A DNA stretch of 64,000 nucleotides from Candidatus Aenigmatarchaeota archaeon. Its GTDB lineage: Archaea; Aenigmatarchaeota; Aenigmatarchaeia; GW2011-AR5. The translations under genes were made by a program, and so were the position numbers. Numbering within the stretch: position 1 is the stretch's first letter; every line of letters starts with the position of its first letter. The notes beneath the pieces were generated by a model. That model was given only the letters and a program-made list of their open reading frames with translations, had not been told where the DNA came from and did not search any database. This document shows positions 1-64,000 of this stretch, piece after piece. Location of the stretch: NCBI GenBank assembly GCA_016180945.1, contig JACPAG010000001.1, positions 19,900-83,899 of the forward strand. Direction: 5' to 3'.

Positions 1-111
1 AAAAATTCGAGTGAGATTGAAGAACCACTAAAAATTTTAAAATTCCGTTTTGCAAAGGGTGAAATTTCTAAAAAAGAATACAACCAGATGAAGAAAGAAT
101 TGAATAGTTAA
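1..111 (+). CDS. C-terminal fragment of a SHOCT-like domain protein (5' end outside window)
   Basis: Open frame from the window edge to TAA at 109-111. The tail LKFRFAKGEISKKEYNQMKKELNS resembles the SHOCT short C-terminal motif. Confidence 0.4.
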   Translation, partial: KNSSEIEEPLKILKFRFAKGEISKKEYNQMKKELNS

Positions 112-131
112 TTCACTGGTAACTTTGATAG

Positions 132-575
132 CTACAATTCAAAATCTATATCTTCATAACCCTTAGAACATGCCATGACAAATTCTTTTGTTTCACAGGC
201 AATAGTATCATAACAAGCCATTATTTTAATTCTACTTCCCCCAGGCCAATGCCAATTTGCAGTTTCTTCTAGGTATTCACCCAATTCATTTGATTTATCT
301 TTTTTGATTTCACCTAAATCGATGTTGTTTATTTCGATGTCTGCGACAACAGGTTTTCCGTTATAAGTTACATGACCAGCAATTGGGTATGGGGTATTGC
401 AACTTCTTAGAGAGGATTTTATAGCTTCTGTGGCATTAGGAATGCTCTGCGTAGCAATTATACCTGTATAATATGCACCATACAGCGTTCCTCCCGCTAT
501 GATGGTGGTTAGAATAACTATTGAAATGATATGAAATTTGTCCCATATATCTTTCTGTATCTGATCTTTTGCCAT
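132..575 (-). CDS. hypothetical membrane-anchored protein
   Basis: 147-aa ORF with one N-terminal hydrophobic helix (IISIVILTTIIAGGTLYGAYY). AT-rich. No family recognised. Confidence 0.55.
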   Translation of the reverse strand: MAKDQIQKDIWDKFHIISIVILTTIIAGGTLYGAYYTGIIATQSIPNATEAIKSSLRSCNTPYPIAGHVTYNGKPVVADIEINNIDLGEIKKDKSNELGEYLEETANWHWPGGSRIKIMACYDTIACETKEFVMACSKGYEDIDFEL

Positions 576-812
576 AATTAACTTTCATCAAATAATTATT
601 AATAAAAACTTCGGCTGTCTCATGCGTCATACGCTACGGATTTCTTTCAGAAATCCTTGCCTCACATTCGTTCAGTCGCTGAACAAAGATTTTAAGGTTT
701 CAGAACTCCGTTCTTCCACCCAAATCAGCGCAGGCTGACTTCTTAAAACCTTGAACGTTCTAACAAACATTGCAGATAAAAATCCCTATCCCAATATAGT
801 TAACTGATACCA

Positions 813-3476
813 ATGCCCACAGACAAGGAGATAAAAAATGAGTTCAGAAAAACAGCTAGTGCTGATCCCGACAAGTTTTATGCGACTAGTTTTCTGAAAC
901 AGCAGGGTTTTTCAAGAAAGAAATGCGAAAAATGCGGAATTATGTTCTGGTCTGTTTCCGGCTATGTTTGCGGCAAAGGCGAATGTTCCGGCGGATTCAG
1001 GTTTATAGGTAAACCGAGAAGAAAATTAAGCTACATAGACGTATGGAAAGAATTTTCACGCATATTCAAAAAATTGGGGTATACGCCGATAAGGCGGTAT
1101 CCGGTTGTCGCCCGCTGGCGCGACGATACGGATTTCGTGCAGGCATCCATATATGATTTCCAGCCTTATGTCGTGTCCGGCGAAGTCGAGCCGCCTGCCA
1201 ATCCATTGGTTGTGCCGCAATTCTGTTTGCGTTTTAATGACATAGACAATGTCGGCATTACCGGCTCCCATTATACAGGTTTCGTGATGATAGGCCAGCA
1301 TGCATTCCTGCCTGAAAATTTATGGGACCAGGAGAAAATCTTTTCTGACATTTATGCATGGCTAAGAAAAGGGCTCGGACTCAAAAAAGAAGAGATAACA
1401 TTTCATGAAGATGCCTGGGCAGGCGGCGGCAATTTTGGTCCGTCGATGGAATTTTTTTCAGGCGGCCTTGAAATCGGAAACCAAGTCTATATGCTTTACG
1501 AAAGAACCCCGTCAGGCTACAAGGAACTGAAGCTGAAGGTCTGCGACATGGGGATGGGGCACGAAAGGAATGCATGGTTTTCCTCTGGCACGAATACGAG
1601 CTATGACGTAACATTCCCTGTAGTTATGAAAAAGCTGAAACATATATCAGGCGTTCGTGTTGATGAATCGATTATAAAAAAATTCCTGCCGTTTTCTTCA
1701 AATCTCAACATAGACGAAATCCAGGATATAGATAAAGCATGGAGTTCTATAGCAAAATCTATAGGATGCGATGTAAAAATATTAAAAGAAAATGTATTGG
1801 ATTTGGCGGCGCTGTATTCTGTTGCCGAGCATTCCAGAACCTTATTGGTCGCGCTTAGCGACGGGGCTTTGCCGGGCAACGTCGGCGGCGGCTATAATCT
1901 GCGCACAATTTACAGGCGCGCCCAGAATTTCATAGACAGGTTCGGATGGAAAATGGATATACCGGAAATATGCAGGTGGCATGCCTCGTATCTGAAGCCT
2001 TTGTTCCCGGAGCTGTCAAAAAATTTATCCGGTGTCGGAGAAATACTGAAAGCCGAAGAAGAAAAGTTCATTGCAACAAAAGAGAAATCCCGCCAGATAG
2101 TTGCCGGCATAATAAAGGCGGATATAACAGGTGAGAAATTGCTGGAGCTGTACGACAGTCAGGGAATTGCTCCCGAATTAATAAAGGTGGAGGCTGAAAA
2201 ATTGGGCAGGGTCGTAGTTGTGCCTCAGGATTTCTATGCGCGCGTTTCCGGGCTTCATGAAAAATCCGTTCATGAAGAAAAGAAAACGCTTCCTTTGGAT
2301 GGCATTCCGGAAACAAGGCTCATGTTTTACGAAGACCAGAACAGGAAAGACTTTTCCGCAAAGGTTCTGAAGATAATAGGCAACCATGTAGTCTTGGACA
2401 GCACATATTTCTATCCGCGCGGAGGCGGCCAGGAACCTGACCACGGCCAGATTGGCGGCTGCCATGTCTATAGCGTAGAAAAGTTCGGCAATATCGTAGT
2501 CCATTTTCTGGAAAAGGCCGGTTTCAGGGAAGGGCAAACAGTCAACTGTTCGATAGACTGGGACAGGCGGCAGCAGCTTACGCAACATCACACGGCGGTT
2601 CATATAGTAAACGCTGCCGCCTCAAAAATACTCGGGACGCATGCCTTCCAGGCAGGCGCGAAAAAAGACGTTGACAAGGCCCATATAGACATAACGCATT
2701 ACAAGGCATTAACCGACGAAGAGCTGGAAAAAATAGAAAATGAAGCGAACAAAACAGTAAGGAAAGAACTGAGGGTGAAGAAGACATTTAAACCGAGAGA
2801 AGAGGCGGAAAAAAATTACGGCTTTGACATCTATCAGGGCGGCGCTGTACCCGGAAAGAGGATACGGATTGTCGAAATAAGCAATACGGATGTAGAGGCA
2901 TGCGGCGGCACGCATCTTGATAATACAAAAGACGCCGGAAGAATAATTCTCACAAAATCTGACCGCATACAGGATGGCATCGTAAGGATAGAGCTCGTGG
3001 CAGGGAAAGCCGCAGAAGAGTTTTCTGTCAAAGACCACAACGTTCTTCTGGAATGCCTGTCTATATTGAATGCTACTGAAAAGACGGCGCTAAAGAAGGC
3101 GGAAGAGCTGTTCAGAAAATGGAAGGCATCAAGAAAAAAATCATACGGTGATATCATAGAAGACTTCAAAAGCCAGTTTGTAAACAATGTCCTGATAAAA
3201 AAATTAAAAGACGTTGGAATGAAAGAACTGCAGGAGATTTCCAGGGCGCTGTCGACGGACAGGACAGTAATAGTATTCTTCTCCGTCAGCGACAAGATCT
3301 ATGTCTTCTGTTCCGCCGGTGGCCAGACAAAAACAAACGCCGGAGAACTGGCAAAGAGGTTGTGCACAGAACTGGACGGCAAGGGTGGCGGCACAAAAAC
3401 CATCGGCCAGGGACTTGGGAGCGACAAGGAAAAGGTTGACGGGCTGATAAAGAAACTGCGCGGGGAGTTTATATGA
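813..3476 (+). CDS. alaS: alanyl-tRNA synthetase, archaeal type
   Basis: 887-aa ORF. Class II catalytic core (FQPYVVSGEVEPPANPLVVPQFCLRFNDIDNVG). Editing-domain HxxxH (HHTAVHIV) and CGGTH motifs. C-terminal GKGGGTK tail. Confidence 0.95.
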   Translation: MPTDKEIKNEFRKTASADPDKFYATSFLKQQGFSRKKCEKCGIMFWSVSGYVCGKGECSGGFRFIGKPRRKLSYIDVWKEFSRIFKKLGYTPIRRYPVVARWRDDTDFVQASIYDFQPYVVSGEVEPPANPLVVPQFCLRFNDIDNVGITGSHYTGFVMIGQHAFLPENLWDQEKIFSDIYAWLRKGLGLKKEEITFHEDAWAGGGNFGPSMEFFSGGLEIGNQVYMLYERTPSGYKELKLKVCDMGMGHERNAWFSSGTNTSYDVTFPVVMKKLKHISGVRVDESIIKKFLPFSSNLNIDEIQDIDKAWSSIAKSIGCDVKILKENVLDLAALYSVAEHSRTLLVALSDGALPGNVGGGYNLRTIYRRAQNFIDRFGWKMDIPEICRWHASYLKPLFPELSKNLSGVGEILKAEEEKFIATKEKSRQIVAGIIKADITGEKLLELYDSQGIAPELIKVEAEKLGRVVVVPQDFYARVSGLHEKSVHEEKKTLPLDGIPETRLMFYEDQNRKDFSAKVLKIIGNHVVLDSTYFYPRGGGQEPDHGQIGGCHVYSVEKFGNIVVHFLEKAGFREGQTVNCSIDWDRRQQLTQHHTAVHIVNAAASKILGTHAFQAGAKKDVDKAHIDITHYKALTDEELEKIENEANKTVRKELRVKKTFKPREEAEKNYGFDIYQGGAVPGKRIRIVEISNTDVEACGGTHLDNTKDAGRIILTKSDRIQDGIVRIELVAGKAAEEFSVKDHNVLLECLSILNATEKTALKKAEELFRKWKASRKKSYGDIIEDFKSQFVNNVLIKKLKDVGMKELQEISRALSTDRTVIVFFSVSDKIYVFCSAGGQTKTNAGELAKRLCTELDGKGGGTKTIGQGLGSDKEKVDGLIKKLRGEFI

Positions 3477-3589
3477 ATGAACGTATTTTACTGCGCAAGA
3501 TGGGCCGGATTGTGAGGGTTGATATAGCCGACCTACCGAAGACGCTGGCCAGATTCAAAAAGGAGATAGAAGAAGCGGAAAAGAGATGA
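3473..3589 (+). CDS. possible 38-aa small ORF coupled to the alaS stop (ATGA overlap)
   Basis: ATG at 3473 overlaps the alaS TGA. Encodes MNERILLRKMGRIVRVDIADLPKTLARFKKEIEEAEKR. It fills the gap to the next gene exactly. No homology recognised. Confidence 0.2.
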   Translation: MNERILLRKMGRIVRVDIADLPKTLARFKKEIEEAEKR

Positions 3590-3590
3590 G

Positions 3591-4031
3591 TTATCCCGTC
3601 CTGTTCAAAAGTCCGCATTCTACCGGCGTTATTGTCAGAAGTCTGCATAAAGACAAAAATATGCTGCTCCTTGTTATATTTCTCAGCTCTTCTTGGTTAT
3701 TGCGGTTATTTATAACAAGAAAAGTTTCTTTGCCGGGTATTTTCTGCACTATCAGCTGAACCTGGTTTGTGTTAGTCATTGTTAGTTCAGGCAGCTGATT
3801 AACGTAATCAATGAGATTCGTGTCATTATAGAAGAATTTTAACGACGTAAAGCCGTTCTGGACGTAAACAGATTCCGTTTTTGCGTCAAGCTCGCCGTCG
3901 ATGACAAAATTTTCCAGCGGCCTGAATTCTTCTACCGGCACTGATGAGGTGAAAAAGAACGCCAACGAAGAGAACGAGAACGTGAATATTATGAAGGCGA
4001 CCATGATTTTTTGCTGCGTCGATTTTCTCAT
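3591..4031 (-). CDS. hypothetical exported/membrane-anchored protein
   Basis: 146-aa ORF with an N-terminal signal/anchor (IMVAFIIFTFSFSSLAFFF). Confidence 0.55.
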   Translation of the reverse strand: MRKSTQQKIMVAFIIFTFSFSSLAFFFTSSVPVEEFRPLENFVIDGELDAKTESVYVQNGFTSLKFFYNDTNLIDYVNQLPELTMTNTNQVQLIVQKIPGKETFLVINNRNNQEELRNITRSSIFLSLCRLLTITPVECGLLNRTG

Positions 4032-4063
4032 TTATTCACCTGTTAAGTTTATCGATGAAATAA

Positions 4064-5521
4064 CTATAGATTCATTCCTTTTTCTCTAGACCAATAAAAT
4101 TTACCTTCACGTTTCATCAATACTCCTTTCTCCCAAGCTTCAAGTACTATTTTTCTTGCTTTTTCTGGAGAGTAATTTAGATGCGAGGCAATAATTTCTA
4201 TAAAACCGTCTTCGGTTCGATCAGTTTGCCCTAGCAAAAGGAAAATTCTTCTATCAAGCTTCTTTATAGTTTCTTCTGCTATAGTGTATGGCCGGTTCTT
4301 TGAGCGCATTAAGAAAAGTGAGTTGGCTAATTTCTCGCCAAATGTCATAGCGTTCCCTTCTACCCACTTTTTTATGAAATTTGAGAGTTGTTTTTCATCA
4401 AATCCAAATTTTGAGTAAAACGATCCTACATTATAAACGCATACTGGTATCAATTCGGGATTTATGACCGAATATACTAAATCTTTAGGGTCTTTGCCTA
4501 GCCAGTTATTGAGTTCTTTCTCGGCTGTTTTTAGCAACAATTTATGAATTTCACTATTAATGTTAACTGTACCGCAACGGATTGAGTATTCTGCAAGAGA
4601 AATACGGAAATCTATATTCCTTGCTACATCACGTGCTGTATAGCCTGAGAGAAAAGGCGCATCATATTTGAAATCAGCCCTATAATTAATGTCACTTTTA
4701 CTTAATTCAGTAGGCAAATTCCATGATATGTTACGACAATTACTTAACACGTATTTTCTTTTTTGGAGTAATGTTTCTACATCCCCGTTTATATATGAAA
4801 TATTACCAAAATGTGAAGGCGGTATTCCAATAGACTCTATAGCCCTATGTAATTTTATTAGGTCTTTCTTTATCTCAGTATCAACAGGGTACAAAGCCCC
4901 TATCCCTCCTGCAATACCGTTTACAGGTTGAGTTCCAATAAAGGTAGCAAGTAAGGTGTCTTTGATATATGAATCTGCCCCAAACCCAGAAAAAGACGGC
5001 ATAAATTCGCTAAGACCTTTTCTCATATATCGAAGAGAAAGCGGTCTCTCGGAAATTTGTGTAGCACTAAGAAACGTTTCTTCTATAGATTCGATGTAAA
5101 ATATCTGAAGGTAGTTCGTCTCGATTATTTTTCTTAATTTAATTTTAAAAGGTAAATCTAAAAATGATTTGTGAAGAGAATCGGATATTGCAATGTAAAC
5201 TGATTCCAATGGTAGATTTGCCGGATCCGAATATAAGGTATACGCGTGTGAATTTTTAATATCAACGCCGCTCTTTTCAAGCTTGTCTTTTAAAATTCTA
5301 GGCAATGATTCTGTCCGCATTTTAAGGTAAGCTATTATTTCGCAAGAACTATTTTCTGCTGTAGAATTTAGAGTACTCACCATTTGTTTGCATAGTTTAA
5401 CATGAAACGGTATCGTCTGGAAGCTATTGCCAATTTTATTTGGATATATAGGTATATCATGTACAGGTATTCTACGATTTAATTTCTGAAGAATTTCTTC
5501 GATAGAATTTCCATTTAACAT
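4064..5521 (-). CDS. 485-aa orphan protein in an AT-rich island, possible C-terminal winged-helix
   Basis: Long uninterrupted ORF. A sampled line is about 32% GC versus about 50% in flanking alaS/carA. No catalytic motif recognised. The C-terminal GFIEIIASHLNYSPEKARKIVLEAWEKGVLMKREGKFYW looks wHTH-like. Confidence 0.6.
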   Translation of the reverse strand: MLNGNSIEEILQKLNRRIPVHDIPIYPNKIGNSFQTIPFHVKLCKQMVSTLNSTAENSSCEIIAYLKMRTESLPRILKDKLEKSGVDIKNSHAYTLYSDPANLPLESVYIAISDSLHKSFLDLPFKIKLRKIIETNYLQIFYIESIEETFLSATQISERPLSLRYMRKGLSEFMPSFSGFGADSYIKDTLLATFIGTQPVNGIAGGIGALYPVDTEIKKDLIKLHRAIESIGIPPSHFGNISYINGDVETLLQKRKYVLSNCRNISWNLPTELSKSDINYRADFKYDAPFLSGYTARDVARNIDFRISLAEYSIRCGTVNINSEIHKLLLKTAEKELNNWLGKDPKDLVYSVINPELIPVCVYNVGSFYSKFGFDEKQLSNFIKKWVEGNAMTFGEKLANSLFLMRSKNRPYTIAEETIKKLDRRIFLLLGQTDRTEDGFIEIIASHLNYSPEKARKIVLEAWEKGVLMKREGKFYWSREKGMNL

Positions 5522-5655
5522 TGAAAATATTGTGCAAGTAAATGTATTTAACTATAGTCCAAACTATACCCCCCCTACTTCCGATGTTTCCAATGGAAGT
5601 GTATAAGTCTTTTTATATGTTTCCATGTAATTGATAGAGGGTTTCATTGGCTGCC

Positions 5656-6702
5656 ATGTTAGTTCTTGAGGACGGCACTGTTTTTTACGGAAAGCCTTTT
5701 GGCGCTTCAAAGGCGGTTTCTGGAGAGGTAGTTTTCAATACAGGCATGGTTGGCTATACGGAAGCCATAACAGACCCCTCTTATAAGGGCCAGATTTTAT
5801 GCCAGACATACCCGTTGATAGGCAATTACGGCGTTTCCGAAGACGATTTCGAGTCTGATTCTCCAAAAATAGAAGGGTATATAGTAAGCGAAATCTGCAA
5901 AAAACCGAACCACAGGACGGCGCAAAAATCTCTGGACAGTTTTCTGGCAGAGCACGGTGTTCCCGGCATAGCCGGCATAGACACGCGCGCGCTTACAAAA
6001 AAGCTGCGCATGAAAGGCGTTATGCTTGGCGTTCTTTCAACTGAAGACGGGACTGCGCCAGAAACAAAAATACCTGACCCGAACGAGACTGACCTTGTTG
6101 AAAAAGTCACTATAAGCAAACCTATATTCTATGAAAATGCAGGCAAAACCGTCGTCGTGATGGACTGCGGCGTTAAAATGAATATAATACGCTCTTTGCT
6201 GGAAAGAAAACTGAATGTGATAAGAGTCCCGGCGTCGTATGCAGCAGACAGGATAATGGAACTGAAGCCGGATGGCATACTGATTTCCAACGGTCCTGGC
6301 GACCCGAAAAAAGTGGATTACGTCATTGAAGCAACAAGGCAACTCATAGAATACAAGATGCCCGTCTTTGGAATATGCCTCGGCATCCAGATTCTTGCTC
6401 TAGCAATGGGCGGAAATACGTACAAGCTCAAGTTCGGTCATCGTGGACAAAACCATACGTGCATGGATTTGAAAACAAAGAGGTGCTACATAACATCGCA
6501 AAATCATGGGTATGCTGTTGATGCGGCTTCGCTCAACGACTGTGAAATCACTTTTCTCAACGTTAACGACAAGACAGTCGAAGGAATAGAACACAAATCA
6601 CTTCCTGTCTTCGGTGTTCAATTTCATCCAGAAGCCGCGCCAGGCCCTACGGACACGAAATTTCTTTTTGATAAATTTGTGAAGATGATGAACAATGAAT
6701 AA
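5656..6702 (+). CDS. carA: carbamoyl-phosphate synthase small (glutaminase) subunit
   Basis: MLVLEDGTVFYGKPFG N-terminus. Class I GATase triad context (PVFGICLGIQILA, FGVQFHPEA). ATG at 5656 preferred over the TTG at 5647. Confidence 0.93.
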   Translation: MLVLEDGTVFYGKPFGASKAVSGEVVFNTGMVGYTEAITDPSYKGQILCQTYPLIGNYGVSEDDFESDSPKIEGYIVSEICKKPNHRTAQKSLDSFLAEHGVPGIAGIDTRALTKKLRMKGVMLGVLSTEDGTAPETKIPDPNETDLVEKVTISKPIFYENAGKTVVVMDCGVKMNIIRSLLERKLNVIRVPASYAADRIMELKPDGILISNGPGDPKKVDYVIEATRQLIEYKMPVFGICLGIQILALAMGGNTYKLKFGHRGQNHTCMDLKTKRCYITSQNHGYAVDAASLNDCEITFLNVNDKTVEGIEHKSLPVFGVQFHPEAAPGPTDTKFLFDKFVKMMNNE

Positions 6703-6703
6703 T

Positions 6704-6736
6704 ATGGCGATCGACTTGCGAAGCAAGGGGATAATG
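6704..6736 (+). promoter_or_regulatory. leader module B (ATGGCGATCGAC + hairpin CTTGC-GAA-GCAAG + GGGATA + ATG) filling the carA-carB gap
   Basis: Starts 1 nt after the carA TAA and ends on the carB ATG (6734). Member of the recurrent family described in findings. Confidence 0.7.
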
Positions 6737-9700
6737 AATGAAATCAAGAAAGTCCTGATACTGGGCAGCGGTGCAATCACTATTGGCCAGGCGGGAGAAT
6801 TTGATTATAGTGGCGCTCAAGCCATAAAGGCGTTCAGGGAAGACGGGATAAAAACCGTTTTAGTCAACCCTAACATAGCTACTATACAGACAGACGAAAA
6901 ATTTGTAGACAAGGTTTATTTTCTGCCTGTCAAGGGCGAGTTTGTTGAGCAGATAATCGCCAAAGAAAGGCCGCAGGGAATCTTATTGGGATTCGGCGGC
7001 CAGACAGCGCTGAACTGCGGCCTGGAGTTGCACGAGAAGGGTGTGCTGGAAAAATATGATGTAAGGGTTCTGGGAACGAACATAGAAAGCATAATAAAAG
7101 CCGGCAACAGGCAGGAGTTCAAAAAACTCATGGAATCTAACGGCATCCAAATACCAAAGAGCGCTTCTGCTTTTTCCATAGACGAGGCGGCAGAAATAGC
7201 AAACACTATTGGTTATCCCGTCATGGTGAGGGTTGCTTACACCCTTGGCGGTCAGGGAACGGGCGTCGCGTACAACGATTCACAACTGAAAGAGATTGCG
7301 TCCCGTGGGTTGACGCACAGCAGGATTCATCAGATACTTGTGGAAGAGTACCTGCATAAGTGGAAGGAGGTCGAGTACGAGGTTATGCGGGACCGCGAGG
7401 ACAATTGCATAATTATTTGCAACATGGAGAACTTCGACCCCATGGGAATCCATACCGGTGAGAGCATCGTCGTTGCGCCGTCACAAACTCTGACGAACAA
7501 GGAATACCATAAGCTTCGGGAAATGTCTTTCAGGGTTATTCGCTCCTTAGGAATAGTAGGCGAATGCAATATCCAGTATGCGATCAACCCGAAAAACGGC
7601 GACATACGCGTCATCGAAGTCAACTCGCGTCTGTCAAGAAGCTCTGCGCTGGCCAGTAAAGCGACAGGTTATCCGATTGCGTACATAGCTGCAAAATTAT
7701 CTATGGGCTATGCGTTGCCGGAGCTGGCGAACAAAGTCACGAAAGTAACAACAGCCTGTTTCGAACCGGCGCTGGATTATGTTGTTGTGAAAATTCCAAG
7801 GTGGGATTTCCAGAAATTCCGCCGCGCTAACAGGAATCTCGGCACGCAGATGAAATCCATAGGAGAGGTCATGTCCATAGGCCGCAATTTCGAAGAGGCG
7901 CTGCAGAAAGCTGTCAGGATGCTGGACATAGGCCGTGAACTCACGGATGATATAGAAGGCGGCGTCCAAAGAACAAAGGACGAACTTGTGCATCCGACGG
8001 ACAAAAGAATATTTTATATTGCCGGGGCGCTGAAGAATTTTTCTGTCGCCGAGGTCGGCGAATTAACGGGCATAGACGAGTGGTTCATTCACAAGATAAA
8101 GAACATCGTGGATATAGAAGAGAAAATAAAATCGTCTTTTACAACTGATGTCCTTAAGGAAGCAAAAAAACACGGATTTTCTGACAGAAAGATAGGAGAA
8201 CTGGCAGGAAGGGGCGAAGAATCTATAAGGGCGCTCCGGAAAAAGCATGGCATAATTCCTGTTGCCAAACATATAGACACGATGGCCGCGGAATGGCCCG
8301 CAAAAACAAATTACTTGTATCTTACCTATGGAGACGAGGACGACATAGAGTTTGAAAAAAAGAAAAAAGTCATTGTCCTCGGCTCAGGATGCTATCGTAT
8401 CGGCTCCAGTGTCGAGTTTGACTGGTGCTGTGTAAACCTGGCTATGGCATTAAAGAAAGATGCTGATGAGGTGGTAATGATAAATTACAACCCGGAAACC
8501 GTATCAACGGACTACGATATCCTGGACAAGCTTTATTTCGAGGAACTTTCTCTTGAGCGCATAAGGGATATAATAGAAAAAGAGAACCCTCTGGGCGTCG
8601 TCGTTTCAGTGGGCGGCCAGATACCAAATAACCTTGCGCTAAAGCTTTCTGAATTCGCGCACATACTGGGGACGTCAGCAGAAACTATAGACGCCGCTGA
8701 AGACCGCTCTAAATTTTCTTCCCTGCTCGACAATCTGGGAATAAGCCAGCCGTGGTGGAACAAATTTACGGACTTTCAGGAGGCAAAAAAATTTGCAGGC
8801 AGAATAGGATATCCTGTGCTGATACGCCCTTCATACGTCTTGTCGGGGGCCGCCATGAAAGTCGTATTTAATGAAAACGACCTGGAACACTTTCTAAAGT
8901 CGGCGGCAGAAATTTCCAGCAGCGGCGTTGTTATATCAAAATTCTTTTCAGACTCGCGCGAGATAGAAGTAGACGCGGTCAGCGACGGAAAGAATGTTTT
9001 CATAGGCGCAATTATAGAGCATGTGGAGAATGCAGGCATCCATTCCGGCGATGCCACGCTGGTCATACCTGCTTTTAGCATAACAGAAGATGAGAAGAAA
9101 AAAATAATAGAAGCGACGAAAAAGCTTTCTCATAGCCTTCACATCATTGGACCTTTCAATGTCCAGTACCTGGTTAAGAACGGCGGGATTTTTGTGATAG
9201 AATGCAACATACGCGCGTCAAGAAGCATGCCGTTCGTTTCAAAGGCCATAGGAATAAATCTGATGGAACTGGCGGCCGCGGCTATTATGGGAAAACGCAT
9301 AGATAAAAAAGAGGTTTCCCCGGATATTTTTGCTGTGAAGGTCCCGCAGTTTTCTTTCATGCGCCTTGAGGGCGCGGACCCTGTGACAGGCGTTGAAATG
9401 GTTTCTACAGGCGAAGTCGCCTGCTTTGGCAAAACCCTTGAAGAGGCTTTCGTAAAAGCCCTTATATCGTCCGGCCTTGAAATACCGAAACCCGGTGATG
9501 ACATACTGATAACAGTAAGCAAAAAAGAAAAAATAATCGACAATGCAAAAATCCTTTCAAAAAGGTTCAAAATAAACGCGACAGAACATACGGCAGAGGA
9601 GCTTGTAAAAAACGGCGTCGACTGCAGGATGCTTTACAAGGTAACTGAAAACAGGCAGCCGAACATACTTGATTACCTGGTGGAAAAAAAACTGAAGCTG

Positions 9701-9895
9701 GTGATAAATATAATAAACAGCCATGCTGAAGAACAGATTCTTGAAGACGAATACCTGATACGAAGAAAAGCAGTTGAATACGGCATTCCCGTCATCACAA
9801 ATTTCGAGCTTTTCGAAATGCTGACCAATGCCATAACGCGCGACATAAAAATCGAGGACATGATTGAGTTTTCTGGGGAGAAATGGCTGAGGTAA
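6734..9895 (+). CDS. carB: carbamoyl-phosphate synthase large subunit
   Basis: Duplicated ATP-grasp halves (GSGAITIGQAGEFDYSG and GSGCYRIGSSVEFDW) plus a C-terminal MGS-like domain. The start MNEIKKVLILGSG is typical. Confidence 0.95.
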   Translation: MNEIKKVLILGSGAITIGQAGEFDYSGAQAIKAFREDGIKTVLVNPNIATIQTDEKFVDKVYFLPVKGEFVEQIIAKERPQGILLGFGGQTALNCGLELHEKGVLEKYDVRVLGTNIESIIKAGNRQEFKKLMESNGIQIPKSASAFSIDEAAEIANTIGYPVMVRVAYTLGGQGTGVAYNDSQLKEIASRGLTHSRIHQILVEEYLHKWKEVEYEVMRDREDNCIIICNMENFDPMGIHTGESIVVAPSQTLTNKEYHKLREMSFRVIRSLGIVGECNIQYAINPKNGDIRVIEVNSRLSRSSALASKATGYPIAYIAAKLSMGYALPELANKVTKVTTACFEPALDYVVVKIPRWDFQKFRRANRNLGTQMKSIGEVMSIGRNFEEALQKAVRMLDIGRELTDDIEGGVQRTKDELVHPTDKRIFYIAGALKNFSVAEVGELTGIDEWFIHKIKNIVDIEEKIKSSFTTDVLKEAKKHGFSDRKIGELAGRGEESIRALRKKHGIIPVAKHIDTMAAEWPAKTNYLYLTYGDEDDIEFEKKKKVIVLGSGCYRIGSSVEFDWCCVNLAMALKKDADEVVMINYNPETVSTDYDILDKLYFEELSLERIRDIIEKENPLGVVVSVGGQIPNNLALKLSEFAHILGTSAETIDAAEDRSKFSSLLDNLGISQPWWNKFTDFQEAKKFAGRIGYPVLIRPSYVLSGAAMKVVFNENDLEHFLKSAAEISSSGVVISKFFSDSREIEVDAVSDGKNVFIGAIIEHVENAGIHSGDATLVIPAFSITEDEKKKIIEATKKLSHSLHIIGPFNVQYLVKNGGIFVIECNIRASRSMPFVSKAIGINLMELAAAAIMGKRIDKKEVSPDIFAVKVPQFSFMRLEGADPVTGVEMVSTGEVACFGKTLEEAFVKALISSGLEIPKPGDDILITVSKKEKIIDNAKILSKRFKINATEHTAEELVKNGVDCRMLYKVTENRQPNILDYLVEKKLKLVINIINSHAEEQILEDEYLIRRKAVEYGIPVITNFELFEMLTNAITRDIKIEDMIEFSGEKWLR

Positions 9896-9899
9896 TACA

Positions 9900-10292
9900 T
9901 TATCTTGTTTGTTTACTGCTTTTCCAAATGCAAAACCCTAAAGCAATAGGAAAGAAACTTATCGGTAGAGTCAAAATATCTTTTATCGCAGAAGTAAAAA
10001 GGAAAAATCCAGAAAGATATACAACTCCGATGGCGATGAGAATTATTCCTAATAGCTTGGATTTTATAAATTTGCCTCTAAATTGATAGATTTTATACGT
10101 TCCGATAGACAAGAAAACCCAGAAAATAAAGGAATATGCAAACTGCATATTTGGATTAGTTTTTATTTGTTCCCAGATAATGTTGGCAAAAATATTTCCC
10201 AGAAATCCAAAAATTCCGCCTAAAACCACACCATAGAAAAATAATGCTCTGTCTTCTAAATCTTTGTACTGCTTTCTTTTACTTTTTACCAT
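9900..10292 (-). CDS. small integral membrane protein (about 4 TM)
   Basis: Starts at MVKSKRKQYK. The longer ORF-track version would run through the tRNA gene. Hydrophobic segments throughout. Confidence 0.6.
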   Translation of the reverse strand: MVKSKRKQYKDLEDRALFFYGVVLGGIFGFLGNIFANIIWEQIKTNPNMQFAYSFIFWVFLSIGTYKIYQFRGKFIKSKLLGIILIAIGVVYLSGFFLFTSAIKDILTLPISFFPIALGFCIWKSSKQTR

Positions 10293-10293
10293 A

Positions 10294-10398
10294 TAGCCCC
10301 CACCGGATTCGAACCGATGTCTCGACCTCCAGAGGGTCGCATCCTTGACCAATGCCTAAGATTTTGATGCGTTCAAAATCTTGCTAGACGAGGGGGCT
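10294..10398 (-). tRNA. tRNA-Gln (anticodon CUG) with a ~31-nt intron in the D-loop
   Basis: Reverse complement reads AGCCCCC-TC-GTCT-AG[CAAGATTTTGAACGCATCAAAATCTTAGGCA]TTGGTCAA-GGAT-G-CGACC-CTCTGGA-GGTCG-AGAC-ATCGG-TTCGAAT-CCGGT-GGGGGCT-A. All four stems pair once the 31 nt are removed. The insert itself forms a 10-bp hairpin. No encoded CCA. Confidence 0.85.
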
Positions 10399-10452
10399 GT
10401 ATTCCTTCCTTATTTATGTTAAGTATTTAATTAAATTTTGCAAAGAAAAAGT

Positions 10453-10701
10453 TTATTCCATGTCCTGCAGCATCCTGCTGCCCTTCTTGGTTATCACAAA
10501 GCAGGTGGAGCCGACGGGGTTTATGGTGCTCACGAGATTTTTTTCCATCAGACCTTTCGTCGCCGATTCAAGAATTGCGTTTATGTCCCTGCCGGAGCCG
10601 TTGTCGTTGAGGAACTTTTTCAGCTCGTGCTTCGTGATCAGGTTCATCTCGGATATCTTCTTCAATACCTTTGCTTCTGCGGGCGTCAGCATAAATACCA
10701 C
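10453..10701 (-). CDS. small winged-helix DNA-binding protein
   Basis: 82-aa ORF. LTPAEAKVLKKISEMNLITKHELKKFL ... CFVITKKGSRML has a wHTH-like layout. Confidence 0.55.
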   Translation of the reverse strand: MVFMLTPAEAKVLKKISEMNLITKHELKKFLNDNGSGRDINAILESATKGLMEKNLVSTINPVGSTCFVITKKGSRMLQDME

Positions 10702-10754
10702 TTTAACTTTTATTTACATTTGTATTATCCGCCGCCCGTATATATATGTTGCGG

Positions 10755-11288
10755 TCACTCCAGAACTAGGTCTTCTTTCACTTTTCTTGCTGCTGCTTTG
10801 CCGGCCAGGATTTCAGCCAGCTTAAGGGCGAATTCCATGGCCGTGCCGGGCGACTTTGCCGTTACGACGTTGCCGTCAACGACAACTTTCGCGTCCCTCG
10901 GTTTCGGAATCTGGTTTTCCATCCCGGGATATATGGCAGCTATTCTTGTTTCCAGCACGCCGGCTTTCGCCAGCACTGCGGGAGCCGCGCATATGGCTGC
11001 AACGACCTTTTTCTTCTTGTCAAAATCTTTTATCAAGCCGAGAACAGCCTGGCTGTTCGCAAGGTTCTTGTATCCAGGCCCGCCAGGCAGTATCAGCGCA
11101 TCGTAATCGTCAGCATTTATTTCAGCCAGTCTCTTGTCCGCCATCGTGCGGACTTTCCTCGAGCTTTCTACGACGCTTGATGAGAGGCTTGCAAGTGTTA
11201 CCTCAACGCCTGCCCGCCGCAACACATCTATGGTCGTGAATGCCTCTATCTCTTCAAACCCTTCTGCAAGAATAATTACAGCCCTCAT
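10755..11288 (-). CDS. DJ-1/PfpI family protein
   Basis: 177 aa. Nucleophile elbow VVAAICAAPAVLAKAG. ILPGGPG motif. Confidence 0.88.
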   Translation of the reverse strand: MRAVIILAEGFEEIEAFTTIDVLRRAGVEVTLASLSSSVVESSRKVRTMADKRLAEINADDYDALILPGGPGYKNLANSQAVLGLIKDFDKKKKVVAAICAAPAVLAKAGVLETRIAAIYPGMENQIPKPRDAKVVVDGNVVTAKSPGTAMEFALKLAEILAGKAAARKVKEDLVLE

Positions 11289-11456
11289 AAATCTCCTTTT
11301 TAATAGTTTATGATTATAGAGTGTGATAAATATTTATGCTCAAACAACAAAAGAATACAGATAATTAATTTTGTCGTTTGGCATACTGTAAACCAAATTA
11401 TATCCTGTATCTCATTATTTATTTGGTTTACAATATTTCAATAAAATGGTGATTCC

Positions 11457-11867
11457 ATGCCAATAATAGGATTTAATTTGAACTCGGTACACGCTGCAAT
11501 AAACGAGAAAAACGTCACGGCAGACAAAATTGACATAAACAGCACGCCGAGAATTGAAAACATAGAACGGGCCGAGCTGAACTTTGGTGGTATAAAGGAA
11601 GTCCTTTCTGTTGATTTTAGCTTCGAGATAAAATACGAGCCGTCTGTCGGCGAGATAAAGATGGGCGGCACGGTTCTTTACCAGACAGAAAATGCAAAGG
11701 ACGTACTTGCCAAATGGAAAAAGGACAAGCAGGTGGAAGGGGCTGTTGCCATGGACGTGCTGAATGCGGTATTCCGCAAATGCCTCACGAAGGCGCTGGA
11801 CCTTTCTCTTGAATTGAGGCTTCCGCCTCCTATACAGTTTCCTGTCGTGAAGCAGAAGGAAGAGTAA
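11457..11867 (+). CDS. conserved-looking hypothetical protein
   Basis: 136-aa ORF preceded by a GGTGAT SD 3 nt before the ATG. No family recognised. Confidence 0.6.
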   Translation: MPIIGFNLNSVHAAINEKNVTADKIDINSTPRIENIERAELNFGGIKEVLSVDFSFEIKYEPSVGEIKMGGTVLYQTENAKDVLAKWKKDKQVEGAVAMDVLNAVFRKCLTKALDLSLELRLPPPIQFPVVKQKEE

Positions 11868-12111
11868 GAAAATAATCTCGGGGATTTAACCAATAGGATA
11901 CAATGGTACATTCCGGGTAACAGGCCAACATATTCAAGGAAGGTTTGTATATAATTTGCAGATTCTCCAAGGACCTTCGATTGTAGAACAATTAAGCGGC
12001 TGTCTGAAAGGGAGCTATTAAGAGAAGCGAGAAAACATCCAAATTACAGAACAGAATTCCACGGTCATACGAGGAGAATAGAAAATGATGTGAGAAGGGG
12101 GCTCTTAAGAG

Positions 12112-12399
12112 CTAATCCAGTATAGTTCCCAGAATGTCGCGCGATATCTTGTTCTGCCTTTCTGTAAGCTTGGTTATGCTTTCGTTTATTGTTTTCATGT
12201 TTTCCTTTAGTTCATTGATTTCCCTGCGAAGCACTATCATATCAAGCTTCGCGTCGTCGATTTTGGTCTTGATATCATTTATAGAAGCCTTTTGCTCCTC
12301 AAATTTCTTGTTTAGAATATCGATAAACTCCCTCAGGAATTCCTCCAGTTCCATAGTCGACCGCTCTTCGCGCGAAAGCTCCTCGGTCTTGTGGTACAT
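12112..12399 (-). CDS. small coiled-coil protein
   Basis: 95 aa with heptad-like, charged sequence (ELEEFLREFIDILNKKFEEQKASINDIKTKIDD...). Confidence 0.5.
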   Translation of the reverse strand: MYHKTEELSREERSTMELEEFLREFIDILNKKFEEQKASINDIKTKIDDAKLDMIVLRREINELKENMKTINESITKLTERQNKISRDILGTILD

Positions 12400-12755
12400 G
12401 CCAATAGATACGTGAAAAAAGCTTTAATCTGCAAGGCGTTTCAGAGCAGTATATAATATAGGCATCTGGTTAAACCCTCACAACGCCGGGTGACAGCTCT
12501 ATATTTTAGAAAATATACTTTTTAATTATTATTTATTATCATATATTTCTTAAAAGGGGCCAAGCTGCAATTTAACTTTCATGAAATATATTTCCTGATT
12601 ACATTAACACATCAGATATGATTTATCATAGATTTTCTATATGGTGTTACAATACATATAGTTCATACAATAGAGATTATGCCTGCGAAGCCGCTTCAAC
12701 CCTAACATAAAAAATACAGGAAGCGTAAGCTGATTTGACAGGGTATTCTTAACAA

Positions 12756-13298
12756 TCAGGCGTTTTCTTCTGTCTCGTCGCTTTCTTCTTCGGCTCCGCC
12801 GTTTTCATCGGCCGCTTCGCTGCTCTTTTCGTCTTTTGCGTCGCGCGCCATCCCTAACATAAGAAGGTCGTCAAAATCCTTGGCTATGCGCCTGGTTTTG
12901 CGCATGAAGCTTTTCATGGAGCTTTCGACCTTGTCCATCAGCCTGTTGACCGTATTAGACGTGAGCAGATAGCCTTTCACGTAGTCGTTTCCGGCAGGAA
13001 TTTTAACAAATTCAACAAGTCCCAATGACCTCCATTTTCTCAATTCCTCGTATGTCTGGCTCTGCGAAACCTCCAGAATCTGGGAAATTTTTTCGATGGA
13101 AACCGGTACGTTGTCTTTTTTGTACCGTAGCAGCTCTAAAAGCAGTTTTGAGTGCTTCGCCCGGCTTTCCTTTCGCCTCAGGCCGAGACGCCTTACAAGA
13201 ACAGCCGACAGATCATCCACTGTCAGGTTTATTTTTGTGTCAGGCGGCGAAATCCTCTGGAAAACCATGTCGCTGAGTTTTTTCTTCATTCTCCCCAC
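12756..13298 (-). CDS. winged-helix regulator with acidic C-terminal tail
   Basis: 180 aa. VSIEKISQILEVSQSQTYEELRKWRSLGLVEFV HTH-like core. The tail is DEKSSEAADENGGAEEESDETEENA. Confidence 0.6.
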   Translation of the reverse strand: MGRMKKKLSDMVFQRISPPDTKINLTVDDLSAVLVRRLGLRRKESRAKHSKLLLELLRYKKDNVPVSIEKISQILEVSQSQTYEELRKWRSLGLVEFVKIPAGNDYVKGYLLTSNTVNRLMDKVESSMKSFMRKTRRIAKDFDDLLMLGMARDAKDEKSSEAADENGGAEEESDETEENA

Positions 13299-13362
13299 CT
13301 TTGCTTCGCAAAGTTGTCGAGTGCCATATTATTCATATCCAATTTACTGGTTATCCCTAACA

Positions 13363-13452
13363 TCACATCTTCCTTATATACCACCGGTTAAAACCGGTGG
13401 TTTGCAAGAAGATGGGATCCAGAAGACATTGTATTTCAATGTCTTCTTAGAT
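13363..13452 (-). repeat. nested stem-loop element, family S, minimal copy (candidate structured RNA)
   Basis: On the minus strand: AAGACATTG-aaata-CAATGTCTT, GGATCCCAT, then CATCTTC ... [CCACCGGT-TTTA-ACCGGTGG] TATATAAG GAAGATG. Same architecture as 53871-53986 and 63839-64000. Lies directly 3' of the dCMP deaminase gene. Confidence 0.6.
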
Positions 13453-13457
13453 AAAAA

Positions 13458-13904
13458 TTATTTCTTCAGCCTTGCCAATTCAACTTTTGCCTCTTTCAAT
13501 AATTTAGTTCCAAGGTCGTCGGGGTAGTCCGCCTCTGAAACGACTTTTTTGATGCCTGCATTGATAATCATTTTGGCGCATTGCACGCAGGACGTAAACG
13601 TCGTATACATGGTCGCACCTGCTGTATTCATACCGTGGCGGGCGGCTTGCACGATAGCGTTTTCTTCAGCATGACAGCACGCGCATTTGTCCAGTTCTTT
13701 GCCAGACGGCACGTCCGAAGCGCAGCGGCCGCATCCCCCTTCGTTGCAGTTTTTCGTGCCCGCAGGCGTGCCGTTGTAGCCGGTAGAAATTATCTGCTTT
13801 TCCTTAACAAGTATCGCGCCTACTTTCCGCCTGCTGCATGATGCGCGTTCTTTGACAGCATGCGCCACATTCATGAAATATCGGTCCCAGTCCGGCTTAG
13901 CCAT
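13458..13904 (-). CDS. dCMP (deoxycytidylate) deaminase
   Basis: 148 aa. Zinc motifs CCHAEENAI and TSCVQCAKMI. Confidence 0.88.
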   Translation of the reverse strand: MAKPDWDRYFMNVAHAVKERASCSRRKVGAILVKEKQIISTGYNGTPAGTKNCNEGGCGRCASDVPSGKELDKCACCHAEENAIVQAARHGMNTAGATMYTTFTSCVQCAKMIINAGIKKVVSEADYPDDLGTKLLKEAKVELARLKK

Positions 13905-13996
13905 GAGAACCCCCTGTTTTTATACTATTTGTAAGACAGAAGGGTAACCCAATAGGGAAAAAAGCTTGTTGTAAACGCATGTTTTTTGCCATATTT

Positions 13997-14203
13997 TTAC
14001 AACTCCCTATAAAGCTGATGGGACAAAGCGAGGGCAATGATTCCCAACGCAAGCGAAATCCATGGATTTTCAATAACAGGTGTGATGTCAGCCAGCGCCC
14101 AGATACCGCGCCAGAAAAGTATTACGCCGACTGCACCAATAATCAACAGCAGCGTATTTTTGTTCTTCTTGTAGCGGTTGGGATGCGATTTCGGCATATT
14201 CAT
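13997..14203 (-). CDS. small two-TM membrane protein
   Basis: Start MNMPKSHPNRYKK chosen inside the 97-aa ORF. Two hydrophobic helices (TLLLIIGAVGVILFW, WISLALGIIALAL). Confidence 0.4.
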   Translation of the reverse strand: MNMPKSHPNRYKKNKNTLLLIIGAVGVILFWRGIWALADITPVIENPWISLALGIIALALSHQLYREL

Positions 14204-14395
14204 AATTTGTCCATAGTAGAATATAAAACTATACTGTTTCTGCCATGTTTGGCACATAACCTTGCCCGGCGGCAACAGCCGCCTGTCCATAGAAATCCGT
14301 TTTGCTACGGGCAGAACATGAAATTACTGTCGCTGATTGGAATAAACAGCATTTTTAGTTAATGTATTAGAAAAAGGCCCAAAAACTTTCAGAAT

Positions 14396-14701
14396 TTAAG
14401 CGGAATGACCGTTATGACCATTTCTATCCCAATGATGTATTTTCAGTCTTTCCATTATATATTCTTCTGCTGTTTTACCTTGACTACCGTCTCCGTCCTC
14501 TGTGTACCGGTCTAGGGCCTTCATCGCAACCGCCCTGACAGCATCAGCTCCATGTTTTTGAATATAACTCGTTAAGTCGTAATGGGTTTCTGGCCCTTTC
14601 AATTCCACACCAAAATCAAACAGTTCGCGTTGGAGCATCGTTGCGGATAAGTCCGCCTTTGACTGCACTAATGAACTTTTAGGGTTTTTATATGCTGCCA
14701 T
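14396..14701 (-). CDS. hypothetical protein, gene 3 of a three-gene micro-operon
   Basis: ATG start (MAAYKNPK) 15 nt after the stop of gene 2. His-rich tail (HHWDRNGHNGHSA). Confidence 0.5.
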   Translation of the reverse strand: MAAYKNPKSSLVQSKADLSATMLQRELFDFGVELKGPETHYDLTSYIQKHGADAVRAVAMKALDRYTEDGDGSQGKTAEEYIMERLKIHHWDRNGHNGHSA

Positions 14702-14715
14702 TTGTACACCCGATT

Positions 14716-14958
14716 TCAAACCTGCAAAGGCATGTTTTCAATAGCTCTCCTGAAAAAGGTCTTGGCCCCGCCTGAAATATCTCCGCCCTCAGGAAATTCA
14801 ATCACGGGCTTGATAGGATAAGAAGTAAGCACGGCTGCAGCATCTTCTCTGCCTAAGTTTCTGTGAATTCCGTCTGGCGTATGGAGTGTAAAAGTAGAAT
14901 GCACGCCACCATAAACTTCAACTTTGGGTCTTCCGTTTCCATTGTACCCGGGAGCCAT
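14716..14958 (-). CDS. hypothetical protein, gene 2 of a three-gene micro-operon
   Basis: MAPGYNGNGRPKVEVYGG... begins 2 nt after the gene 1 stop (TAAGTATG). Confidence 0.5.
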   Translation of the reverse strand: MAPGYNGNGRPKVEVYGGVHSTFTLHTPDGIHRNLGREDAAAVLTSYPIKPVIEFPEGGDISGGAKTFFRRAIENMPLQV

Positions 14959-14960
14959 AC

Positions 14961-15218
14961 TTATCTCATCCCTGCGCACTGCATGAAGAATTTTCTTGTT
15001 TCAGTGTCTACACCCTCAAAGTGCAGCTTGGAGCCGCGGTAGCCGTTGTTCAAAAGTCTGGACACAAAACTTTTGGTGGCGACTTTTATCATTTCCAGTT
15101 TTCCGCCGTTCCTGGCTTCAAACGTGTAAATATCGTCAGAATTAGAGCCTGTTGAGTAGAAGCTTATCGAAACACTCTGCCCGAAACCGAACTGCTTTCT
15201 CATAGAGAACCCCAGCAA
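14961..15218 (-). CDS. hypothetical protein, gene 1 of a three-gene micro-operon
   Basis: 85-aa ORF. A TTTTTATAT box lies about 25 nt upstream of the ATG. Confidence 0.5.
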   Translation of the reverse strand: MLGFSMRKQFGFGQSVSISFYSTGSNSDDIYTFEARNGGKLEMIKVATKSFVSRLLNNGYRGSKLHFEGVDTETRKFFMQCAGMR

Positions 15219-15291
15219 TCGATATAAAAATTATTGCAGCGAGTTTATTTAAAGTTGTGGGATGCAGGTGGGAAATTTCCTTTTTTGAAAG

Positions 15292-15311
15292 TTTCTTACG
15301 TTAGAGATAAA
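15292..15311. promoter_or_regulatory. 20-mer TTTCTTACGTTAGAGATAAA, copy 1
   Basis: Identical 20-mer recurs at 15782-15801. A 2-mismatch copy is at 19557-19576. All three lie upstream of minus-strand gene starts. Confidence 0.5.
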
Positions 15312-15419
15312 GCCAGTTGGTGCCATTATATAGTATTTTAAAAATATATTATCTATACAATTTATCATGAAATGAATAATAAAAAATATTGTTTACATAA
15401 AATATGTGGACTCTCGCAA

Positions 15420-15770
15420 TTAGTACAACTGATTAAGTACATCAGCAAATCTCTTCCCTACGACTGCCGTTTCTCCCCACACAAGCGGCAGCCATAAAGG
15501 TATTCCCAGAAAAGAAGGATTTGCATAGCTCCAGATGCCTAATTGTATTGCATTTATCTCTGCTAACGATCCTCCAAAAAATGCCAGTACGAATAATGTA
15601 TTATCGCTCCTTGTATGCCAGTATTTTATATTAATTGCCCACAACAGCGCGAGTATCGAAACCACAAGAAGATTATTCCTCCATAAGTTATATGCAAGTG
15701 TTATCCCTATCAAATATACTATAGACATCCAGAAAACTTTCCTCTCAATGATAATTTTATTCTTGACCAT
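15420..15770 (-). CDS. integral membrane protein
   Basis: 116 aa with 3-4 hydrophobic helices. Confidence 0.6.
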   Translation of the reverse strand: MVKNKIIIERKVFWMSIVYLIGITLAYNLWRNNLLVVSILALLWAINIKYWHTRSDNTLFVLAFFGGSLAEINAIQLGIWSYANPSFLGIPLWLPLVWGETAVVGKRFADVLNQLY

Positions 15771-15781
15771 AAAGAACCATA

Positions 15782-15801
15782 TTTCTTACGTTAGAGATAA
15801 A
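15782..15801. promoter_or_regulatory. 20-mer TTTCTTACGTTAGAGATAAA, copy 2
   Basis: Exact repeat of 15292-15311, 12-31 nt upstream of the ATG at 15770 (minus strand). Confidence 0.5.
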
Positions 15802-15807
15802 TAGCCT

Positions 15808-16134
15808 TTATCTGACCGGGTCAAATCCGCCCTTAGAAAACGGATTGCAGCGAAGCAGCCGATGAAGCCCCAGTCCGATTCCTTTAACGGCCCCGTGCCT
15901 CTTAATCGCTGTTTTCGTGTATTGCGAGCACGTTGGCGTATACCTGCAGATGCGTTTGACGTTCAGTTTTTTCTTCATCGCCGGGTCTATGAACTGCTGG
16001 TAATATTCTATCTGGCGCAGCAGAAAATGCGATTCGGATTTAAATTTCCTGTCCTTAGAAAAAATATCAAGCATATTGCGGGACGACAGAACACCACCGC
16101 AGCAGCCTGTTGGATCACACTGTCCTTTTCTCAT
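15808..16134 (-). CDS. yidD: YidD-family membrane protein insertion efficiency factor
   Basis: ICRYTPTCSQYTKTAIKRHGAVKGIGLGLHRLLRCNPFSKGGFDPV matches the YidD/haemolytic-domain signature (PTCS.Y ... R..RC.P ... GG.DPV). Confidence 0.8.
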   Translation of the reverse strand: MRKGQCDPTGCCGGVLSSRNMLDIFSKDRKFKSESHFLLRQIEYYQQFIDPAMKKKLNVKRICRYTPTCSQYTKTAIKRHGAVKGIGLGLHRLLRCNPFSKGGFDPVR

Positions 16135-16138
16135 AATA

Positions 16139-16432
16139 TCATTTCTTCTTCGGCTTTAATTTCGAGAATTTTCTCAGCACCGCTTCAAAATCCGTTGCCA
16201 GTTCCATTCCGTCCTGCGTTAATTTGACGTACTTTATGCGCCCCTGCTTGTCGAATTCCACCAAGCCAAGGTCCATGAACATGCCGAGAAGCTTGACCGT
16301 ATGTGAGTAGGTGCAGTCCGTTTCCTTCGCAAGCACGGAAACGTATTTTGTACCGCCAATCTTTATGCATTCCAGCAGCCTGACAGGCTTTTTCCTGAGA
16401 AACAGCTCTTCCAGCTCCATTTTCGCCGACAT
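16139..16432 (-). CDS. ArsR/MarR-like winged-helix regulator
   Basis: 97 aa. VSVLAKETDCTYSHTVKLLGMFMDLGLVEFDKQGRIKYVKLT. Confidence 0.6.
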   Translation of the reverse strand: MSAKMELEELFLRKKPVRLLECIKIGGTKYVSVLAKETDCTYSHTVKLLGMFMDLGLVEFDKQGRIKYVKLTQDGMELATDFEAVLRKFSKLKPKKK

Positions 16433-16718
16433 TTTATCTATAATTTTATCGTTTTCCCCCTTTAAATATGTTTTAAAGTAGTGTTCCTATTAAATATTTT
16501 ATGTTAGATATATTCTGACTTATATAATCACCAAAATTAATTAATTTTGAAATATATAAAATAAAAGATGCTTTTCATAAGACTATTTAGAAAAAATATT
16601 TTCAACAATATAAATAACCCCCAAATGGATGTGAGGGCTCGACACCCCGTATTTATTTACCGAAGCGCTTTAAATGTGAGGGTTAAAGTAATAACATTAA
16701 CATATAGCATGATATAAA

Positions 16719-16836
16719 ATGGCTACGAGCAGGATTACTTTGAATCCCGCTGTACAGAAGGATTATTTCAATAATCCTTCTTGTATCGACTAGCCAAATT
16801 TTATAAGATGGTATAGACTCGCGAAGCGAGGGTATG
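16719..16836 (+). promoter_or_regulatory. histone leader: nested hairpins (16719-16795) followed by leader module B (16808-16836)
   Basis: ATGGCTACGA ... TCGACTAGCC is an outer stem enclosing GGATT-ACTTTG-AATCC and an 11-12-bp hairpin AGAAGGATTATT/AATAATCCTTCT. Then ATGGTATAGAC + CTCGC-GAA-GCGAG + GGT + ATG (histone start at 16834). Confidence 0.6.
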
Positions 16837-17061
16837 GAGGCTAGGGGATTGGGAGAGATAACGATAAACCCTGTAAGGAAGCTGTTTATGACGGCTGGCG
16901 CAAAACGCGTTTCTGACAAAGCAGCCATTGAACTGGCCAGAATAATAGAAGATAAAACCAGGCTGGTTGCTGTTGAGGCCGAGAAATTGTCAGCCCACGC
17001 CGGTCGCAAGACAGTCATGAAACGGGATATAAGGCTGGCAAAAAAAATACTGGAAGGTTGA
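16834..17061 (+). CDS. archaeal histone (HMf-type histone fold)
   Basis: 75 aa. ITINPVRKLFMTAGAKRVSDKAAIELARIIEDKTRLVAVEAEKLSAHAGRKTVMKRDIRLA aligns with the HMfB pattern. Confidence 0.9.
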   Translation: MEARGLGEITINPVRKLFMTAGAKRVSDKAAIELARIIEDKTRLVAVEAEKLSAHAGRKTVMKRDIRLAKKILEG

Positions 17062-17092
17062 CTTTAAACATTTTTCCTGTATAGTAGTTTTC

Positions 17093-18031
17093 ATGATAGA
17101 CGAACTGATTAAAAAAATATCTTCTTTTTCCGGTTTGGAAGAGCGCGATATCAGGAGCAAAATTATTGATAAACAGGCGGAATTATCCGGCATGATTTCA
17201 GAAGAAGGCGCCGCCTACATAGTTGCCAAAGAGCTTGGCGTGAGCCTGACAAGAAAGCAGGAAAGGCTCAAGATAGAAAACGTTGTTCCTGGCATGCAGA
17301 ATGCCGATGTGGTTGGAAAAATCATCAGGGCGTTTCCCGTGAAAGAGTTTTCAACCGAGAAGGCAAAGGGTCGCGTCAGGAATATAATTGTCGGCGACGA
17401 AACCGGCACTGCCCGCCTGAGTTTATGGAACGATGAAATAGAAAAATTTAATTTTAATGACGGCGACGTTGTTCGTATTCGCGGCTTCGTCCGCGAAAGC
17501 CTTGGCGGCCCTGAAATACGGCTTGGCCGTTACGGGCTGGTCCAGAAAAGCGACGAAAAAATAGTCGTGGCTGCCAGACAGGTCGATCGCATCAAATTGT
17601 CGGATTTGCGCGAAGGCTATTACAAGGAAGTCCGCGCGGTGCTTGTTCAAGTATTCGAATCTAGTCCCTTCTATGAAGTTTGCGCGCAGTGCGGTTCGCG
17701 CATTAAAGACGGCAAATGCGAAGAGCATGGAGATTCCAAAGACTATGGTCTTGTTGTCACAGGCATCATAGACGATTCCACCGATTCGATGCGGGCTGTA
17801 TTTTTTAACGAACACGCAGAAAAAATACTGAACCTGAAAAAAGACGAAGCTAAACGCTTGTTCGACTCAAAGAAAGATGTTTCGGCTGTGATGCAGAACG
17901 TTTCTTTGGGAACAGAATACGTCTTGGAAGGGAAAGCCAAGAAAAACGATTTTTTCGACCGCCTCGAATTCGTGGTGAATAACATTAAAAGCGTTGACGT
18001 GAAGAAAGAGATAGAAATACTCGTGGGTTAA
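17093..18031 (+). CDS. replication protein A-like ssDNA-binding protein (OB folds + zinc ribbon)
   Basis: 312 aa. OB-fold-like repeats. CAQCGSRIKDGKCEEHG zinc motif. Sits next to radA. Confidence 0.75.
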   Translation: MIDELIKKISSFSGLEERDIRSKIIDKQAELSGMISEEGAAYIVAKELGVSLTRKQERLKIENVVPGMQNADVVGKIIRAFPVKEFSTEKAKGRVRNIIVGDETGTARLSLWNDEIEKFNFNDGDVVRIRGFVRESLGGPEIRLGRYGLVQKSDEKIVVAARQVDRIKLSDLREGYYKEVRAVLVQVFESSPFYEVCAQCGSRIKDGKCEEHGDSKDYGLVVTGIIDDSTDSMRAVFFNEHAEKILNLKKDEAKRLFDSKKDVSAVMQNVSLGTEYVLEGKAKKNDFFDRLEFVVNNIKSVDVKKEIEILVG

Positions 18032-18048
18032 AAAATAAAATAAATAAT

Positions 18049-18130
18049 ATGGCACTCGACTACGACTGGAAGGAGCAAAAATTATAAAATGGCAATCGAC
18101 TTTTTGCATCAGCAAAAAGGGGATGATATG
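18049..18130 (+). promoter_or_regulatory. tandem leader modules A (18049-18088) and B (18089-18130) in front of radA
   Basis: A: ATGGCACTCGAC-TACGACTGGAAGGAGCAAAAATTATAAA. B: ATGGCAATCGAC + CTTTTTGC-ATCA-GCAAAAAG + GGGATGAT + ATG (radA start at 18128). Confidence 0.7.
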
Positions 18131-19126
18131 GCTTATCAAAAAAAACAAAAAGACGATGAAGAATTTTCTGCCGGTGCCAAAGCCGGAGAGGGCATGACCG
18201 TCGAGGACCTGCCGGGCGTCGGCCCGAAGGGCGCGCAGAAGCTTAAGCAGGCAGGTTACGAGGACCTCATGTCCATAGCCACCGCATCGGCCGGAACGCT
18301 TGCATCGGTTTGTGAAATCGGCATACCAACAGCTGAAAAAATAATAAATGCTGCCCGCGACAAAGTCGATATCGGCGGCTACAAGACCGCCGACCTTGTC
18401 CTGGAAAAAAGAAAAGACATCGGAAAAATAACAACGGGCAGCAAATCCTTGGACGCGTTATTAAGGGGCGGCCTGGAAACGCAATCCATTACCGAAGGTT
18501 ACGGCGCTTTCTCTTCCGGGAAATCACAGCTGGGTTTCCAGTTATCAATAAATGTCCAGTTGCCGAAGGAGAAGGGCGGACTTAACGGAAAGTGCCTTTT
18601 CATTGACTGCGAAGCGACATTCCGCCCTGAAAGAATACAGCAGATGGCCGAAGCCGCGGGACTGGATGCAAAAAAAATTTTGAAAAACATTTTTGTCGGA
18701 AAGGCCTACAACAGCGACCATCAGGTTTTGCTGCTAGAAAAATCAAAAGACCTCATAAAAGAGCAGGGAATAAAGCTCATAATCATCGATTCCTTGACGG
18801 CGCATTTCCGTGCGGATTATACGGGACGGGGAGAATTAAACCCGAGACAGCAGAAGCTGAACAAATTTATCCACAAGCTCCAGAATTTTGCAGACACTTA
18901 TAATCTTGCCGTTTACGTCACAAACCAGGTGATGGCACGACCTGACATAATGTTCGGCGACCCTACAACCCACGTAGGCGGCCACGTCGTCGGCCACGGC
19001 ACGGGCGTTCGCCTGTATCTTAGAAAGAGCAAGCAAACCCTGAGAATCGCCCGCCTGATCGATAGCCCTCACCTGCCTGAGGGCGAAGCGGTTTTCAAGG
19101 TGACCGAGAAAGGAATAGAGGACTAA
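18128..19126 (+). CDS. radA: DNA repair and recombination protein RadA
   Basis: HhH (VEDLPGVGPKGAQKLKQAGY), Walker A (GAFSSGKSQL), Walker B (KLIIIDSL). The ORF-track N-terminal 13 aa belong to the leader module. Confidence 0.93.
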   Translation: MAYQKKQKDDEEFSAGAKAGEGMTVEDLPGVGPKGAQKLKQAGYEDLMSIATASAGTLASVCEIGIPTAEKIINAARDKVDIGGYKTADLVLEKRKDIGKITTGSKSLDALLRGGLETQSITEGYGAFSSGKSQLGFQLSINVQLPKEKGGLNGKCLFIDCEATFRPERIQQMAEAAGLDAKKILKNIFVGKAYNSDHQVLLLEKSKDLIKEQGIKLIIIDSLTAHFRADYTGRGELNPRQQKLNKFIHKLQNFADTYNLAVYVTNQVMARPDIMFGDPTTHVGGHVVGHGTGVRLYLRKSKQTLRIARLIDSPHLPEGEAVFKVTEKGIED

Positions 19127-19529
19127 ACGACTCTTACATTGTCGAATAAGTCAACGTTTTCTAGATAGCGCATAACTTGCGCTCTTGTGCGCGTGTCGCC
19201 GAAATAATTGTATAGATTAACCGAAGCTGCGAGTAGATTGTTCTGCAACATCCTCTTGTACGCTGTGCTCAAATCATCATCCCCCAAATCTTGCATTTTC
19301 GAAATGGTACGAGTCCCTATATCAATTGCATAACTACAATCAGGTTTGCATGGAAAAAAGAGAAAAGTAAAGAATGCCGACGAGATTTCTGTTCTAACAT
19401 GGCAAATAGTCTCGAATCTGTCTTAGAAACAGGTCTGCTAGCTGCAACTACTGGATAAATATCCCCGACGAGAACTACAGGAAGAATTCTGTGACTCCTA
19501 GCTACTTCTAACTCCTGCTGAAAAGTCAT
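19123..19529 (-). pseudogene. possible frameshifted small gene (70-aa ORF 19317-19529 + 57-aa ORF 19123-19296)
   Basis: Two same-strand ORFs in different frames, 20 nt apart. The distal ORF overlaps the radA stop by 4 nt. No family recognised. Confidence 0.25.
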
Positions 19530-19556
19530 TCGTATAAGAAAAACGGAAACTTTTAA

Positions 19557-19576
19557 TTTCTTATGTTAGTGATAAA
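19557..19576. promoter_or_regulatory. variant copy (TTTCTTATGTTAGTGATAAA) of the 20-mer at 15292/15782
   Basis: 18 of 20 identical. Lies 28 nt upstream of the ATG at 19529 (minus strand). Confidence 0.4.
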
Positions 19577-19604
19577 GCTACCAGTTTTACATCTAAAAGA
19601 AAAT

Positions 19605-19862
19605 TTAGACTATCTCCTTCTCGGAAACTATCACGAAGTCGCCGACGCTCTTCACGGAAGAAAACGGGATTAACAGGCGGTTGTTGTCGTCTTTCTCCAG
19701 ATTCAGGTCGTTGCTGTGCTTTGTCGTCTCGACAAGAACTATGTTCAGCAGTTCCCCTGATTCTGAAACAAAATTTATGTCGCCTACAACGCCGAATTTG
19801 CGGCCTGTTTCCTCGGAAACAATTACCTTCCCCAATAAGTCGCGTCCTCTGTTCTTTATCAT
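19605..19862 (-). CDS. PRC-barrel domain protein
   Basis: MIKNRGRDLLGKVIVSEETGRKFGVVGDINFVSESGELLNIVL ... LLIPFSSVKSVGDFVIV is the typical PRC-barrel pattern. Internal Met start chosen. Confidence 0.7.
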   Translation of the reverse strand: MIKNRGRDLLGKVIVSEETGRKFGVVGDINFVSESGELLNIVLVETTKHSNDLNLEKDDNNRLLIPFSSVKSVGDFVIVSEKEIV

Positions 19863-19896
19863 CTGCTCACCTTTACAGTATATACGCCTCAAGAAT

Positions 19897-20121
19897 TTAA
19901 ATAGGTTTATAGGCACCTCTTCTAAACCCACGCCTCTCAAGCTCTTTTCTAGTTAGCGTCTCGGGAAAACCAAACGTGGAATTAGCTACATTAGGACGTG
20001 AGTTCTGCACAATCCCCATGTAAATTTCTCTGACTACCCCAGGGTCAGCGCCAGAATAATCCCCTATAAGTCTGGAAATAGCCTCTTCATGACGCTGCGT
20101 TAATCCAGTTTCTGTTGCCAT
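19897..20121 (-). CDS. hypothetical protein
   Basis: 74-aa ORF. No family recognised. Confidence 0.4.
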   Translation of the reverse strand: MATETGLTQRHEEAISRLIGDYSGADPGVVREIYMGIVQNSRPNVANSTFGFPETLTRKELERRGFRRGAYKPI

Positions 20122-20230
20122 GTATTATTACCTTTCTATTCCTATCTTTTTATCTCTTATGTTTGAAAAGAGAAGCTTTCCAACACCCCAAAAACCTTTG
20201 GTTTTTTGATGTGAGGGATAATTTATGATT

Positions 20231-21355
20231 TTACGACTGGACAACTAAAGTTTTTATTCGTGGCGACAGCTGGTAAACATATGCCCTGTCCCTCTGGGCC
20301 CGTTCCAAAAGTCCTTCTTGCAGCAGTCTTTTCGTGATGTTGTTCACGCTTCTGACTGCATGCTGCCTGGACTTGTATTTCGAAAGGTCCAGCATATTTG
20401 CGACCTCGCCGGGAGAACAGGATTTTTTGGCCAGTATGTCTATAATCCCTTTCTGCATGGGCGTCAGTTTCTCCAGCATGTCCAAAGAAACCTCCTTTTT
20501 GGGCGCAGCCTCTTTCCATGTAAGGTCTTCCGTTATGGTGTCCCGTCCTTTTTCTATCGCGGCCTTTATCAGGTCGTTGCAGTATCTTATAACCTCACGT
20601 GGAAAGCCGCCTGTTGATTCGTATATTGTATCGATAGTTTTGTCATCAAACAGCCCGAGACCCGTGCCGCCGACAGCCGCTATGCGTTTCTCCATCATTT
20701 CCCGCATTTCTTCTTTTGTTAGGGATAAGACCTCTACTTTCGCGGCTATCCGCTTTCTTAATGTCTCCAATTTATCCCTTATTTGCACCTCAAAAACAGG
20801 CAGCCCTGAAAGAACCAGAATCATGTTATCCACCTGGTCGCTTATAACGCGCAGCCATTCTAAAACATTCAGGTCAGACTCGTGGCATTCGTCGAGCATC
20901 ACGACAAGCGTTTTGCCGGAAAGCCTGCCGTTAAGGAATTTCGGCAGCTGGTGCAGGTTTTTTATGTTTTGCCATGGTAGATACCAAGGCTTGGGGAATT
21001 TATCCCTGAAAATATCAACAAATTCCTCAGCCTTCGAAGGCGGTTTGCCAATAAAAATATAGTCGTGCCTGTCAGGCAGATTGTCAGCTATCCATTTTAG
21101 CATGCTTGTTTTTCCCGATCCAGTAGGCCCTACAAGAAGCACGATTTTCTGCCTTTCTTCAATGGCGCTGATAAGAGAATTTACCTGGGTTTTATAACCC
21201 ACAAAAAGCGCCGGCGAAATATGAAAGGTAAAGGGATTGTTTTTCCATCCTCTTTTAGAAAACCATGCAAAATGGTCGTTTGTTTCGAGCATTTCCGGAC
21301 TGTTTTTTATGTTAGCGTCATTACCAGTCCCGCTATCGGGTTTTCCAGCTCCCAT
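20231..21355 (-). CDS. Orc1/Cdc6-related AAA+ ATPase with C-terminal winged helix
   Basis: Walker A LLVGPTGSGKTS, Walker B LVVMLDECH, GGFPREVIRYCN (compare Cdc6 GDARRALDLLR). C-terminal wHTH (GEVANMLDLSKYKSRQHAVRSVNNITKRLLQEGLLER). Adjacent to the TTCAC array. Confidence 0.75.
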   Translation of the reverse strand: MGAGKPDSGTGNDANIKNSPEMLETNDHFAWFSKRGWKNNPFTFHISPALFVGYKTQVNSLISAIEERQKIVLLVGPTGSGKTSMLKWIADNLPDRHDYIFIGKPPSKAEEFVDIFRDKFPKPWYLPWQNIKNLHQLPKFLNGRLSGKTLVVMLDECHESDLNVLEWLRVISDQVDNMILVLSGLPVFEVQIRDKLETLRKRIAAKVEVLSLTKEEMREMMEKRIAAVGGTGLGLFDDKTIDTIYESTGGFPREVIRYCNDLIKAAIEKGRDTITEDLTWKEAAPKKEVSLDMLEKLTPMQKGIIDILAKKSCSPGEVANMLDLSKYKSRQHAVRSVNNITKRLLQEGLLERAQRDRAYVYQLSPRIKTLVVQS

Positions 21356-21398
21356 ATAGACCTATTAGTAGCTGGCTTTAAATGTTTATATATACATA

Positions 21399-21862
21399 AG
21401 TTCACAGGATATTCACAGATTTTCGTGAACATAATACTCATATTCACAGCTCTTCACGAAGATAAAACCTACCTTCACAGCTTCACAACATAAATTCACA
21501 TGAATATTCACAACATTCACGTGAATACTTCACCAGTATAAATGAAGGCTATGAAGTCTTAGTGAAGGTTTTATGAAGTGTTAATGAAGAGCAAAATGAA
21601 GATAGTGAGAGATTTTTCCATATAAAACCTGTAGTAATCAACAAGAATGTGAGTTTCGACAAAATCCAAACGAGTTTTTGTGAGGGTCTTCACGAATGTC
21701 ACAGAACTCTTCACTTTATCTTCACTGATGTTCACAGAAGTTTATTAATCTTCATATGAAGTTCACGTTGTTCACGTGATATTCACGTTAACTTCACGTA
21801 ATCTTCACAAACTCACCGTGAAGAGCACTCATATTTGTGAGTAAAAATAACAATTTTGTGAG
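21399..21862. repeat. dense phased array of TTCAC / (A/G)TGAAG pentamer iterons
   Basis: About 19 TTCAC on the top strand, in two blocks (21401-21533 and 21688-21808). A block of at least 7 inverted (A/G)TGAAG (21543-21610) lies between them. Typical spacing is 9-12 bp. The region is non-coding. Confidence 0.85.
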
Positions 21863-21971
21863 CTATTGAAAGACTATACAAAAGAAAAATCTAGGTAAAA
21901 TTTAAGACTTAAAGGAATTTTCGGCATTAATTAGCCTAATTAGGCGTATAAAAGGTATATTTAAGGAGAAA

Positions 21972-22271
21972 TTACTCAAGCTCGCTCATCGTATGGAGCA
22001 GCTTCATGATTTTTTGGATATCTTTTCCTTCAGCAAGCTTTTCCAGAACTACAGGCTTGAGTTTTATAACCCTGACAAGCGGTTTTGGCCCTCCCAAGCT
22101 TGTATCTTCGATAAGCGGCTTTAAAATAGAGTCGGCATACTTGGCAACCGTAAGATGATGCAATTTCGCCTCTCTGGCTATTCTACGCAACCATAAACCG
22201 TCCGGATGGGAAGCCAACACCCCTATAATCGTTGCTACCTTTTTCATGTCATACCCAGGTTTTCTGCCCAT
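21972..22271 (-). CDS. small winged-helix protein
   Basis: 99 aa. ASHPDGLWLRRIAREAKLHHLTVAKYADSIL. Confidence 0.55.
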   Translation of the reverse strand: MGRKPGYDMKKVATIIGVLASHPDGLWLRRIAREAKLHHLTVAKYADSILKPLIEDTSLGGPKPLVRVIKLKPVVLEKLAEGKDIQKIMKLLHTMSELE

Positions 22272-22394
22272 ATTCCATCACTAACTAGAATAAATTATCC
22301 AGTGGATATTAAAAGCTATTGCCGCAATATTGAAGCAAAACCTGCCAAACCCAGCGTGTTTTTAGACAGCCCTGCATTCTCTCACATGCTGCTG

Positions 22395-23387
22395 TTATGA
22401 GAATATATTTAAGACAAGAAAAGTCGCACCGGCAATAGCTGCCGAAGCCGGAATAGTCAAGACCCAGGCGCCTACTATGCTTCTGGCAACCGCCCACCGA
22501 ACCGATGAAACTCGCTTGGAAGCGCCTACGCCAAATATTGAACCGGCTATCACATGCGTTGTGCTCACCGGTATGCCTGTAACTGCAGTGCCTATCAAAA
22601 CAAGGCTCCCGGCACTTTCCGCGCAAAACCCGTGAACAGGTCGCAGTTTTGTTATCCTGTGCCCCATTGTCTTGACAATGCGCCAGCCGCCGAAATATGT
22701 GCCTAGTGATATGGCTGCATAGCTTGCAAAAATCACCCAAAGCGGAATATGAAAACTGCTTATAACGCCGCCGCTCAACAGCAGGATAGTTATGATGCCC
22801 ATTGTTTTCTGCGCATCATTCGCCCCATGTCCCAGGCTGTACAGGCTCGAAGACAGCAACTGCAGACGCCTGAAATGGCTGTTTACATTCAATGGCGCGG
22901 ATTTTTTGAATATGAAAAATACAAGTATAGAAAAGGCGATGGCACCCAAGAATCCAAGCAATGGCGCAATGACGATGAAAACAAGAACCTTGCTGATACC
23001 TCCAATATTTAGAATGCCAAAGCCAGAAGACGTAACAGCCGAGCCTATAAGACCGCCTATGAGGGCATGGCTGCTTGATATCGGCAGCCCAAAATACCAT
23101 GTTATAACATCCCATGCTATAGCCCCTATTAGCCCTGCAAAAATCACAGATACGGTAGAAGCAGCAGGGTCAATAATTCCGCTGCCAATAGTAGTCGCAA
23201 TAGCAACGCCGAAGAAAAACACGCCTATGAAATTCCAGAATGCCGCCAGTAAAACAGCCCTCTGTGGCGATAATACGTTTGTGGCGACTATGGTTGCAAT
23301 GGCGTTAGCCGCGTCGTGAAAGCCGTTGATAAAATCAAATATCAGGGCGATAAAGATGATAAGAACTATAAGAAACAAATCAGCCAT
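22395..23387 (-). CDS. pit: PiT-family inorganic phosphate transporter
   Basis: GFHDAANAIAT and GHGANDAQKTMG signature repeats. Polytopic membrane protein. Confidence 0.92.
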   Translation of the reverse strand: MADLFLIVLIIFIALIFDFINGFHDAANAIATIVATNVLSPQRAVLLAAFWNFIGVFFFGVAIATTIGSGIIDPAASTVSVIFAGLIGAIAWDVITWYFGLPISSSHALIGGLIGSAVTSSGFGILNIGGISKVLVFIVIAPLLGFLGAIAFSILVFFIFKKSAPLNVNSHFRRLQLLSSSLYSLGHGANDAQKTMGIITILLLSGGVISSFHIPLWVIFASYAAISLGTYFGGWRIVKTMGHRITKLRPVHGFCAESAGSLVLIGTAVTGIPVSTTHVIAGSIFGVGASKRVSSVRWAVARSIVGAWVLTIPASAAIAGATFLVLNIFS

Positions 23388-24030
23388 GCTTGACCACGAT
23401 GCCCTCTACAACGTTCCCTACGTCCTCTGCCTTGTCGGTTACTGTTTCAAGAATTTCATAGATGTTTTTGTATTTTATTATTGCCACGGCATCCAGCCTG
23501 TTTTTAAACAGCGCCGTAAGCGCGTCCTTGAATATCATGTCGGCTTCATTCTCTAACCTGTTTATCTTAATGAGATACCCCTTCATTTCGCCGTGGTTGG
23601 CGTGGTTGCTGCCAAGCTGTTTTACCAGTATGTGGACTTCGGTGACAATTTCCGTTATTATGCCCGTCATTTCCAGAATGAATTTGTCCATCTTTTCGAT
23701 TCTGAAGATATGAAGCCCGGTTGCTGCGGCATTTATAGAGTCAAGAACATCATCCAGAAGCGACGTCAGCCTGTAGATGTCTTCCCGGTCTATGGGAGTT
23801 ATAAGCGTCTTGTTTAGCGCGTCGACGATCGCGTGAATCATCACGTCTCCATTATGCTCTATATCTGCAATGGACTTAGCATACGCCTCTTTTTTAACTG
23901 CCGAAAGTTTCGAATAGTTTTTAACAAGCTTTTCGAACTCTCTGGCGCCCAGAAGAAGGTTTTCAGATTGGTTTTTCAGCATCGCGAAAAATTTTGTTTC
24001 CCGCGGGATAAACCATTCCAAGACGCTCAT
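23380..24030 (-). CDS. PhoU-related DUF47 (TIGR00153-type) phosphate-transport regulator
   Basis: 216-aa helical protein overlapping the pit start by 8 nt. This is the classic PiT partner arrangement. Confidence 0.8.
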   Translation of the reverse strand: MSVLEWFIPRETKFFAMLKNQSENLLLGAREFEKLVKNYSKLSAVKKEAYAKSIADIEHNGDVMIHAIVDALNKTLITPIDREDIYRLTSLLDDVLDSINAAATGLHIFRIEKMDKFILEMTGIITEIVTEVHILVKQLGSNHANHGEMKGYLIKINRLENEADMIFKDALTALFKNRLDAVAIIKYKNIYEILETVTDKAEDVGNVVEGIVVKHG

Positions 24031-24092
24031 GTTATTAGATGCCGCTATAATTTTTAATACCTTCCCCGTGTTTTATACCAATACAACATAAT

Positions 24093-24169
24093 ATGGCATG
24101 CGACTAACGATAAACTGACGCACAGCGGTGCGTCTGGTTGTTTCGTAGCGTTGCGGAGGGGCATGTATG
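24093..24169 (+). promoter_or_regulatory. variant leader module in front of ligT with GACGCAC hairpin
   Basis: ATAAT-ATGGCATGCGAC ... GACGCAC-AGCG-GTGCGTC ... GCGGAGGGGCATGT-ATG (ligT start at 24167). A 34-nt core (24112-24145) recurs inverted at 39651-39684. Confidence 0.55.
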
Positions 24170-24700
24170 CGCTGTTTTGTTGCTGCGGAAATAGACGAGG
24201 AATTGAGGAAAAAAATAGCAATTCTTCAGAAACAATTGTCTGGTCTTGACGTAAAGCTGGTAGAACCGCGAAACCTGCATTTCACGCTCAAATTTCTGGG
24301 CGATGCGGAGGAATCAGTGATATCTGAGGTAAGCGCCAAGCTGAAAGAAACAGCCGCAAATTTCAAGCCTTTTGATGCAGTTATAAAAACCGTTGGCGTC
24401 TTTCCGGGACTTAATTATATGCGCGTAATCTGGCTGGGCTGCGAAGAAATTTTTGGCCTGCAGCAGTCAGTCGAAGATGCATTGTCGTCTATATCCAAAA
24501 AGGAGAAGCCTTCGCCGCACCTGACCATCGCCCGTGTCCGTTCGCCGAAGGATAAGGACAAGTTGATCGCTTTCGTAGAAAAAAACAAGGCCATAGAAAT
24601 CGGCTCGTTTGTCGTTGATAAGATTAAACTGAAGAAATCGACTTTAACGCCAAAAGGACCGGTATACGAGGACATCGAAGTATTCGAGCTTCGTGGTTGA
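24167..24700 (+). CDS. thpR: RNA 2',3'-cyclic phosphodiesterase / 2'-5' RNA ligase (2H family)
   Basis: Two HxT/S motifs (LHFTLKFLG and PHLTIARV). Confidence 0.88.
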   Translation: MRCFVAAEIDEELRKKIAILQKQLSGLDVKLVEPRNLHFTLKFLGDAEESVISEVSAKLKETAANFKPFDAVIKTVGVFPGLNYMRVIWLGCEEIFGLQQSVEDALSSISKKEKPSPHLTIARVRSPKDKDKLIAFVEKNKAIEIGSFVVDKIKLKKSTLTPKGPVYEDIEVFELRG

Positions 24701-24792
24701 GACCGAAGCGGACGAATATGAACGGAGAAGTTCTGGGATCGTCGTCAAACTGAAAGGTTTAGTTTAAATAGTATTGTAATTACAATGTAATC

Positions 24793-25251
24793 ATGACAAA
24801 GAAATTCGACTTTGTAAACAAAATCGTGAAACAAGGAAATTCATTATGCGTTAGAATACCTAATGCAGTAGTGAAACAAGGGCATCTTAAAGAGGGCATG
24901 GACGCAAATGTAATGATTAGCCCCCCAGAAGAGATGTACAAATATAGTGAAAAAAATATTGAAATTTTGCTAAAAATAGCGAATAAAGTAAAAAAATTAG
25001 ATAAGCATAATGAATTGAAAAAACGATTCTTTATTATGCTAAACTTCGAATTTCTTAAAGAAACAACAACACCTGACAGAAAAGAAACAGAGAAAAGGCA
25101 AAAAGAATTCATAGCAGAAAAGAGAAAAGGGTTCGGAAATAAATCAATTGACGAATTCATAGATTTTGCCATGACTTTGAATAAAGAAGCTTACACAATG
25201 GAAGGCGATGTTGCTATCTTGAAACCAAAGTATCAGAAATATCTTGAGTAG
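24793..25251 (+). CDS. AbrB/SpoVT-fold DNA-binding protein with helical C-terminal extension
   Basis: VKQGNSLCVRIPNAVVKQGHLKEGMDANV is the looped-hinge swapped-hairpin motif. A palindrome TTGTAATTACAA lies just upstream. Confidence 0.6.
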   Translation: MTKKFDFVNKIVKQGNSLCVRIPNAVVKQGHLKEGMDANVMISPPEEMYKYSEKNIEILLKIANKVKKLDKHNELKKRFFIMLNFEFLKETTTPDRKETEKRQKEFIAEKRKGFGNKSIDEFIDFAMTLNKEAYTMEGDVAILKPKYQKYLE

Positions 25252-25322
25252 GACCCTAGAATTGGACTTAACAGCCGTTAACTGAAACCGCCGCTTTAAT
25301 AAAAACCGCTAGAATAATTATT

Positions 25323-25679
25323 ATGCTTACCGACAAAAGCCTGATGAAACTGTCTTTTATTGTTTCAGCAACAGGCATCATCGCCCTCTTTGTTTTCGTC
25401 CAGTTCATAGAGCCGAAACAAATAACCGCCGCAGAACTGGAAAATAATATCGGCAACGTCATTGTTATTTCTGGCGCCATAACGTCTTATTCTGAGAGCA
25501 AAGGCAGCGTGTTCGTCGATCTCGATAATTCAACAAAAATAGTTATGTTTTCAACTGAAGCGGAAAGAAAGCCGGACGTCTACAGGCTGAAGGCCGGCGA
25601 CAACATCTTCGTAACAGGAAAAGTCCAGCTGTATCGTGGAACCGCAGAGATAATAGCAAAGAGTATCAGAAAGGTCTAA
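25323..25679 (+). CDS. membrane-anchored OB-fold protein
   Basis: N-terminal TM (LSFIVSATGIIALFVFV), then an OB-like segment (VIVISGAITSY...GSVFVDLDNST ... FVTGKVQLYRGTAEI). Confidence 0.6.
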   Translation: MLTDKSLMKLSFIVSATGIIALFVFVQFIEPKQITAAELENNIGNVIVISGAITSYSESKGSVFVDLDNSTKIVMFSTEAERKPDVYRLKAGDNIFVTGKVQLYRGTAEIIAKSIRKV

Positions 25680-25681
25680 AC

Positions 25682-26253
25682 CTATAGTTTCACTTCACCC
25701 TTCTTGATGGCCTCTTCCAGATCTTCCAGGTCCTTGACGGTATTTATAGTAATCCAGTAGCCATTGTGCTTATAGGCCTTTAGTTTTATTTTCGGGAACG
25801 TTTCCGTTTCTATCGCCCCCTTATCGGGCAGTTTTGGTTTTACCGATTTGTTCAGTATATACAGCCCCATGCTCGCCCAGTACGGCAGAAGCGGCTTCTG
25901 CTCGAATTTGACGACGTTGTTTCCCGCTACCTCTACAATTCCAAAGTTGCTGCGAAAGCGCGAAAGCGCAATGGCGTTGCTGCCGACACTTTTGAGCTCG
26001 TTTAAATTTGCGTCATTTATGTCATCCGTGTTTATAACAAAAAATTCTTCGCCCTCAATGTTATCAAGCGCCTGCTTTATCGCCCCGCCCGTTCCAAGAG
26101 GTTCTTCCTCGACGGAATAGACAAATCTGGAGCCGTAATGCTTCTTTATCTCTTCCCATTTGTAGCCGCACGCAAGCACCATTTGTCCTTAGTCAGCGGC
26201 TGCAGCCTTTTCCCTAACCCGCCGGATAAAATGATGATTTCTATATCAAACAC
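25682..26253 (-). pseudogene. sugar-1-phosphate nucleotidyltransferase, frameshifted/internally deleted
   Basis: The GGxGxRLxPLT motif (VFDIEIIILSGGLGKRLQPLTKDK) starts at GTG 26253, in a frame that stops at about 26149. The rest (MVLACGYKWEEIKKHYG...EEPLGTGGAIKQAL...FVINTDD) is in another frame, 26182-25682. Confidence 0.6.
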
Positions 26254-27607
26254 CTCTGCTTATAGCGTCCTCGACTGTTTTAGAGAATTCTTTTTCTATC
26301 CTTTTAAATTCCTTTTCGTTCTCCGCCTCTATCGTCAGCCGGATTATAGGCGACGTGTTGGAAGCCCGTGCAAGAACCCATCCTTCCTTGAAATCCACGC
26401 GGACGCCATCCGTCGTATTGATTTTATATTTTTTGGAAAATTCCCTCTCCAAATTTTTTATAACCAGAAACTTTTTATCGTCCGCGCAGTCAAAATTCGT
26501 TCTCTTAAACGGATATTTAGGCACGGATCGTATCAGTTCGGATAATTTCCTGCCCATGTTTGATATAACGGCGGCTGCATAAAGGCTTATGCCGACAGCG
26601 TCGTCAAACGGGAACAGTTCCGGCAGCACGTAGTGCCCGGACGTTTCAATCCCAAGAACCGCCTTTCTTTTTGCAGCCTCCTTGACAATGTACGGGTGCC
26701 CTACCTGTATCCTGTGCACATTCGAAGAAAATTTTTCTGCTATCGTGTCTATTATTCTGGAGCATTCGATGTTGGCGACTATCGGCCTTTTCCCTTTTTC
26801 AAGAAGATGGCCAAGCAGAATATAAGCAATCTGTTCCGGCGTGGCCGTAGTGCCGGTATCGTCTACAAAAACCATCCTGTCGCCGTCGCCGTCAAATGCT
26901 ATGCCGAAGTCCTTGCCGGTAACGGCCTTCTTCAGCTTTGCAAGCGAGTCGTCACTCGGCTCCGAATTCCTGTTTGGAAAGGTGCCGTCCAGCTTTTCAA
27001 AAAGCACAGTGACATCAAAGCCGGCAGATTCAAAAAGCCCTTTGACGACCATGCCGGCCATGCCGTTGCCGCAATCCAGAACTATTTTCTTCTTTCTGCA
27101 TTTGATTTTCGATAACAGATAATTTTTATAGTCTGCAAGAACCTTTTCATTATCAATGCAGATTTGCCGGCCTTTGTCTTTCTTGCCCCTTGCTCTATCT
27201 CCTTTACCGCTTACTTTGGCGAAAATATCCCTTACTTCATAGTTTTCCTTATCGATAAACCCGCATCCGCTGGGATGGAAGAACTTTACTCCTGCCCACT
27301 CTTTAGGCAGGTGTGAAGCCGTCACGTAAGCCAGATATTTTCCGTTCTGCCACGCAAAGTATAAGGCCGTCCCAAGCGGCAGAAGTCCGAGAAAATAAAC
27401 ATTCCGGCCGCCTTTTCTTATCCCTTTGACCAGTGCGTCCATTATCCTTTCGCTGGAAAGCCTCATGTCCCGCGCGACGGCTATATCGCCTTTGATTTTC
27501 AAAGCCAGCGCAATTCCTATCCTTTCGGCTATGTTCTCATCTATGTCTTTTCCGTATATGCCTCGTATGTCATAGCTCCTGAAGATATGTGACATGAGTA
27601 TCAACAC
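26246..27607 (-). CDS. phosphoglucomutase/phosphomannomutase family protein
   Basis: Active-site loop VTASHLP, metal loop FDGDGDRMVFVD, sugar loop ETSGHYV. The start may be the Met at 27595. Confidence 0.9.
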   Translation of the reverse strand: MLILMSHIFRSYDIRGIYGKDIDENIAERIGIALALKIKGDIAVARDMRLSSERIMDALVKGIRKGGRNVYFLGLLPLGTALYFAWQNGKYLAYVTASHLPKEWAGVKFFHPSGCGFIDKENYEVRDIFAKVSGKGDRARGKKDKGRQICIDNEKVLADYKNYLLSKIKCRKKKIVLDCGNGMAGMVVKGLFESAGFDVTVLFEKLDGTFPNRNSEPSDDSLAKLKKAVTGKDFGIAFDGDGDRMVFVDDTGTTATPEQIAYILLGHLLEKGKRPIVANIECSRIIDTIAEKFSSNVHRIQVGHPYIVKEAAKRKAVLGIETSGHYVLPELFPFDDAVGISLYAAAVISNMGRKLSELIRSVPKYPFKRTNFDCADDKKFLVIKNLEREFSKKYKINTTDGVRVDFKEGWVLARASNTSPIIRLTIEAENEKEFKRIEKEFSKTVEDAISRGV

Positions 27608-27616
27608 AGATATTCT

Positions 27617-27731
27617 TCCGTCTTACATTCGGATAGAACGCCCAGACTTTAGAAGTCTGGGATGATATAGCGTTCTATCCGATGTCACAACCAGCCTCTA
27701 AAGAGGCTGGTTGTTGACTTTAGTAACGGAT
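27617..27731 (+). repeat. nested stem-loop element related to family S
   Basis: Outer stem ACATTCGGATAGAACGC / GCGTTCTATCCGATGT encloses CCCAGAC-TTTAGAA-GTCTGGG. It is followed by AACCAGCCTC-TAAA-GAGGCTGGTT. The loops share the CTAAAG/TTTAGA core seen in family S. Confidence 0.55.
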
Positions 27732-27834
27732 GAAAAACCTCTTATTTGTTTGGATTTTCCGGCATACCCCTCAATTTCGCTATGTTTAAAAGTGTTCAAA
27801 ACCAATTAATCTGAGTGATGACAATGTTTATAAA

Positions 27835-27921
27835 ATGGCACTCAACTTGCGTAGTAAGTAGAGGAGCGGAGCGACCAAACATTATAGTATGGCAATCGAC
27901 TTGCGGAGCAAGGGGATTATG
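27835..27921 (+). promoter_or_regulatory. degenerate + intact leader modules B in tandem in front of pepA
   Basis: 27835: ATGGCACTCAAC + CTTGC-GTA-GTAAG (decayed). 27889: ATGGCAATCGAC + CTTGC-GGA-GCAAG + GGGATT + ATG (27919). Confidence 0.7.
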
Positions 27922-29409
27922 AAGATAGACGTGGCTGTTAGTTCTTTGAAGCTGTTTAAAACCGACCTCCTTGCTGTCGGCGTTTTTGAGGATGAGCGCC
28001 TGAATGCAGACGCAAAAGCCGTTGATGCCATGCTGGCTGGCGAGTTATCAACAGTCCTCCGAAAGGAAGAGTTCAAAGCAGAATTCAAGCAGACGCGGCT
28101 TCTGTCAACTGGCAAAAACATCAGGAACGTTCTTCTCGTCGGCCTGGGAAAGAAAGACGAATATGATTTGGAAAGGCTGCGAAAAGTCTCGGCAACGGCA
28201 GCCAAAGCCGCCAGGAATAACCGGATAAAATCATTTTCGACCATTCTCCATAGAATTGAAATTAAAAATCGTTCTGTTGCGGAGAGAGCGCAGGCCATAG
28301 CTGAAGCAACCGTTCTCGGCCTGTACAAATTCAACAAATACAAGACAGAGAAAACAGATTTCGTGGTCGAGTCGCTGGCTGTCCTGGAAGAAGACAGGCG
28401 TAACGTAAAAGCCATAGAAGGCGCTGTTAGGTCAGGCCACGTGATAGCGGATGCAACAAACTATGCCCGCGATCTTGTCAACAGCCCTGCGTGTTTTGTA
28501 ACGCCGTCAGCCTTGGCGGAAGAAGCCAGACGCATAGCGCGGGAAAACAATCTTAAAGCCCAAGTCTTCGGCCGCGAGGAAATCAAAAGCATGGGCATGA
28601 ACGCGTTGTTGGGCGTCAGCAAGGGCAGCGAGCAGGAACCGAAATTTATAATTTTAGAGTATAATCCAACAGCAAAAGAAAAAATCGCCGTCGTCGGAAA
28701 GGGCATTACGTTCGATTCAGGCGGGATGGACCTGAAGCCTCCGGCATACATGGAGGACATGAAATTGGACAAGGCAGGCGCGGCAGCCGTGCTCGGCATA
28801 ATGCAACTTGCAGCAAAATTAAGGCTTCCGTTGCACGTCATCGGTGCTATGCCGGCAACAGAGAACATGCCAGGCGGCGCGGCCCAGAAGCCTGGCGATG
28901 TCGTAACTGCTTATAACAAAAAAACCATAGAAATCATCAACACAGACGCGGAAGGTAGACTAGTTCTGGCCGACGCGATAAGTTATGTTGAAAAAAACTA
29001 CAAGCCGTCTGCAATAATTGATTTGGCAACGTTGACAGGCGCATGCATCATCGCCTTGGGTTATCATGCAGCCGGCATATTCGGCAGCGAAAATCTGCTG
29101 GAAAAATTAAAAGCCGCCGGCAACGAATCTTTTGAGCGCGTCTGGCCGCTGCCCCTGTGGCAGGAGCACAAAGAAACAGTCAAAGGCGAGCTTGCAGACG
29201 TGAAAAACGCCACTAAAGCCGGCGTGGCAGACGCAGGCGCAATCAACGGCGCGGCATTTTTGTCCAACTTCGTCGAGAAAACGCCTTGGGCCCACATCGA
29301 CATAGCAGGCACTGCGTGGAGCCCGGAAGAGCGCGAATACGTTCCAAAGGCGGCAACTGGTTACGGAGTCCGCCTCATAACGCAGCTTCTGATGGACTGG
29401 AAGAAATAG
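27919..29409 (+). CDS. pepA: leucyl aminopeptidase (M17)
   Basis: VGKGITFDSGG and NTDAEGRLVLAD signatures. The first 10 ORF-track residues belong to the leader module. Confidence 0.92.
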   Translation: MKIDVAVSSLKLFKTDLLAVGVFEDERLNADAKAVDAMLAGELSTVLRKEEFKAEFKQTRLLSTGKNIRNVLLVGLGKKDEYDLERLRKVSATAAKAARNNRIKSFSTILHRIEIKNRSVAERAQAIAEATVLGLYKFNKYKTEKTDFVVESLAVLEEDRRNVKAIEGAVRSGHVIADATNYARDLVNSPACFVTPSALAEEARRIARENNLKAQVFGREEIKSMGMNALLGVSKGSEQEPKFIILEYNPTAKEKIAVVGKGITFDSGGMDLKPPAYMEDMKLDKAGAAAVLGIMQLAAKLRLPLHVIGAMPATENMPGGAAQKPGDVVTAYNKKTIEIINTDAEGRLVLADAISYVEKNYKPSAIIDLATLTGACIIALGYHAAGIFGSENLLEKLKAAGNESFERVWPLPLWQEHKETVKGELADVKNATKAGVADAGAINGAAFLSNFVEKTPWAHIDIAGTAWSPEEREYVPKAATGYGVRLITQLLMDWKK

Positions 29410-29588
29410 GTGACTACAAAATCCAAAAATGTAGTCACCCAGTAAAGTAGTTGCATCAGAACATCGGATTCTTACGCATAAAGGCTCATCATCAAATTGG
29501 CCAGAAATTCTTCTTACCATTCAATTACTTCAGAAAAACTGCGGACGTAAAAATTGTTGCATTCAGATGTCCATGCTGATCCGCATAC

Positions 29589-30083
29589 TTAGTTCAGCAT
29601 CCACACAGAATAATTAAGCATTGCCGCGAAGCTCACCCACAATATGTACGGCACCAGCAGAATAGCGGCTGTTCTTGAGATGCGGTTGAAGTAGAATATC
29701 GTCGCTGCGACAGCGACCCATAGCGCGGTTATCTCGATCACGGCAAGGTAAGGCGAACGCAGACCGAAGAACAACAAGGACCATAATACATTCAGCAACA
29801 GTTGTATGCCGTATACAGCCAGCGCGTCTTTTTTCGTAACAAATCCGCTTTTCTTTTTCCCCTTACTTTTTGCATCCCAGACAAGCGCAGCGGCAACGCC
29901 CATTAACGCGTACAGAATTGTCCATGCCGGCCCAAAAATCCAGTTCGGCGGGCTGAAGAACGGCTTGTTTAGCCCGGCATACCACGTTCCGATGGCAGAA
30001 AACGTGAATAACGAACCGATAATGCCAGCACCTTCGGCGATGAAGATTGAGACGATTGCTTTCTGCAGAAGAGAAAGTCGCAT
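29589..30083 (-). CDS. tspO: TspO/MBR tryptophan-rich sensory protein
   Basis: 164 aa, 5 TM. WYAGLNKPFFSPPNWIFGPAWTILYALMG ... LLLNVLWSLLFF. Confidence 0.85.
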   Translation of the reverse strand: MRLSLLQKAIVSIFIAEGAGIIGSLFTFSAIGTWYAGLNKPFFSPPNWIFGPAWTILYALMGVAAALVWDAKSKGKKKSGFVTKKDALAVYGIQLLLNVLWSLLFFGLRSPYLAVIEITALWVAVAATIFYFNRISRTAAILLVPYILWVSFAAMLNYSVWMLN

Positions 30084-30142
30084 ATAAATAGATGGGAAAG
30101 GCGGAATTTAAGGGTTTCGTTATTTTGCCAACCAACGTTGTG

Positions 30143-30733
30143 TTACGCCCTTACAGAAGCGTAGACTACAAAAATAAGCACTACCGCAAAGGCAGCCATG
30201 GCTAATAAAACATTATCTGCAAGAGGCGAAAGCGAATAAATAACGGACATAACTATAAACATTGCAACAGAACCAAATAACGTTCTCTTTAGACTGTTTT
30301 TAACATCTTCATTTTTAGCATCCTGCCATGACAGCCCGCATCTGATCATACTTGCTATCATGGCGGTTGCGCCAAGCGCCGCCCATGCCTGGATAGCGCC
30401 TACAAACAGCACTGCCAGAATGCCAAAAAACGATATCGCAAAATCGGATAAGAAATGCCAGAAACTCCGCGATGGCAGGAATTGAATAAATAATTCAGCG
30501 TATCTCCACCAAAATCTAAGCATCAGCAGAAAGGATGCCCCGTAAAGCAGAAATGCCTGTGTGCTGTTTAATACCCCGGAAGCGGCTGCGTAGATGAATA
30601 TTGACAGTACAACACCGAACGTTAAGCTTGCAACGCCCGTCCCCAATTGCCGCAAATACGTTTCGTTTACCATTTTCCTATCACTTTTTATTAAATATAC
30701 CACTTTATTTAAATATTCATTTTCGTTCCGCAC
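30143..30733 (-). CDS. integral membrane protein
   Basis: 196 aa, about 6 TM. No family recognised. Confidence 0.6.
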   Translation of the reverse strand: MRNENEYLNKVVYLIKSDRKMVNETYLRQLGTGVASLTFGVVLSIFIYAAASGVLNSTQAFLLYGASFLLMLRFWWRYAELFIQFLPSRSFWHFLSDFAISFFGILAVLFVGAIQAWAALGATAMIASMIRCGLSWQDAKNEDVKNSLKRTLFGSVAMFIVMSVIYSLSPLADNVLLAMAAFAVVLIFVVYASVRA

Positions 30734-30836
30734 CGCACTCAGGGCATCTCACGAACTGATAGCGGGCTTTGAAGGAGCGGGGGGGGGCAGGCGACTTCAA
30801 CAAAGCTGTAACAAATACGGACTTAAACCAGTTTAA

Positions 30837-30916
30837 ATATACTTATTAGTATTATACTATTAGGTAACTATATAAAGCGATTAATATTTATATACTTATT
30901 GGTATATTACTATTAG
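30837..30916 (+). repeat. two 27-bp direct repeats at the left edge of the R-M island
   Basis: ATATACTTATTAGTATTATACTATTAG (30837-30863) and ATATACTTATTGGTATATTACTATTAG (30890-30916). The second ends 1 nt before the ATG at 30918. Confidence 0.7.
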
Positions 30917-30917
30917 T

Positions 30918-31052
30918 ATGGCACTTATAAAGATTTTAGGGTATAGGTGTGAAAGATGCTATCATGAAGGGACACCACGAAACGAAGAATTACCAAGAGT
31001 GTGTCCTAAGTGCAAGAGCCCGTATTGGAATGTACCAAAAAAGAAAAAATAA
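30918..31052 (+). CDS. 44-aa zinc-ribbon protein
   Basis: MALIKILGYRCERCYHEGTPRNEELPRVCPKCKSPYWNVPKKKK has two CxxC pairs. An AT-rich TATA-like tract (ATATTTATATA, 30883-30893) lies about 25-35 nt upstream, consistent with a leaderless mRNA. Confidence 0.5.
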   Translation: MALIKILGYRCERCYHEGTPRNEELPRVCPKCKSPYWNVPKKKK

Positions 31053-31120
31053 AGTGTTTTTATGTGTAAATGTAGAGCATGCGGCAGATATATGTATAGC
31101 AAAAGTAAAGGGGTGATTGT

Positions 31121-32026
31121 ATGAAGAAACAGAATGGAACAGAAACAAGCTCATTTGGGACAAGCGGAAGATTCAATCACGATTCTTCTAAATTTTATTC
31201 AAGCAAGATGTACTCTGATACTTCTAAATCAAAATTAGACCACTCTCAAGAAAATCCTATTTCAGAAAAAATTATCAATAAAATATTCTGCAAATCAAGC
31301 GAAAAAATGGAAGAATTACCAGATAATAGCATTCATTTAATGATAACATCACCACCTTATAACGTAGGCAAAGAATATGATGAGAACCTTTCTATTGAAG
31401 ATTACAGAAGTTTACTAAAATCTGTAGTCAAAGAAGTACACAGAGTTCTTGTTGTCGGTGGTAGAGCATGCATTAATGTGGCGAATCTTGGAAGAAAACC
31501 ATACATTCCACTTCATAGTTTCATAATTGAAGATATGCTAAATCTAGGGTTTTTTATGCGTGGCGAAATTATTTGGAATAAGGGTTCAAGTGCTGGAACT
31601 TCCATGGCTTGGGGGAGTTGGTTATCGGCAACAAACCCTACCTTAAGAGATATACATGAATACATACTGATTTTTTCAAAAGGTAATAATGGACGTTTAA
31701 ATTTAGATAAAAAAGAAAGCACAATAACAAAAGAAGAATTTATGGAATTTACAAAAAGTGTTTGGTCTTTCCCTACTCAATCTGCACGGGCGGTAGGGCA
31801 TCCTGCACCATTCCCAATAGAATTACCATTGAGATTAATCAAGTTCTATACATTCAAAGGTGATGTGGTTTTAGACCCATTCGTGGGTAGTGGAACAACT
31901 GCGATAGCTGCCAGAAAATTAGAAAGGAAATATGTTGGATACGACATAAGCAAAGAATATTGCAAACTTGCAGAAACACGAATTAAAAAGGAATTTGCAC
32001 AGAAAACTCTCAGGGTTGCTGTCTAA
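31121..32026 (+). CDS. beta-class DNA methyltransferase (N4-cytosine or N6-adenine)
   Basis: Motif IV SPPY (LMITSPPYNVGKEYD) precedes motif I (LDPFVGSGTTAIAA). This order defines the beta class; SPPY is more typical of m4C enzymes. Confidence 0.88.
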   Translation: MKKQNGTETSSFGTSGRFNHDSSKFYSSKMYSDTSKSKLDHSQENPISEKIINKIFCKSSEKMEELPDNSIHLMITSPPYNVGKEYDENLSIEDYRSLLKSVVKEVHRVLVVGGRACINVANLGRKPYIPLHSFIIEDMLNLGFFMRGEIIWNKGSSAGTSMAWGSWLSATNPTLRDIHEYILIFSKGNNGRLNLDKKESTITKEEFMEFTKSVWSFPTQSARAVGHPAPFPIELPLRLIKFYTFKGDVVLDPFVGSGTTAIAARKLERKYVGYDISKEYCKLAETRIKKEFAQKTLRVAV

Positions 32027-32652
32027 TCATTCCACCTATCAACCCATCTTTTGTAAACATCATATTTTATGTCATCCTTGACCCAATTGATTGAGATTTT
32101 CAATGTTTCTTCATGCTCTATCATTTGTTTGATTGCTTCTTTGCTAAATTCAACACCTCTTGGATTCGTTCCTGCTTTTGGCATTTTGAGATATTTCTTA
32201 CGTCCTAACAGGTTAAATATCTCTTTCTGAACTTTAATCGGTATTAGGAAAAAACTGTCTTTATTTTTGCTCCACCATACTTGAACAAGAATAATATCAC
32301 ATTTCGGGTTGTAATTTTTGATAAATTTTCTTGAACTTTTTGCATCCACAGTCCAAACGGCTTTGACGCCACCATTTCCTGTTATCGTCTTTATCGATAC
32401 CCCTTTTCCATTAACTTTTACATCTATTTCTGGCTCTGTTGTTGGTATATCTGTGTCGACATTTTCTTCTCCAAATTTATGTATAAGTAGACCACCGATA
32501 ATCTTTTCTCTTAAAGAACCGACTTCCATACCGATTTTATTAGCCCTTGAACTCTCAATTTCGGCTATTCTGAACAATTTTGGTAATTTATTCTGAATCT
32601 TTGATTTGGTAAAGTTGTCTATGAAGAGTTTAGTCAAATTTGCTTCTGACAT
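32023..32652 (-). CDS. putative type II restriction endonuclease (PD-(D/E)xK-like)
   Basis: Convergent with the methyltransferase with a 4-nt overlap. Candidate catalytic stretch TEPEIDVKVNGKGVSIKT. Very AT-rich. Confidence 0.55.
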   Translation of the reverse strand: MSEANLTKLFIDNFTKSKIQNKLPKLFRIAEIESSRANKIGMEVGSLREKIIGGLLIHKFGEENVDTDIPTTEPEIDVKVNGKGVSIKTITGNGGVKAVWTVDAKSSRKFIKNYNPKCDIILVQVWWSKNKDSFFLIPIKVQKEIFNLLGRKKYLKMPKAGTNPRGVEFSKEAIKQMIEHEETLKISINWVKDDIKYDVYKRWVDRWND

Positions 32653-32753
32653 AAATTTTATTAATTTTTAGCGCTTAAATACCAACCAAAGAGTTTACAG
32701 AACCATTTTTAGTAAAAAGTAATGTTTAAAAATTCTGTTAACTATTAAAAATA

Positions 32754-34076
32754 ATGAAAAAGAACATCGATATTAACCAATTAATGGTAAATCCAAAAAA
32801 CTATCGTTTCGATCCGGTAGAAAATCAAAATGAAGCAATTGACTTGATGCTCGAAGAAAAGGAAGAAGAAATACTAAATTTGGCTAAACATATAGTAGAT
32901 CATGGACTAGATAAGGCAAAAGATTCTAGAGTCTTAGAAATAAAGAAAGACCTCTATCTTGTTCTTGATGGGAACAGAAGAGTAACAGCAATTAAATGCA
33001 CAACAGATCCTTCTTTAATAAAAAGTGATTCATTAAAAAGCAAATTTATCAATTTGAGAAAAGGGAAAGGAAAAATTCCAAATAAAGTTAATTGTTTCGT
33101 GTATAAAGATGAAAAAGATGCGGCAGAATGGATTAAACTTGATCATACTGGAAAGAATAGTGGAGTAGGTCAAGATCCTTGGGAAGCTGCGGGAAAGGAA
33201 AGGTTCGATTGGGATTTTGGCGGAAAACTTTCTCCTGCTATGCAGGCAATTAACCTATTTGAACATGAAACTAAACACGGGCTTAATAAGAAAAAACTTA
33301 AAATTTCTACCGTCAATCGTATAATTTCTAACCCAGAGTCTCGATCGTTTTTGGGGATAGAAATAAGTAATGGAGGAATCGTTTTAACTTCAACAAAGAG
33401 AGAGGTAATTGAGAGGTTAGACAAACTTTTCAATAAAATTATAATAGACGATGTTCCAGTTTCAGCTGTGTACCGCACTCCAGATGCAATTAAATTCATG
33501 GAAAATCTTTTTGGGTCTAAGCCTAAAATTGCCAGAACAAAAATATCTATTTCTCCAAAAGGAATTCCAAAAAAGAAAAGTAGGTCAAAGCGTACTTTTC
33601 CTAGATCTGGTAGCAGAAATTTTTTAATACCCGCAAGTTGTATTTTGCAAATTTATGAATCTAGAATTAATAACATATATCATGAATTAAGATCTTTGCC
33701 CTTAGATGTGGGAACCAATGCAGTAGCGGTTTTGTTTAGAGTTTTTTTAGAAACTGGTCTAGATCACTATGCTGAAAAATTTGGGTTTGCTTTTGGAACT
33801 AATTTTGGAACTAAAATAAAACTTGCAGGAAAAATTACAAAAATAACTGATGATTTAGAGAAAAGGGGTTATAAAAAAACTCAATTAAATAACATTAGAT
33901 CTGTAACGAGAAAAGGTAATGCAATCCTGTCAATTGATTACTTCCACGAATACGTACATTCTTTTAAAAACAACCCCACACCTATTGATCTAATATATAA
34001 ATGGGATAATCTTCAGGAATTTTTCGAAATACTTTGGGAAGAGATTTCAAAAAAAGAAAAAAGAGGCAAAAAATGA
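32754..34076 (+). CDS. ParB N-terminal (ParB/Srx-fold) domain protein with large uncharacterised C-terminal region
   Basis: IDINQLMVNPKNYRFD and LVLDGNRRVTAIK match the ParB-N boxes. The remaining ~330 aa are unassigned. The stop overlaps the next ATG (ATGA). Confidence 0.7.
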   Translation: MKKNIDINQLMVNPKNYRFDPVENQNEAIDLMLEEKEEEILNLAKHIVDHGLDKAKDSRVLEIKKDLYLVLDGNRRVTAIKCTTDPSLIKSDSLKSKFINLRKGKGKIPNKVNCFVYKDEKDAAEWIKLDHTGKNSGVGQDPWEAAGKERFDWDFGGKLSPAMQAINLFEHETKHGLNKKKLKISTVNRIISNPESRSFLGIEISNGGIVLTSTKREVIERLDKLFNKIIIDDVPVSAVYRTPDAIKFMENLFGSKPKIARTKISISPKGIPKKKSRSKRTFPRSGSRNFLIPASCILQIYESRINNIYHELRSLPLDVGTNAVAVLFRVFLETGLDHYAEKFGFAFGTNFGTKIKLAGKITKITDDLEKRGYKKTQLNNIRSVTRKGNAILSIDYFHEYVHSFKNNPTPIDLIYKWDNLQEFFEILWEEISKKEKRGKK

Positions 34077-34924
34077 AATACTATTCGCCGCTTAGATATC
34101 CAGGAGGAAAAGGAAAAATAACGTCCTATATGAAAGAAATAATTAAAAAAAATTCTTTGGTGGGGGGTATCTATGTTGAACCTTATGCGGGTGGAGCCGC
34201 AGTAGCCATTTCACTTCTACTGGATGAGTATGTAGATAAAATCATTATAAATGACATAGATTATTCGATATATGCATTTTGGTATTCTATGATAAATAAA
34301 ACTAAAGAACTTTGTCAATTAATAGAAAAAACGCCTATAACAATAACAGAATGGAAAAAACAAAAGAAAATTCAATCTATAAAGAATTGTGATTTACTCA
34401 CTTTAGGATTTTCTACATTATTTCTGAATCGAACAAATAGATCTGGAATATTAAAAAATGCAGGACCAATAGGTGGGTTTGAACAAAAAGGAAAGTGGAA
34501 ACTAAATGTTAGATATAGCAAATCTGACATTATAGAACGCATCAAACGTATTAGTCTTTATAAAAATCGTATTGAGATATATAATTACGATGCAATTGAA
34601 TTAATTAAAACTATTAACAAGTCATTACCTTCGAATACTTTGATATATTTTGATCCTCCTTATTATATGAAAGGCAAAGAATTGTACTTTAATTATTACA
34701 GACGTAAGAATCATGAAGAAATAAGTAATAAAATAAAGAAAATTAATAAACATAGATGGATTGTTACATACGATAATGTAGCATCGATAAGAAAGTTATA
34801 CAAATTGTATAGGAAGAAAAAATTCTTGCTTAATTATAGTGCAGGTAGATCTAATAGAGGTGAGGAAGTTATGATTTTTTCAAATAACATTAATGTTGTC
34901 GGCCGCCGTATATTGGATAGATAA
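34073..34924 (+). CDS. Dam-family (D12 class) N6-adenine DNA methyltransferase
   Basis: MKYYSPLRYPGGKGKI N-terminus (motif X/I region) and IYFDPPYY motif IV. Confidence 0.88.
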   Translation: MKYYSPLRYPGGKGKITSYMKEIIKKNSLVGGIYVEPYAGGAAVAISLLLDEYVDKIIINDIDYSIYAFWYSMINKTKELCQLIEKTPITITEWKKQKKIQSIKNCDLLTLGFSTLFLNRTNRSGILKNAGPIGGFEQKGKWKLNVRYSKSDIIERIKRISLYKNRIEIYNYDAIELIKTINKSLPSNTLIYFDPPYYMKGKELYFNYYRRKNHEEISNKIKKINKHRWIVTYDNVASIRKLYKLYRKKKFLLNYSAGRSNRGEEVMIFSNNINVVGRRILDR

Positions 34925-35096
34925 AAGAAGTTTAGAAATTTCCCGGCAGACTCACGAATTAGGACATCCATCTACAAGACCATCTTCCTGAATTTGCGCT
35001 TTTTTTCCAGCTTTTTATACTGCCTGTCAAGGAATTCCTCGAATGTCATGCCACACCATCTTCCCCAAATCCTTGTAGTATTATATATTATTTTTA

Positions 35097-35675
35097 TTAT
35101 ACTAATTTTAGTAAATCAGCCTTCGTCACAACGCCGTTTATCTTTCCCTTGCTTGTGACGAGAACGGCTGCGTTGTATTCCAGCAGCGTTGAAACAACGC
35201 TTATGCTCGAGTTTTCGTCTATCTGCGGAAACGCCTCGTCCATCAGATCCTTTATAGGAACCAGCGCAAGATTGTCAAAGTTCAGGCCCTGCGCGACCTT
35301 GTCTATCAGCGTCTTCTCGCTTACAGATCCGACAACTACGCCGTCGTCGACAACCGGCAGCTGCGAGATTTTTTTGTTTTTCATCAATTTAGCAGCATCC
35401 TTTACAGAAAGGTTTGAGCGTATAGTCGCGACGTGCTTCGACATTATATCTTTTGCTTTCGGTATGCGCCCGCTTCCTACGTTCTCAAGCGCAAGAAATA
35501 TTTTCTTTACCTTCTGATAACTCGGATCAACCCTTCCCGCCTCTAGCCGTGCTATCAGCGATTGCGATACGCCAGCCGCTTTAGCCAGTTCTGTCTGGTT
35601 TATGCCCATCTGCTTCCTCATATTTTTTATCGTCTTCAGTTCAGGTAATCTCATAAAACCACATAGGTAAGACAT
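35097..35675 (-). CDS. XRE-type HTH + tandem CBS-domain regulator
   Basis: MGINQTELAKAAGVSQSLIARLEAGRVDP HTH, followed by two CBS repeats. The start may be the Met at 35654. Confidence 0.8.
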   Translation of the reverse strand: MSYLCGFMRLPELKTIKNMRKQMGINQTELAKAAGVSQSLIARLEAGRVDPSYQKVKKIFLALENVGSGRIPKAKDIMSKHVATIRSNLSVKDAAKLMKNKKISQLPVVDDGVVVGSVSEKTLIDKVAQGLNFDNLALVPIKDLMDEAFPQIDENSSISVVSTLLEYNAAVLVTSKGKINGVVTKADLLKLV

Positions 35676-35939
35676 AGCATTAGATGTTGATTCACATCTT
35701 TGTTTTGCGCCACGGCACCAATTAATGTGTTGTGGTTTGCAGCGAAGCCCAATTTCAGTTACATCTATAGCATTACTTACGAAATCCCGACCAAAATTAT
35801 CTCCCTATGCTGCACTTACTCCTCCTAATCCACATTCCTTTCGTCTTGCCTATCAGAAATTATAGTAATAATCCTTATAAAGATTATGCACATGCGAATA
35901 GACATATATCTCGCTTGAAATTCGGCATATTAGTCGACA

Positions 35940-36018
35940 GTTTCTTCGCCTGTAGTTGAATGTTTCTTTGCCAAAGTTAGCTGTTTCTTTGCCAGCTTTC
36001 TTTCCCAAAGAAAGCTGG
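35940..36018 (+). repeat. GTTTCTTYGCC direct repeats (x3, plus a degenerate fourth) ending in a palindrome
   Basis: Repeats at 35940, 35962 and 35983 (spacing 22 and 21 bp) and GCTTTCTTTCCC at 35995. Palindrome CCAGCTTTCTTT-CCC-AAAGAAAGCTGG at 35992-36018. Lies inside a ~575-bp region without a credible ORF. Confidence 0.65.
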
Positions 36019-36293
36019 TGGGAGGTTTGTCCCATGAAATGCTTATATATGTAATTACACATGTAATGTATAGTGATACGATGAACCGAACGCATTTGCA
36101 TACATTACAGAATTGTTTGGTTAGAGTATCCTATATGTTTTTCCAGCTAGCGTTTATCACATCAAAGCGCTAGTATGGGATGATTCTTTTCTTCTCAGAA
36201 GATGACCATAAAACACTTCTCTTTGTTGTAAAAAATTAAGGATATTAGATTTTGCTTTGCGTGTTTATCGAATGTAAAAAAGAGGTGAATGAA

Positions 36294-36437
36294 ATGAAAT
36301 TACCGTTGTGTTGTGGAACCGAAATGAAGTCCAGCATGGAGCTTGGGCGATTCACAGAGGTCCAGTGCGGCAAATGCGGCGACGTTGTATACGTCAAAAG
36401 GTACAGCCAGCAGAAACCAGTGATGCTAGATGACTGA
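36294..36437 (+). CDS. 47-aa zinc-ribbon protein
   Basis: A GAGGTGA SD 6 nt upstream. MKLPLCCGTEMKSSMELGRFTEVQCGKCGDVVYVKRY. Confidence 0.5.
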   Translation: MKLPLCCGTEMKSSMELGRFTEVQCGKCGDVVYVKRYSQQKPVMLDD

Positions 36438-36592
36438 ACTTTCATATGTCTGTTTTAGTCGTATTGATAGATGAAGCTCGGTTCACCTAACCTCGAACTG
36501 CTTGAAGCATTTCGGGCAGAACAAAATGCCATGGTAATTACTCATGGCCGGCGTTAGCGCCCCGCCGCATTTGTCACAGGTTTTCATATCTA

Positions 36593-37582
36593 TCAAAATT
36601 CTGTTAAGTTTTTTAGTCCGTCTTCCGTCATCAAAAAGTCGTTTTCTATCCGGATGCCGTTAGCCTTATAGACACCCGGTTCGATAGTGAACGTCATTCC
36701 TTCTTTCAGGACATCGCTGCTGTTTTTTGATATCCACGGCCTTTCGTGGACGGCAATGCCTATGCCGTGGCCAAGCGACGTTATGAACAGCTTTTTATGT
36801 ACGCCTAATGATTTGCGGACAAACGAGTCCAGTTCTTTTGCCTCTATATTCACTTTTACTCTGGGGTAAAGCTCCTTCAGTATTTTTTCTATCTTGTTTT
36901 CCCATCTGCTGCCTTTTGTCCTCGTCACGTCAGAAACATAATTCTTGTAGCGCACGCCGAAATCTACCAGCAATGGCAGTTTTATTTTCTGTTTCGTCGG
37001 TTTGTGGTGCGGCACTGCTATGTTCCTGCCTGCGGCAACTATCGTAGGAAAGCTCGGCTGCACGCCGTGCTTGTGCATCTCGTATTCTACCAGCCCCTTG
37101 AATTCCATTTCGCTCATGCCGTGCCAGCCGTTTTCAACCTTGCTAAAAATCCTGCCGGAAATCTTGCACGCTTCCTTTATGCAGATTATTTCATATGCTG
37201 TTTTCTGCGCCCGCGCGTTTTCTAGATGTTTGCCGATATCAATAAGCTTCGCCTTTGCCGCAATCAGTTTTTTGTAGATATCAACATGCATAGTCGATTC
37301 GTCTATTCCTATCTTCTTTCCTTTTACCAGTTTTTCCAGCGTGTCTTTTCCGGCAACTTCTGCATCCTTGATCCACGATTTTTTTGCTACCGGATAGTCT
37401 CTCGCATTCGTGAAAATTCTTGGTTTTGAAAAGTCGTGAAACAGGAAACCGGCTATGTCTTCGCTGTCGGTGAAATATATAAAATTGGGGCTGGACTGCA
37501 TGTCCTTGTTGAACAAAACAAAGGCATCTATCCTGTCAGAGAGTCCATTCATTTTGTCCAGTCTTATTTTCAGCTCATTCAT
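36593..37582 (-). CDS. M24-family Xaa-Pro aminopeptidase
   Basis: Pita-bread motifs: VSDVTRT, GHGIGIAVHE, FTIEPGVY, IENDFL. Confidence 0.88.
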   Translation of the reverse strand: MNELKIRLDKMNGLSDRIDAFVLFNKDMQSSPNFIYFTDSEDIAGFLFHDFSKPRIFTNARDYPVAKKSWIKDAEVAGKDTLEKLVKGKKIGIDESTMHVDIYKKLIAAKAKLIDIGKHLENARAQKTAYEIICIKEACKISGRIFSKVENGWHGMSEMEFKGLVEYEMHKHGVQPSFPTIVAAGRNIAVPHHKPTKQKIKLPLLVDFGVRYKNYVSDVTRTKGSRWENKIEKILKELYPRVKVNIEAKELDSFVRKSLGVHKKLFITSLGHGIGIAVHERPWISKNSSDVLKEGMTFTIEPGVYKANGIRIENDFLMTEDGLKNLTEF

Positions 37583-37774
37583 AATTACACTATTGAAAAT
37601 ATGGTTAATGTAGATATATAGTTAAGTTGGTCAGCTATAAAAGATAAGTATCTGGTAAGCCAAAAAGTATAAGTATATTGTTCGCCAAGACTGGGCTTCG
37701 ACCGCCATTTTTGCTTAGCAAACTTAAAACCAAAAGATAAAATTCTAGTATGCCGGATTTTCCTATTCAGCTAC

Positions 37775-38947
37775 TTACTCTGTCCTTACTTCCAGAGAGC
37801 GGAAATCATTCAGCACAAGTATCGCCAGCGATCCCGCGTTTACGTGCTCCTTGTAGTCCATGCCCACCAAACAGCGGACTTTTCTCTGCAGCGCCAGGTC
37901 AACAATGCTCTGGTTTATTTTGCCGTCAAAGACTATTGCAAAAATATCGGCGTAATCGCTTGCAACGTCGCCTATTTCGCTGAGAGGGACCTTGCTCAGA
38001 ATTTTGTTGCCGTTGCCTACAACATACGCGGCCCTGGTCCCTATGAGGTCTTCCAGAAGCGAACCGAGAAATCTCTTTGCCTCGTCGTCTACGCCTTCCT
38101 TGGTTTCTTCTTCCGCCTCCTCAACAACCTTCTTTTCCCCGCCGCCCACCGGCTCCCTGTCGCGCAGCGACTTGAATATCTGTTTTTTGGTAAGCTCTTC
38201 TACCTCTTTTCCCTCTTCTGCCCTGGCTACAAAATCTATATCCGCCACGGCGTGCAGCTTTTTCAGGATTAAATCCCCCCCTCTGTCGCCGTCCAGGAAT
38301 GCAGTAACCGTTTTCTCTTTCGCCAGTTGCACTATGGGGTCTGGTATCTTCGTCCCTTCTATTGCAACGACATTCTTTATGCCGTTCTTGAGCAGATTTA
38401 TAACGTCCGCCCTGCCTTCAACAACGATTATCTCTTCGGCATTCTGTATTTCAGGCCCGCAGCTCAGGCCGTTATAGTTCGAAACCTCCCATGCCCTCAC
38501 CGCCTCCCTTATTGTCTCCGAGAGTTTTTGTGAATCCGTCTCCCCTTCGTCCATCATGGCGCGCAGAATCTCTTTGGCCCGTTCTATGACATATTTTCTC
38601 TTCTGGCTCCGGACGTCTTCTACCTTGCTTATCTCTATCTCTGCATCACATGGACCTACCTTGTCTATAGTTTCAAGAGAAGCAGCCAATAAACTTGTTT
38701 CAGAAGAATCAAGGCTTGATGGAATTATAATGTCAGCGTACGACTTCCCTTTCGACGTGTTGACTTCTACTTCTATTCTTCCTAGCCTGCCCGTTCTTTG
38801 GAGCTCCCGTAAATCCAGGTCAACCCCCAGCAGCCCTTCTGTCTGCCCGAAGACTGCGCCTATGACGTCGGGCCTTTCTATAACCCCCTTGGCATGCAGC
38901 CTTGCGTGAATCAGGTATTTCGCGAAATTCTGGGCCAATTTGGCCAT
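37775..38947 (-). CDS. dnaG: archaeal DnaG primase-like Toprim protein
   Basis: MAKLAQNFAKYLIHARLHAKGVIERPDVIGAVFGQTEGLLG is the archaeal DnaG hallmark N-terminus. Toprim motifs VVEGRADV and DGDRGGD. Confidence 0.92.
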   Translation of the reverse strand: MAKLAQNFAKYLIHARLHAKGVIERPDVIGAVFGQTEGLLGVDLDLRELQRTGRLGRIEVEVNTSKGKSYADIIIPSSLDSSETSLLAASLETIDKVGPCDAEIEISKVEDVRSQKRKYVIERAKEILRAMMDEGETDSQKLSETIREAVRAWEVSNYNGLSCGPEIQNAEEIIVVEGRADVINLLKNGIKNVVAIEGTKIPDPIVQLAKEKTVTAFLDGDRGGDLILKKLHAVADIDFVARAEEGKEVEELTKKQIFKSLRDREPVGGGEKKVVEEAEEETKEGVDDEAKRFLGSLLEDLIGTRAAYVVGNGNKILSKVPLSEIGDVASDYADIFAIVFDGKINQSIVDLALQRKVRCLVGMDYKEHVNAGSLAILVLNDFRSLEVRTE

Positions 38948-39151
38948 AACTACCACCCCAAATTTGTTTAACAAAGGCAGAACTAGATTTGACTAAACGC
39001 TTCCGGCAAAAAACCCGTGGAAAACCATAATGATCATCAATGAAGTCTGCCTTCTATAAGAATTATGTCGTGGAAATGCTTTTATAGTCATGCAAAGAAC
39101 CAATTATGCATTATTTTTTAGTATGGAACAAATTGACAGACAAGCAAAAGT

Positions 39152-39565
39152 TTATTTGATGTTTGTCAGATCCCCATTAATAATAGTCGGTTTGACAGCC
39201 ACTATTTCCGATTTGTAGTAGTCGATTTCCGGAATCGGGTTCATCAGGAATATTTTCTTCTCCAGAACATGCGCAAAACCTATCTCCATAAGTGTGTTGC
39301 CGCCGATGTAGTTCTTAATCCCCTTCCTGTCATAGTTAAGCACAAGAATGGCATCGCTTTTCTTGATCTTCCCCCAGAATTCTCTTATGGCATCTCTTGT
39401 GTTTTTATGGAACAGCTTAAGCTCTTCTATCTCCTTTTCCGCCTTGCCCGTATATGAGTCGACAAAACCTGATACAAGTACCTCATGCCCTAATTTCTCC
39501 AGTTGTTCCTTGGTTTCGAGCATTTTCTCGGTGAACACCATGCTTGCGCAGATAGCAATTTTCAT
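39152..39565 (-). CDS. nucleoside 2-deoxyribosyltransferase-like protein (tentative)
   Basis: 137 aa. MKIAICASMVF ... SDAILVLN ... YIGGNTLMEIGFA resembles the Rossmann-like NDT-type fold. Assignment made from memory only. Confidence 0.4.
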   Translation of the reverse strand: MKIAICASMVFTEKMLETKEQLEKLGHEVLVSGFVDSYTGKAEKEIEELKLFHKNTRDAIREFWGKIKKSDAILVLNYDRKGIKNYIGGNTLMEIGFAHVLEKKIFLMNPIPEIDYYKSEIVAVKPTIINGDLTNIK

Positions 39566-39650
39566 AGCACAAGTATGTGAAAAGTTCTTTTAAAGTTTTT
39601 AGAGTAGGTGGGAATTCTTAGAATTCTATAGCTTTCTTTTCCGGGGTTTT

Positions 39651-39684
39651 CGAAACAACTAGACGCACAGTAGTGCGTCAGTTT
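39651..39684 (-). repeat. inverted copy of the GACGCAC-hairpin block seen at 24112-24145
   Basis: Minus strand: AAACTGACGCAC-TACT-GTGCGTCTAGTTGTTTCG versus AAACTGACGCAC-AGCG-GTGCGTCTGGTTGTTTCG at 24112. 29 of 34 identical, and four of the five differences are in the loop. Confidence 0.7.
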
Positions 39685-39693
39685 GCCACAAGC

Positions 39694-40134
39694 CTATGCA
39701 TAACTGTACTTGTATCGTAACTTCACCTGGTATTCCATCTGCTTCCAGACGTTTCTTATCTCTTCCATGGCCATTCTTTTCAGCACAGGCGCTATGGCAG
39801 CTGCATAAAAATCATAGAATGACTTGGAAAAAAAGCCCGCTTCCTGGTCGGTTTTTATTTCGAATGATGCGGAAATCGTTAGTGTGATGATGTTCATCAT
39901 GCTGTCCGCTTTTATGTCAAACATTATTCTTGCCCGAGAATGCCTGTCCATCAGCTTTGTCAGAACGTATACAAGGCTCGCCCTTTTTCGCGGCCCGTCA
40001 GTTTCGTAAATATTTTCCCTTTGCCTGGCGCCCAGGCCGTCTATTATGTTGCCCAGCTCTGCCGAAGACAAAAAAATATCGTCCGTTTCGATGAAAATCT
40101 TTCTCGACAGCATCTCGTCGATTATTTTCTCCAT
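39694..40134 (-). CDS. hypothetical protein
   Basis: 146-aa ORF. No family recognised. Confidence 0.55.
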   Translation of the reverse strand: MEKIIDEMLSRKIFIETDDIFLSSAELGNIIDGLGARQRENIYETDGPRKRASLVYVLTKLMDRHSRARIMFDIKADSMMNIITLTISASFEIKTDQEAGFFSKSFYDFYAAAIAPVLKRMAMEEIRNVWKQMEYQVKLRYKYSYA

Positions 40135-40266
40135 GCAATTAACCTTATTTTCCCTGAATAAAAAGGTAACCTTAGGTATCCAGAAAAGACGGGTGAATAT
40201 GTTGGCATGTATATAGAAGTTATGCAGGGAATGGAATTTAAATTTATTAAATAGTAATGAGTTGCT

Positions 40267-40653
40267 ATGAGAACGTACACAACTTTCTTACGTGCGCTAG
40301 AGCATGTGATAAATAACGCTGGAAGACTTAGCTCAGAGCCAGAAGGACCGTATTACTGTCGACTTCCCCAGTTGTATAGACTGGCTTTAAGAGAGCTTGG
40401 TTTATTGTTAGGGGATGGTATGTCAGTTCCTAGACCAGAATTTAATCATGGTGACATGTCTAATCGCAATACTCATTTTGATGTATACGTTCATCCTGTA
40501 GATTACAAAGGTGCCGAAAGGGCATTGCAGCGCCTGGAAGAATTTGTTGCGCAACGTACAAGCCGTGGCACTTTTTTTCTCGGCATTAAAATTGATCCGG
40601 CAGAATTGCTAGATGAAAGAACTAGAAGAATACAAGAGATAGGTGAACCATAG
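40267..40653 (+). CDS. hypothetical protein
   Basis: 128-aa ORF. No family recognised. Confidence 0.45.
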   Translation: MRTYTTFLRALEHVINNAGRLSSEPEGPYYCRLPQLYRLALRELGLLLGDGMSVPRPEFNHGDMSNRNTHFDVYVHPVDYKGAERALQRLEEFVAQRTSRGTFFLGIKIDPAELLDERTRRIQEIGEP

Positions 40654-40726
40654 TTATTGCCTTCTGCACATGCAATTTTTCCTATCCAAACAAGTGTATT
40701 TATAATTCGCCTCACAAATTCCTTCT

Positions 40727-41098
40727 ATGTCTAATTATGCAAAAGGCTATAAGGGAGAGCTGGAACTGGTCCATATGTTAAGCAGGATGGGTTACATGGT
40801 TATCCGCGCACCGAGGAGCGGGCGGATAAATCTCGCCTCGCCTGACGTCGTCGCCGCAAAAAACGGAAAACTTATAGTCGTCGAGTGCAAGTCCCGGAGG
40901 GATGCATTTAAAATACCTGCCGACCAGCTCAGCCAGCTCTGCGAATGGGAGGTGAAAGGAGGCGCTAAAGCGTACGTAGGCTGGAAGATTGCCAGGAAAG
41001 GATGGAAATTCTTTAGCCTGGAAACAGTCCGGAAAAACAATGGCAACATAGGCAAGAAATTTGCAAAAGAAAACGGCATAGGCATAGATGAATTATAA
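40727..41098 (+). CDS. hjc: Holliday junction resolvase Hjc
   Basis: KGYKGELELVHMLSRMGYMVIRAPRSG ... SPDVVAAKNGKLIVVECKS matches the Hjc PD-(D/E)xK pattern. Confidence 0.88.
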   Translation: MSNYAKGYKGELELVHMLSRMGYMVIRAPRSGRINLASPDVVAAKNGKLIVVECKSRRDAFKIPADQLSQLCEWEVKGGAKAYVGWKIARKGWKFFSLETVRKNNGNIGKKFAKENGIGIDEL

Positions 41099-41293
41099 TG
41101 CGGTCCATTTCGGCAATTCATCTGGTAGCTAAAATTCTTGCCTTGCTTCTTATTTCTTCTTCTTTTTGTGGGCGGCGCACATGTTGCACATGAGTATCAC
41201 CTTATGATAAATCAACCAAAATATTTTTAAAGCTGACCATCCTCAGCACCTTTACCATATACCTATAAATCCATTAAACTTCAAAGCATAGGC

Positions 41294-42586
41294 ATGAAAA
41301 CTTCGGCTCTTTCCGGCTTCCATGACCTGCGGCCGGAAAAGCGCCTTGAGATTGTAAAGAAATTCGCCGGCTTGACGCAAAAGGAGGCGCTGACCCTGAG
41401 GAATCTTGGCCTTGGTATGAAGCTTGCGGACATGATGATAGAGAATGTTATCGGCACGACGCAGCTGCCCATGGGCATAGCGACAAATTTTCTCGTCAAC
41501 GGCCGTGACTATTTAATACCCATGGCATTGGAAGAGCCGTCTGTCGTTGCAGCCGCGTCCAACGCCGCCAAACTGGCCCGCCCGGAAGGCGGCTTTACAA
41601 CGCTGAGCGATCCGCCTGTCATGATAGGCCAGATTCAGATAGTTCGTCTGCCAAACGCGAAAAAGGCAAAAAAACTTGTTCTCCGCCATAAGGAAAAAAT
41701 TATGAAGATTGCAAATGCACAGGATTCGATGCTTGTCCGTCTCGGCGGCGGCGCCAAGGACGTGGAAGCCCGCATCATCAGAACGCCGCGCGGCAGGATG
41801 TTAATAATCCATCTGATAGTTGATGTTCGCGACGCCATGGGCGCCAATGCCGTTAATACAATGACGGAAGCCGTTTCTTCATATATAGAAAAACTTACGG
41901 GCGGCGAAGCCCGGTTGCGGATAATCTCAAACCTTTCAGTCCACCGCATCGCATGGGCAAAAGCCGTCTGGAGCAGGAATCTTCTTGGTGAAGACGTTAT
42001 TGAGGGCGTCTTGGACGCTTACGCCTTTGCTGCCGCAGACCGTTTCCGCTGCGCCACGCACAATAAAGGTATAATGAACGGCATCGACGCCGTAGCCATA
42101 GCCACGGGCAATGATTTCCGCTCATTGGAAGCAGCAGCCCATTGTTACGCGGCCATGAAAAGCTACAAGCCGTTGACGCACTACGAAAAAGACGCAGAGG
42201 GCAATTTAGTCGGCACAATAGAAATCCCGATAACCGTCGGTCTTGTTGGCGGCGCCACGAAAACCCATCCGGTGGCGAGGACTGCCGTAAAGATATTGGG
42301 TATCAAAACCGCCCAGGAACTTGCAGAGGTCATGGCGTGCGTCGGTCTTGCAAATAATTTCGCCGCCCTGCGCGCCATGGTCAGGGAAGGCATCCAGAGC
42401 GGCCACATGAAACTGCACGCCAAAAACATAGCCGTCATGGCTGGCGCCAAAGGCACGTTGATAGAAAAGATTGCAAGAAGAATCGTCCGTGAAAAGAAAA
42501 TAAACGTCTCGAGCGCAAAAGAGCTTTTGGACTCCCTGCACGCCAAAAAGAAAAGGTTCAAAGAAAGACTTAAGAAAAGGAGATGA
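41294..42586 (+). CDS. hmgA: HMG-CoA reductase, class II type
   Basis: ENVIGTTQLPMGIATNFLVNGRDYLIPMALEEPSVVAAASNAAK, DAMGANAVN and VGLVGGATKTHP resemble the class II (P. mevalonii-type) enzymes. Confidence 0.88.
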   Translation: MKTSALSGFHDLRPEKRLEIVKKFAGLTQKEALTLRNLGLGMKLADMMIENVIGTTQLPMGIATNFLVNGRDYLIPMALEEPSVVAAASNAAKLARPEGGFTTLSDPPVMIGQIQIVRLPNAKKAKKLVLRHKEKIMKIANAQDSMLVRLGGGAKDVEARIIRTPRGRMLIIHLIVDVRDAMGANAVNTMTEAVSSYIEKLTGGEARLRIISNLSVHRIAWAKAVWSRNLLGEDVIEGVLDAYAFAAADRFRCATHNKGIMNGIDAVAIATGNDFRSLEAAAHCYAAMKSYKPLTHYEKDAEGNLVGTIEIPITVGLVGGATKTHPVARTAVKILGIKTAQELAEVMACVGLANNFAALRAMVREGIQSGHMKLHAKNIAVMAGAKGTLIEKIARRIVREKKINVSSAKELLDSLHAKKKRFKERLKKRR

Positions 42587-42632
42587 GCCGAAAACATCTG
42601 CCGCCGAATCTTATTCTTGTCTTACTTCCTGA

Positions 42633-43418
42633 TTAAAACGCCGCCTCCAGCCACGCGCCGATCGCGATAAGAAACTCTGCCGAGAACAGCAGTATCGCCG
42701 AATCCTTGAATATTTTTTTGAATTCCTTGCTCATAAATCGCTCTCTTATTATGCCCACGGACAGGATTCCGCCGGCCAGCCCTGCAACAAAATACGCCAG
42801 AATTTCAGGTATCCCGTGCAGTGCTATGCTGCTGAGGCTCAGCGGAACGCCGTACAGCAGAGCTCCTTTATCCAGGCCTGCCTGCATGAAATTGCCGGCG
42901 TAAACGCCGATGACGCTTGCATTCCACGCCAGAATAAATATCGCGCCTGCGCCGAACATCGTCGACAGTATGAACATCAATAACATCACCTGCGAATTGT
43001 TCACGAAAAACGTCGAGAACGCGCCGGACCCGGAAGCAAGGCCGGAAAATCCTCTCAGCGTCTCTGCCTGCAGCGAAAACGTTTCCTTCGGCATGAAAAT
43101 AAATGAGAACGCGACCGCGACAGTTACGCCCAGAAAAAAAGAACTGAAAACAAAGATGATTTTTTTGTGCCTTGAAAACAGGTTCCCTTTCACGCCTCTG
43201 GCCGCCTCGTCCTCTGCCTCTTCCTCTATCTCGAACAGCTTCTGGAAGAACGGCACGAAAACAATCGTTATCAGCGCTATAGAAAGCAGGGACGCCTGCT
43301 TAGGAAACAGCTGGTTGGCAAAATACATCGATATGACAGAATAAATAAGCGCTATGAAGAAAACGTGGGCTGGTTTGTCTTCGGCGTTCTTCGGATTCAT
43401 TATGGATTCGAGCACCAT
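42633..43418 (-). CDS. SpoIIM/DUF95-family membrane protein
   Basis: 261 aa, polytopic. ALHGIPEILAYFVAGLAGG motif. Confidence 0.7.
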   Translation of the reverse strand: MVLESIMNPKNAEDKPAHVFFIALIYSVISMYFANQLFPKQASLLSIALITIVFVPFFQKLFEIEEEAEDEAARGVKGNLFSRHKKIIFVFSSFFLGVTVAVAFSFIFMPKETFSLQAETLRGFSGLASGSGAFSTFFVNNSQVMLLMFILSTMFGAGAIFILAWNASVIGVYAGNFMQAGLDKGALLYGVPLSLSSIALHGIPEILAYFVAGLAGGILSVGIIRERFMSKEFKKIFKDSAILLFSAEFLIAIGAWLEAAF

Positions 43419-43576
43419 AATTATTCTTGTTGCTGCCGGAATAAAAGGCTTTTATTTCTTCGGCTTTGCATCCAAAGTCCATTCTGCAACTAAATTCGGA
43501 AAGTTGCAATTAAGGTCGGAAAGTGTTACATAAGATTCCGTTTTTAAGGTTTCCTTCTATAATTCTTTTGTTCATT

Positions 43577-44686
43577 ATGGAAACAGAAACGCCTTTTTCT
43601 GAGCTTCCAGAAGCATTAGTAGAAGAGATGCTGAATAAGTCAGATGAATTGGGCAGAGACTTATCAAACACATTCAAAGATATAAATGATAAAAAGTCAG
43701 AGGTCAGAAAAAAGCTCTATGAACTTGAATATCTGAAGAAGGATAGCGATATAATAACGACACCATCGTACCCTACAACTTGTGGTGTTGATGGCTCTTA
43801 TGGCGGTGAAAATCTTTTATCAACCGACATAACTGCTATGGCAAGTGTAGCGGTTGAAGGACTTATACCGCCAAAGGAAGTTAAATATTGGGAAAACCCC
43901 CACTATATTTGTAAAATTCTTACATTACAACACAGCGATGCCACAAGCTTGGTTGCAAGAGCTATTATGATGACTATGGAATTGGAGTTAGCAACAAAAT
44001 CACCTCATGACGTTGTGTTTATGGATGGTTCTTTAACCACACCATTTATTTATTTCAATCAAGCACTAAGCAGAATAAAAGACGTTTCACCAGAACTTTC
44101 AAGTTATTTTATAGAAAGATTAGGATTAACATTGGATTCTTATATTGAGGTATTAGCTGCTGTAAGAAGTGATAAAATATATTCAAGCATACCAAAGTAT
44201 ACAAGCAGGAAGGAAATAGCGAAACTTGTTGGTCTAAATAATTACGAAGATAGGGGTCTTCTCTCTTTCATACTTGAACCTTCAGAGTTTGTTGGGCCAA
44301 TGCCGTTAGAACAACCGAATCAAGAATGGCACATAAATAACCCATTACAATTCAGCATATTATTTGATAAAATTATAAGTTCTCTGAAAGAAATCTATGT
44401 CATATACTATAGGCCTTTTAGTCACATCCCAGCTTTGCGCATAGAGATGTCTAAAAATATAGCTCTGAATAATAATAGATTATCAATACTGCTTGAATCG
44501 GTAAAATTACAATGTGTAGGTGGTGGCATTATGGAACCATATCCTTTGTATTTGGCTGATAGAATGGTAAAGCACTTGGGGACAGCTATTCCAGCTATAC
44601 GTAAGACAATGACTCAAGAAATGGCTGGAGAATGGGGAGATGACGTAACAAGCTTATATTTAGCAATGCACGGGTACAGAACGTGA
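43577..44686 (+). CDS. NurA-like nuclease
   Basis: Motif series CGVDGSYGGE ... MMTMELELA ... VVFMDGSL matches the NurA D/E/D catalytic layout. Met at 43577 chosen. AT-rich. Confidence 0.7.
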   Translation: METETPFSELPEALVEEMLNKSDELGRDLSNTFKDINDKKSEVRKKLYELEYLKKDSDIITTPSYPTTCGVDGSYGGENLLSTDITAMASVAVEGLIPPKEVKYWENPHYICKILTLQHSDATSLVARAIMMTMELELATKSPHDVVFMDGSLTTPFIYFNQALSRIKDVSPELSSYFIERLGLTLDSYIEVLAAVRSDKIYSSIPKYTSRKEIAKLVGLNNYEDRGLLSFILEPSEFVGPMPLEQPNQEWHINNPLQFSILFDKIISSLKEIYVIYYRPFSHIPALRIEMSKNIALNNNRLSILLESVKLQCVGGGIMEPYPLYLADRMVKHLGTAIPAIRKTMTQEMAGEWGDDVTSLYLAMHGYRT

Positions 44687-44690
44687 TTAT

Positions 44691-46454
44691 ATGGAAAATG
44701 AAGAAATAGACGTAAACAAAGCTTTTGATAAAGCGGAGAAGATAGGTGTTATTGGTTCTCCATCCTCAACTAATCGATTAACTATTGATATTCTTGGAAC
44801 TGCAATGAATAAGAAACTTGTTGGCACTCTATGTGTATTCAAACATATGCAGGACGGAAGAGAGCATTTTTCATTAGGCCAAATTACAGAAATTCAATTA
44901 AAGAATGTTTGGAGTGAAGACCCCACAATGAGAGGTCTAATAAGACAAAAGGGTAGGGTAGACCCTATAACAGAAAAACAAGATACACACACTGCGAGTA
45001 TGATAGTAAGCTCGGTATTTAGTAAAGCCGATTCTGTAATGGGTCAGAGCATCTTAGGAACAGTACCTTCAACGGGGAGTCCTATAAAATTAATCAATAA
45101 TGATATTATGAAAGGACTTTTAGTTAATCATCAAAATGAATTATCTTATCTTGGGCGAGCTTATGGTTCTGATATTTTAATGCCTATGTGGTTCAAGCAT
45201 TTTGGCAAAGAAACTGGTGGGGTTGGAGAAGCTTACCATATAGGGATATTTGGTAAAACAGGTTCTGGAAAATCTGTATTCGCAAAAATGGCAATGCTTG
45301 GTTATGCAAGACATCCATCTATGTCTATGTTCATTATTGACCCGCAAGGCGAATTTGCGAAAGAAATTAAAAGAGATACAAAATTAAAGGGAATATTGGA
45401 AAAGAAATTGCACAGAGAAGTTAAAATATACGATTTACATAATCTTGTGATGACTGGATGGGAACTTTTTAAAAAGACCTTAGTTAATTCAGAGTTCTTT
45501 GATAAACTAACAATTTGGGAAGAAATAAAACCCAGAGCTGCAGAAGTCGTAGTCAATATTTTGAGAGCAAAAATGGGTGGGCAAGCACAACTTGGACAAC
45601 ATACAGAAATACCACCATATAAAGCGTTTGAACAAGCAGCTTTTGATCGCGTATGGAATGCCTTATCACGGGATGATATATGGACTAAGATTTACTACGC
45701 CAAAGATTCAAGAGAAAGAGTACAGTTACAATATGCTGATGCAAATAAAGATGAATTCTTCGAGATATGGAAACAAGTAGCAAATCTATTCAAATATGAA
45801 GGCCGTTCAGGTGTTAAGAAAATAATTGATTTAGTCAATGAAGTTGTAAGCAAAGAAAATGAGGAGAATAGGCCTATTACTATTATAGATTTATCCGAAT
45901 CAGAAATACCAGACGATATATTATGGAACGAAAATATAAGTTTCGTTGTCATAAAAGAACTTTTGGATAAATTAAAGTCTGAGGCCGAAAAAGAGTTTAA
46001 GAAAGAAAGAAATTTAAACTGCTTGGTTGTAATAGATGAAGCTCATAGATTAGCACCAAGAGAAAGAAAAGAGAACGAAAATTTAGAAGTACTTAAGGCA
46101 ACATTTATTGATGCTGTAAGGACTACGAGAAAGTTTGGTCTTGGTTGGATGTTTATTAGTCAAACACTATCAAGCTTAGATAGAGGTATAGTGGAACAAT
46201 TACGAGCTTATGTCTTTGGTTTTGGTTTAGGATGGGGTATAGAACTACAAGCTCTGAAAGAATTGATTGGTGGTAATCGTGATGCTATAAGCTTGTACCA
46301 ATTATTTAATGATCCTCAAAGCTCATTTGGAGAAAAACAATACCCATTTATGATGGTCGGGCCTCTGTCGCCATTATCATTTTCAAGTATACCTTTATTC
46401 GTTACGGCTTTGAATTTTCCTGACGAATTTTTATCTATTAATTTTTCTGAATAG
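44691..46454 (+). CDS. HerA-like (DUF87) hexameric ATPase/translocase
   Basis: Starts 4 nt after the nurA-like stop. N-terminal barrel-like region (IGVIGSPSSTNRLTIDILG ... GTLCVF). Walker A IFGKTGSGKS. Walker B CLVVIDEAHRLAP. Confidence 0.8.
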   Translation: MENEEIDVNKAFDKAEKIGVIGSPSSTNRLTIDILGTAMNKKLVGTLCVFKHMQDGREHFSLGQITEIQLKNVWSEDPTMRGLIRQKGRVDPITEKQDTHTASMIVSSVFSKADSVMGQSILGTVPSTGSPIKLINNDIMKGLLVNHQNELSYLGRAYGSDILMPMWFKHFGKETGGVGEAYHIGIFGKTGSGKSVFAKMAMLGYARHPSMSMFIIDPQGEFAKEIKRDTKLKGILEKKLHREVKIYDLHNLVMTGWELFKKTLVNSEFFDKLTIWEEIKPRAAEVVVNILRAKMGGQAQLGQHTEIPPYKAFEQAAFDRVWNALSRDDIWTKIYYAKDSRERVQLQYADANKDEFFEIWKQVANLFKYEGRSGVKKIIDLVNEVVSKENEENRPITIIDLSESEIPDDILWNENISFVVIKELLDKLKSEAEKEFKKERNLNCLVVIDEAHRLAPRERKENENLEVLKATFIDAVRTTRKFGLGWMFISQTLSSLDRGIVEQLRAYVFGFGLGWGIELQALKELIGGNRDAISLYQLFNDPQSSFGEKQYPFMMVGPLSPLSFSSIPLFVTALNFPDEFLSINFSE

Positions 46455-47591
46455 TGAATATGAAGAATTATCAAAAGACTTGTAAGTTTCGTCTCTCTCA
46501 GATCGTGGAATTACCCATCTATTCAACATAAAAGAAGCATTATATCTTACATCATTTCTTAGAGTCTTTGCATTCTTGTTCTCCTCTAACAAAAGTTGTT
46601 TCCAATTTTTGACTAAAGGAGCTAAAAATAACTCTCTTTTTATACCATGATATAACAAATCATTTGGTAATCCCAATTTTTTAAGCGCCTCTCTAATAAC
46701 TACTCTCTTATTTCGTGGCCCTGTTCCCCATTTGCTGTTTTTACCACTACATCCAGATTTTTTAGCTAACATAGATAAATTCTTGTATTCTCCATTGGAA
46801 AAATGAAATTCCCCAGAGCCTTTTGTCCAACCAACATGAAAAAATTCTGGCCCATCAGGAATTTTGATCCTATCGTACATAGAACTCTTACCAAAAGCAG
46901 AAGAAGTTGTCACAGCCAATAATTTCCCATAAAATTTCTTACCACTTATTAAGGATTTTTTCCCATGATATTTTTTACGAAAATCTTTGGCAACTTTATC
47001 AGATGTTATAAGAGAACTGACTAATTTTCCACTTAGTATTAAATTATATGGCGGAACTGCTCCTATTACAAACCCGTCCATTATATGTTTTAAATTATTT
47101 GCTTTAGTTTTACTGTTCCAGCCGATAAAACTATCTCTATCTTTTAAGGCATATACAGGATCGGCTAATCCTATTATTCCTATTAGTTTATTATTGTATT
47201 CATCAATAACTAAATATCTCAACCTTCTTCCATAACCAGCAGATATAGGAATAGACCAATGCAATTTAACCCAATTGAATAAATTAGATTCTTCTTTATT
47301 TTTAGAATCAAAGCAAACTAACTTGGGCGATATTTCTTCAGGTCTAATTTCATTTCCATTAGCGATATATTTCAAGATAAAATGTTTATCATATTTTTGT
47401 ATAAATTCCTTATTCTTGAGTAATAAATGATTCACAGAAAAATTATTCAATCTTCTCAACGACGGCTTTGTATAGTTTTTAGGCTTTAATACACCTTTCT
47501 TGTAAACAAATCCTTGGTCTCTAAGTAATGAGATTAATTTATGTTTTGTGCGAGTTCTTCTCTGTTTAACAGAAATATATTGAAATGACAT
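46431..47591 (-). CDS. DUF4338 (Druantia DruA-like) domain protein
   Basis: HWSIPISAGYGRRLRYLVIDEYNNKLIGIIGLADPVYALKDRDSFIGW matches my recollection of the DUF4338 core. The 3' end overlaps the herA-like gene by 24 nt (convergent). Confidence 0.6.
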   Translation of the reverse strand: MSFQYISVKQRRTRTKHKLISLLRDQGFVYKKGVLKPKNYTKPSLRRLNNFSVNHLLLKNKEFIQKYDKHFILKYIANGNEIRPEEISPKLVCFDSKNKEESNLFNWVKLHWSIPISAGYGRRLRYLVIDEYNNKLIGIIGLADPVYALKDRDSFIGWNSKTKANNLKHIMDGFVIGAVPPYNLILSGKLVSSLITSDKVAKDFRKKYHGKKSLISGKKFYGKLLAVTTSSAFGKSSMYDRIKIPDGPEFFHVGWTKGSGEFHFSNGEYKNLSMLAKKSGCSGKNSKWGTGPRNKRVVIREALKKLGLPNDLLYHGIKRELFLAPLVKNWKQLLLEENKNAKTLRNDVRYNASFMLNRWVIPRSERDETYKSFDNSSYSLFRKINR

Positions 47592-47903
47592 TATAATCTA
47601 TTAGTACAAAACTATAAGGCCTTGTGTTTTTACCCTTAAGGCCTTTTTTCAAAATAAGCTAAATTTGCCTTACTTTTTCCCTTTCACATAGTTCCTAATA
47701 AACTCTTCCAGAACAGAAGTAGCAGGTCTTTTTCTCCTGCAAAGTCTTCACCCTGAATTTCTGCAATCAAAGTTAGCAGGATGCAACTAAAGTGGTGGTG
47801 AGAGGTCACTTTAGATGCAAAGCTTATTTCTTCCTAAGGTTCGACATTTTCTATGGCTGTCAGTTACTTTAAAAGTTTTCCATTCTTATTCGTAGTGTTG
47901 AAT

Positions 47904-48956
47904 ATGAACGAAATAGGAATTACCGGTTACGGTTGTTACATACCGCGCTTCCGCATAAAAGTCGAGGAGATAGCGAAGGTCTGGGGTCAGGAAGCGGAAA
48001 ACATAAAGCGCGGCCTTTTAGTCGAGGAAAAAAGCGTGCCTGACGTGGACGAGGATACGATAACAATAAGCGTCGAAGCCGCCAGAAACGCGCTGGCGCG
48101 CGCAAACATAGGCGCTGAAAAAATCGGCGCGCTATTTATAGGCAGTGAATCGCACCCGTATGCTGTCAAGCCGTCCGGAACTGTGGTGGCAGAAGCGATC
48201 GGCGCATCGCCGCGAATTCTGGTCGCTGATTTTGAGTTTGCCTGTAAAGCCGGCACAGCAGCCATCCAGTGCTGCTACGGCCTGGTCAAGTCCAATGAAA
48301 TAGAATACGGTTTGGCAATTGGTTCTGATACGTCGCAGGGCAGGCCTGGCGATGCCCTGGAATATACTGCATCAGCCGGCGGCGGCGCGTTTATAATCGG
48401 CAAAAATCCAGTCGCGTCCATAGAAGGCATGTTCTCTTACACGACGGATACGCCTGATTTTTGGCGCCGCGAGGGCGAAGACTTCCCGCGCCACGGCGCG
48501 CGCTTTACAGGCGAGCCTGCCTATTTCAGGCATGTCGTTGAAGCCACAAAAGGGTTGATGACAAAATTATCTTTAAGGTCTGGCGATTTTGACTATGCCG
48601 TATTCCATACCCCGAACGGAAAATTCCCGCTGCGCGCCGCCCAGTTGCTGGGGTTTGAAAAAGAAAAGGTCCTGCCGGGCCTTATTGTAACAAAAATCGG
48701 GAATGCGTATTCAGGCGCGAGCCTGCTCGCCCTTTGCAATATTTTAGACGCTGTTGCGAAACCCGGTCAGCGTATTCTTCTTACCTCATACGGTTCGGGC
48801 GCCGGCAGCGATTCGTTCTCGCTGCTTGTAACCGACCGGCTGTTAGAAGCCCGCGATGCAGCGCCGAAAACAGATTTTTATGTTAACCGGAAATCTTACG
48901 TGACATACGGCGAATACGTGAAGATGAGGAAAAAACTGAAGGGTGTAACGGAATGA
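47904..48956 (+). CDS. archaeal HMG-CoA synthase
   Basis: [29 protein letters not shown]-terminus. Catalytic Cys context [13 protein letters not shown]. Confidence 0.9.
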
Positions 48957-48970
48957 AAATGAAAAATAAG

Positions 48971-49008
48971 ATGGCAATCGACTTTTGCCGGAGCAAAAGG
49001 GGATAATG
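48971..49008 (+). promoter_or_regulatory. leader module B between HMG-CoA synthase and the 99-aa ORF
   Basis: ATAAG-ATGGCAATCGAC + CTTTTGC-CGGA-GCAAAAG + GGGATA + ATG (49006). Here the upstream ATG is out of frame and its reading frame stops at TAA. Confidence 0.7.
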
Positions 49009-49305
49009 AGCTTGCTGACAGACCCTGCGAAATCTGTGAGTATGCGTGAAATAGTATCTAGGTTGCGCGGCCAGGGTGTTAGCCCGGGCCTGGGCTCGGA
49101 CGGCTTACAAATATCATACCGGGGTCATATACCACAGACAGGCGACAGCCCGGAAAGGGCGTCTTATGATATCCGCTCTGGAGATAGATACTTCGGTATT
49201 GCAACCGTCGTAGATACGTCAAAAGGCAGCAGAAGAAAAATGCATATACAGATTTATTCAGAAGACCTGTCAGGCGGAGACCTGTGTTTTGACGCAGATT
49301 TTTAG
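49006..49305 (+). CDS. 99-aa hypothetical protein inserted in the HMGCS-thiolase-DUF35 cluster
   Basis: MSLLTDPAKSVSMREIVSRLRGQG... No family recognised. Has its own leader module. Confidence 0.5.
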   Translation: MSLLTDPAKSVSMREIVSRLRGQGVSPGLGSDGLQISYRGHIPQTGDSPERASYDIRSGDRYFGIATVVDTSKGSRRKMHIQIYSEDLSGGDLCFDADF

Positions 49306-49327
49306 GTGTTGAATAATGAAAAATGAT

Positions 49328-49404
49328 ATGGCAACAGTCTTGCGACTGGAAGGAGCTAAAATTATAAAATGGCGCTCGACTTTGCCGGAGCAAAGGGGAG
49401 TATG
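49328..49404 (+). promoter_or_regulatory. tandem leader modules A (49328-49368) and B (49369-49404) in front of the thiolase gene
   Basis: A: ATGGCAACAGTCTTGCGACTGGAAGGAGCTAAAATTATAAA. B: ATGGCGCTCGAC + CTTTGC-CGGA-GCAAAG + GGGAGT + ATG (49402). Confidence 0.7.
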
Positions 49405-50565
49405 AGGAACGTTTGTGTTGTTGGCGCAGCCCAGACAAAATTCGGCGAGCTCTGGGACAGGTCGCTACGCGACTTGATAGTGGAAGCCGGCATTGGCGCC
49501 GTAAAAGACGCCGGAATTGAAAAGAGCGCCATCCAGAGCTTGTACGTAGGCAATATGTCTGCCGGCCGTTTTGCCGGCCAGGAGCATCTGGGCGCACTGG
49601 CTGCGGATTTTCTCAGCCTTAGAGTACCTGCCACGAGATGCGAAGCCGCCTGCGCATCCGGCAGCGTTGCTTTCCGCGACGCGTATTATGCCGTTGCCTC
49701 CGGCGACATAGACGCCGCCCTTGTTATAGGCGCAGAAAAAATGACTGATGTTCACGGCTCTGGTGCGCTGACAACGCTTGCCGCTGCCGGCGACCAGGAG
49801 TGGGAAGCGTCTATCGGGTTGACGTTCGCCGGTCTGTACGCGCTGATTGCAAGAAAGCATATGGTCGATTTCGGCACCACAAGAGAACAGATGGCGGCCG
49901 TTTCCGTAACAAACCACAAGAACGGGTTGAAAAACAAACTCGCCCAGTTCCAGATGAAAATAACCATAGAAGACGTGCTGAACTCTGCTATGATAGCCGA
50001 TCCCTTGAGGCTTTTTGATTGTTCTCCGATAACAGACGGCGCGGCCGCTGTTGTAGTAGCCAGCGAGTCCGCCGCCAAAAAACTCTCTACCCAGCCCATT
50101 TATGTCCTTGGTACGGGCCAGGGATCCGATTCGATAGCTCTGCACGACCGTGCGTCGTTTACAGAGCTTCTGGCTACCAAGGCCGCCGCCAAAAAGGCAT
50201 TCGAGCAGGCAGGCATCGGCAGAAACAAGATCGATACCACAGAAGTACATGATTGCTTTACAATAAATGAGATTATTTCCCTGGAAGATCTGGGTTTCGT
50301 TGAGAAGGGTAAAGGCGGCAAGTTCGCCGAAGAAGGAAAAATAGATTTGAATGGAGAACTGCCAACCAATACGTGCGGCGGCCTTAAGGTATGCGGCCAT
50401 CCAGTAGGCGCTACGGGTGTCCGCCAAATAGTCGAGTTGGCCCGCCAGCTGCGCGGCCAATGTTTCAACCCAATCAACGGCGCAGAAATAGGGTTGAACT
50501 TGAACATAGGCGGCTCTGGCGCAACTGCCGTGGTAAATATATTCGGCAAAGAGCCGAGGTATTGA
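49402..50565 (+). CDS. acetyl-CoA acetyltransferase (archaeal thiolase)
   Basis: Catalytic Cys CEAACASGS. C-terminal GGLKVCGHPVGATG. Confidence 0.9.
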   Translation: MRNVCVVGAAQTKFGELWDRSLRDLIVEAGIGAVKDAGIEKSAIQSLYVGNMSAGRFAGQEHLGALAADFLSLRVPATRCEAACASGSVAFRDAYYAVASGDIDAALVIGAEKMTDVHGSGALTTLAAAGDQEWEASIGLTFAGLYALIARKHMVDFGTTREQMAAVSVTNHKNGLKNKLAQFQMKITIEDVLNSAMIADPLRLFDCSPITDGAAAVVVASESAAKKLSTQPIYVLGTGQGSDSIALHDRASFTELLATKAAAKKAFEQAGIGRNKIDTTEVHDCFTINEIISLEDLGFVEKGKGGKFAEEGKIDLNGELPTNTCGGLKVCGHPVGATGVRQIVELARQLRGQCFNPINGAEIGLNLNIGGSGATAVVNIFGKEPRY

Positions 50566-50567
50566 TT

Positions 50568-50960
50568 ATGCCACACCGTTCTTCTGTTCCGATGTCATGG
50601 CGGCTTTCAAAACACCGTTATGGCCTTGTCGGTAGCAGGTGCCCTGGCTGTTCAGCGCTGTTTTTCCCGCCGCGGGCCATTTGTAAATCATGCGGCGCAG
50701 AGAAAACAGAAAGCTTCAGGTTCTCGGGTAACGGCGTTATAGTTTCGTATACAACCATCTACGCGGCCCCCGAAGGTTTTGAAAAGAGCACACCGTACAA
50801 CATTGGATTAGTGAAGTTGGACGAAGGACCGGTTATAACCACCCAGGTGGTAGATAAGAACGTTTCTGTTGGCAGCCGCGTCCGTGTGGTATTCAGAAAA
50901 ATCTCAGAAGGCGGCAAATCCGGCCTGATTAACTATGGGTTTAAGTTCGAGTTGGTCTAA
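50568..50960 (+). CDS. DUF35 OB-fold/zinc-ribbon protein (thiolase/HMGCS scaffold)
   Basis: CPGCSALFFPPRAICKSCG zinc ribbon followed by an OB fold. Starts 2 nt after the thiolase stop. Confidence 0.85.
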   Translation: MPHRSSVPMSWRLSKHRYGLVGSRCPGCSALFFPPRAICKSCGAEKTESFRFSGNGVIVSYTTIYAAPEGFEKSTPYNIGLVKLDEGPVITTQVVDKNVSVGSRVRVVFRKISEGGKSGLINYGFKFELV

Positions 50961-51006
50961 GACCCGGTTGTTTCTTGTAGACCTACCTTATAGTACTTGA
51001 GCAGAC

Positions 51007-51228
51007 TCAAAATCTTTCTCTTGTGACCAGCCATAAGCCGCTTTCAGGATCAGGTTTAGGGGTAGGCTTATTCTCAAGCCACCTGTACACCGTGCTTACT
51101 GAAGTCTCATATCTTGATGCAATCTCTCTTCTCGCCTGGTATCTTCCCATTCCTTGCTCTTGTAACTCCCTATCTAACAGTCTCCATTCAGGCAATAATG
51201 AGGGATCGTCTCGTGGTGTTGGGGTCAT
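51007..51228 (-). CDS. small HTH protein
   Basis: 73 aa. EIASRYETSVSTVYRWLEN is a resolvase/transposase-type HTH. Lies beside the origin region. Confidence 0.5.
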   Translation of the reverse strand: MTPTPRDDPSLLPEWRLLDRELQEQGMGRYQARREIASRYETSVSTVYRWLENKPTPKPDPESGLWLVTRERF

Positions 51229-51234
51229 ATAGAA

Positions 51235-51552
51235 TCATCCCCACACAAACCTTAAATCCCTTCCTACCACACCCCCCTGTTTCCTATACCCCCCACATTT
51301 TCTCAAAATAACCCCCTTTCTTTTAAAACATACCTTCGTTTCCGTTGGAGGTAACACCACACCACCATTTCATATAACACAATTATACATATAACAAGGG
51401 AAAATCTCCACAGGAAATGTTGGGGTGTTGCCTCCACAAAACTATATTTCAACAACCCCACTTTCCACTAGAGATATATTTATATATTCTCCAAAAGAAG
51501 TAATGGTAGATTTTTGTTTTTCTTGGTTGGTGTGGGGTGTGGAAAGTGGAAG
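51235..51552. other. candidate chromosomal replication origin (ORB-type boxes + AT-rich unwinding element)
   Basis: ORB-like TCCACAGGAAATGTTGGGGTG (51407-51427). Inverted pair CCCCACTTTCCACTAG (51457-51472, = CTAGTGGAAAGTGGGG on the minus strand) and GTGTGGAAAGTGGAA (51537-51551), flanking the AT-rich GAGATATATTTATATATTCTCC. C-runs (G-strings on the other strand) at 51268-51320. Directly upstream of cdc6. Confidence 0.7.
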
Positions 51553-52769
51553 CAGTTTCTAAAGTAGACAATATCTTCTCCCAGTACGTCCAAAAACAGT
51601 CCGTCTTTAAAGACAAAACAGTCCTGACATCGAATTTTATACCGGAAAAAATCCCGCACAGGAGCGAGGAAATAACGCAGCTCAGCTTGGCGTTGGCTCC
51701 GATGCTCAAGGGATTTCATGCCAGCAACGTCTTCGTTTACGGCACCTGCGGCACCGGGAAAACCATATGTAGCCGTTTCGTTGTCAACCAGTTGGAAGAA
51801 GCCGCCAAAGACGGCCAAATAAAAACAATCTACATCAACTGCAAGATGAAAAAGGTGGCCGATACTGAATACCGGCTGCTGGCCCAGCTGCTGAAAGAAC
51901 TTGGTGAGTGCGTCCCGGATACGGGCCTGCCGACTGATGTCCTTTACAGGAGATTTTTTGAAAACGCCGACTCAAAAAGGCAGACGCTGGTTTTGGTGCT
52001 GGACGAAATAGACGCCCTCTTCAAAAAAATAGGGGACGAGTTCCTTTACAACCTGACAAGAATAAATCAGGAACTAAAACAGGCAAAATTGAACATCGTC
52101 GGTATAACGAACGACCTCTCTTTCCGGGACGGGCTGGATATGCGCGTCCGCTCGTCATTAGGCGAAGAAGAGATTTTATTCCGGCCATATAACGCGCTCC
52201 AGCTGAAACACATACTGGAAGAGCGCGCCAAAACCGGATTTGAAACGGGGTTAGACGAGGCCATCTTAAACAAATGCGCAGCCATAGCCGCGCAGGAACA
52301 CGGCGACGCCCGCCGCGCGTTAGACCTGCTGCGGGTTGCCGGCGAACTGGCCGAAAGGCAGGGCGACGCGAAAATAACAGAGGCGCATATCGATATGGCC
52401 GAGCAGAAAATAGACCTGGATAGGGTGATAGAGACAATAAAATCCCAGCCCAGCCAGTCGCAAATCGTTCTGCACGCCATCATAAAATTGGCAGAAAGCA
52501 GGAAAAAAACGACAAAATGGGCTGATGCGCGGCTTCTTACCGGCGACGTTTTCGCCACCTATGAGAGCGTGTGCAAAGAGAACGGCATCAAATCACTCAC
52601 CCAGCGGAGGGTCAGCGACCTGATAGCCGAGCTGGACATGCTGGGCATTATAACAGCCAAAGTGATATCCAAGGGCCGGTACGGCAGAACAAAAGAAATA
52701 TCAATGGCAATCAGCAACAGCCACCTGGACCGCGTCAAGGCGTTTCTAGCAGGCAGGTTCAGCCCATGA
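51537..52769 (+). CDS. cdc6: Orc1/Cdc6 replication initiator
   Basis: Walker A YGTCGTGKT, Walker B LVLVLDEID, GDARRALDLLR, C-terminal wHTH. No early ATG, so a GTG start is assumed. Confidence 0.92.
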   Translation: MWKVEAVSKVDNIFSQYVQKQSVFKDKTVLTSNFIPEKIPHRSEEITQLSLALAPMLKGFHASNVFVYGTCGTGKTICSRFVVNQLEEAAKDGQIKTIYINCKMKKVADTEYRLLAQLLKELGECVPDTGLPTDVLYRRFFENADSKRQTLVLVLDEIDALFKKIGDEFLYNLTRINQELKQAKLNIVGITNDLSFRDGLDMRVRSSLGEEEILFRPYNALQLKHILEERAKTGFETGLDEAILNKCAAIAAQEHGDARRALDLLRVAGELAERQGDAKITEAHIDMAEQKIDLDRVIETIKSQPSQSQIVLHAIIKLAESRKKTTKWADARLLTGDVFATYESVCKENGIKSLTQRRVSDLIAELDMLGIITAKVISKGRYGRTKEISMAISNSHLDRVKAFLAGRFSP

Positions 52770-53854
52770 ACAAGCAAGAGATAGTCAGGATTTTTTTTAA
52801 CAGGGGCAAATTACTCACAGCAGATGCGCTCGATTTTTTGGAAAATGCCGGCCAGATTCCGGAAAAGGAATACACCGGCCTGGTTTTAACAGAAAAAGAT
52901 TTTCAGGAAAAAGAAAAAGACACGGTCCGGGTATTAAAACACCTGGAGAAAAAACCGGCAGAGACCACGACAGAAGATTTCGTGAAATTTTATACGGCAA
53001 AGTACGAAAAGATGAAATCCGTCATTTTAAGCCGCATCCAGAAGGATTTCGTTTCTTTGAACAAGCTGGACAGCACGCGCAGCGAGGTTTACGTTCTCGG
53101 CATAGTGAAGGACATTAAGGACGGCGAAAAAAAGATCGTGGAATTGGAAGACCTTACAGGCTCGGCGCCGGTTATCTTCGACGACATAGAAGGTCTTGAG
53201 TTAGATGACGTTGTTGCGATAAGGGCCGTTAGCGCCGGGAAGGTGCTCTACGGGAAGGAAGTCATCTATCCGGACATACCATTGCGCAAACCGGCAACAG
53301 GCTTCGGCAAAGCCTGTTTTATTTCCGACCTGCATCTGGACGAGTCGCCGAAACAGGACGCGGAAAAATTCTTCGGCTGGTTCGAAAATCAGGACATAAA
53401 ATACCTTTTCATAGCCGGTGACATCTGCAATAAAAAAGCCCTGGAAGACCTCATAAATCGCTACTGTTTCGGCAAAAAAGTTTTTGTCACGCCCGGCGAA
53501 AAAGACAGCGACAGCGAATACCCGAATCTGGCGGAAACGATGCAGAATAAAAACACTATCCCCCTTTCCAACCCCGCGATGGTCGAAGTGAACGGCGTCA
53601 AAATCCTGATGATTCACAGGTTCGGCATGGACATGCTGAAAAAACGCTACCTCGGGAAGTCAAAACTAATCACCCCGGATGATTACCTTGTATTGGAAGA
53701 AGTCCCTGACATCGTTCATTGCGGCCACACACACGAACCGCACGTGATGAACTACAAATCTGTGACAATAGTCAACAGCGGCTCGCCGCTGAAAGAATTC
53801 CGCCCGGTAGTCGTGGATTTCGCGACACGGGAAGTAGTACAGGTAAAGCTGTAA
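52766..53854 (+). CDS. DNA polymerase D small subunit (DP1, calcineurin-like phosphoesterase)
   Basis: The ATG overlaps the cdc6 stop (ATGA). Motifs FISDLHLD, FIAGDI, CGHTHEP. Confidence 0.85.
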   Translation: MNKQEIVRIFFNRGKLLTADALDFLENAGQIPEKEYTGLVLTEKDFQEKEKDTVRVLKHLEKKPAETTTEDFVKFYTAKYEKMKSVILSRIQKDFVSLNKLDSTRSEVYVLGIVKDIKDGEKKIVELEDLTGSAPVIFDDIEGLELDDVVAIRAVSAGKVLYGKEVIYPDIPLRKPATGFGKACFISDLHLDESPKQDAEKFFGWFENQDIKYLFIAGDICNKKALEDLINRYCFGKKVFVTPGEKDSDSEYPNLAETMQNKNTIPLSNPAMVEVNGVKILMIHRFGMDMLKKRYLGKSKLITPDDYLVLEEVPDIVHCGHTHEPHVMNYKSVTIVNSGSPLKEFRPVVVDFATREVVQVKL

Positions 53855-53870
53855 TTAGACGAAATATTTT

Positions 53871-53986
53871 TATCCTCAAAGACATTGAAAACTGCCGTCT
53901 TTAGACAGCAGATGAAATACAATGTCTTTGGGATGCCATGCTCAAAGAAACCCCTGACTAAAGTCAGGGGTTATATCAGAGCATAT
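53871..53986 (+). repeat. nested stem-loop element, family S, one internal hairpin (candidate structured RNA)
   Basis: TATCCTCAAAGACATTGAAAAC [CTGCCGTC-TTTA-GACAGCAG] ATGAAATA CAATGTCTTTG GGATGCCATGCTC AAAGAAA [CCCCTGAC-TAAA-GTCAGGGG] TTATATCA GAGCAT. Directly 3' of the polD small-subunit gene. Confidence 0.65.
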
Positions 53987-54048
53987 CATACCCGTTTATA
54001 ATTACACGGTCACCGGGTGCTAGGAATTACAGCAAAAACCTATCGTGT

Positions 54049-54642
54049 TTATACATGTACTGGTTGTCTTTCAAGCTGAGCAAAAGCTGAACGTAACTCT
54101 TCTTCTGGAATATCTTCCCGAAATCTGTGCACAATATCAACTAAATGTGGCGGTAATGTCTTTCTCCAAGAAGAATGAATAATACGTAATAATGGTGGAC
54201 GAGGAGTATAAACAAAACTCGATTGTGGTTTAGTATGATCTAGACCAGAGAATAAATACAATTTTTCAAGACCTGCTCCAAATTCTTCTCCTGCTCCCCA
54301 AATCCTTCCAAAATCTCTTTTTATGTCAGGAGTAGGATCGCTATCTAATGGGTATGTTTTCCATGGTCCGGAACCATGTGCTCTCAGTACAGGATTATTT
54401 CCACGTCGTCTTTCTATTTCAGCTATATATCTAAGATTCTCTAACGCATCTGGAACTCTATTTCTTAAGCTAGTAAAAACCTCTATCACAACACAAGGTG
54501 GGTAGTTTTCTGCAAAAGGATTCATGGGATAGATATGAAATTGAATACCTCTACCTCGAATTTCAAACGATTCATCAGGACGCCGATATGGTTTAGGTCT
54601 TTCCAATGTTCTTACTAAATAACCCTGTTCAGTCATATACAA
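54049..54642 (-). CDS. 197-aa orphan protein between polD-small and polB
   Basis: Uninterrupted ORF, more AT-rich than its flanks. No family recognised. Confidence 0.55.
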   Translation of the reverse strand: MYMTEQGYLVRTLERPKPYRRPDESFEIRGRGIQFHIYPMNPFAENYPPCVVIEVFTSLRNRVPDALENLRYIAEIERRRGNNPVLRAHGSGPWKTYPLDSDPTPDIKRDFGRIWGAGEEFGAGLEKLYLFSGLDHTKPQSSFVYTPRPPLLRIIHSSWRKTLPPHLVDIVHRFREDIPEEELRSAFAQLERQPVHV

Positions 54643-54767
54643 ACTATTTATATAGCAAACTATTTATCGCTTAATCGCTGCCCACCTCCCTATATTTTCA
54701 TATCGACTCGTTAAAAATACTCTGACTTTGTCAGCACTTCGTGCATCTAACAGAAATTATAAATTAT

Positions 54768-54799
54768 ATGGCGCTCGACTCTGCGAAAGCAGAGGGGAG
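54768..54799 (+). promoter_or_regulatory. leader module B upstream of polB
   Basis: ATAAATTAT-ATGGCGCTCGAC + CTCTGC-GAAA-GCAGAG + GGGAG. The polB ATG follows 36 nt later (54835). Confidence 0.65.
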
Positions 54800-54834
54800 A
54801 AAGCATAAAAGCATTTTTTGTCATAGAAAGTCGT

Positions 54835-57519
54835 ATGCTGATGCAGCTGCTGGACGCGGATTATTTTCTGAACGCAAACAAGCCCGTCGTCCGCCTGTAC
54901 GGAAAAACAGAGAACGGCAATTCCGTGTGCGCGTTCTACGACAAATTTCTCCCTTATTTTTATGTCAGGCCAAACAGCAAGACAGCCGAGGCGGTAAAAA
55001 ATATCCGGGAAATCGTATCGTCAGAAGAGATAGAGAAATTCACGCCGTCCGGTTACCAGGCGGAGCCGGCAAAACTGCTTAAACTCACTATTACAAACCC
55101 GCAGGACGTCCCCCGAATCTCGGCCATGCTATTAGACCAAAAAGCGGTCGACGACATATTCGAAAACGATATTTTGTTCAAGTACCGTTTCATGGTCGAC
55201 CACTCTCTGCGCGGCATGGAGTGGGTAGACGTAAAAGGCCAGAAAACGTTCACGAAAACCGTCACGTGCCCGGCTTACGGCGCATCATCCATCAGTGCAG
55301 TGAACAAAAAAGAAAACGCCGGGCTTCGTTACATGGCGTTCGACATAGAATGCATACCGTCCGATATTACAAAGCCGCTGAATTCAAAAAAGGACCCGAT
55401 CGTCATCATTGCAATGTCGTTCACGCCGCGATACAAAAATCACGATACGCTCGTCTTGGTTGCCAAGCCCGCCTCCGGCCAGGGCACCCAGGGCTTCCAG
55501 AACGAAAAGGCCATGCTGGAAGAATTTCTGAAAATTATTTCTGCTTATGACCCGGACATCATAACAGGCTACAACATAAACTCGTTCGACCTGCCGTATC
55601 TTCTCGAGCGGCTTGGGCAAAACAAGCTTCCAAAATTTTTCGGGCGGTGTAACGACAAGCCCGTCTTCACAAAAACCTTTGGAATAAGCCAGGAAACCGT
55701 CATTCACGGCCGCGTTGTCGTCGACCCGTACCAGATAATAAAGCGCGACCCGTGGGTCAAGTTCTACAGGTACAATCTGAATACCATAGCCAAAGCCCTG
55801 CTGGGCGAAGAGAAACTGGACGTTGAGTACAGCGAAATGCCGGATCTCTGGAAAGGTTCCAGGGAAGACCTGAACAGGTTCGTAGAATATGCGAGGAAAG
55901 ACGCGGCCATTTCGCTGCGGCTTGTAATAGAAAGGCGGATGCTTGATAAGTTCTTTGAAATCTCAAAAATATCCGGCCTGCTGATGCAGGACGTTTTCGG
56001 CGGCCAGACGATGCGCATAGAAGTCATGCTGCTCCACGAGTTTCGGAAACGCCGTTTTGTTATGCCGTCAAAAACATCCAGAACAACCGTCTCGAGGCGC
56101 GAAAAGGAAAAGGACAAGCTCGGCCTGAAAGGCGCAACGGTGCTGGAACCAAAAAAAGGCCTCCACACGGAAGGCTGCACCCTGGTTCTGGATTTTAAGA
56201 GCCTCTATCCAAACCTGATGAGGGCGTATAACATATCGCCTGATTCGCTGCTGACCGGCGGTAGCTTTAAATGTAACATCGCTCCAAACGGGGCTAAGTT
56301 TATAGACAAAGAAATTCATGAAGGCATTTTCCCTTTGGTTTTAACGCAATTGCTGGAATCAAGGGAATCGATTAAAAAATTAATGAAGACGGCGAGGGGC
56401 GAAGAGAAAAGGATTTTGAACGCCAGGCAGCTTGCGCTGAAAGATATTTCCAATTCTATATACGGTTACACCGGTTATGTCCGTGCGAGGCTCTACATGA
56501 TAGATGTGGCGGGTGCGATAACCGCATACGGCCGTGAAAATCTGGAGAAAACAAAAAAAACCATCGAAGAAAAATTTCCTGTTGAGGTAGTCTACGGAGA
56601 CACAGATTCCCTGCTCTTGAAAACAAGTCTAACAAACCTCGATGAAGCAAAAGAACTGGGAGAGAAAATTTCCAAGGCCGTGAGTAGCGAACTCGGAAAC
56701 CTCCAGCTGGAATTCCAGAAAATCTACCGGACATTTCTGATACTGACAAAAAAGCGTTATGCCGGCTGGAAATTCACCTTTGACGGGGAATGGAAAGACG
56801 AAATAGAGATGAAAGGCATTGAAACAATCCGCCGTGACTGGTGCCCCCTGGTTTCGCAAACGATGAAAGAAATACTAGACATCATCCTGAAAGAAGGCGA
56901 CATGCAAAAGGCAATTGCAACCATGAGAAACGTGCTGGAAAAGCTTAAGCGGAACGAAATCCCGCTGGAAATGTTGACCGTGATAAAAGGCATAACAAAA
57001 AGCCCTGAAAATTACGAGGGGATGCTGCCGCACATCGAGCTGGCAAAGAAGCTGGCAGAGCGTAATCCTCACGACAAGCCGCGCATAGGCGACCGGCTGG
57101 GGTTTGTTATCATAAAAGGCAACCAGATATTGTCAAAGCGCGCGGAAGACCCGGGATATGTAAAAAAGCACAACCTGCAGATAGATTCGGACTATTACAT
57201 TCACAGCCAGCTGTTTCCGCCGATAGAGCGCATACTGGTTTCCATAGGCGTCACCAAAGGAGAGCTTCTCGGCTCCGGCCACCAGTCAAGCATCATGGAC
57301 ATAATGAACGGAACCAAGAGAAGAACGAAGCACGAAATAAATATAGATTTTTCCAAGGAAGATGATAAAAAAGCCCTTGACGACTGGGAAAATTTTGTCT
57401 GCCAGAAATGCAGCAAGTCGTACAGGCGGATGCCGTTGCAGGGCAGCTGCGCCTGCGGCGGAGAACTTTTAATCGCATACCAGGGCTCGGTAAGCAACAG
57501 GATGGTGAGGAAAGGGTGA
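54835..57519 (+). CDS. polB: family B DNA polymerase
   Basis: Exo I FDIECIP, Exo II NINSFDLPYL, Exo III YARKDA. Pol motifs DFKSLYPNLM, KDISNSIYGY, YGDTDS. C-terminal Cys cluster. Confidence 0.95.
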   Translation: MLMQLLDADYFLNANKPVVRLYGKTENGNSVCAFYDKFLPYFYVRPNSKTAEAVKNIREIVSSEEIEKFTPSGYQAEPAKLLKLTITNPQDVPRISAMLLDQKAVDDIFENDILFKYRFMVDHSLRGMEWVDVKGQKTFTKTVTCPAYGASSISAVNKKENAGLRYMAFDIECIPSDITKPLNSKKDPIVIIAMSFTPRYKNHDTLVLVAKPASGQGTQGFQNEKAMLEEFLKIISAYDPDIITGYNINSFDLPYLLERLGQNKLPKFFGRCNDKPVFTKTFGISQETVIHGRVVVDPYQIIKRDPWVKFYRYNLNTIAKALLGEEKLDVEYSEMPDLWKGSREDLNRFVEYARKDAAISLRLVIERRMLDKFFEISKISGLLMQDVFGGQTMRIEVMLLHEFRKRRFVMPSKTSRTTVSRREKEKDKLGLKGATVLEPKKGLHTEGCTLVLDFKSLYPNLMRAYNISPDSLLTGGSFKCNIAPNGAKFIDKEIHEGIFPLVLTQLLESRESIKKLMKTARGEEKRILNARQLALKDISNSIYGYTGYVRARLYMIDVAGAITAYGRENLEKTKKTIEEKFPVEVVYGDTDSLLLKTSLTNLDEAKELGEKISKAVSSELGNLQLEFQKIYRTFLILTKKRYAGWKFTFDGEWKDEIEMKGIETIRRDWCPLVSQTMKEILDIILKEGDMQKAIATMRNVLEKLKRNEIPLEMLTVIKGITKSPENYEGMLPHIELAKKLAERNPHDKPRIGDRLGFVIIKGNQILSKRAEDPGYVKKHNLQIDSDYYIHSQLFPPIERILVSIGVTKGELLGSGHQSSIMDIMNGTKRRTKHEINIDFSKEDDKKALDDWENFVCQKCSKSYRRMPLQGSCACGGELLIAYQGSVSNRMVRKG

Positions 57520-57600
57520 ACGAAGGAAAACTGGCTGCTTAACGTATGTGGTTTAACAAGGCTTGGAAGATTATTAAACCGTCTTAATTATACGTTTATT

Positions 57601-58605
57601 ATGAAGCCTGTCTTTACAATTACTTTGCTAATTTTAATTATTCTTATTAGTGGCTGTGTTGAAAACCGAATTGAACCGGAGAAAGAACCGCCATCAAACG
57701 AATCTAAGTCAGCGGCTCAAAGCCCCCCAGAAGACAATAAAGAAATAGCCACGGCAAATGCGTCCGGGCAAAACGCCGGCAGACTTATAAAATGGGCTAA
57801 AGAAAACGGAATAAGAATTAAGGGTGTTAGTTCTTCCACTATAATTAAAAGCAACGAGTATTTGATGTATTATACAGGAAATGGTATAGAGATGGCGCAA
57901 TCTTCTGACGGCTTAAACTTCGTCCATTTAGGAACAATAATTGATATAAAAGACGTTAATGGGGTAGATATGGTTACTAACCCAGCCGTTTTCGAGACAA
58001 ATTATGGGAAATACAGGATGATATTTGAAGGTAGCAAGATGTTTCGCGACAAAAACGATAGAAAACTCTACAGTGCGATATCTTTAGATGGTTTAATTTG
58101 GATAGTCGAAGAAGGGGTGAGGTTTCAAGATGCCGGTGATGGGAAACCAGGAGAACTGTTCACGTCAGTACCAGACATAATGAGATTGGATGACGGAAGG
58201 TTGAGGCTGTATTACACGAGAGGTGGAACTTCTGCCACTGCTTTATCAAATGATGATGGTTTGACTTGGATCAAAGAAACTAACCTAAAACTCAGAAAAG
58301 TTGCGATAGATCCAGATATTGTGTTGTTAGACGATGGTACCTATAAGCTTTTTTTCACGTCCTTTGCTGATGAATTCGGGGTAGGTGAACAATGGATAAT
58401 GAGTGCTAATTCTGCAGATGGAGTTAATTTCACAATAGATGAAAGAAAATTAATCGGGCCAAGTGCCCCTGGCGGATTAGTTACTGATCCAGATGTGATA
58501 AAAACTGATAACGGTTACAGAATGTACTATGGTGAGTTTAAAAAAGGCGAACATGAAATATACGAAAACGAACCAAATATAATGAGTGCTTTTAGTTCTG
58601 GATGA
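57601..58605 (+). CDS. exported lipoprotein-like beta-propeller protein (glycosidase-like, tentative)
   Basis: Lipobox-like LISGC. Five repeats ending in aromatic-rich strands (YLMYYTG, YRMIFEG, LRLYYTR, YKLFFTS, YRMYYGE). Confidence 0.5.
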   Translation: MKPVFTITLLILIILISGCVENRIEPEKEPPSNESKSAAQSPPEDNKEIATANASGQNAGRLIKWAKENGIRIKGVSSSTIIKSNEYLMYYTGNGIEMAQSSDGLNFVHLGTIIDIKDVNGVDMVTNPAVFETNYGKYRMIFEGSKMFRDKNDRKLYSAISLDGLIWIVEEGVRFQDAGDGKPGELFTSVPDIMRLDDGRLRLYYTRGGTSATALSNDDGLTWIKETNLKLRKVAIDPDIVLLDDGTYKLFFTSFADEFGVGEQWIMSANSADGVNFTIDERKLIGPSAPGGLVTDPDVIKTDNGYRMYYGEFKKGEHEIYENEPNIMSAFSSG

Positions 58606-58665
58606 TAAATACTAAAATTTCTGGCGCGACTCATTTATTTCACCTAACAACTATTAAACGCACTT

Positions 58666-59724
58666 CTAAACGTGTACCTTGTCCGTCGGCGGCGGGTCCT
58701 TGAATTTTACTTTGAACAGCTTGACCTCGCCGCCGTAATTGCCAACGAGCTCGAAATTATTCAGTCCCAGCCCGTTGAACAGGTACATTCTCGTAAACAG
58801 CGAGTTTTCAAGCTGCGGCGGCGCGAAAATCATGGCGTTTTTGTCGGGTGTCAGCCATATCAGGCCGCTTATATCCGCCTCCTCCCGCGTTCTTAAATTC
58901 CCCTGCCCGGCCCGGTCAAAATAAAATATCTTGCCTACGGTGGCGAGCGTCGAGCCCTGCTGCAGGAATGCTTGGTAAGTGTTGTTCGTTTCGTAAATCA
59001 CAAACGCCTGCTGCGGCCCAAGGGGGTAAATATGCGCTATGGCGTTCTGGTCCAGGACCGGCCGGCTCTGGGAACGCTGCACGATTGCATAAGAGTACTT
59101 GTCGCCTTTTTCTCCCGTTCTCGTCGCATCCCAGGTCGAAAAATAGCTCCACCAGACGCTTTTGCCGAGCAAATCCTGCGAAGCGATATAGTACATCTCG
59201 TTGCAGTTCGGGTTCCGGTATTTTCTAAGTATGTCCAGTGCCTTGTCCTCATCTGACGTCAGTAACGTAGTGGCAATGTCTTGTATCCTTGATGCCACTA
59301 CCTCTGTTCCGTTTATCATAAACGTCCTTGTAGCGCCTTGCGATGCGCCGTCAAAAACAACCGGCCTTCTCGCTATGCCTGTGATGAAATGACCGGGGTC
59401 CCAATACGTTGCTATGACCGTACAGTTAGCCGTGTTGTCGTGCAGCCAGTTCAGCGCGCTAAACCAGTTGTCATCAAGGATAGTTCCCTGGCCGCGGGCA
59501 ACAGCTTCGGCCGGCCTGTAGTAAAAAGAAAACGAAAATGAAACGAGGAAAAAAAGAATCAATGCAATGGCGAGTTCGCGCTTCATTATTTTTTTCCCGT
59601 GCAAAAGACCGCCAGCAACAGCCGCAGTAAAAATCAAAACGCCAAACCACTCTGCCGAAAATATATTAATCCCTAAGAATATCAGCATCGCCACACCCGC
59701 GATAACAGGTATCAGGAAAATCAT
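58666..59724 (-). CDS. aglB: AglB/STT3 oligosaccharyltransferase, C-terminal part (last TMs + catalytic-site WWDYG-type domain)
   Basis: IATYWDPGHFITG is a WWDYG-motif variant. The Met at 59724 overlaps the stop of the upstream ORF (ATGA). Confidence 0.7.
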   Translation of the reverse strand: MIFLIPVIAGVAMLIFLGINIFSAEWFGVLIFTAAVAGGLLHGKKIMKRELAIALILFFLVSFSFSFYYRPAEAVARGQGTILDDNWFSALNWLHDNTANCTVIATYWDPGHFITGIARRPVVFDGASQGATRTFMINGTEVVASRIQDIATTLLTSDEDKALDILRKYRNPNCNEMYYIASQDLLGKSVWWSYFSTWDATRTGEKGDKYSYAIVQRSQSRPVLDQNAIAHIYPLGPQQAFVIYETNNTYQAFLQQGSTLATVGKIFYFDRAGQGNLRTREEADISGLIWLTPDKNAMIFAPPQLENSLFTRMYLFNGLGLNNFELVGNYGGEVKLFKVKFKDPPPTDKVHV

Positions 59725-60992
59725 TCGTCCAGCCTCTCGCCAAAAGTCATTCTCGATATTTTTGAAAAGAATATGCCGAGCCCTATAGCTATCGGTTGTG
59801 AAAATAGTATTGAAAATCTTACAGCAACTACCGTAGCCAAAATCGGCCCGACGAACCATATGAAAAGCACCAGAAAGGCGTCGAAATGCTTTTTTGTCTT
59901 CACAAAAGAATAGCCGAGGTAAATCATCGTATAAATCATGATTACAAAAGGAGAGAACAGCAGCGCTATCGGATTTTGCGAAAAGTCTATGGCACTCGCC
60001 CTCTGGATTATTTCCCGCAGCCCTCCGGAGCCCTGCAGTTCTGCCACAGACACGCCGACATTTGGGAATTGCCTGCCGCCCTCGCCCTTTATATCCTGGA
60101 ATTCTATAGGGCCTGTAAACGTATAGATTACCCTGCCCATGCCGAAAACAGGCAGTATAAACAGGAAAAGAAATACAGAAAGGAAAATTGCGTAGCTTAG
60201 GATAAGGTGCGCATTCTCTTTAAAAGCGGGCTTTCTTTTTATGGCAGTTTCAATAACAATCTTCAGAATAAGTGCCCCGAGCATTATCCACACAATATAC
60301 CAGTATCCGATCCACGTATTAGCCCATACGCCAAGCGAGATGCCGGTGAGGATAGAATAGAAAATGGCGCGTTTATCAAGAACCTTTTTCGTGTCTATGT
60401 ATTTGTACGTGTAAAGGAAGACTCCCATCACAATCAGCGGCACCAGCAATTGCAGCGCGTCCGAATCAGGGTCGCCTCCAAGCGTTCTCGAAACGATAGA
60501 AATGTCAAAAACAGTGAAGAATGCCGCCAGCACGCCAGCCCTTTTATCATAGAGCAGCCGGCCTACCAAATACGCCGGTATCGCCATCAGCGCCGCAAGA
60601 AAGGCGGGCAGATAAATTAGATACTGCCATAACTGAAGATTTGGGAAGAACGCCCTGAAAAACATGAAAGAATACGCGCCCAAATGCTGGTATGGGTATA
60701 TCTGCGGCACCGCTCCTGGGGCAGTTCTTTCCTCGCCCTCCGGCGCCCGGACATATATGTCGTATGCGGGGTAGACGCCGTTATTTTGTACTATCTCGTC
60801 CATCTCCCGCAGGAACATGTACGAATCTATATTCCTCAGGTAGGGCCATCTGTAGTCCAGCAGTCTTATATGCATGCTCAGGACAATTATAAGGAGAACG
60901 GCGATAAGCGCCCAGTGGTTTTTGATTATATTCTTCCCTGCGGTCCTGAAGTCAGCCATCTTATTTATGTTTGATAAAAAGTATATAAGCAT
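59721..60992 (-). CDS. aglB: AglB/STT3 oligosaccharyltransferase, N-terminal polytopic membrane part
   Basis: 423 aa, about 11 TM. Acidic loop motifs (NIDSYMFLREMDE, GGDPDSD) as in the STT3 external loops. Confidence 0.65.
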   Translation of the reverse strand: MLIYFLSNINKMADFRTAGKNIIKNHWALIAVLLIIVLSMHIRLLDYRWPYLRNIDSYMFLREMDEIVQNNGVYPAYDIYVRAPEGEERTAPGAVPQIYPYQHLGAYSFMFFRAFFPNLQLWQYLIYLPAFLAALMAIPAYLVGRLLYDKRAGVLAAFFTVFDISIVSRTLGGDPDSDALQLLVPLIVMGVFLYTYKYIDTKKVLDKRAIFYSILTGISLGVWANTWIGYWYIVWIMLGALILKIVIETAIKRKPAFKENAHLILSYAIFLSVFLFLFILPVFGMGRVIYTFTGPIEFQDIKGEGGRQFPNVGVSVAELQGSGGLREIIQRASAIDFSQNPIALLFSPFVIMIYTMIYLGYSFVKTKKHFDAFLVLFIWFVGPILATVVAVRFSILFSQPIAIGLGIFFSKISRMTFGERLDE

Positions 60993-61006
60993 TGAATAAT
61001 TTATAA

Positions 61007-61132
61007 CGACTGGAAGGAGTAAAAATTACATTCGAAGGACTAAAAGTCCTTCGATGCATCGAAGAACGTTCACAGTTCTTCGAGTGTAAGTGTAATATGG
61101 CACTCGACTTTGCCGGAGCAAAGGGGAGTATG
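61007..61132 (+). promoter_or_regulatory. leader: module A fragment, two inserted hairpins, module B in front of the radical SAM gene
   Basis: CGACTGGAAGGAGTAAAAATTA (61007-61028). TCGAAGGAC-TAAAA-GTCCTTCGA (61032-61054). TCGAAGAAC-GTTCACA-GTTCTTCGA (61059-61083). ATGGCACTCGAC + CTTTGC-CGGA-GCAAAG + GGGAGT + ATG (61130). Confidence 0.7.
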
Positions 61133-62614
61133 AAAGTAATGCTAATAAGGCCGCCGCATACGGATTTTGAGGGCACCGAACCGCCGCGTATAGGCATCCC
61201 TTTAGGCGCGCTCAGTATAGCCGCGGCAATGGAACAGCGCGGGCACGAAGTAAAAGTTTTCGATGCATTGACATACATGGACAAGACCGGCGACAAAAAC
61301 CATTTCGGCGCCTCGTGGGAAAGAATCCTGGGAGAAATAAAGAAATTCAATCCCGGCGTCATCGGCATAGCAAATCTTTTTTCTACGCAGATAGGCAAAG
61401 CCCTCATTCTGCCAAAACTGATCAGGGGGGCGAATCCAGAAATAAAACTGATAGTCGGCGGTCCTCATGCAACCGTTCGCCCCCAGGATTTCCTCAATGG
61501 AGAATTTGATTTTGTCATCCTGGCCGAAGGCGAAGAAACAGGCCCCGATATAGTTGATTATTACGCAGGGCGGAAAAAACTAGAAGAAATAAAAGGAATA
61601 GCGTATATGGATAACGGGCTGAAAATCCACCCGCCGGAATACATAAAGGATTTGGACAAGCTGCCGTTCCCGGCGTATCATCTCGTAGACATGGAAATGT
61701 ATTTCACGCTCGTCTTCAACGGTTTTTCGTCCAGACCGCAAGATCCGTTCTACAGGCCGCGCAGGGAAATGACAATGATAACAAGCCGCGGCTGCCCTTA
61801 TATCTGCACCTTCTGCTCTATACATCCGACAATGGGCTACAAGTTCCGGATGCAATCAGCAGAGTATGTTTTGAATCATATCGAGCACGTCGCCAGGACA
61901 TACAACGTCGAGCTGATACATTTCGAGGATGACAATCTCACGCTGAACCCGAAGAGGTTCGAGGAGATATTGGACGGTCTCGAAGCAAGAAACATTCATG
62001 TGGAGTGGGATACGCCCAACGGCGTCCGCGCCGACACGCTAACCCGCCCGCTGCTCGAAAAGATGAAAAAAGCGCATGTCAGCGAACTCCGCATCGCTAT
62101 CGAGTCCGGCGTCCAGGAAGTCCTGGACAAGGTTGTGAAAAAAAGTCTCGATATAAATAAAGCCATACAGGCGGCAAAAGATTGCTGCGAGCTCGGCATC
62201 AAGCTTAGCGCCTTTTACGTCATTGGCATGCCGGGCGAAACGAAAAAAGACATAGAAACCACTCTGGAACTGGCTTATACGCTGATGCACGGGTACAATG
62301 TCACGCCGCACGTCAACATAGCGCATCCCCTCGTCGGAACAGAGCTTTACGAAACAGCCAAGGAAAAAGGCTATTTAATCGATGAAGATTATACAAAGGG
62401 TTTCATCTTCGGGACGGGGCGCATCAAAACAGAAGAGTTCTCCCCCGAAGATCTCAGGCGGATGTCGACAGACTTTTATAAAAAAGTCAGAAAGCTCTAC
62501 CTTATGAAAATGATAAGAAGCCCGAGGATAATTGCGAACAACGTCAAAACATTTATCCGCTATCCAAAAAGCACGCTGCGCCTGATAAAGATTGCAGGCA
62601 GGTACACGTCATGA
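61130..62614 (+). CDS. B12-binding-domain radical SAM protein
   Basis: N-terminal cobalamin-binding-like domain. CxxxCxxC cluster motif RGCPYICTFCS. Confidence 0.85.
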   Translation: MKVMLIRPPHTDFEGTEPPRIGIPLGALSIAAAMEQRGHEVKVFDALTYMDKTGDKNHFGASWERILGEIKKFNPGVIGIANLFSTQIGKALILPKLIRGANPEIKLIVGGPHATVRPQDFLNGEFDFVILAEGEETGPDIVDYYAGRKKLEEIKGIAYMDNGLKIHPPEYIKDLDKLPFPAYHLVDMEMYFTLVFNGFSSRPQDPFYRPRREMTMITSRGCPYICTFCSIHPTMGYKFRMQSAEYVLNHIEHVARTYNVELIHFEDDNLTLNPKRFEEILDGLEARNIHVEWDTPNGVRADTLTRPLLEKMKKAHVSELRIAIESGVQEVLDKVVKKSLDINKAIQAAKDCCELGIKLSAFYVIGMPGETKKDIETTLELAYTLMHGYNVTPHVNIAHPLVGTELYETAKEKGYLIDEDYTKGFIFGTGRIKTEEFSPEDLRRMSTDFYKKVRKLYLMKMIRSPRIIANNVKTFIRYPKSTLRLIKIAGRYTS

Positions 62615-62615
62615 T

Positions 62616-63314
62616 TTATTTCCTTTTTAATTTCTTCTTTAGCTTGAACGCCATCAAGCTGAATACCTGGCCAAGATAGTTCTTGTACTCTTTCACGGAT
62701 ATCTTGCTTTTTCCGGCTCTTCTGTTGACGAACGTATACGGTACTTCAACCAGCTTTTTGTAGTCGCCGCGGGCAATAATTTCTAATGACACCTTCCAGC
62801 TTTTCGTTTCGCCGCTTTTTATTTTTATTTTGTCAAAGATTTTTTTTCTTACAAAAAAGAACCCCGTCACGGGGTCTTTGGCAGTTGTTAATGGCCGGGC
62901 GAGCAGTACGGCAAAACGCGACGCAATCTTTCTCCTAAGAGGCCAATTCTCGATGCGGCCGCCCTTTGTATAGCGGCTGCCGAGCACTATATCCGCCCCA
63001 TTTTCGAATTCCTCGGACATTTTTTTAATAAGCGCCGGCGGGTGGCTGAAATCCGCGTCCATGACTCCTATGACGTTGCCGCTTGACATCTTGAACCCCT
63101 CAATAATAGCAGAGCCCAGCCCTTTTTTTTCGGTCCTGTGAAGAACACGGATATTTTTGTACCTTTTAGCCAGCCTGTCAGCCAGCTCTCCTGTCCCATC
63201 AGGAGAATCGTCGTCTACGATTATAATTTCTGCTTCCATGCGCCTCCGTATATCTTTTACGAGCTTTTCGATGTTGTCCTTCTCGTTATACGTCGGAATT
63301 ACAATAGACATCAT
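62616..63314 (-). CDS. GT2 glycosyltransferase (dolichyl-phosphate mannose/glucose synthase-like)
   Basis: MSIVIPTYNEKDNIEKL ... IIVDDDSPDGT ... DADFSHPP. Confidence 0.88.
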   Translation of the reverse strand: MMSIVIPTYNEKDNIEKLVKDIRRRMEAEIIIVDDDSPDGTGELADRLAKRYKNIRVLHRTEKKGLGSAIIEGFKMSSGNVIGVMDADFSHPPALIKKMSEEFENGADIVLGSRYTKGGRIENWPLRRKIASRFAVLLARPLTTAKDPVTGFFFVRKKIFDKIKIKSGETKSWKVSLEIIARGDYKKLVEVPYTFVNRRAGKSKISVKEYKNYLGQVFSLMAFKLKKKLKRK

Positions 63315-63320
63315 GTTTGA

Positions 63321-63812
63321 TCAGCCGAATAGCGTTTCTACAGACCCTGTGACGAATCTGGCCGTTAAAACGATTAGCAGAAAAGCAGAAACCACGAGCA
63401 CCGTATAAAAATGGGATTTTTCTTTCAGAACTTTGGCGGCTATCATGAACGAGGGGAAGCAGATAAGAATAAAGCGGGAAAATCCCTCCAGTGTAGACGA
63501 CAGCAACGGGAGAATCATCATCAGGAACATGTAAACGCCGTAGCTCTTACGCATGTGCACGAATGCGTAGTACAGCGTTGATATGAAAAACGCCAATACG
63601 GACAAGTTCCAAAGGCTGTATGCAGCCAGCACAGGGCCCCGGAACAAAATCAATTCCATTGCGTTCATCAGAGCCACATGCGGCGAGCTCACCGTTCTCG
63701 ACCACAGGTTCTGCTGGTTGGCATAGCCGAACAGCGTTCCCGTAGTGAAGTAGGAGTATACGAAGAACAGCACAACACCTATTATTGTTGAAGATAAAGC
63801 TAATTCCCTCAT
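63321..63812 (-). CDS. integral membrane protein (glycosylation cluster)
   Basis: Start at MRELALSS chosen; the ORF-track extension runs into the stem-loop element. About 5 TM. Confidence 0.55.
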   Translation of the reverse strand: MRELALSSTIIGVVLFFVYSYFTTGTLFGYANQQNLWSRTVSSPHVALMNAMELILFRGPVLAAYSLWNLSVLAFFISTLYYAFVHMRKSYGVYMFLMMILPLLSSTLEGFSRFILICFPSFMIAAKVLKEKSHFYTVLVVSAFLLIVLTARFVTGSVETLFG

Positions 63813-63838
63813 GGTTAATCGTGTTAATTTAATTTTGT

Positions 63839-64000
63839 TATCCTCAAAGACATTGAAAACACACGACTTCAGTCGTGTGATGCAAGCAGAAGCTTCGCTT
63901 CTGCTGCACAGAAAGACTCCTAGAGTCTTTCTTGTGAAATACCAATGTCTTTTGGATCCTATCGTTGACAAACTCACAGCTTTAGCTGTGGGTTTATTAC
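63839..64000 (+). repeat. nested stem-loop element, family S, three internal hairpins (runs to window edge)
   Basis: Same 22-mer TATCCTCAAAGACATTGAAAAC. Then ACACACGAC-TTCA-GTCGTGTG, GCAGAAGC-TTC-GCTTCTGC and AGAAAGACTC-CTA-GAGTCTTTCT. Closing CAATGTCTTTTG, GGATCCTATCG, and CTCACAGC-TTTA-GCTGTGGG. Confidence 0.65.

Follow-up and report, generated by a model that had tools for sequence, protein, structure and literature searches.

In the archaeal genome studied here, a short hairpin module recurs directly in front of the start codons of unrelated genes. As judged from sequence comparison, its copies are insertions: the orthologous sites of close relatives are empty. The copies arrive exactly at start codons, usually at ATGA. 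The explanation that we favor, with a probability of about one half, is that the module is a family of short (~35- to 50-nt) noncoding insertion elements that lands on start codons, is read through by ribosomes, and is confined to a narrow Aenigmarchaeota (DPANN) clade. We also put forward, more tentatively, a sharper form of this explanation: a hairpin element of ~40 nt that homes to ATGA start codons and survives as a self-contained translational hand-over cassette that combines a mini-ORF with a restart signal and a regenerated ATGA.

Most known small palindromic repeats are bacterial and lie behind genes. The element described here is archaeal, sits on the start codons of such core genes as radA, carB, thiolase, rpl1, and rpl44e, and appears from its sequence to be read by ribosomes. 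If confirmed, it would provide a natural experiment on how leaderless or coupled translation tolerates inserted structure, and it would inform both how a mobile element selects start codons and how archaeal 5' leaders originate. It would then be a kind of archaeal mobile DNA previously undescribed, through which the housekeeping genes of a reduced DPANN genome have repeatedly been given new, structured, translated leaders. We found no published description of this element in the literature.

The window, by which we mean the whole 64-kb stretch of DNA that was analyzed, contains nine intact copies of the module (A/T run, ATGGC, hairpin, and G-run) and four decayed or variant copies (Table 1). 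RadA, thiolase, and CarA assign the window to an Aenigmarchaeota MAG; thiolase and CarA are encoded with 100% identity on an NCBI contig of 216,689 bp. The head of the element reads ATGGC-N-(A/C)TCGAC, and the copy cores measure 28 to 37 nt. The box pattern ATGGCNNNNGAC matched 12 times in the window, against 1.31 matches expected and a maximum of 5 in 100 shuffles. Ten of these matches are module copies; the other two, at 12851(-) and 55333(+), lie inside ORFs, carry no hairpin, and resemble chance. We then built a covariance model from the module copies and ran it over the window and the relatives' loci. It recovered the intact copies at E<1e-5, with the exception of the divergent histone copy, and gave weaker scores to the decayed copies. 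No hairpin-bearing copy within a coding region was found by the model in the window or the relatives' loci. When metagenomes were scanned for the box and G-run alone, with no hairpin required, two real copies came back, both with perfect hairpins, along with nine chance matches, all without a hairpin. That perfect hairpins were found without being required is independent support for the fold. A pattern scan of viral contigs for the module gave 0 matches, and a scan of genome contigs with ATGGCNNTCGACN{0,4}TTGCN{3,4}GCAA gave, among the matches listed, chance bacterial ones only.

An earlier note on this DNA, made from the letters alone, had reported the module at a series of positions. All of these positions carry the module, but the list was incomplete: the intact minus-strand copy at 13327 and the decayed copy at 49328-49356 had been overlooked. 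The decayed copy that it gave at 27835 is present, while the family membership of its variant at 24093 (ligT) is doubtful given the low score. The scan with a covariance model, which the note had proposed, found the intact copies and none with a hairpin in coding regions of the window and the relatives' loci. The note had also stated that the genes served share no pathway. Identities from Pfam and synteny (carA/carB, histone, RPA/RadA, LigT, M17 peptidase, HMG-CoA synthase, thiolase, family-B polymerase, and B12-binding radical SAM enzyme) confirm that they are unrelated. Its failure to recognize a known riboswitch, leader, or repeat family agrees with Rfam, which gave 0 matches at the gathering threshold over the whole window and only sub-threshold chance matches over 48900-49450.

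Table 1. Module copies and associated features in the window and in relatives (d, distance between the ATG of the element and that of the gene)
Coordinates	Strand	Site	Features	Covariance model
6695-6733	+	carA/carB junction	39-nt insert; left ATG(A) 6695, box ATGGC 6704	
6710-6732	+	carB copy, hairpin	ATC GA CTTGC gaa GCAAG GG GAT; carB ATG 6734; d=30, in frame	42.3 bits, E=3e-9
13290-13336	-	Copy before 177-aa gene (12756-13289)	Intact; left ATG 13336, box 13327, gene ATG 13289; hairpin CTC GA CAACTTTGC gaa GCAAAGGTG GG GAG	60.4 bits, E=2e-14
16808-16835	+	Histone copy, divergent	ATGGTATAGAC; outer helix ATA/TAT, stem CTCGC/GCGAG	18 bits, E=0.026
18049-18076	+	rpa-radA spacer, decayed upstream copy	Box intact, hairpin lost	21.3 bits, E=0.003
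18089-18127	+	radA copy, intact	ATC GA CTTTTTGC atca GCAAAAAG GG GAT + 3-nt linker GAT; radA ATG 18128; d=39, in frame	46.1 bits
24093-24134	+	ligT variant (membership doubtful)	Box ATGGCATGCGAC, then different hairpin GACGCAC agcg GTGCGTC	10.2 bits, E=4.5
27818-27863	+	pepA left ATGA and decayed copy	ATGA 27818; decayed copy 27835-27863, one G-T pair	13.4 bits, E=0.55
27889-27918	+	pepA copy, intact	ATC GA CTTGC gga GCAAG GG GAT T; pepA ATG 27919	39.5 bits
48953-49005	+	HMG-CoA synthase/99-aa ORF (small ORF) junction	53-nt insert; box 48971; gene ATG 49006; hairpin ATC GA CTTTTGC cgga GCAAAAG GG GAT	50.3 bits
49316-49401	+	Thiolase tandem	Left ATGA 49316, decayed copy 49328-49356, intact copy 49369-49400	
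49369-49400	+	Thiolase copy, intact hairpin	CTC GA CTTTGC cgga GCAAAG GG GAG T; thiolase ATG 49402	45.7 bits
54768-54799	+	polB copy, intact	CTC GA CTCTGC gaaa GCAGAG GG GAG	44.5 bits
61097-61129	+	Radical SAM copy, intact	Hairpin identical to 49369; B12-binding radical SAM ATG 61130; d=33, in frame	45.6 bits
L130:1337		Relative	Before DUF35-type gene; found by covariance model	
L135:3768		Relative	Before rpl1; found by covariance model	
L135:18883		Relative	Found by covariance model	
L135:1047		Relative	Before spt5; found by covariance model	
L001:2146		Relative	Histone	
L117		Relative		
L125		Relative	rpl44e	
L131		Relative	Thiolase	

Fold and covariation of the hairpin

The hairpin begins with an outer helix of 3 to 4 bp, in which the N-TC ahead of GAC pairs with the GA(T/G) after GGG, and which covaries among copies (ATC/GAT, CTC/GAG, ATA/TAT). 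Ten copies have A-U as the first pair of this helix, and seven have C-G. An internal loop, 5'-GA/5'-GG, separates it from an inner helix of 5 to 10 bp that reads C, a T-run, and then GC, and that is capped by an apical loop of 3 to 4 nt, mostly GAA, GGA, CGGA, or GAAA (GNA-type). The 3' strand is the G-run, GGGGA(T/G), usually with one further base after it. The G-run thus lies partly in the fold: its first G makes the closing pair of the inner helix, GG lies in the internal loop, and GAK belongs to the outer helix. Total helix length varies (10 to 15 bp equivalents). The single-stranded ATGGC and the GA/GG loop are invariant among copies. At radA the region reads ...TAA aaaataaaataaataat ATGGCACTCGAC tacgactggaaggagc aaaaattataaa ATGGCAATCGAC TTTTTGC atca GCAAAAA GGGGAT gat ATG, and the decayed copy at 18049 has GACTGGAAGGAG in common with 49344 and 61008. 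Two unrelated 9-bp hairpins lie just upstream of the 61097 copy, within 61033-61082.

The minimum free energy fold of each copy is the structure described above, at -8 to -18 kcal/mol and with z-scores of -1.8 to -3.3. We aligned 17 copies, drawn from five genomes, in structural register with padding (162 cells). Paired cells made up 99.4%, versus 81.4 ± 1.9% in shuffles (0 of 500). With slid partners 43 to 61% were paired, a control that is flattered by the alignment having been made with the structure in mind. We counted 26 double changes, and both sides change in 9 of 13 pairs; there were no G-U pairs and no one-sided changes in the 162 cells. The stem of the earlier note is therefore present and covaries as it had claimed, with pairing well above both kinds of control, but the fold extends further outward than the note had drawn it, through the NTC...GAK helix beyond the GA/GG loop.

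Covariation is also seen between orthologous copies. The histone copy has ATA/TAT and a 5-bp stem in the window and ATC/GAT and an 8-bp stem at L001:2146, and the copy at 13289 differs from its orthologue L135:18883 in both the stem and the outer helix. Orthologous copies show symmetric 3-bp changes of the arms as well. These compensatory and symmetric changes speak for either selection or templated correction. The absence of G-U pairs fits a process at the level of DNA, such as quasi-palindrome correction or single-stranded DNA recognition; an RNA helix kept by selection would not usually lack them, and this counts against the explanation that we favor. However, the GA/GG loop is both invariant and asymmetric, and thus correction alone does not explain everything. 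The hairpin could be kept as a structure for propagation or as a block on independent initiation.

We considered several known hairpin classes and rejected them. In a kink-turn, tandem sheared G-A/A-G pairs follow a bulge of 3 nt; the loop here is 2x2 and symmetric (5'-GA/5'-GG), and none of the copies has a bulge, which excludes a K-turn (L7Ae site). A CRISPR is a regularly spaced array of identical repeats; here the copies are single or irregular tandems of two, lie at gene starts, and differ in their stems. A palindromic operator of the transcription factor type does not fit, since the outer half-sites are 13 to 23 nt apart and their distance varies with stem length. A BHB intron and an integron attC site were ruled out on anatomy.

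The module arrives by insertion at start codons

In relatives, the sites that carry the module in the window are empty. The gap between rpa and radA is 3 nt in L001 and L002 versus 96 nt in the window. In the same two relatives pepA has a plain TATA ~23 nt before the gene and no module, and the regions upstream of ligT are without a module. The junction between the HMG-CoA synthase gene and the small ORF has no module in L131, L132, and L133 and is instead a 4-nt start/stop overlap (GTGA in the first, ATGA in the other two), and the small ORF/thiolase junction is an ATGA overlap in L133. In L134 and L135, carA and carB overlap by 8 nt (...aacaATGAATGAa...) with no module between them; this ancestral 8-nt overlap had been predicted from the flanks in the window before the relatives' loci were seen. 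No module copy was found in the loci of the more distant relatives L002 (RadA 72% identical) and L132 and L133 (thiolase 83 to 84% identical), or in L134, which is 9.95 kb of sequence of a closer relative. A weak match in L132, at 6835-6874, was rejected as a gene start without a hairpin.

The relatives have copies of their own at other genes. At least five genomes harbor the module family, and 39.5 kb of the L001 genome contains about seven copies. That relatives have empty sites together with copies at other genes points to a lineage-specific insertion element. The thiolase/DUF35 junction is filled in L130 and empty in the window and in L131, so that junctions are filled in one or the other, which indicates activity of the element in each of the two lineages after their divergence. 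The thiolase tandem is also found in L131, but with a triloop. Tandem boxes occur at radA, pepA, thiolase, and spt5, and in each the upstream one is without a hairpin; the decay of the upstream copies suggests repeated hits on one site.

Placement with respect to the start codon is precise. Thirteen copies from the window and relatives end 0 to 3 nt before a start codon, and in nine of them the linker from the helix to the ATG is exactly 1 nt; in an L135 copy (GGGGATG) the outer helix runs into the ATG. An A follows the ATG in 11 of the 13, versus 39% (25/64) of other genes (binomial P of ~1e-3). All intact copies lie in sense orientation at the 5' ends of genes. The exception to this orientation is L001:5802, a variant without a box that lies antisense at the 3' end of a gene. 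The polB copy and the two histone copies are not adjacent to starts. The polB ATG, at 54835, is 35 nt past the copy and has a TATA-like sequence of its own, CATAAAAG (54804-54811), 23 nt before it. The histone start is a TTG at 16849, 14 nt past the hairpin, as judged from homology with L001.

At six sites a word containing ATGA stands on both flanks of the insert: AATGAAT at carB, AATGA at the small ORF, ATGAA at 13289, and ATGA at thiolase, pepA, and L117. This flanking repeat is 4 to 7 nt long and is not found at radA or L130:1337; it could be due to microhomology or selection no less than to a true target-site duplication. The left flank copy is the old start, which at the small ORF and in L117 overlaps the stop codon of the upstream gene. 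At pepA, the ATGA at 27818 sits 25 nt after a canonical TATA, TTTAAAAG (27785-27792), and we infer that it is the former, leaderless pepA start. In genes without the module, A/T content peaks at positions -29 to -24 relative to the ATG, and leaderless spacing is the default of this genome.

These observations also bear on whether the module is a host cis-regulatory RNA leader, that is, a protein-binding site or a gate on the G-run and AUG that places many growth-related genes under one posttranscriptional control, with mobility having merely spread the site. This idea is close to that of the earlier note. It accounts for the covariation, including compensatory change between orthologous copies, for the invariance of the single-stranded ATGGC and the GA/GG loop, and for the fixed sense orientation and distance to the AUG. 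The genes are informational or biosynthetic (radA, polB, histone, rpl1, rpl44e, spt5, carB, and mevalonate-pathway genes), as a regulon of this kind would have it. However, the same genes are without the module in close relatives, and the set of genes differs between sister genomes, which a drifting mobile element explains better than a regulon does. Moreover, upstream copies decay freely, the helices have no G-U pairs, and no candidate binding protein was identified. We therefore regard a regulatory leader as quite unlikely.

Reading frame, possible ribosome restart, and transcript start

For each of the 13 start-adjacent copies we determined d modulo 3. The value was 0 in eight copies and 2 in five, and it was never 1. 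All copies with a value of 2 terminate at the TGA of ATGA or at TAA-TGA, at or against the gene start. The corresponding statistic, (2/3)^13 = 0.005, is post hoc and from a small sample, and it rises to a P of ~0.03 when the nine distinct geometries are counted. At radA, the only copy with a 3-nt linker, the usual 1-nt linker would give the forbidden frame. The copies that are not start-adjacent (polB and the two histone copies) are exempt from the rule; at polB, d modulo 3 is 1 and there is no translational path.

The frame of the old ATG gave a second line of evidence. In seven of seven cases this frame is open through the whole insert (39 to 104 nt, with one to three hairpins), while the other two frames have at least one stop each at the six sites scored. 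Per-site shuffle P values for the open frame were 0.40, 0.37, 0.28, 0.16, 0.09, and 0.10, and the joint P for five independent sites (the orthologous L131 site being left out) was ~6e-4; this value, too, is post hoc and from a small sample. From the ATGA at 27818 a frame of 34 codons is open and ends at the TGA that overlaps the pepA ATG. From 49316 there is a single open frame, of 29 codons, that stops at the ATGA of thiolase. The left ATGA of the small ORF, at 48953, overlaps the stop of the HMG-CoA synthase gene, and the mini-ORF ends with TAA-TGA at the gene's ATG. The mini-ORF of the 13327 copy, MNNMALDNFAKQRWGE, likewise ends at a TGA overlapping the ATG of the gene. Taken together, the frame rule and the open frame of the old start suggest that the element is probably part of the mRNA and is translated through. 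It appears that insertions have been eliminated whenever ribosomes would have been carried beyond the gene start in the wrong frame.

In-frame element peptides include MAIDLRSKGIM and MALDFAGAKGSM. We rejected a conserved leader peptide, since beyond MA(I/L)D the sequence varies with stem length, and we rejected a leader-peptide attenuator, for which only MA(I/L)D is conserved and there is no T-run terminator.

Next to the true start, the G-run may act as a restart signal. It lies 2 to 6 nt before the start in seven copies in the window (carB, 13289, radA, pepA, small ORF, thiolase, and radical SAM). The earlier note's spacing of 2 to 6 nt stands for these but not for histone or polB, whose starts are 14 and 35 nt past the copy. 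Its picture of an SD presented at the base of a hairpin is weak as it stands: the G-run is partly within the fold, and it lies 2 nt nearer to the ATG than do the SDs of GGTGA type before other genes of the window. However, the native coupling junction in L133 carries AAGGGGAT just before ATGA, and thus an SD-like role of the G-run in restart stays plausible. AGGGG could pair, with one G-U, with the CCUCC tail usual at the 3' end of archaeal 16S rRNA; the 64-kb window contains no rRNA.

The preferred explanation works as follows. The element inserts at a start codon, usually an ATGA that is either a start overlapping the stop of the upstream gene or a leaderless start, and ATGA then often stands on both sides of the insert. 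The same site can be hit again, with older copies pushed upstream, where they decay. The insert would lie within the mRNA and would be read by ribosomes as a mini-ORF. Translation would begin either at the old AUG, which would lie at the 5' end of the mRNA or be coupled to the stop of the upstream gene, or at the AUG of the element; the ribosome would melt the hairpin and either continue in frame into the gene or stop at the UGA of ATGA and restart on the overlapping AUG. The SD-like G-run would aid this restart, and only insertions that keep the hand-over would survive. Among the ~40 proteins scanned in the 64-kb window, we found no transposase, integrase, or reverse transcriptase.

The A/T run of the module is often BRE/TATA-like (for example, GCAAAAATTATAAAA), and with leaderless spacing such a run would put the transcript start in the 3' arm, leaving the hairpin outside the RNA, which counts against translation of the element. 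The main rival to our explanation is built on this: the module would be a portable promoter cassette in which the A/T run is a TATA (with BRE), transcription starts within the 3' arm or the G-run some 22 nt further on, and the mRNA has a short leader with an SD-like GGGGA. In archaeal core promoters the BRE/TATA lies about 26 nt ahead of the transcript start, at a fixed distance. Genes inside operons would thereby gain transcription of their own, and the palindrome would act in the DNA, in promoter melting or mobility. A/T runs (AAAATTATAAA, TTTATAAG, AATTATAAATTAT) adjoin ATGGC in most copies, the spacing of the -29 to -24 A/T peak puts +1 at the end of a 13-nt hairpin, G-U pairs are absent as for a DNA palindrome, and several inserts are inside operons. 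However, the L117 copy is GC-rich in place of the A/T run, and the 61097 copy has only a weak one. The distance from TATA to ATG is variable (30 to 39 nt) and that from hairpin to ATG is fixed, which is the wrong way round for a promoter. At two sites a TATA lies elsewhere: pepA retains the canonical one 25 nt before its old ATGA, and the 13327 copy has a better one, TATATAAG, 46 nt upstream of its box. Finally, a promoter leaves the conserved GA/GG loop unexplained, as well as the frame rule and the open old-start frames if ATGGC is outside the mRNA. For these reasons we consider a promoter cassette unlikely.

The fixed distance from hairpin to ATG could also reflect RNA punctuation, with an endonuclease cutting one base 3' of the outer helix to give a leaderless mRNA that starts at the AUG. 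tRNase Z cuts after the discriminator base, and Cas6 cuts at the base of a hairpin. Such a cut would agree with the 1-nt linker in nine of the 13 adjacent copies, with leaderless mRNA as the default of the genome, and with the several inserts at operon-internal junctions. It would make the upstream ATG irrelevant, as the leader is cut off, whereas the frame rule implies that this ATG is used. In addition, total helix length varies, the L135 ATG overlaps the outer helix, and there is no nuclease candidate. We thus consider punctuation highly improbable.

Relation to known repeats and mobile elements

Bacterial REPs are imperfect palindromes of 20 to 40 nt with a conserved tag beside the stem, dispersed, plausibly transcribed, and often clustered or intra-operon; the tag is GTAG or CGTC, and the repeats lie mostly downstream of ORFs, in both orientations, with frequent G-T pairs (PMC3733652). 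The module resembles REPs and REPINs in being a short imperfect palindrome with a tag beside the stem and in having many dispersed copies that are often clustered, often lie between the genes of an operon, and are plausibly transcribed. It differs in that neither strand has GTAG or CGTC next to the stem, the head instead being ATGGC-N-NTCGAC, and in that it is archaeal, lies in sense orientation on start codons, and has no G-T pair in the 162 aligned cells. No RAYT (Y1 HUH transposase) and no TnpA or TnpB was found among the ~40 proteins scanned in the window.

The RPEs of Rickettsia are palindromic elements of 100 to 150 bp that occupy many intragenic positions and become part of the protein. 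REPs, too, can lie within ORFs (PMC3733652). As with RPEs and in-frame REPs, the palindrome of the module appears to be tolerated in translated sequence, with the frame kept open. Unlike RPEs, the module is 35 to 50 nt long and always at a start codon, and 5 of the 13 copies constitute mini-ORFs of their own that end on the ATGA of the gene.

MITEs have terminal inverted repeats of 15 to 30 bp and a size of 70 to 300 bp. The ends of the module (A/T run and ATGGC versus GGGGAKN) are not inverted repeats, and the measured inserts are 39 and 53 nt. Mobile promoters are short upstream sequences reused before nonhomologous genes (PMC3575422). The module shares with these and with MITE-borne promoters (Correia/NEMIS) its nonhomologous genes, its insertion polymorphism, and its possible promoter content, but it is much smaller, it sits at the start codon itself and not somewhere upstream, and the frame constraint points to translation. 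With IS200/IS605 elements and PATEs it has in common a hairpin with conserved flanks, a short specific target, strand bias, and the lack of terminal inverted repeats. Those elements are longer, however, have a hairpin at each end, and insert 3' of the target without duplication.

Translational coupling can involve ATGA overlaps, restart following a short ORF, and an SD hidden in a hairpin that the upstream ribosome opens. The junctions of the module resemble these, in that ATGA or TAATG overlaps are kept or recreated and an SD-like G-run lies in a hairpin before the restart. Known coupling junctions evolve in place, whereas the module brings the junction in prefabricated form, as a repeated cassette. 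We file the element with the small palindromic dispersed repeats, among which its target and its apparent translation are unusual.

There is a practical consequence for annotation: gene callers start proteins at the ATG of the element, as in the public RadA call (P0001, 345 aa). As a separate observation, short-read assemblies break at copies of the module.

Module variants and their orientation

We observed that CCTTCTTGTATCGAC is common to the window (16776-16790) and to L001, a locus from a related genome. At positions 5790-5835 of L001, this sequence leads into a complete ATC-GA-stem-GG-GAT hairpin without an ATGGC box. The box-less hairpin is antisense to an Orc1/Cdc6-like gene, at that gene's 3' end, and is the only intact copy away from a gene start.

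The 12-mer GACTGGAAGGAG has three exact occurrences in the window, at 18064, 49344 and 61008. In all three cases an intact module follows about 25-90 nt downstream, and in two of the three the 12-mer lies within a decayed copy, an older upstream module whose hairpin is lost or damaged. The 12-mer may derive from an older subfamily, as what is left of its 3' arm and G-run.

The modules of the window show a strand bias: the + strand carries 9 of the 10 loci with a module but only 29 of the 71 candidate genes (binomial P about 0.002). Either replication direction combined with an ssDNA-based route of insertion or local clustering could explain this bias.

Effects on assembly and annotation

Two short-read Logan contigs from the same genome, L128 and L129, both terminate within a module copy (2735-2764 and 6559-6589, respectively). 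Therefore, the repeats break de Bruijn assemblies. Gene calling is also affected: the public RadA call, P0001 (345 aa), starts at the ATG of the element.

A small ORF between the HMG-CoA synthase and thiolase genes (49006-49305), which has no Pfam match, encodes 99 aa, versus 140 aa in the related loci L132 and L133. Because it is flanked by modules on both sides and has an earlier stop codon, this ORF may be degenerating.

Other features of the spacers and the window

The intergenic spacers of the clade contain additional, unrelated perfect hairpins, which often lie directly upstream of a module. In the related locus L117, two such hairpins and the module share one open mini-ORF.

A spacer with G-rich repeats (ggggggtatagg...aggggggtgtgg...gtgtgggg; 50960-51700) adjoins the Cdc6/Orc1 gene, and together they are a possible replication origin region. 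The restriction-modification cluster lies in a low-GC island (31121-34924; GC of 0.34 versus 0.43-0.50 elsewhere) that was probably acquired horizontally. A second island of low GC (43577-47591; 0.34) contains the NurA/HerA-like pair, with the DruA homologue beside it, and looks like a defense island.

Coordinates of additional hairpins and neighboring genes
Feature	Sequence	Position	Details
Additional hairpin	Window	61033-61082	9-13 bp stems
Additional hairpin	Window	27625-27714	9-13 bp stems
Additional hairpin	Window	13373-13446	9-13 bp stems
Additional hairpin	Window	16756-16781	9-13 bp stems
Additional hairpin	L130 (relative)	1-90	9-13 bp stems
Additional hairpins	L117 (relative)	about 672-776	9-13 bp stems; between two ATGA
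Cdc6/Orc1 gene	Window	51702-52769	Followed by phosphoesterase, then polB
Restriction-modification cluster	Window	31121-34924	N6_N4 DNA methylase, ThaI-family restriction endonuclease, unassigned 440-aa protein, Dam-like D12 methylase
NurA-like and HerA/DUF87-like pair	Window	43577-47591	DruA (Druantia) homologue adjoining, opposite strand

Follow-up and report, generated by a model that had tools for sequence, protein, structure and literature searches.

A helically phased RTGAA array upstream of an ExeA-like AAA+ gene in Aenigmarchaeota, a candidate assembly platform for the encoded protein

Which protein reads the dense array of short repeats upstream of an AAA+ gene on a Candidatus Aenigmatarchaeota chromosome, and what might the resulting complex do? 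The array lies in the 64-kb stretch of DNA analyzed here (the window), where it fills 616 bp of intergenic DNA. Both neighboring genes are on the minus strand: one of 99 aa (21972-22271), whose stop bounds the gap on one side, and an AAA+/wHTH gene (20231-21355), whose start bounds it on the other. The earlier note on this DNA proposed a second origin or the origin of an integrated replicon, and the position that it gave for the array, directly upstream of the AAA+/wHTH gene, agrees with the ORF map. DPANN archaea are almost entirely uncultured, and we know of no account of how their chromosome organization and cell cycle are achieved.

The density of repeats is far above chance. Top-strand TTCAC occurs 19 times within 21401-21808 (10 copies in 21401-21533 and 9 in 21689-21808), which matches the previous estimate of about 19 in two blocks. 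At the background rate of 0.74 per kb, taken from the window minus the array, 0.30 copies are expected per 412 bp, so that the pentamer should indeed occur less than once in such a length; the Poisson probability of at least 19 copies in the array is 9.5e-28. With RTGAA/TTCAY counted on both strands, 21401-21830 contains 31 sites where 2.3 would be expected (P = 2e-24), three TTCAYRTGAA-type palindromes among them. These sites are mostly ∼11 bp apart, about one helical turn, and the phasing suspected earlier is therefore real: Tandem Repeats Finder reports a period of 11 at 21550-21589 and at 21771-21808, and TTCAC-N6-TTCAC is present in five copies, all within the array, whereas 100 dinucleotide-preserving shuffles predict 0.10. 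No phased RTGAA pairs or palindromes were found elsewhere in the 64-kb window, a search that also served as the check for a regulon at its other promoters.

Read toward the AAA+ gene, on the minus strand, the locus begins with the small wHTH gene, an ORF that forms the upstream partner of the module, and an AT-rich leader (21864-21971, ∼72% AT) that extends from its stop to the first box. The leader carries an oligo-T run on the gene strand (tttttctttt), likely the terminator of the small wHTH gene. A distal pair of CTCACAAA boxes follows, 21 bp apart (21835-21863, minus strand; top-strand TTTGTGAG at 21835 and 21856), and the 166-bp segment from the small gene stop to the first block A site, this pair included, is 72% AT compared with 56% for the locus. 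The array feature runs slightly past 21862, the end given in the earlier note. Block A (21689-21822, minus strand) comprises 12 sites, 10 of which are top-strand TTCAY (RTGAA toward the gene), spaced mostly by 9-11 bp and by 20-21 bp where one site is missing. Next comes a central spacer of 88 bp and 65% AT (21601-21688, minus strand). It contains a semi-conserved TTACTAC element and a pair of CTCACA boxes, which read GTGAG on the top strand and lie at 21647 and 21678. With the distal pair, these make four TTTGTGAG/ATGTGAG boxes, equivalent to CTCACAAA on the gene strand.

Beyond the spacer the polarity of the sites is reversed. Block B (21542-21600, minus strand) is formed by six inverted sites (top-strand RTGAAG, gene-strand CTTCAY) 9-12 bp apart, and corresponds to a CCTTCAYAAA 11-bp tandem of other loci. 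At least seven inverted (A/G)TGAAG had been claimed for 21543-21610, but only these six are RTGAAG; the supposed seventh, at ∼21603, reads GTGAGA and is a CTCAC-type box instead. The promoter-proximal block C (21401-21533, minus strand) is mixed, with 10 top-strand TTCAC and three RTGAA, and includes the palindromes TTCACATGAA (21495-21504) and TTCACGTGAA (21516-21525). Its final site stops 7 bp short of a TATA-rich region, within which a putative core promoter of the AAA+ gene (21376-21394, minus strand) is placed by the known archaeal TATA position; on the gene strand, TATATATAAA lies at -39 to -30 and ATTTAAAG at -28 to -21 relative to the ATG. Three related loci (L006, L007, and L008) also have an (A/T)TTTAAG box near -30. 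The position of TATATATAAA/ATTTAAAG suggests that the AAA+ mRNA would be leaderless or nearly so. On the far side of the AAA+ gene lies a PRC-barrel gene (19605-19862, minus strand), encoding 85 aa from an internal ATG (Pfam PRC, 2.7e-5).

Relatives of the locus were sampled by scanning metagenome contigs with an alignment of the wHTH only, which yielded 49 loci; in a scan of genome contigs with the full-length alignment, P-loop matches dominated and L001 was the sole true relative among the matches listed. Every Aenigmarchaeota chromosome sampled has the array ahead of its AAA+ gene, and in 37 related loci the gap that precedes the ortholog is taken up by an array of the same layout. In the complete Aenigmarchaeota-type chromosome CP070662.1, the module lies at 251-260 kb. 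In these 37 loci the combined density of GTGAA and TTCAC has a median of 25.4 per kb in the gap versus 2.3 per kb in the flanks. Adjacent sites of the same orientation are most often 11 bp apart across loci (213 cases), followed by 10 bp (111), 9 bp (67), and 12 bp (49), with a harmonic at 20-21 bp.

The order of elements toward the gene is also shared: a CTCACAAA pair, block A, a spacer of ∼90 bp, an inverted CCTTCAYAAA block, palindromes, and a TATA box. A “c-21-c” CTCACAAA pair begins the array in most related loci, where the equivalents of block A have 8-14 sites, the spacer has a median length of ∼92 bp, runs of 5-7 “<” sites occupy the position of block B, and palindromes followed by conserved pairs of sites ∼21 bp apart precede the promoter. 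Within the spacer, the order CTCACAAA, AAACTCACAtt, TTACTAC, and A-rich sequence is kept in the 18-locus alignment. Deeper relatives (L001, L060, L062, and L063) carry TTCAC arrays as well; enrichment in L061 is only about two-fold (16 versus 8 per kb). Nanopusillaceae keep an AAA+ homolog with a diverged recognition helix and have no array.

This conservation bears directly on the proposal that the array stems from an integrated plasmid or virus and served as its origin. The locus does have a likeness to an iteron-plus-rep-gene module, but only a generic one, and the shared gene order of LigT, small wHTH, array, AAA+, PRC-barrel, RadA, RPA, and histone contradicts the proposal: synteny of the module with these housekeeping genes is kept in 37 or more loci across deep divergence, at 46-79% protein identity. 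The GC content is also ordinary (0.41, versus 0.43 for the window). The search for attachment sites and an integrase suggested in the earlier note found no tRNA or att-like flanking repeats in the window and no integrase in Pfam scans of neighboring ORFs. No viral relatives were detected in 2.9 million viral contigs, and the only plasmid relatives were bacterial ExeA-like ATPases of ∼25% identity. Searches of PHROGs and PADLOC gave no specific family. We consider an integrated replicon extremely improbable.

A structured RNA would be another explanation for such repeats, with the region acting as a long 5′ leader or ncRNA whose repeats bind a protein or pair block A with block B. RNA of the gene strand folds far better than shuffles (z = -6.2), but the opposite strand folds similarly (z = -5.8), and a motif repeated in both orientations would be expected to produce folding on both strands as a side effect. 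We rejected the RNA explanation on this symmetry and hold it to be very unlikely. Further points against it are that the sites occur in both orientations and at the 10-11-bp period of duplex DNA, that the array precedes the inferred TATA box, and that in some lineages the array overlaps a divergently transcribed coding gene. An Rfam search of the region gave no match.

If the repeats act as duplex DNA, the nearest candidate reader is the 374-aa AAA+ protein, an ExeA-like AAA_22 ATPase with a C-terminal wHTH (Pfam, TIGR03015, AF2, and Foldseek). By sequence it is an ExeA/GspA-like AAA_22 ATPase and not a member of the Orc1/Cdc6 family. It scores 42.4 bits against Pfam AAA_22 (PF13401; cutoff 27, E 1.1e-10), with a weak MarR_2 match at residues 297-356, and its residues 37-277 align with positions 8-257 of the 269 in the ExeA-like model TIGR03015 (E = 1.7e-20), although at 73.6 bits this lies under the cutoff of 324.5 and hence below equivalog level. 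The match to TIGR02928 scores 19.6 bits against a cutoff of 181.3 and is limited to the P-loop, Cdc6_C (PF09079) and Cdc6_lid (PF22703) give no match at E<=0.1, and hhalign against the genome’s own Cdc6 returns a probability of 2.7%. A PDB sequence search gave P-loop-only matches.

The AF2 model of the AAA+ protein (pLDDT 82.7), in contrast, comprises an AAA+ base, a lid, and a C-terminal winged helix, a predicted fold that is closest to archaeal Orc1/Cdc6. The best full-length Foldseek matches are archaeal Orc1/Cdc6 structures (1w5t, 1w5s, 2qby, 1fnn, and 2v1u) and eukaryotic Cdc6/Orc1, at E 9.5e-14 to 1e-9 and TM about 0.45-0.54. The label “Orc1/Cdc6-like” used in the earlier note is thus apt for the predicted fold but fails for the sequence family. 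Taken by itself, the AAA module is similar in Foldseek to TnsC and MuB, which form filaments on DNA. Walker A/B, R202, and R253 are invariant among homologs, the two arginines sitting where an arginine finger and sensor 2 are expected. The recognition helix, KYK[ST]RQHA[VL]RS.NN, is invariant in all 37 loci, and deeper relatives have the related form YK..HA.RS/A.NNI.

ExeA/GspA-like AAA_22 proteins (COG3267; TIGR03015, XrtA/PEP-CTERM-associated ATPase) remain the best sequence match, sharing the N-terminal NPF box and ATPase module. They differ in that a wHTH stands here at the C terminus, where they have a peptidoglycan-binding or TPR domain, and in that the context is archaeal (LigT, PRC-barrel, RadA, and RPA neighbors) and without a type II secretion system.

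The 99-aa protein has no Pfam or NCBIfam match; the best Foldseek match of its AF2 model (pLDDT 78) is a MarR/Lrs14(AbfR2)-type winged helix, at E∼1e-3. Several small wHTH genes had been thought to flank the array, and we find support for this one only. In 37 loci the AAA gene is preceded by a homolog of the small gene, which shares its orientation in 35. The CTCACAAA boxes are strand-specific, with 2.34 per locus on the gene strand versus 0.09 on the other (background 0.23 per kb), and are missing from all four loci that lack the small wHTH gene; CTCACA boxes, too, are found only where this gene is present. Arrays occur in L001 and L060 without any small wHTH gene. From this distribution we propose the 99-aa protein as a candidate binder of the CTCACAAA boxes. 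Usage of G or A at the R position varies continuously and the AAA+ helix is invariant; neither the G/A choice nor CTCACA/CTCACC usage gave a clear signal of covariation with either recognition helix.

We favor a model in which the array is a native chromosomal assembly platform for the protein encoded immediately downstream, which would assemble there cooperatively and in an ATP-dependent manner; we put the chance of this at slightly better than even, roughly 0.55. That the AAA+ protein reads the RTGAA sites is proposed from their co-occurrence and conservation; the absence of a clear covariation signal for G/A usage counts against it. Each AAA+-wHTH protomer would occupy one RTGAA half-site through the invariant recognition helix, carried on a flexible linker, and the palindromes TTCACGTGAA would serve as nucleation sites. 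ATP-dependent contacts between neighboring AAA+ modules would polymerize the protomers along one face of the DNA. Blocks A and B/C are opposed across a fixed spacer of ∼90 bp, and the outcome would be two oligomers of opposite orientation, comparable to DnaA on oriC boxes or Orc1 on inverted ORBs. The small wHTH protein may act as an accessory factor on the CTCACAAA boxes, which bracket block A and the spacer.

As the final sites directly adjoin the promoter, this complex would at least set the expression of its own gene, and probably also that of the PRC-barrel gene behind it. However, ∼30 sites far exceed the need of an autoregulatory operator, which leaves the assembly platform model incomplete as to the role of the complex. 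Beyond autoregulation, its candidate roles are those of a switch-like regulator, an origin, and a centromere. The Nanopusillaceae homologs function without an array, so the core activity of the family may not require one.

Bacterial DnaA is an initiator-clade AAA+ protein with a tethered sequence-specific DNA-binding domain, which has left and right arrays at oriC and a titration locus, datA. The array here resembles DnaA arrays in its ∼11-bp runs of the same orientation, in the opposite polarity of its two arrays, and in having sites at the gene’s own promoter. The proteins nevertheless belong to different families, with a wHTH as the DNA-binding fold here and domain IV in DnaA, and the host here is an archaeon that also has a canonical Orc1/Cdc6 origin. 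No equivalent of the DnaA-trio or DUE was identified at the array.

Should the complex act at an origin, the ExeA-like AAA+-wHTH protein would be a non-Orc initiator at a native second chromosomal origin, where oligomers of opposite orientation, assembled on blocks A and B, would melt or remodel the spacer or leader and recruit MCM. The three-domain predicted fold, similar to that of Orc1/Cdc6, is consistent with this, as is a possible ISM-like insert of two helices (111-119 and 134-145) modeled between β2 and β3 (strands 97-102 and 149-154), with a joining loop of lower confidence. Long intergenic repeats beside an initiator-like gene, with inverted blocks around a spacer, are the archaeal oriC pattern, and the genome’s own cdc6/ORB locus has it; linkage to the RPA, RadA, and histone genes is conserved, and each single strand is strongly self-complementary, as the folding scores above indicate. 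That same cdc6/ORB locus argues against a second origin. A bona fide cdc6 is present at 51537-52769 (Cdc6_C 1.7e-26, 92.5 bits; Cdc6_lid 1.8e-22) with classical ORB-like boxes upstream, confirming the separate cdc6 with ORB boxes described previously at 51.2-52.8 kb, and only 30 kb separate this canonical origin from the array, in a genome of ∼1 Mb.

Base composition and comparison with relatives also lean against a second origin. In an orientation-corrected GC/AT-skew regression over 65 ORFs, confined to the short 64-kb window, a weak best AT-skew breakpoint falls at 50-51 kb, the cdc6 locus, and at 21.6 kb the signal is weak, with nothing clear. The spacer (∼65% AT) and the leader (∼69-72%) are at the ordinary intergenic level, in a locus of 56-59%, and a search for an AT-rich unwinding element by segment composition found no segment above that level. 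In L001, L060, and L063 the array extends into the LigT coding region. Sequence kinship of the AAA+ protein to Orc1/Cdc6 does not reach beyond the P-loop, and we know of no link between this protein and MCM. A second origin is, in our judgment, unlikely but deserving of attention.

Closest in predicted structure are Orc1/Cdc6 systems with ORB or mini-ORB boxes, such as the Sulfolobus oriC loci or the genome’s own cdc6 locus at 51.3-52.8 kb, with which the protein shares the AAA+ base, lid, and winged helix, and the gene its place beside a long intergenic region of short repeats in inverted blocks. In contrast to ORB origins, the motif here is RTGAA, ∼30 strictly helix-phased sites take the place of a few ORBs, and the array is without a marked AT-rich unwinding element.

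Partition systems offer a different comparison. The parC/ParR system of R1 and the tubC/TubR system of pBtoxis have phased 11-12-bp iteron blocks at the promoter of an NTPase operon; TubR is a small wHTH protein, and such sites double as operator and assembly site. The array likewise consists of two blocks of phased iterons (mode 11 bp) at the promoter of an NTPase gene, reaching within 7 bp of the TATA-rich region, and could be a centromere-like or chromosome-organizing site that provides a scaffold for segregation or for coupling to division. A small DNA-binding protein is encoded in the same module, and this is the only locus of its kind in 64 kb, lying 30 kb from oriC; in bacteria, parS sites are found close to the origin. 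Unlike parC and tubC, the module is chromosomal and phylum-wide, its ATPase includes a wHTH of its own, and the sites are about three times as numerous. The NTPase itself is an AAA_22-type AAA+ protein, not ParA-, actin- (ParM), or tubulin-like (TubZ), and we know of no partition system with an AAA+ motor.

The highly conserved PRC-barrel gene, which immediately follows the AAA gene in almost every locus at 65-95% identity, favors a link to division, given that Haloferax uses PRC-barrel proteins in cell division (bioRxiv 10.1101/2023.03.28.534520). However, proteins of this type also act outside division, and neighborhoods vary. The retention of the AAA+ protein without an array in Nanopusillaceae also argues against a centromere, which we find doubtful and somewhat less probable than a second origin.

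For a role as regulator there is a precedent in Sulfolobus Orc1-2, which is reported to be an Orc1/Cdc6 paralog that regulates transcription in response to DNA damage (PMC9738581), and so an Orc-fold AAA+-wHTH protein serving as a regulator and not as an initiator. The AAA+ protein described here, for its part, adjoins RadA and RPA. Orc1-2, unlike this protein, is a true member of Orc1/Cdc6. Orc1-2 reportedly acts at many promoters through single short motifs, whereas the 64-kb window holds one giant array only.

Our analysis defines a phylum-wide module of three parts, comprising a small wHTH protein, a phased array of ∼30 sites, and a non-Orc AAA+-wHTH ATPase of predicted Orc-like shape, placed among genes of replication, recombination, and division. 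The DNA motif, the candidate pairing of protein and DNA, and the fixed architecture that come out of it can each be tested directly in vitro. At its boldest, the module might represent a non-Orc initiator that fires or licenses a second origin on ∼30 phased RTGAA sites in Aenigmarchaeota and related DPANN archaea, or the first AAA+-based archaeal centromere, with a PRC-barrel division protein, a conjecture that we advance as speculative and on balance improbable. If an origin or centromere proved true, the module would be a new class of archaeal initiator or partition machinery; if it is a regulator only, an AAA+ polymer on a helically phased operator would still be unusual. A literature search returned no description of this AAA+ protein family or of the array. 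In public databases, orthologs are annotated as ExeA or GspA, and the ATPase is misnamed there as a secretion ATPase, TadA, or thymidine kinase.

The 616-bp gap between the stop of the small gene (21972-22271, − strand) and the start of the AAA+ gene (20231-21355, − strand) is occupied by an array of phased repeats. Nineteen top-strand TTCAC motifs lie within 21401-21808, 10 in 21401-21533 and 9 in 21689-21808, as the earlier note had counted; RTGAAG, for which it claimed at least seven top-strand copies, occurs six times (21542-21600). The TTCAC background outside the array is 0.74/kb, corresponding to 0.30 expected per 412 bp, and the probability of 19 or more is ∼1e-27. All five copies of TTCAC-N6-TTCAC are inside the array (0.10 expected from shuffles), and Tandem Repeats Finder twice calls a period of 11. 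On both strands together, RTGAA/TTCAY occurs 31 times in 21401-21830, versus 2.3 expected, and neither phased pairs nor TTCAYRTGAA palindromes are found in the remainder of the 64 kb. Four further boxes, at 21647, 21678, 21835, and 21856, read CTCACAAA on the strand of the AAA+ gene and were not listed previously. The iteron array beside an AAA+/wHTH gene is thus confirmed. A known RNA was considered and rejected: the array matches no known RNA family, and relative to shuffles, folding is as good on one strand as on the other (z = −6.2 and −5.8), as inverted copies of one motif must give.

The AAA+ protein (374 amino acids) comprises a Pfam AAA_22 domain (1.1e-10) and a weak MarR-type wHTH at residues 297–356; the 99 amino acid small protein is a generic winged helix, MarR/Lrs14-like. 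The AAA+ protein had been described as Orc1/Cdc6-like, which holds for its fold but not for its sequence family. On the Orc1/Cdc6 model TIGR02928 it fails, scoring 19.6 bits where the cutoff is 181; it has no match to Cdc6_C or Cdc6_lid, and profile comparison with the Cdc6 of the same genome gives a probability of 2.7%. Its top NCBIfam match is the ExeA-like TIGR03015 (1.7e-20, far under the equivalog cutoff), and a sequence search of the PDB returned P-loop matches only. The top full-length structural matches of its AF2 model (pLDDT 82.7), however, are archaeal Orc1/Cdc6 (1w5t, 1w5s, 2qby, 1fnn, and 2v1u) and eukaryotic Cdc6/Orc1, with E = 1e-13 to 1e-9, while for the AAA module by itself the best superpositions are with TnsC and MuB, which form filaments on DNA. 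Invariant elements of the protein are Walker A (GPTGSGKT), Walker B (DE), R202, R253, and the wHTH segment KYK[ST]RQHA[VL]RS.NN. Orthologues are publicly named AAA family ATPase, ExeA/GspA, T2SS/T4P ATPase, TadA, or even thymidine kinase, and our literature searches found no description of the family or the array. We rate the pair as an AAA+ protein of the initiator clade that carries a tethered DNA-binding domain, together with its cognate platform of phased sites.

A deposited protein of a Candidatus Aenigmarchaeota MAG matches the AAA+ protein at 100% identity, and its cluster-level relatives number >120, at 47–58% identity and nearly all of Aenigmarchaeota type. In all three relatives inspected, the gene order is the same (histone, RPA, RadA, PRC-barrel, AAA+, gap, ∼100 amino acid gene, optional PiT/PhoU, LigT), the gap is 420–650 bp long, and its repeat architecture is alike. 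A metagenome scan with the wHTH alone as seed added 49 loci. A homolog of the small gene lies upstream of the gap in 37/37 loci with enough upstream DNA, co-oriented in 35. The median density of GTGAA plus TTCAC is 25.4/kb in gaps versus 2.3/kb in flanks; the few loci with low counts carry ATGAA/TTCAT in place of these, which makes the motif RTGAA. In 35 non-redundant loci, with roughly 31 sites each (about 1,100 in all), neighbouring sites of the same orientation are most often 11 bp apart (213 cases), followed by 10 bp (111), 9 bp (67), and 12 bp (49), with a harmonic at 20–21 bp.

Read toward the AAA+ gene, the order conserved among related loci begins with a pair of CTCACAAA boxes 21 bp apart. 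There follow block A (here 21689-21822), with 8–14 RTGAA sites and now and then palindromes; a spacer (21601-21688; median ∼92 bp among loci) with one or two more CTCACA boxes and a TTACTAC-like element; block B (21542-21600), with 5–7 inverted CCTTCAYAAA units at 11 bp; a stretch rich in palindromes; site pairs ∼21 bp apart; and an (A/T)TTTAAG-type TATA box. Since this box is only ∼28–30 bp 5′ of the ATG, the sequence suggests that the AAA+ mRNA may be leaderless.

The best-supported reading of this layout is that the array would be an assembly platform for the AAA+-wHTH protein. One protomer would bind per helical turn on a single DNA face, ATP-dependent AAA+ contacts would link adjacent protomers, and two oligomers of opposite orientation, on block A and on blocks B and C (block C, 21401-21533), would face each other across the fixed spacer, with the small wHTH protein occupying the flanking CTCACAAA boxes. 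This proposed mode of action resembles those of DnaA on arrayed boxes and Orc1 on inverted ORBs, although by sequence the AAA+ protein belongs to neither the DnaA nor the Orc1/Cdc6 family. Because the final sites stop 7 bp short of the TATA-rich region, we propose that the complex at least autoregulates. Pure regulation would be the cautious reading, yet the upkeep of about 30 phased sites would then go unexplained.

Co-occurrence across loci bears on which protein reads which motif. On average, a locus carries 2.34 CTCAC[ACG]A boxes on its gene strand and 0.09 on the opposite strand (background 0.23/kb); 4/4 loci without the small gene have none. The AAA+ family reaches beyond Aenigmarchaeota (110 representatives at E < 1e-30), including Nanopusillus, Nanobsidianus, Nanobdella aerobiophila, and Jingweiarchaeum. 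In Nanopusillaceae the recognition helix has diverged to RERYSDTTIHAISNIL and the array is absent; an apparent tRNA gene and AT-rich DNA are all that lies upstream. From this co-occurrence, the simplest assignment is that RTGAA would be read by the AAA+ protein through its wHTH, and CTCACAAA by the small wHTH protein. In Nanobdella and Nanopusillus (L058:3830-3920 and L059:3870-3945), an apparent tRNA gene, judged by eye, precedes the AAA+ homolog on the opposite strand, no repeat array lies upstream, and the homolog is misnamed thymidine kinase in RefSeq/GenBank.

Also bearing on this assignment, deeper relatives retaining YK..HA.RS/A.NNI keep the synteny LigT / AAA+ / (DUF92) / PRC / RadA / RPA. 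Phased TTCAC enrichment upstream is clear in four of these related loci (L001, L060, L062, and L063) and weak in L061 (16 versus 8 per kb). In L001 and L060 the small gene and most of the gap are gone but the array remains, extending into the 5′ portion of the LigT coding sequence, which is transcribed divergently: L001 has 15 of 29 TTCAC within 720 bp (L001:3200-3920), and L060 has 12 sites, 10 TTCAC and 2 GTGAA, within 240 bp (L060:3803-4044). A putative protein-binding array appears to be maintained inside a genuine gene (LigT_PEase, 2.7e-21). Sites within this 2′-5′ RNA ligase-like gene do not keep to one codon phase.

A replication origin would also be in keeping with the Orc-like fold, the inverted blocks, and the linked replication and recombination genes. 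We consider this unlikely: the array lies only 30 kb from the canonical origin, lacks a marked AT-rich element and, within the 64-kb window, a clear skew change, and in some lineages overlaps coding DNA. The canonical origin is the cdc6 locus, away from the array; the separate bona fide cdc6 with ORB boxes that the earlier note had placed at 51.2-52.8 kb is confirmed (51537-52769), and the upstream region (51330-51450) holds inverted ORB-like boxes, GTTTCCGTTGGAGG (51339-51353) and TCTCCACAGGAAA (51406-51420), plus C-rich runs. Downstream of cdc6 are a metallophosphoesterase-domain gene, which we take to be possibly the PolD small subunit, and then PolB. An integrated-replicon origin, as once suggested, is rejected: the synteny is ancient and housekeeping, GC content is ordinary, the window has no tRNA genes or att-like repeats, and viral contigs yielded no relatives. 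The only plasmid matches were bacterial ExeA-like ATPases, about 25% identical, and PHROG and PADLOC gave no family match. The window's gene content is archaeal (RPA, RadA, histone, PolB, and Orc1/Cdc6 genes). The interpretation in the earlier note holds in part: the initiator-like fold and the cognate iteron array are real. A centromere-like site seems quite improbable, no AAA+ partition motor being known, even though the layout at an NTPase gene promoter is parC/tubC-like, the locus is single and near oriC, and a strictly conserved PRC-barrel gene follows the AAA+ gene; Haloferax PRC-barrel proteins (CdpB) are division factors linked to FtsZ/SepF (bioRxiv 10.1101/2023.03.28.534520).

The PRC-barrel gene (19605-19862, − strand; 85 amino acids), which in nearly all loci immediately follows the AAA+ gene, is better conserved than the latter (65–95% identity). 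Just 3′ of it lies the third copy (19557-19576) of the 20-nt TTTCTTACGTTAGAGATAAA, also present at 15292-15311 and 15782-15801; two copies are identical and one has 90% identity. Two copies of an ∼35-nt element that ends in TATAAAATGGCAATCGACTT lie at each of 18028-18102 and 27814-27902, before or at the starts of radA (18089) and an M17 leucyl-aminopeptidase gene (27889-29409), so that these unrelated genes share upstream sequence and first codons (MAIDF). A low-GC island (31121-34924; 31–34% versus 43%) carries a restriction-modification cluster with an N6/N4 DNA methylase, a ThaI-type restriction endonuclease (9.5e-80), a 440 amino acid ORF of no known kind, and a D12-class adenine methylase. 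A second (43523-47591; 33–35%), encoding a HerA-like DUF87 ATPase and a DruA (Druantia) homolog (2.2e-92), is probably a defence island.

What the first reader, a model, noticed from the sequence alone, without database searches (positions are those of the whole stretch)
43523..47600. AT-rich island: stand-alone NurA-like nuclease + HerA-like ATPase operon overlapped by a DUF4338 (DruA-like) gene; candidate undescribed defence module
Three genes form a ~4.1-kb block. A sampled 60-nt line in the block is about 35% GC, against about 50% in the flanks. The block separates hmgA (41.3-42.6 kb) from HMG-CoA synthase/thiolase/DUF35 (47.9-51.0 kb), which suggests insertion. Gene 1 (43577-44686) carries the NurA motif series GVDGS ... 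MELE ... FMDGSL. Gene 2 starts 4 nt later (44691-46454) and has HerA architecture: an N-terminal barrel-like region, Walker A GKTGSGKS and Walker B VVIDEAH. Gene 3 (46431-47591, opposite strand) overlaps the herA-like 3' end by 24 nt. It carries GYGRRLRYLV ... DRDSFIGW, which I recognise as DUF4338, the domain of Druantia DruA. No mre11/rad50 lie nearby, unlike the canonical archaeal herA-mre11-rad50-nurA repair operon. HerA-family ATPases paired with an effector are established anti-phage modules (Sir2-HerA, DUF4297-HerA). To my knowledge, a NurA-HerA pair linked to a DruA-like protein is not a described system.
Basis: partly seen in the sequence, partly recalled or inferred. Interest (0 to 1): 0.85.

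Follow-up and report, generated by a model that had tools for sequence, protein, structure and literature searches.

The report
DruA–NurA–HerA candidate defence cassette
A foreign-looking 4.4-kb island in an archaeal chromosome carries a nuclease, a DNA-pumping ATPase and a Druantia-type DruA protein, and these three genes travel together in many bacteria and archaea, so they are most likely an undescribed anti-virus/plasmid system that gives a handle on what DruA does.

Summary
The three ORFs, the quoted motifs, the 24-nt convergent overlap and the sharp GC drop are all present. GC3 is 0.23-0.30 in the island genes against 0.56-0.63 in host genes. Pfam confirms NurA (weak but above cutoff), HerA/DUF87 and DruA (2e-92).

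The key new result is that the trio is not a local accident. Of 80 reference-genome loci with this NurA clade, 60 also carry DruA, which is 85% of the loci with informative flanks. Most are a tight DruA>NurA>HerA operon in Chloroflexota, Nitrospirota, Acidobacteriota, Planctomycetota and others. Archaea show NurA>HerA>DruA or the convergent form seen here.

A second, divergent NurA/HerA clade also pairs with DruA. DruA co-diverges with NurA and HerA, and catalytic motifs are invariant across 60 triads. No fourth gene is conserved, and no mre11/rad50 lies nearby.

Two contigs from other sequencing runs, whose flanking gene is 99.6% identical, lack the island.

DruA also pairs with canonical DruBCDE and with a kinase-ORC/CARF-like pair, so it looks like a shared module that plugs into different DNA-motor effectors. 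Defence function is inferred, not tested. Ten literature searches and the PADLOC models found no description of this triad.

The parts
43419..47845 (.). Low-GC segment that is present or absent between sampled contigs (4,427 bp, the island)
   Evidence: Contigs L149/L150 (other sequencing runs; SpoIIM-like gene 99.56% identical) join 43418+G directly to 47846 and lack this segment. L147/L148 carry it at 99.95% identity. GC is 0.341 against a window-wide 0.434. Imperfect 10-nt direct repeats ATTATTCTTG (43420-29) and ATTTTCTATG (47846-55) bound it.
43452..43461 (+). 10-nt direct repeat TTATTTCTTC, left copy (resembles a target-site duplication)
   Evidence: Read directly; identical to 47824-47833. 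It lies one base outside the left inverted-repeat arm.
43463..43478 (+). Left arm of a 16-nt inverted repeat, GCTTTGCATCCAAAGT
   Evidence: 15 of 16 positions are complementary to 47808-47823. The pattern occurs only at these two places in 64 kb, against 0.10 expected. Homology to the 89% relative L146 begins exactly here.
43467..43516 (+). Three direct copies of the 12-nt motif TGCAWYYAARKT (43467, 43485, 43505), 61-110 nt upstream of the NurA ATG
   Evidence: 7 copies in the window against 0.68 expected, six of them at the island ends. The triplet keeps the same spacing (18, 20) and the same 110-nt distance to the ATG in L146.
43577..44686 (+). NurA-like nuclease gene (369 aa)
   Evidence: Pfam NurA 25.0 bits, above the cutoff of 21. 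The Asp of GVDGS, the Glu of MELE, the Asp of MDGS and the ADRMVKH motif are invariant or nearly so in 60 triads. A profile of the clade finds no PDB chain at E<=1, so it is far from all solved NurA structures.
44691..46454 (+). HerA/FtsK-family ATPase gene (587 aa)
   Evidence: Pfam DUF87 4.8e-12 and PADLOC HerA 2.6e-18. Walker A GKTGSGKS and Walker B IDEAH are invariant in 60 triads. Best PDB relatives are 9c1m, 8wiv and 8xau, ahead of the repair HerA 4d2i. All NCBIfam HerA equivalogs score far below cutoff.
46431..47591 (-). DruA (DUF4338) gene, 386 aa, convergent with herA and overlapping it by 24 nt
   Evidence: Pfam DruA 2.2e-92 and PADLOC DruA1 1.3e-105. The AF2 model has pLDDT 90.3, and all top 50 PDB fold matches are acetyltransferases but with weak scores. 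The same convergent overlap occurs in L001-L004.
47762..47819 (.). Three further copies of the 12-nt motif (47762 +, 47782 +, 47808 -), 171-232 nt upstream of the DruA ATG; the last two form a hairpin-capable palindrome
   Evidence: This array is not present upstream of DruA in the 89% relative L003/L004, where homology to the window stops near 47,670.
47808..47823 (-). Right arm of the 16-nt inverted repeat
47824..47833 (+). 10-nt direct repeat TTATTTCTTC, right copy
   Evidence: it abuts the right inverted-repeat arm.

Best explanation
The island carries one copy of a widespread, self-contained, horizontally mobile three-gene cassette: DruA (DUF4338, GNAT-like), a NurA-like nuclease and a HerA-like ATPase. 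Most likely it defends the cell against invading DNA from viruses or plasmids.

Shown here: the three families are genuinely linked. They share a conserved operon or a convergent pairing, they co-diverge, their catalytic motifs are intact, and the block is foreign in composition and absent from near-identical contigs sampled in other runs.

Inferred from established HerA-NurA biochemistry (Sulfolobus, Deinococcus and Thermococcus complexes; PMC12977600): a HerA hexamer with a NurA dimer forms an ATP-driven machine that threads DNA from a free end and degrades both strands. This would be the effector.

Inferred from gene context: DruA is the specificity or control subunit. The same DruA active-site residues are kept whether DruA sits with NurA-HerA, with canonical Druantia DruB-E, or with a kinase-ORC/CARF-like pair. 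DruA therefore seems to be a common front-end that couples to different DNA-motor back-ends.

Speculative: DruA is an acyl-transferase. It would either mark self (DNA or a protein) or sense and modify an invader component, and so license or restrain the nuclease.
For: Linkage: 60 of 80 NurA-seeded reference-genome loci contain DruA. About 55 are DruA>NurA>HerA (five with extra genes inserted in-line) and 5 are NurA>HerA>DruA. Only 11 loci with adequate flanks lack DruA. In the reverse direction, 33 of 58 DruA-seeded metagenome loci (33 of 46 informative) have NurA/HerA beside DruA, including a second divergent NurA/HerA clade that Pfam confirms.

Co-divergence over 60 complete triads: distance correlations are NurA-HerA 0.86, NurA-DruA 0.80 and HerA-DruA 0.69, with a Mantel test of 0/999.

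Intact chemistry: NurA acidic motifs, HerA Walker A/B and about 45 DruA residues are invariant or nearly so.

Self-containment and mobility: 147 adjacent genes form 136 clusters. NurA/HerA are 45-60% identical across archaeal and bacterial phyla. The trio sits in a different chromosomal context in L001-L004. The island is absent from L149/L150. GC3 is 0.23-0.30 against 0.56-0.63 in host genes, the same signature as the R-M island at 31-35 kb.

Defence flavour: DruA is a Druantia component, and canonical DruA+DruBCDE loci were recovered as controls (L125/L126; pNWAT01). Genes inserted in-line include a TmtA-like gene (PADLOC 3.7e-98) and an STK-ORC + CARF-like pair. The closest solved HerA relatives are from HerA-effector complexes and TdpA, not the repair HerA.

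DruA fold: pLDDT 90.3. All top 50 PDB matches are acetyltransferases, which agrees with the published GNAT call for DUF4338 (PMC10853773).
Against: There is no phenotype, so defence is inferred only from context. The flanks of the triad are mostly housekeeping genes. The only recurrent defence-type neighbour is a DNA methyltransferase, in 5 of 149 neighbours. Eleven loci, mostly Bathyarchaeota, Asgard and Nitrososphaerota, keep the same NurA-HerA clade without DruA, so the pair can persist alone. NurA membership rests on a weak Pfam score, and no solved NurA is detectable by sequence profile. The GNAT assignment rests on weak fold scores (E >= 0.01, TM <= 0.48), and the classical acetyl-CoA loop Q/RxxGxG/A is replaced by PPY...GK. 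In this window DruA is a separate, convergent transcription unit. Both locus searches were seeded with short peptide patterns from this clade, so the percentages describe this region of sequence space, not all NurA or all DUF4338 proteins.
Confidence: 0.65

Rival explanations
1. Housekeeping DNA repair. This is a stand-alone HerA-NurA end-resection machine, as in Deinococcus/Thermus or archaea, and DruA is an accessory repair or regulatory factor with no role against invaders.
For: HerA-NurA is classically assigned to double-strand-break resection. Neighbours of the triad are largely housekeeping genes. Some archaea keep the pair without DruA. The window lies in a core region with RadA, Hjc, PolB and Cdc6.
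Against: The island is foreign in composition and missing from contigs with a 99.6% identical flanking gene. Distribution is patchy: 109 confirmed hits among 185,579 species-representative genomes, a lower bound because the scan was limited to two peptide patterns. The same clade occurs across unrelated phyla at 45-60% identity. There is no mre11/rad50 linkage. NCBIfam repair-HerA equivalogs score 20-29 bits against cutoffs of 800-970. Degraded copies and double copies occur. The partner is a Druantia protein, and TmtA-like or STK-ORC/CARF-like genes are inserted in-line.
Confidence: 0.08
2. Mobile-element cargo or machinery. The three genes belong to a transposon-like or integrative element and serve its own propagation or maintenance (for example addiction, or processing of element DNA), not host defence. 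In this window the element would be the 4,362-bp unit bounded by 16-nt inverted repeats and a 10-nt duplication.
For: A 15/16 inverted repeat lies exactly at the GC boundaries and is abutted by a perfect 10-nt direct repeat. My own estimate of the chance probability of that combination is around 1e-5. Each end carries three subterminal copies of a 12-nt motif. Homology with L146 starts exactly at the left arm. An IS4-type DDE transposase lies next to the trio in L001. Many copies sit on short contigs, and some genomes have two copies. NurA has an RNase H-like fold, as DDE transposases do (established knowledge).
Against: The element contains no transposase or integrase. The island-less allele lacks a segment 65 nt wider than the repeat-bounded unit, so it is not the precise empty site. 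The 89% relative has no right-end repeats. In 53 other triad loci, flanking inverted repeats are no better than the control. The triad was not found in 2.9 million viral contigs, and its NurA clade is absent from 72,556 plasmids. Being carried by a mobile element is also fully compatible with being a defence cassette.
Confidence: 0.12
3. Chance adjacency. DruA simply landed next to a NurA-HerA pair in this genome, and the three genes are functionally unrelated.
For: In this window DruA is on the opposite strand and has its own promoter region.
Against: The adjacency recurs in more than 90 independent loci across both domains, in three gene orders, with co-divergence. A second NurA/HerA clade shows the same adjacency.
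Confidence: 0.01

Closest known systems
Druantia type I (DruABCDE; Doron et al. 2018)
   Same: It shares the signature first gene, DruA (DUF4338): Pfam 2e-92 and PADLOC DruA1 1e-105. About 45 DruA residues are invariant or nearly so across triad-linked and canonical DruA. In both systems DruA accompanies an ATP-driven DNA motor.
   Different: There is no DruB, DruC or DruD, and no DruE helicase (about 1,700-1,850 aa). HMMs for DruB, DruC and DruE built from canonical loci find nothing in the window, and no ORF there exceeds 1,066 aa. Triad-linked DruA forms clusters separate from the canonical cluster, at 32-37% identity. The effector is NurA-HerA instead.
Archaeal and bacterial HerA-NurA DNA end-processing complex (Sulfolobus, Pyrococcus/Thermococcus, Deinococcus)
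   Same: Adjacent nurA and herA genes only 4 nt apart; NurA domain with conserved acidic motifs; HerA/FtsK ATPase with Walker A/B. The expected mechanism is a hexameric translocase feeding DNA to a dimeric nuclease, which degrades both strands (PMC12977600).
   Different: There is no mre11/rad50 linkage. The sequences are very divergent: the NurA profile finds no solved NurA at E<=1, HerA matches 4d2i at only 1.4e-3, and NCBIfam equivalogs fail. The cassette is horizontally mobile, patchily distributed, and linked to DruA.
HerA-effector anti-phage systems (Sir2-HerA, DUF4297-HerA) and TdpAB
   Same: A HerA-family hexameric ATPase is encoded next to an effector enzyme in a compact mobile cassette. 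The best PDB sequence matches of this HerA are to such complexes (9c1m, 8wiv, 8xau, 8ziq, 8wet), and PADLOC HerA models match.
   Different: The effector is a NurA-type RNase H-fold nuclease, not Sir2, DUF4297 or TdpB. A third conserved gene (DruA) is present. Matches are weak and limited to the C-terminal half of the ATPase, and the NCBIfam anti-phage HerA equivalogs score 19-29 bits against cutoffs of 800-850.
nurA-csm6-herA clusters next to CRISPR arrays in Pyrobaculum (cited in PMC12977600)
   Same: A NurA-HerA pair recruited into an immunity context with a third, sensor-type gene.
   Different: The third gene there is a CARF/HEPN Csm6, not DruA, and no CRISPR association is seen here. In some triad loci a CARF-like + STK-ORC pair is added (L013, L022, L090).

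Membership tests
Pfam NurA (PF09376) | Score at or above the curated gathering cutoff | tested here: met
   25.0 bits against a cutoff of 21. Clade-2 partners score 27.8-32.7 bits. Many homologues carry a precomputed PF09376 hit. The margin is small.
Pfam NurA (PF09376) | Conserved acidic catalytic residues of the RNase H-like fold | tested here: inconclusive
   The Asp of GVDGS, the Glu of MELE, the Asp of MDGS and the ADRMVKH motif are invariant or nearly so in 60 triads.
HerA/FtsK ATPases (Pfam DUF87) | DUF87 domain above cutoff with Walker A and Walker B | tested here: met
   46.9 bits against a cutoff of 23.2. GKTGSGKS and IDEAH are invariant.
HerA/FtsK ATPases (Pfam DUF87) | N-terminal HAS-barrel domain | tested here: inconclusive
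   No Pfam hit covers residues 1-180 at E<=1. The region is highly conserved, but its fold was not predicted.
Canonical archaeal DSB-repair operon herA-mre11-rad50-nurA | mre11 and rad50 adjacent to herA/nurA | tested here: not met
   The flanks are hmgA and a SpoIIM-like gene on one side and HMG-CoA synthase on the other. The only ORFs of 800 aa or more in the window are AlaRS, CarB and PolB. No conserved neighbour exists in related loci.
Canonical archaeal DSB-repair operon herA-mre11-rad50-nurA | HerA matches the NCBIfam repair equivalogs | tested here: not met
   HerA_Thermprot scores 29.1 against 800, and helicase_HerA scores 19.9 against 970.
Druantia type I | DruA (DUF4338) present | tested here: met
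   Pfam 309.8 bits; PADLOC DruA1 351.8 bits.
Druantia type I | DruB, DruC, DruD and the large DUF1998 helicase DruE encoded alongside | tested here: not met
   HMMs for DruB, DruC and DruE, built from canonical loci L125/L126, find nothing in the window or in triad loci, except a distant DruE-like gene in L029. No DruD model was built. For contrast see L125/L126 and pNWAT01.
Sir2-HerA / DUF4297-HerA defence systems | Sir2 or DUF4297 effector next to HerA, with HerA matching the anti-phage equivalogs | tested here: not met
   The partner is NurA. HerA_antiphage scores 19 against 800, and HerA_antiphage_2 scores 29 against 850.
Any anti-phage defence system | Experimentally demonstrated protection against phage or plasmid | not testable with these tools
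   Requires heterologous expression and challenge.
GNAT acyl-transferase fold (for DruA) | GNAT core fold | tested here: inconclusive
   The model is confident (pLDDT 90.3). All top 50 PDB matches are acetyltransferases, but E is 0.01-0.14 and TM-scores normalised to the target are at most 0.48. The literature calls DUF4338 GNAT-like (PMC10853773).
GNAT acyl-transferase fold (for DruA) | Acetyl-CoA pyrophosphate-binding loop Q/RxxGxG/A | tested here: inconclusive
   At the equivalent beta4-alpha3 position the invariant residues are G177, P180-P181-Y182 and G188-K189, not the classical motif. Cofactor binding is untested.
Transposon with terminal inverted repeats | Terminal inverted repeats plus a flanking target-site duplication | tested here: met
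   A 16-nt inverted repeat (15/16) is abutted by the perfect 10-nt direct repeat TTATTTCTTC.
Transposon with terminal inverted repeats | Transposase encoded inside, or a precise empty site in a related genome | tested here: not met
   The element holds only NurA, HerA and DruA. The island-less allele lacks 43419-47845, which is 65 nt more than the repeat-bounded unit. There is no inverted-repeat enrichment in 53 other triad loci.

The most novel reading that the evidence does not exclude
DruA is the long-sought specificity arm of Druantia-type immunity. It would be an acyl-transferase that writes (or reads) a self/non-self mark on DNA or on a DNA-bound protein, filling the role that the methyltransferase DruM fills in type II Druantia (a recollection from Doron et al. 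2018, not checked here). It would be a portable front-end that licenses at least three unrelated back-ends: DruBCDE, NurA-HerA and STK-ORC/CARF-like. On this reading the triad is a minimal, acylation-based, restriction-modification-like system whose effector already has solved homologues. That makes DruA's substrate and the logic of Druantia directly testable in vitro.
Probability: 0.2. Interest if true: 0.9.

Novelty: new variant of a known kind. Interest (0 to 1): 0.75.

Why it matters
Druantia has been a validated anti-phage system since 2018, but my searches found no mechanism for type I and no function for DruA. This finding shows that DruA is not tied to DruB-E. It forms an equally conserved partnership with a NurA-HerA pair, which is one of the best understood DNA-degrading motors. 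That supplies a three-protein system small enough for reconstitution, in which DruA's biochemical role can be read out as a change in a known nuclease/ATPase activity. It also adds a nuclease of the RNase H-like NurA type to the list of effectors that HerA-family ATPases drive in immunity, and it extends that theme to archaea. This supports recent suggestions that HerA-NurA has an antiviral role (PMC12977600). On the practical side, annotation pipelines label these proteins 'Druantia protein DruA' although no Druantia system is present, and the PADLOC v2 models tested here have no match for the NurA component.

Tried and rejected
1. My first HMM census made many DruA loci look like 'DruA only'. 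Their 370-aa and 610-aa neighbours turned out to be a second, divergent NurA/HerA clade, so I rebuilt the census.

2. I first read the end motifs as host promoter elements split by the insertion, because related islands lacked the degenerate pattern. I dropped that reading when L146 showed the left triplet conserved with a C at position 5.

3. The idea that the triad is generally a TIR-bounded transposon is rejected. Flanking inverted repeats in 53 loci match the control.

4. A conserved fourth gene, for example a methyltransferase that would make an R-M-like operon, is rejected. Adjacent genes do not cluster, and methyltransferases are merely the commonest nearby family, at 5 of 149.

5. Viral or plasmid carriage: no relatives in IMG/VR. 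On plasmids there are only distant NurA hits and canonical Druantia DruA.

6. tRNA-linked integration: no tRNA in the window or in L001, L003, L004 or L146.

7. Known RNAs in the island: only a sub-threshold C0299 hit inside herA.

8. The first DruA structure model, from 13 sequences, had pLDDT 56 and was discarded. The 118-sequence model was used instead.

9. Sequence-profile links from DruA or NurA to solved structures gave nothing useful.

10. Sigma-70 promoter and terminator scans were at shuffle level, and they do not apply to an archaeon.

Full report

Yes. Pfam supports all three family calls above the curated cutoffs:
- NurA: 25.0 bits against a cutoff of 21, a narrow margin.
- DUF87/HerA: 46.9 bits against 23.2.
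- DruA: 309.8 bits against 27.

PADLOC agrees for HerA and DruA but has no model that hits the NurA. NCBIfam repair-type and anti-phage-type HerA equivalogs all score far below their cutoffs.

GC drops sharply from 0.48-0.56 to 0.28-0.40 between about 43.4 and 47.85 kb. Island 1-kb windows average 0.341 against a background of 0.450 +/- 0.040. GC3 of the three genes is 0.23-0.30, against 0.56-0.63 for eight host genes tested.

The surrounding window is a core archaeal chromosome region with AlaRS, CarAB, RadA, primase-like Toprim, Hjc, the mevalonate-pathway genes, Cdc6 and PolB. It has no Rad50-sized candidate. The three proteins are identical to entries from an NCBI MAG labelled Candidatus Aenigmarchaeota, on a contig of 216,689 bp. 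I did not verify that label.

**2. The island is a recent acquisition.**

Exact-protein look-up of the flanking SpoIIM-like gene found the same locus in other sequencing runs:
- L147 and L148 carry the island at 99.95% identity.
- L149 and L150 come from two further runs, and their SpoIIM-like gene is 99.56% identical. They join the SpoIIM start codon plus one G directly to window position 47846, and so lack 43419-47845.

The island is therefore present in some sampled contigs of this locus and absent from others. An 89%-identical copy of the cassette (L003, L004, L146) sits in a different chromosomal context next to S17e, Nop5, fibrillarin and an aminoacyl-tRNA synthetase gene. A 64-70% copy (L001, L002) sits beside an IS4-type transposase.

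**3. The three genes form a conserved cassette.**

I seeded the reference-genome collection (one genome per species) with the NurA clade. This returned 109 confirmed hits, of which the 80 kept were tabulated. I scored every ORF with HMMs built for the three clades:
- 60 of the 80 loci also encode DruA.
- Eleven lack DruA despite adequate flanks, and nine are too short to tell. So 85% of informative loci have DruA.
- About 55 are tightly packed DruA>NurA>HerA operons. These occur in Chloroflexota (the majority), Nitrospirota, Acidobacteriota, Planctomycetota, Armatimonadota, Bacillota, Zixibacteria, a Gloeomargarita cyanobacterium and a few archaea.
- Five are NurA>HerA>DruA (Halobacteria, Methanomicrobiales, Bathyarchaeota, a spirochaete, Desulfovirgula).
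- The convergent form seen in the window recurs in L001-L004, L088, L103 and L135.

The DruA-less loci are mostly Bathyarchaeota, Asgard and Nitrososphaerota.

In the reverse direction, I examined 58 DruA-seeded metagenome loci. Of the 46 informative ones:
- 33 have NurA/HerA next to DruA.
- 5 have only a Ser/Thr-kinase-ORC/Cdc6-like ATPase plus a CARF-like protein.
- 5 are canonical Druantia type I (DruA plus proteins of 553, 664-699, 363 and 1,722 aa).
- 3 have none of these.

Many loci that first looked like 'DruA only' carry a second, strongly divergent NurA/HerA pair. Pfam confirms it (NurA 27.8-32.7 bits; DUF87 63-69 bits).

Both searches were seeded with short peptide patterns from this clade. 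The fractions therefore describe this neighbourhood of sequence space only.

**4. Tests of functional coupling.**

- Across 60 complete triads, pairwise distances of DruA track those of NurA (r = 0.80) and HerA (r = 0.69). This is nearly as good as NurA against HerA (0.86), and no permutation out of 999 reached the observed value. Shared ancestry contributes to this, but it shows long-term joint inheritance.
- Putative catalytic residues are invariant: the NurA motifs GVDGS, MELE, MDGS and ADRMVKH, HerA Walker A GKTGSGKS and Walker B IDEAH, and a constellation of DruA residues.
- The same DruA residues (W112, P115, G121, R122, D130, R152, G177, P180-P181-Y182, G188-K189, Y208, S231, G234, S236, Y239, R241, G254, G258, G260, G289, R319, R363) are kept in 111 DruA sequences, whatever their partner, including canonical Druantia.
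- No fourth gene is conserved: 147 immediately adjacent genes fall into 136 clusters.
- Extra genes are sometimes inserted in-line between DruA and NurA. These are a TmtA-like sacsin-HATPase/NOV_C protein (L028, L036), the STK-ORC + CARF-like pair (L022) and a pentapeptide-repeat protein (L023).
- Several copies are degraded, and two genomes carry two copies.

**5. What the parts are.**

NurA and HerA of this clade are far from every solved homologue. The NurA profile finds no PDB chain at E <= 1. The HerA profile finds 9c1m, 8wiv, 8xau, 9x1l, 4d2i, 8ziq and TdpA 8wet, but only through the C-terminal half of the ATPase domain. The HerA-effector complexes score better than the repair HerA.

With a 118-sequence alignment the DruA model is confident (pLDDT 90.3, pTM 0.88). 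All 50 best PDB matches are GNAT-, MYST- or p300-type acetyltransferases, including the RNA cytidine acetyltransferase TmcA. The scores are weak, with E of 0.01-0.14. This agrees with the published statement that DUF4338 is a GNAT-like domain (PMC10853773). However, the classical acetyl-CoA loop is replaced by PPY...GK, so the cofactor is open.

DruA sequences form at least four clusters. The canonical Druantia-I cluster is separate, at 32-37% identity, from the three clusters that pair with NurA-HerA. The window's cluster also contains DruAs paired with the second NurA/HerA clade and with the STK-ORC/CARF-like module. The window's NurA/HerA are closest to loci whose DruA belongs to a different cluster, so the modules have been shuffled.

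**6. Most likely mechanism.**

Established biochemistry shows that HerA hexamers with NurA dimers translocate along DNA from an end and degrade both strands. The authors of the latest structure argue for an antiviral role rather than end resection (PMC12977600). I infer that the NurA-HerA pair here is such an effector.

I also infer that DruA supplies control or specificity, because it is the constant partner of three different DNA-motor modules. Whether it acylates a self mark, an invader protein or the effector itself is speculation.

The defence reading rests on several lines of evidence:
- Horizontal mobility.
- Presence and absence between near-identical contigs.
- Foreign composition identical to that of the R-M island 9 kb away.
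- The Druantia link.
- The in-line defence-type insertions.
- The HerA-effector precedent.

Three points count against it:
- There is no phenotype.
- Flanks of the triad are mostly housekeeping genes, with a DNA methyltransferase as the only recurrent defence-type neighbour (5 of 149).
- The pair can persist without DruA.

I put about 0.95 on 'conserved mobile three-gene functional module' and about 0.65 on 'anti-invader defence with NurA-HerA as effector'.

**7. The island ends (unresolved).**

A 16-nt inverted repeat (15/16) lies at 43463-43478 and 47808-47823, and occurs nowhere else in the window. Immediately outside it is a perfect 10-nt direct repeat, TTATTTCTTC. Each end carries three copies of a 12-nt motif, TGCAWYYAARKT. 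There are 7 copies in the window against 0.68 expected, though the pattern was partly derived from these same copies. The left triplet keeps its exact spacing and its distance to the NurA start in the 89% relative, and homology begins at the repeat arm.

This looks like a transposon end with a target duplication, but four facts do not fit:
- No transposase lies inside.
- The island-less allele is 65 nt wider than the repeat-bounded unit.
- The relative lacks the right-hand array.
- Other triad loci show no terminal-repeat enrichment.

An alternative is that the arrays are operators that co-regulate the two convergent transcription units. I could not decide between these readings.

**8. Comparison with known systems, and novelty.**

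The cassette is not Druantia type I, because HMMs for DruB, DruC and DruE find nothing and no ORF is long enough to be DruE. It is not the herA-mre11-rad50-nurA repair operon, and it is not Sir2-HerA or DUF4297-HerA. It works most like the HerA-effector systems and shares its first gene with Druantia.

Ten full-text searches found no paper that links DUF4338/DruA with NurA and almost nothing on DruA function. The library lacks most subscription journals and recent DefenseFinder/PADLOC releases, so prior description cannot be excluded.

I rate the cassette a new variant of a known kind, namely a HerA-driven nuclease defence cassette with a Druantia-type partner. It is of clear interest because it offers a minimal system for solving DruA.

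Noticed in passing
window 31121-34924: A second low-GC island (GC 0.29-0.35, GC3 0.23-0.31) encodes an N6/N4 DNA methyltransferase (31121-32026 +) with a ThaI-family restriction endonuclease (32023-32652 -). It is followed by an unannotated 440-aa ORF (32754-34076 +) overlapping a Dam-class methyltransferase (34034-34924 +). These are probably two type II R-M systems, and the 440-aa ORF may be a new endonuclease.
   Followed up: partly
L091 5654-11098; L115 9722-14786; L117; L144; L112; also L013 12880-17722, L022 783-5613, L090: DruA also pairs, with or without NurA-HerA, with a Ser/Thr-kinase-ORC/Cdc6-like ATPase of about 850 aa and a CARF-like (HFX_2341_N) protein of about 370 aa. This is a third DruA partnership that I did not find described.
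   Followed up: partly
L028 6839-9967; L036 2769-5930; L023 5817-8111; L024 7337-9980: Extra genes are inserted in-line between DruA and NurA. They are a TmtA-like sacsin-HATPase + NOV_C protein (PADLOC TmtA 3.7e-98), a pentapeptide-repeat protein, and two unknown proteins of 707 and 173 aa.
   Followed up: partly
window 43452-43516 and 47762-47833: Repeat architecture at the island ends resembles a transposon terminus. A 16-nt inverted repeat is abutted by a perfect 10-nt direct repeat, with three copies of a 12-nt motif at each end, and the right pair forms a 13-bp hairpin. It does not match the boundaries of the island-less allele.
   Followed up: yes
L149 1-39 and L150 1-29 (locus orientation; the part beyond window position 47905): In the island-less contigs the sequence diverges completely from the window exactly at the likely HMG-CoA synthase start (after ...GTGTTGAATAT). 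This suggests a second rearrangement or a variant N-terminus in those contigs.
   Followed up: no
BFVD entries A0A3G4ZXG3 (Faunusvirus), A0A5K0UAJ3 (Yasminevirus), A0A3G4ZRA1 (Dasosvirus), A0A6J5SK47 (Caudovirales fragment): The DruA model has strong structural matches in giant-virus bins and in one tailed-phage fragment (E 5.7e-17 to 9e-8, query-normalised TM up to 0.64), all uncharacterised. PHROG 19197 also matches at 6e-11. These could be viral DruA homologues or binning contamination.
   Followed up: no
L006/L008 5803-7095; L055; L019; L025; L046: Degraded copies of the cassette occur. HerA is internally inverted in a Methanosarcinales MAG, and NurA, HerA or DruA are split into two ORFs elsewhere. 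These could be real pseudogenes or assembly errors.
   Followed up: no
L017 + L025 (Promethearchaeota 9R3_44); L057 + L061 (Gemmatales 03V1_S199): Two copies of the NurA-HerA pair, or of the whole triad, occur in one MAG. The Gemmatales copies are on contigs of about 3 kb, as expected for repeated or strain-variable DNA.
   Followed up: no
P0161, P0170, P0187: NCBI names close homologues of this window's DruA (50-52% identity) 'Druantia anti-phage system protein DruA'. I did not fetch their loci, but in the loci surveyed DruAs of this cluster sit with NurA-HerA or the STK-ORC/CARF-like pair and never with DruB-E. Such labels could inflate counts of Druantia in archaea and thermophiles.
   Followed up: partly
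window 20231-21355 (-): A 374-aa AAA_22/ATPase_2-type ATPase lies in the core region. Pfam matches only its ATPase domain, and I did not examine it further.
   Followed up: no
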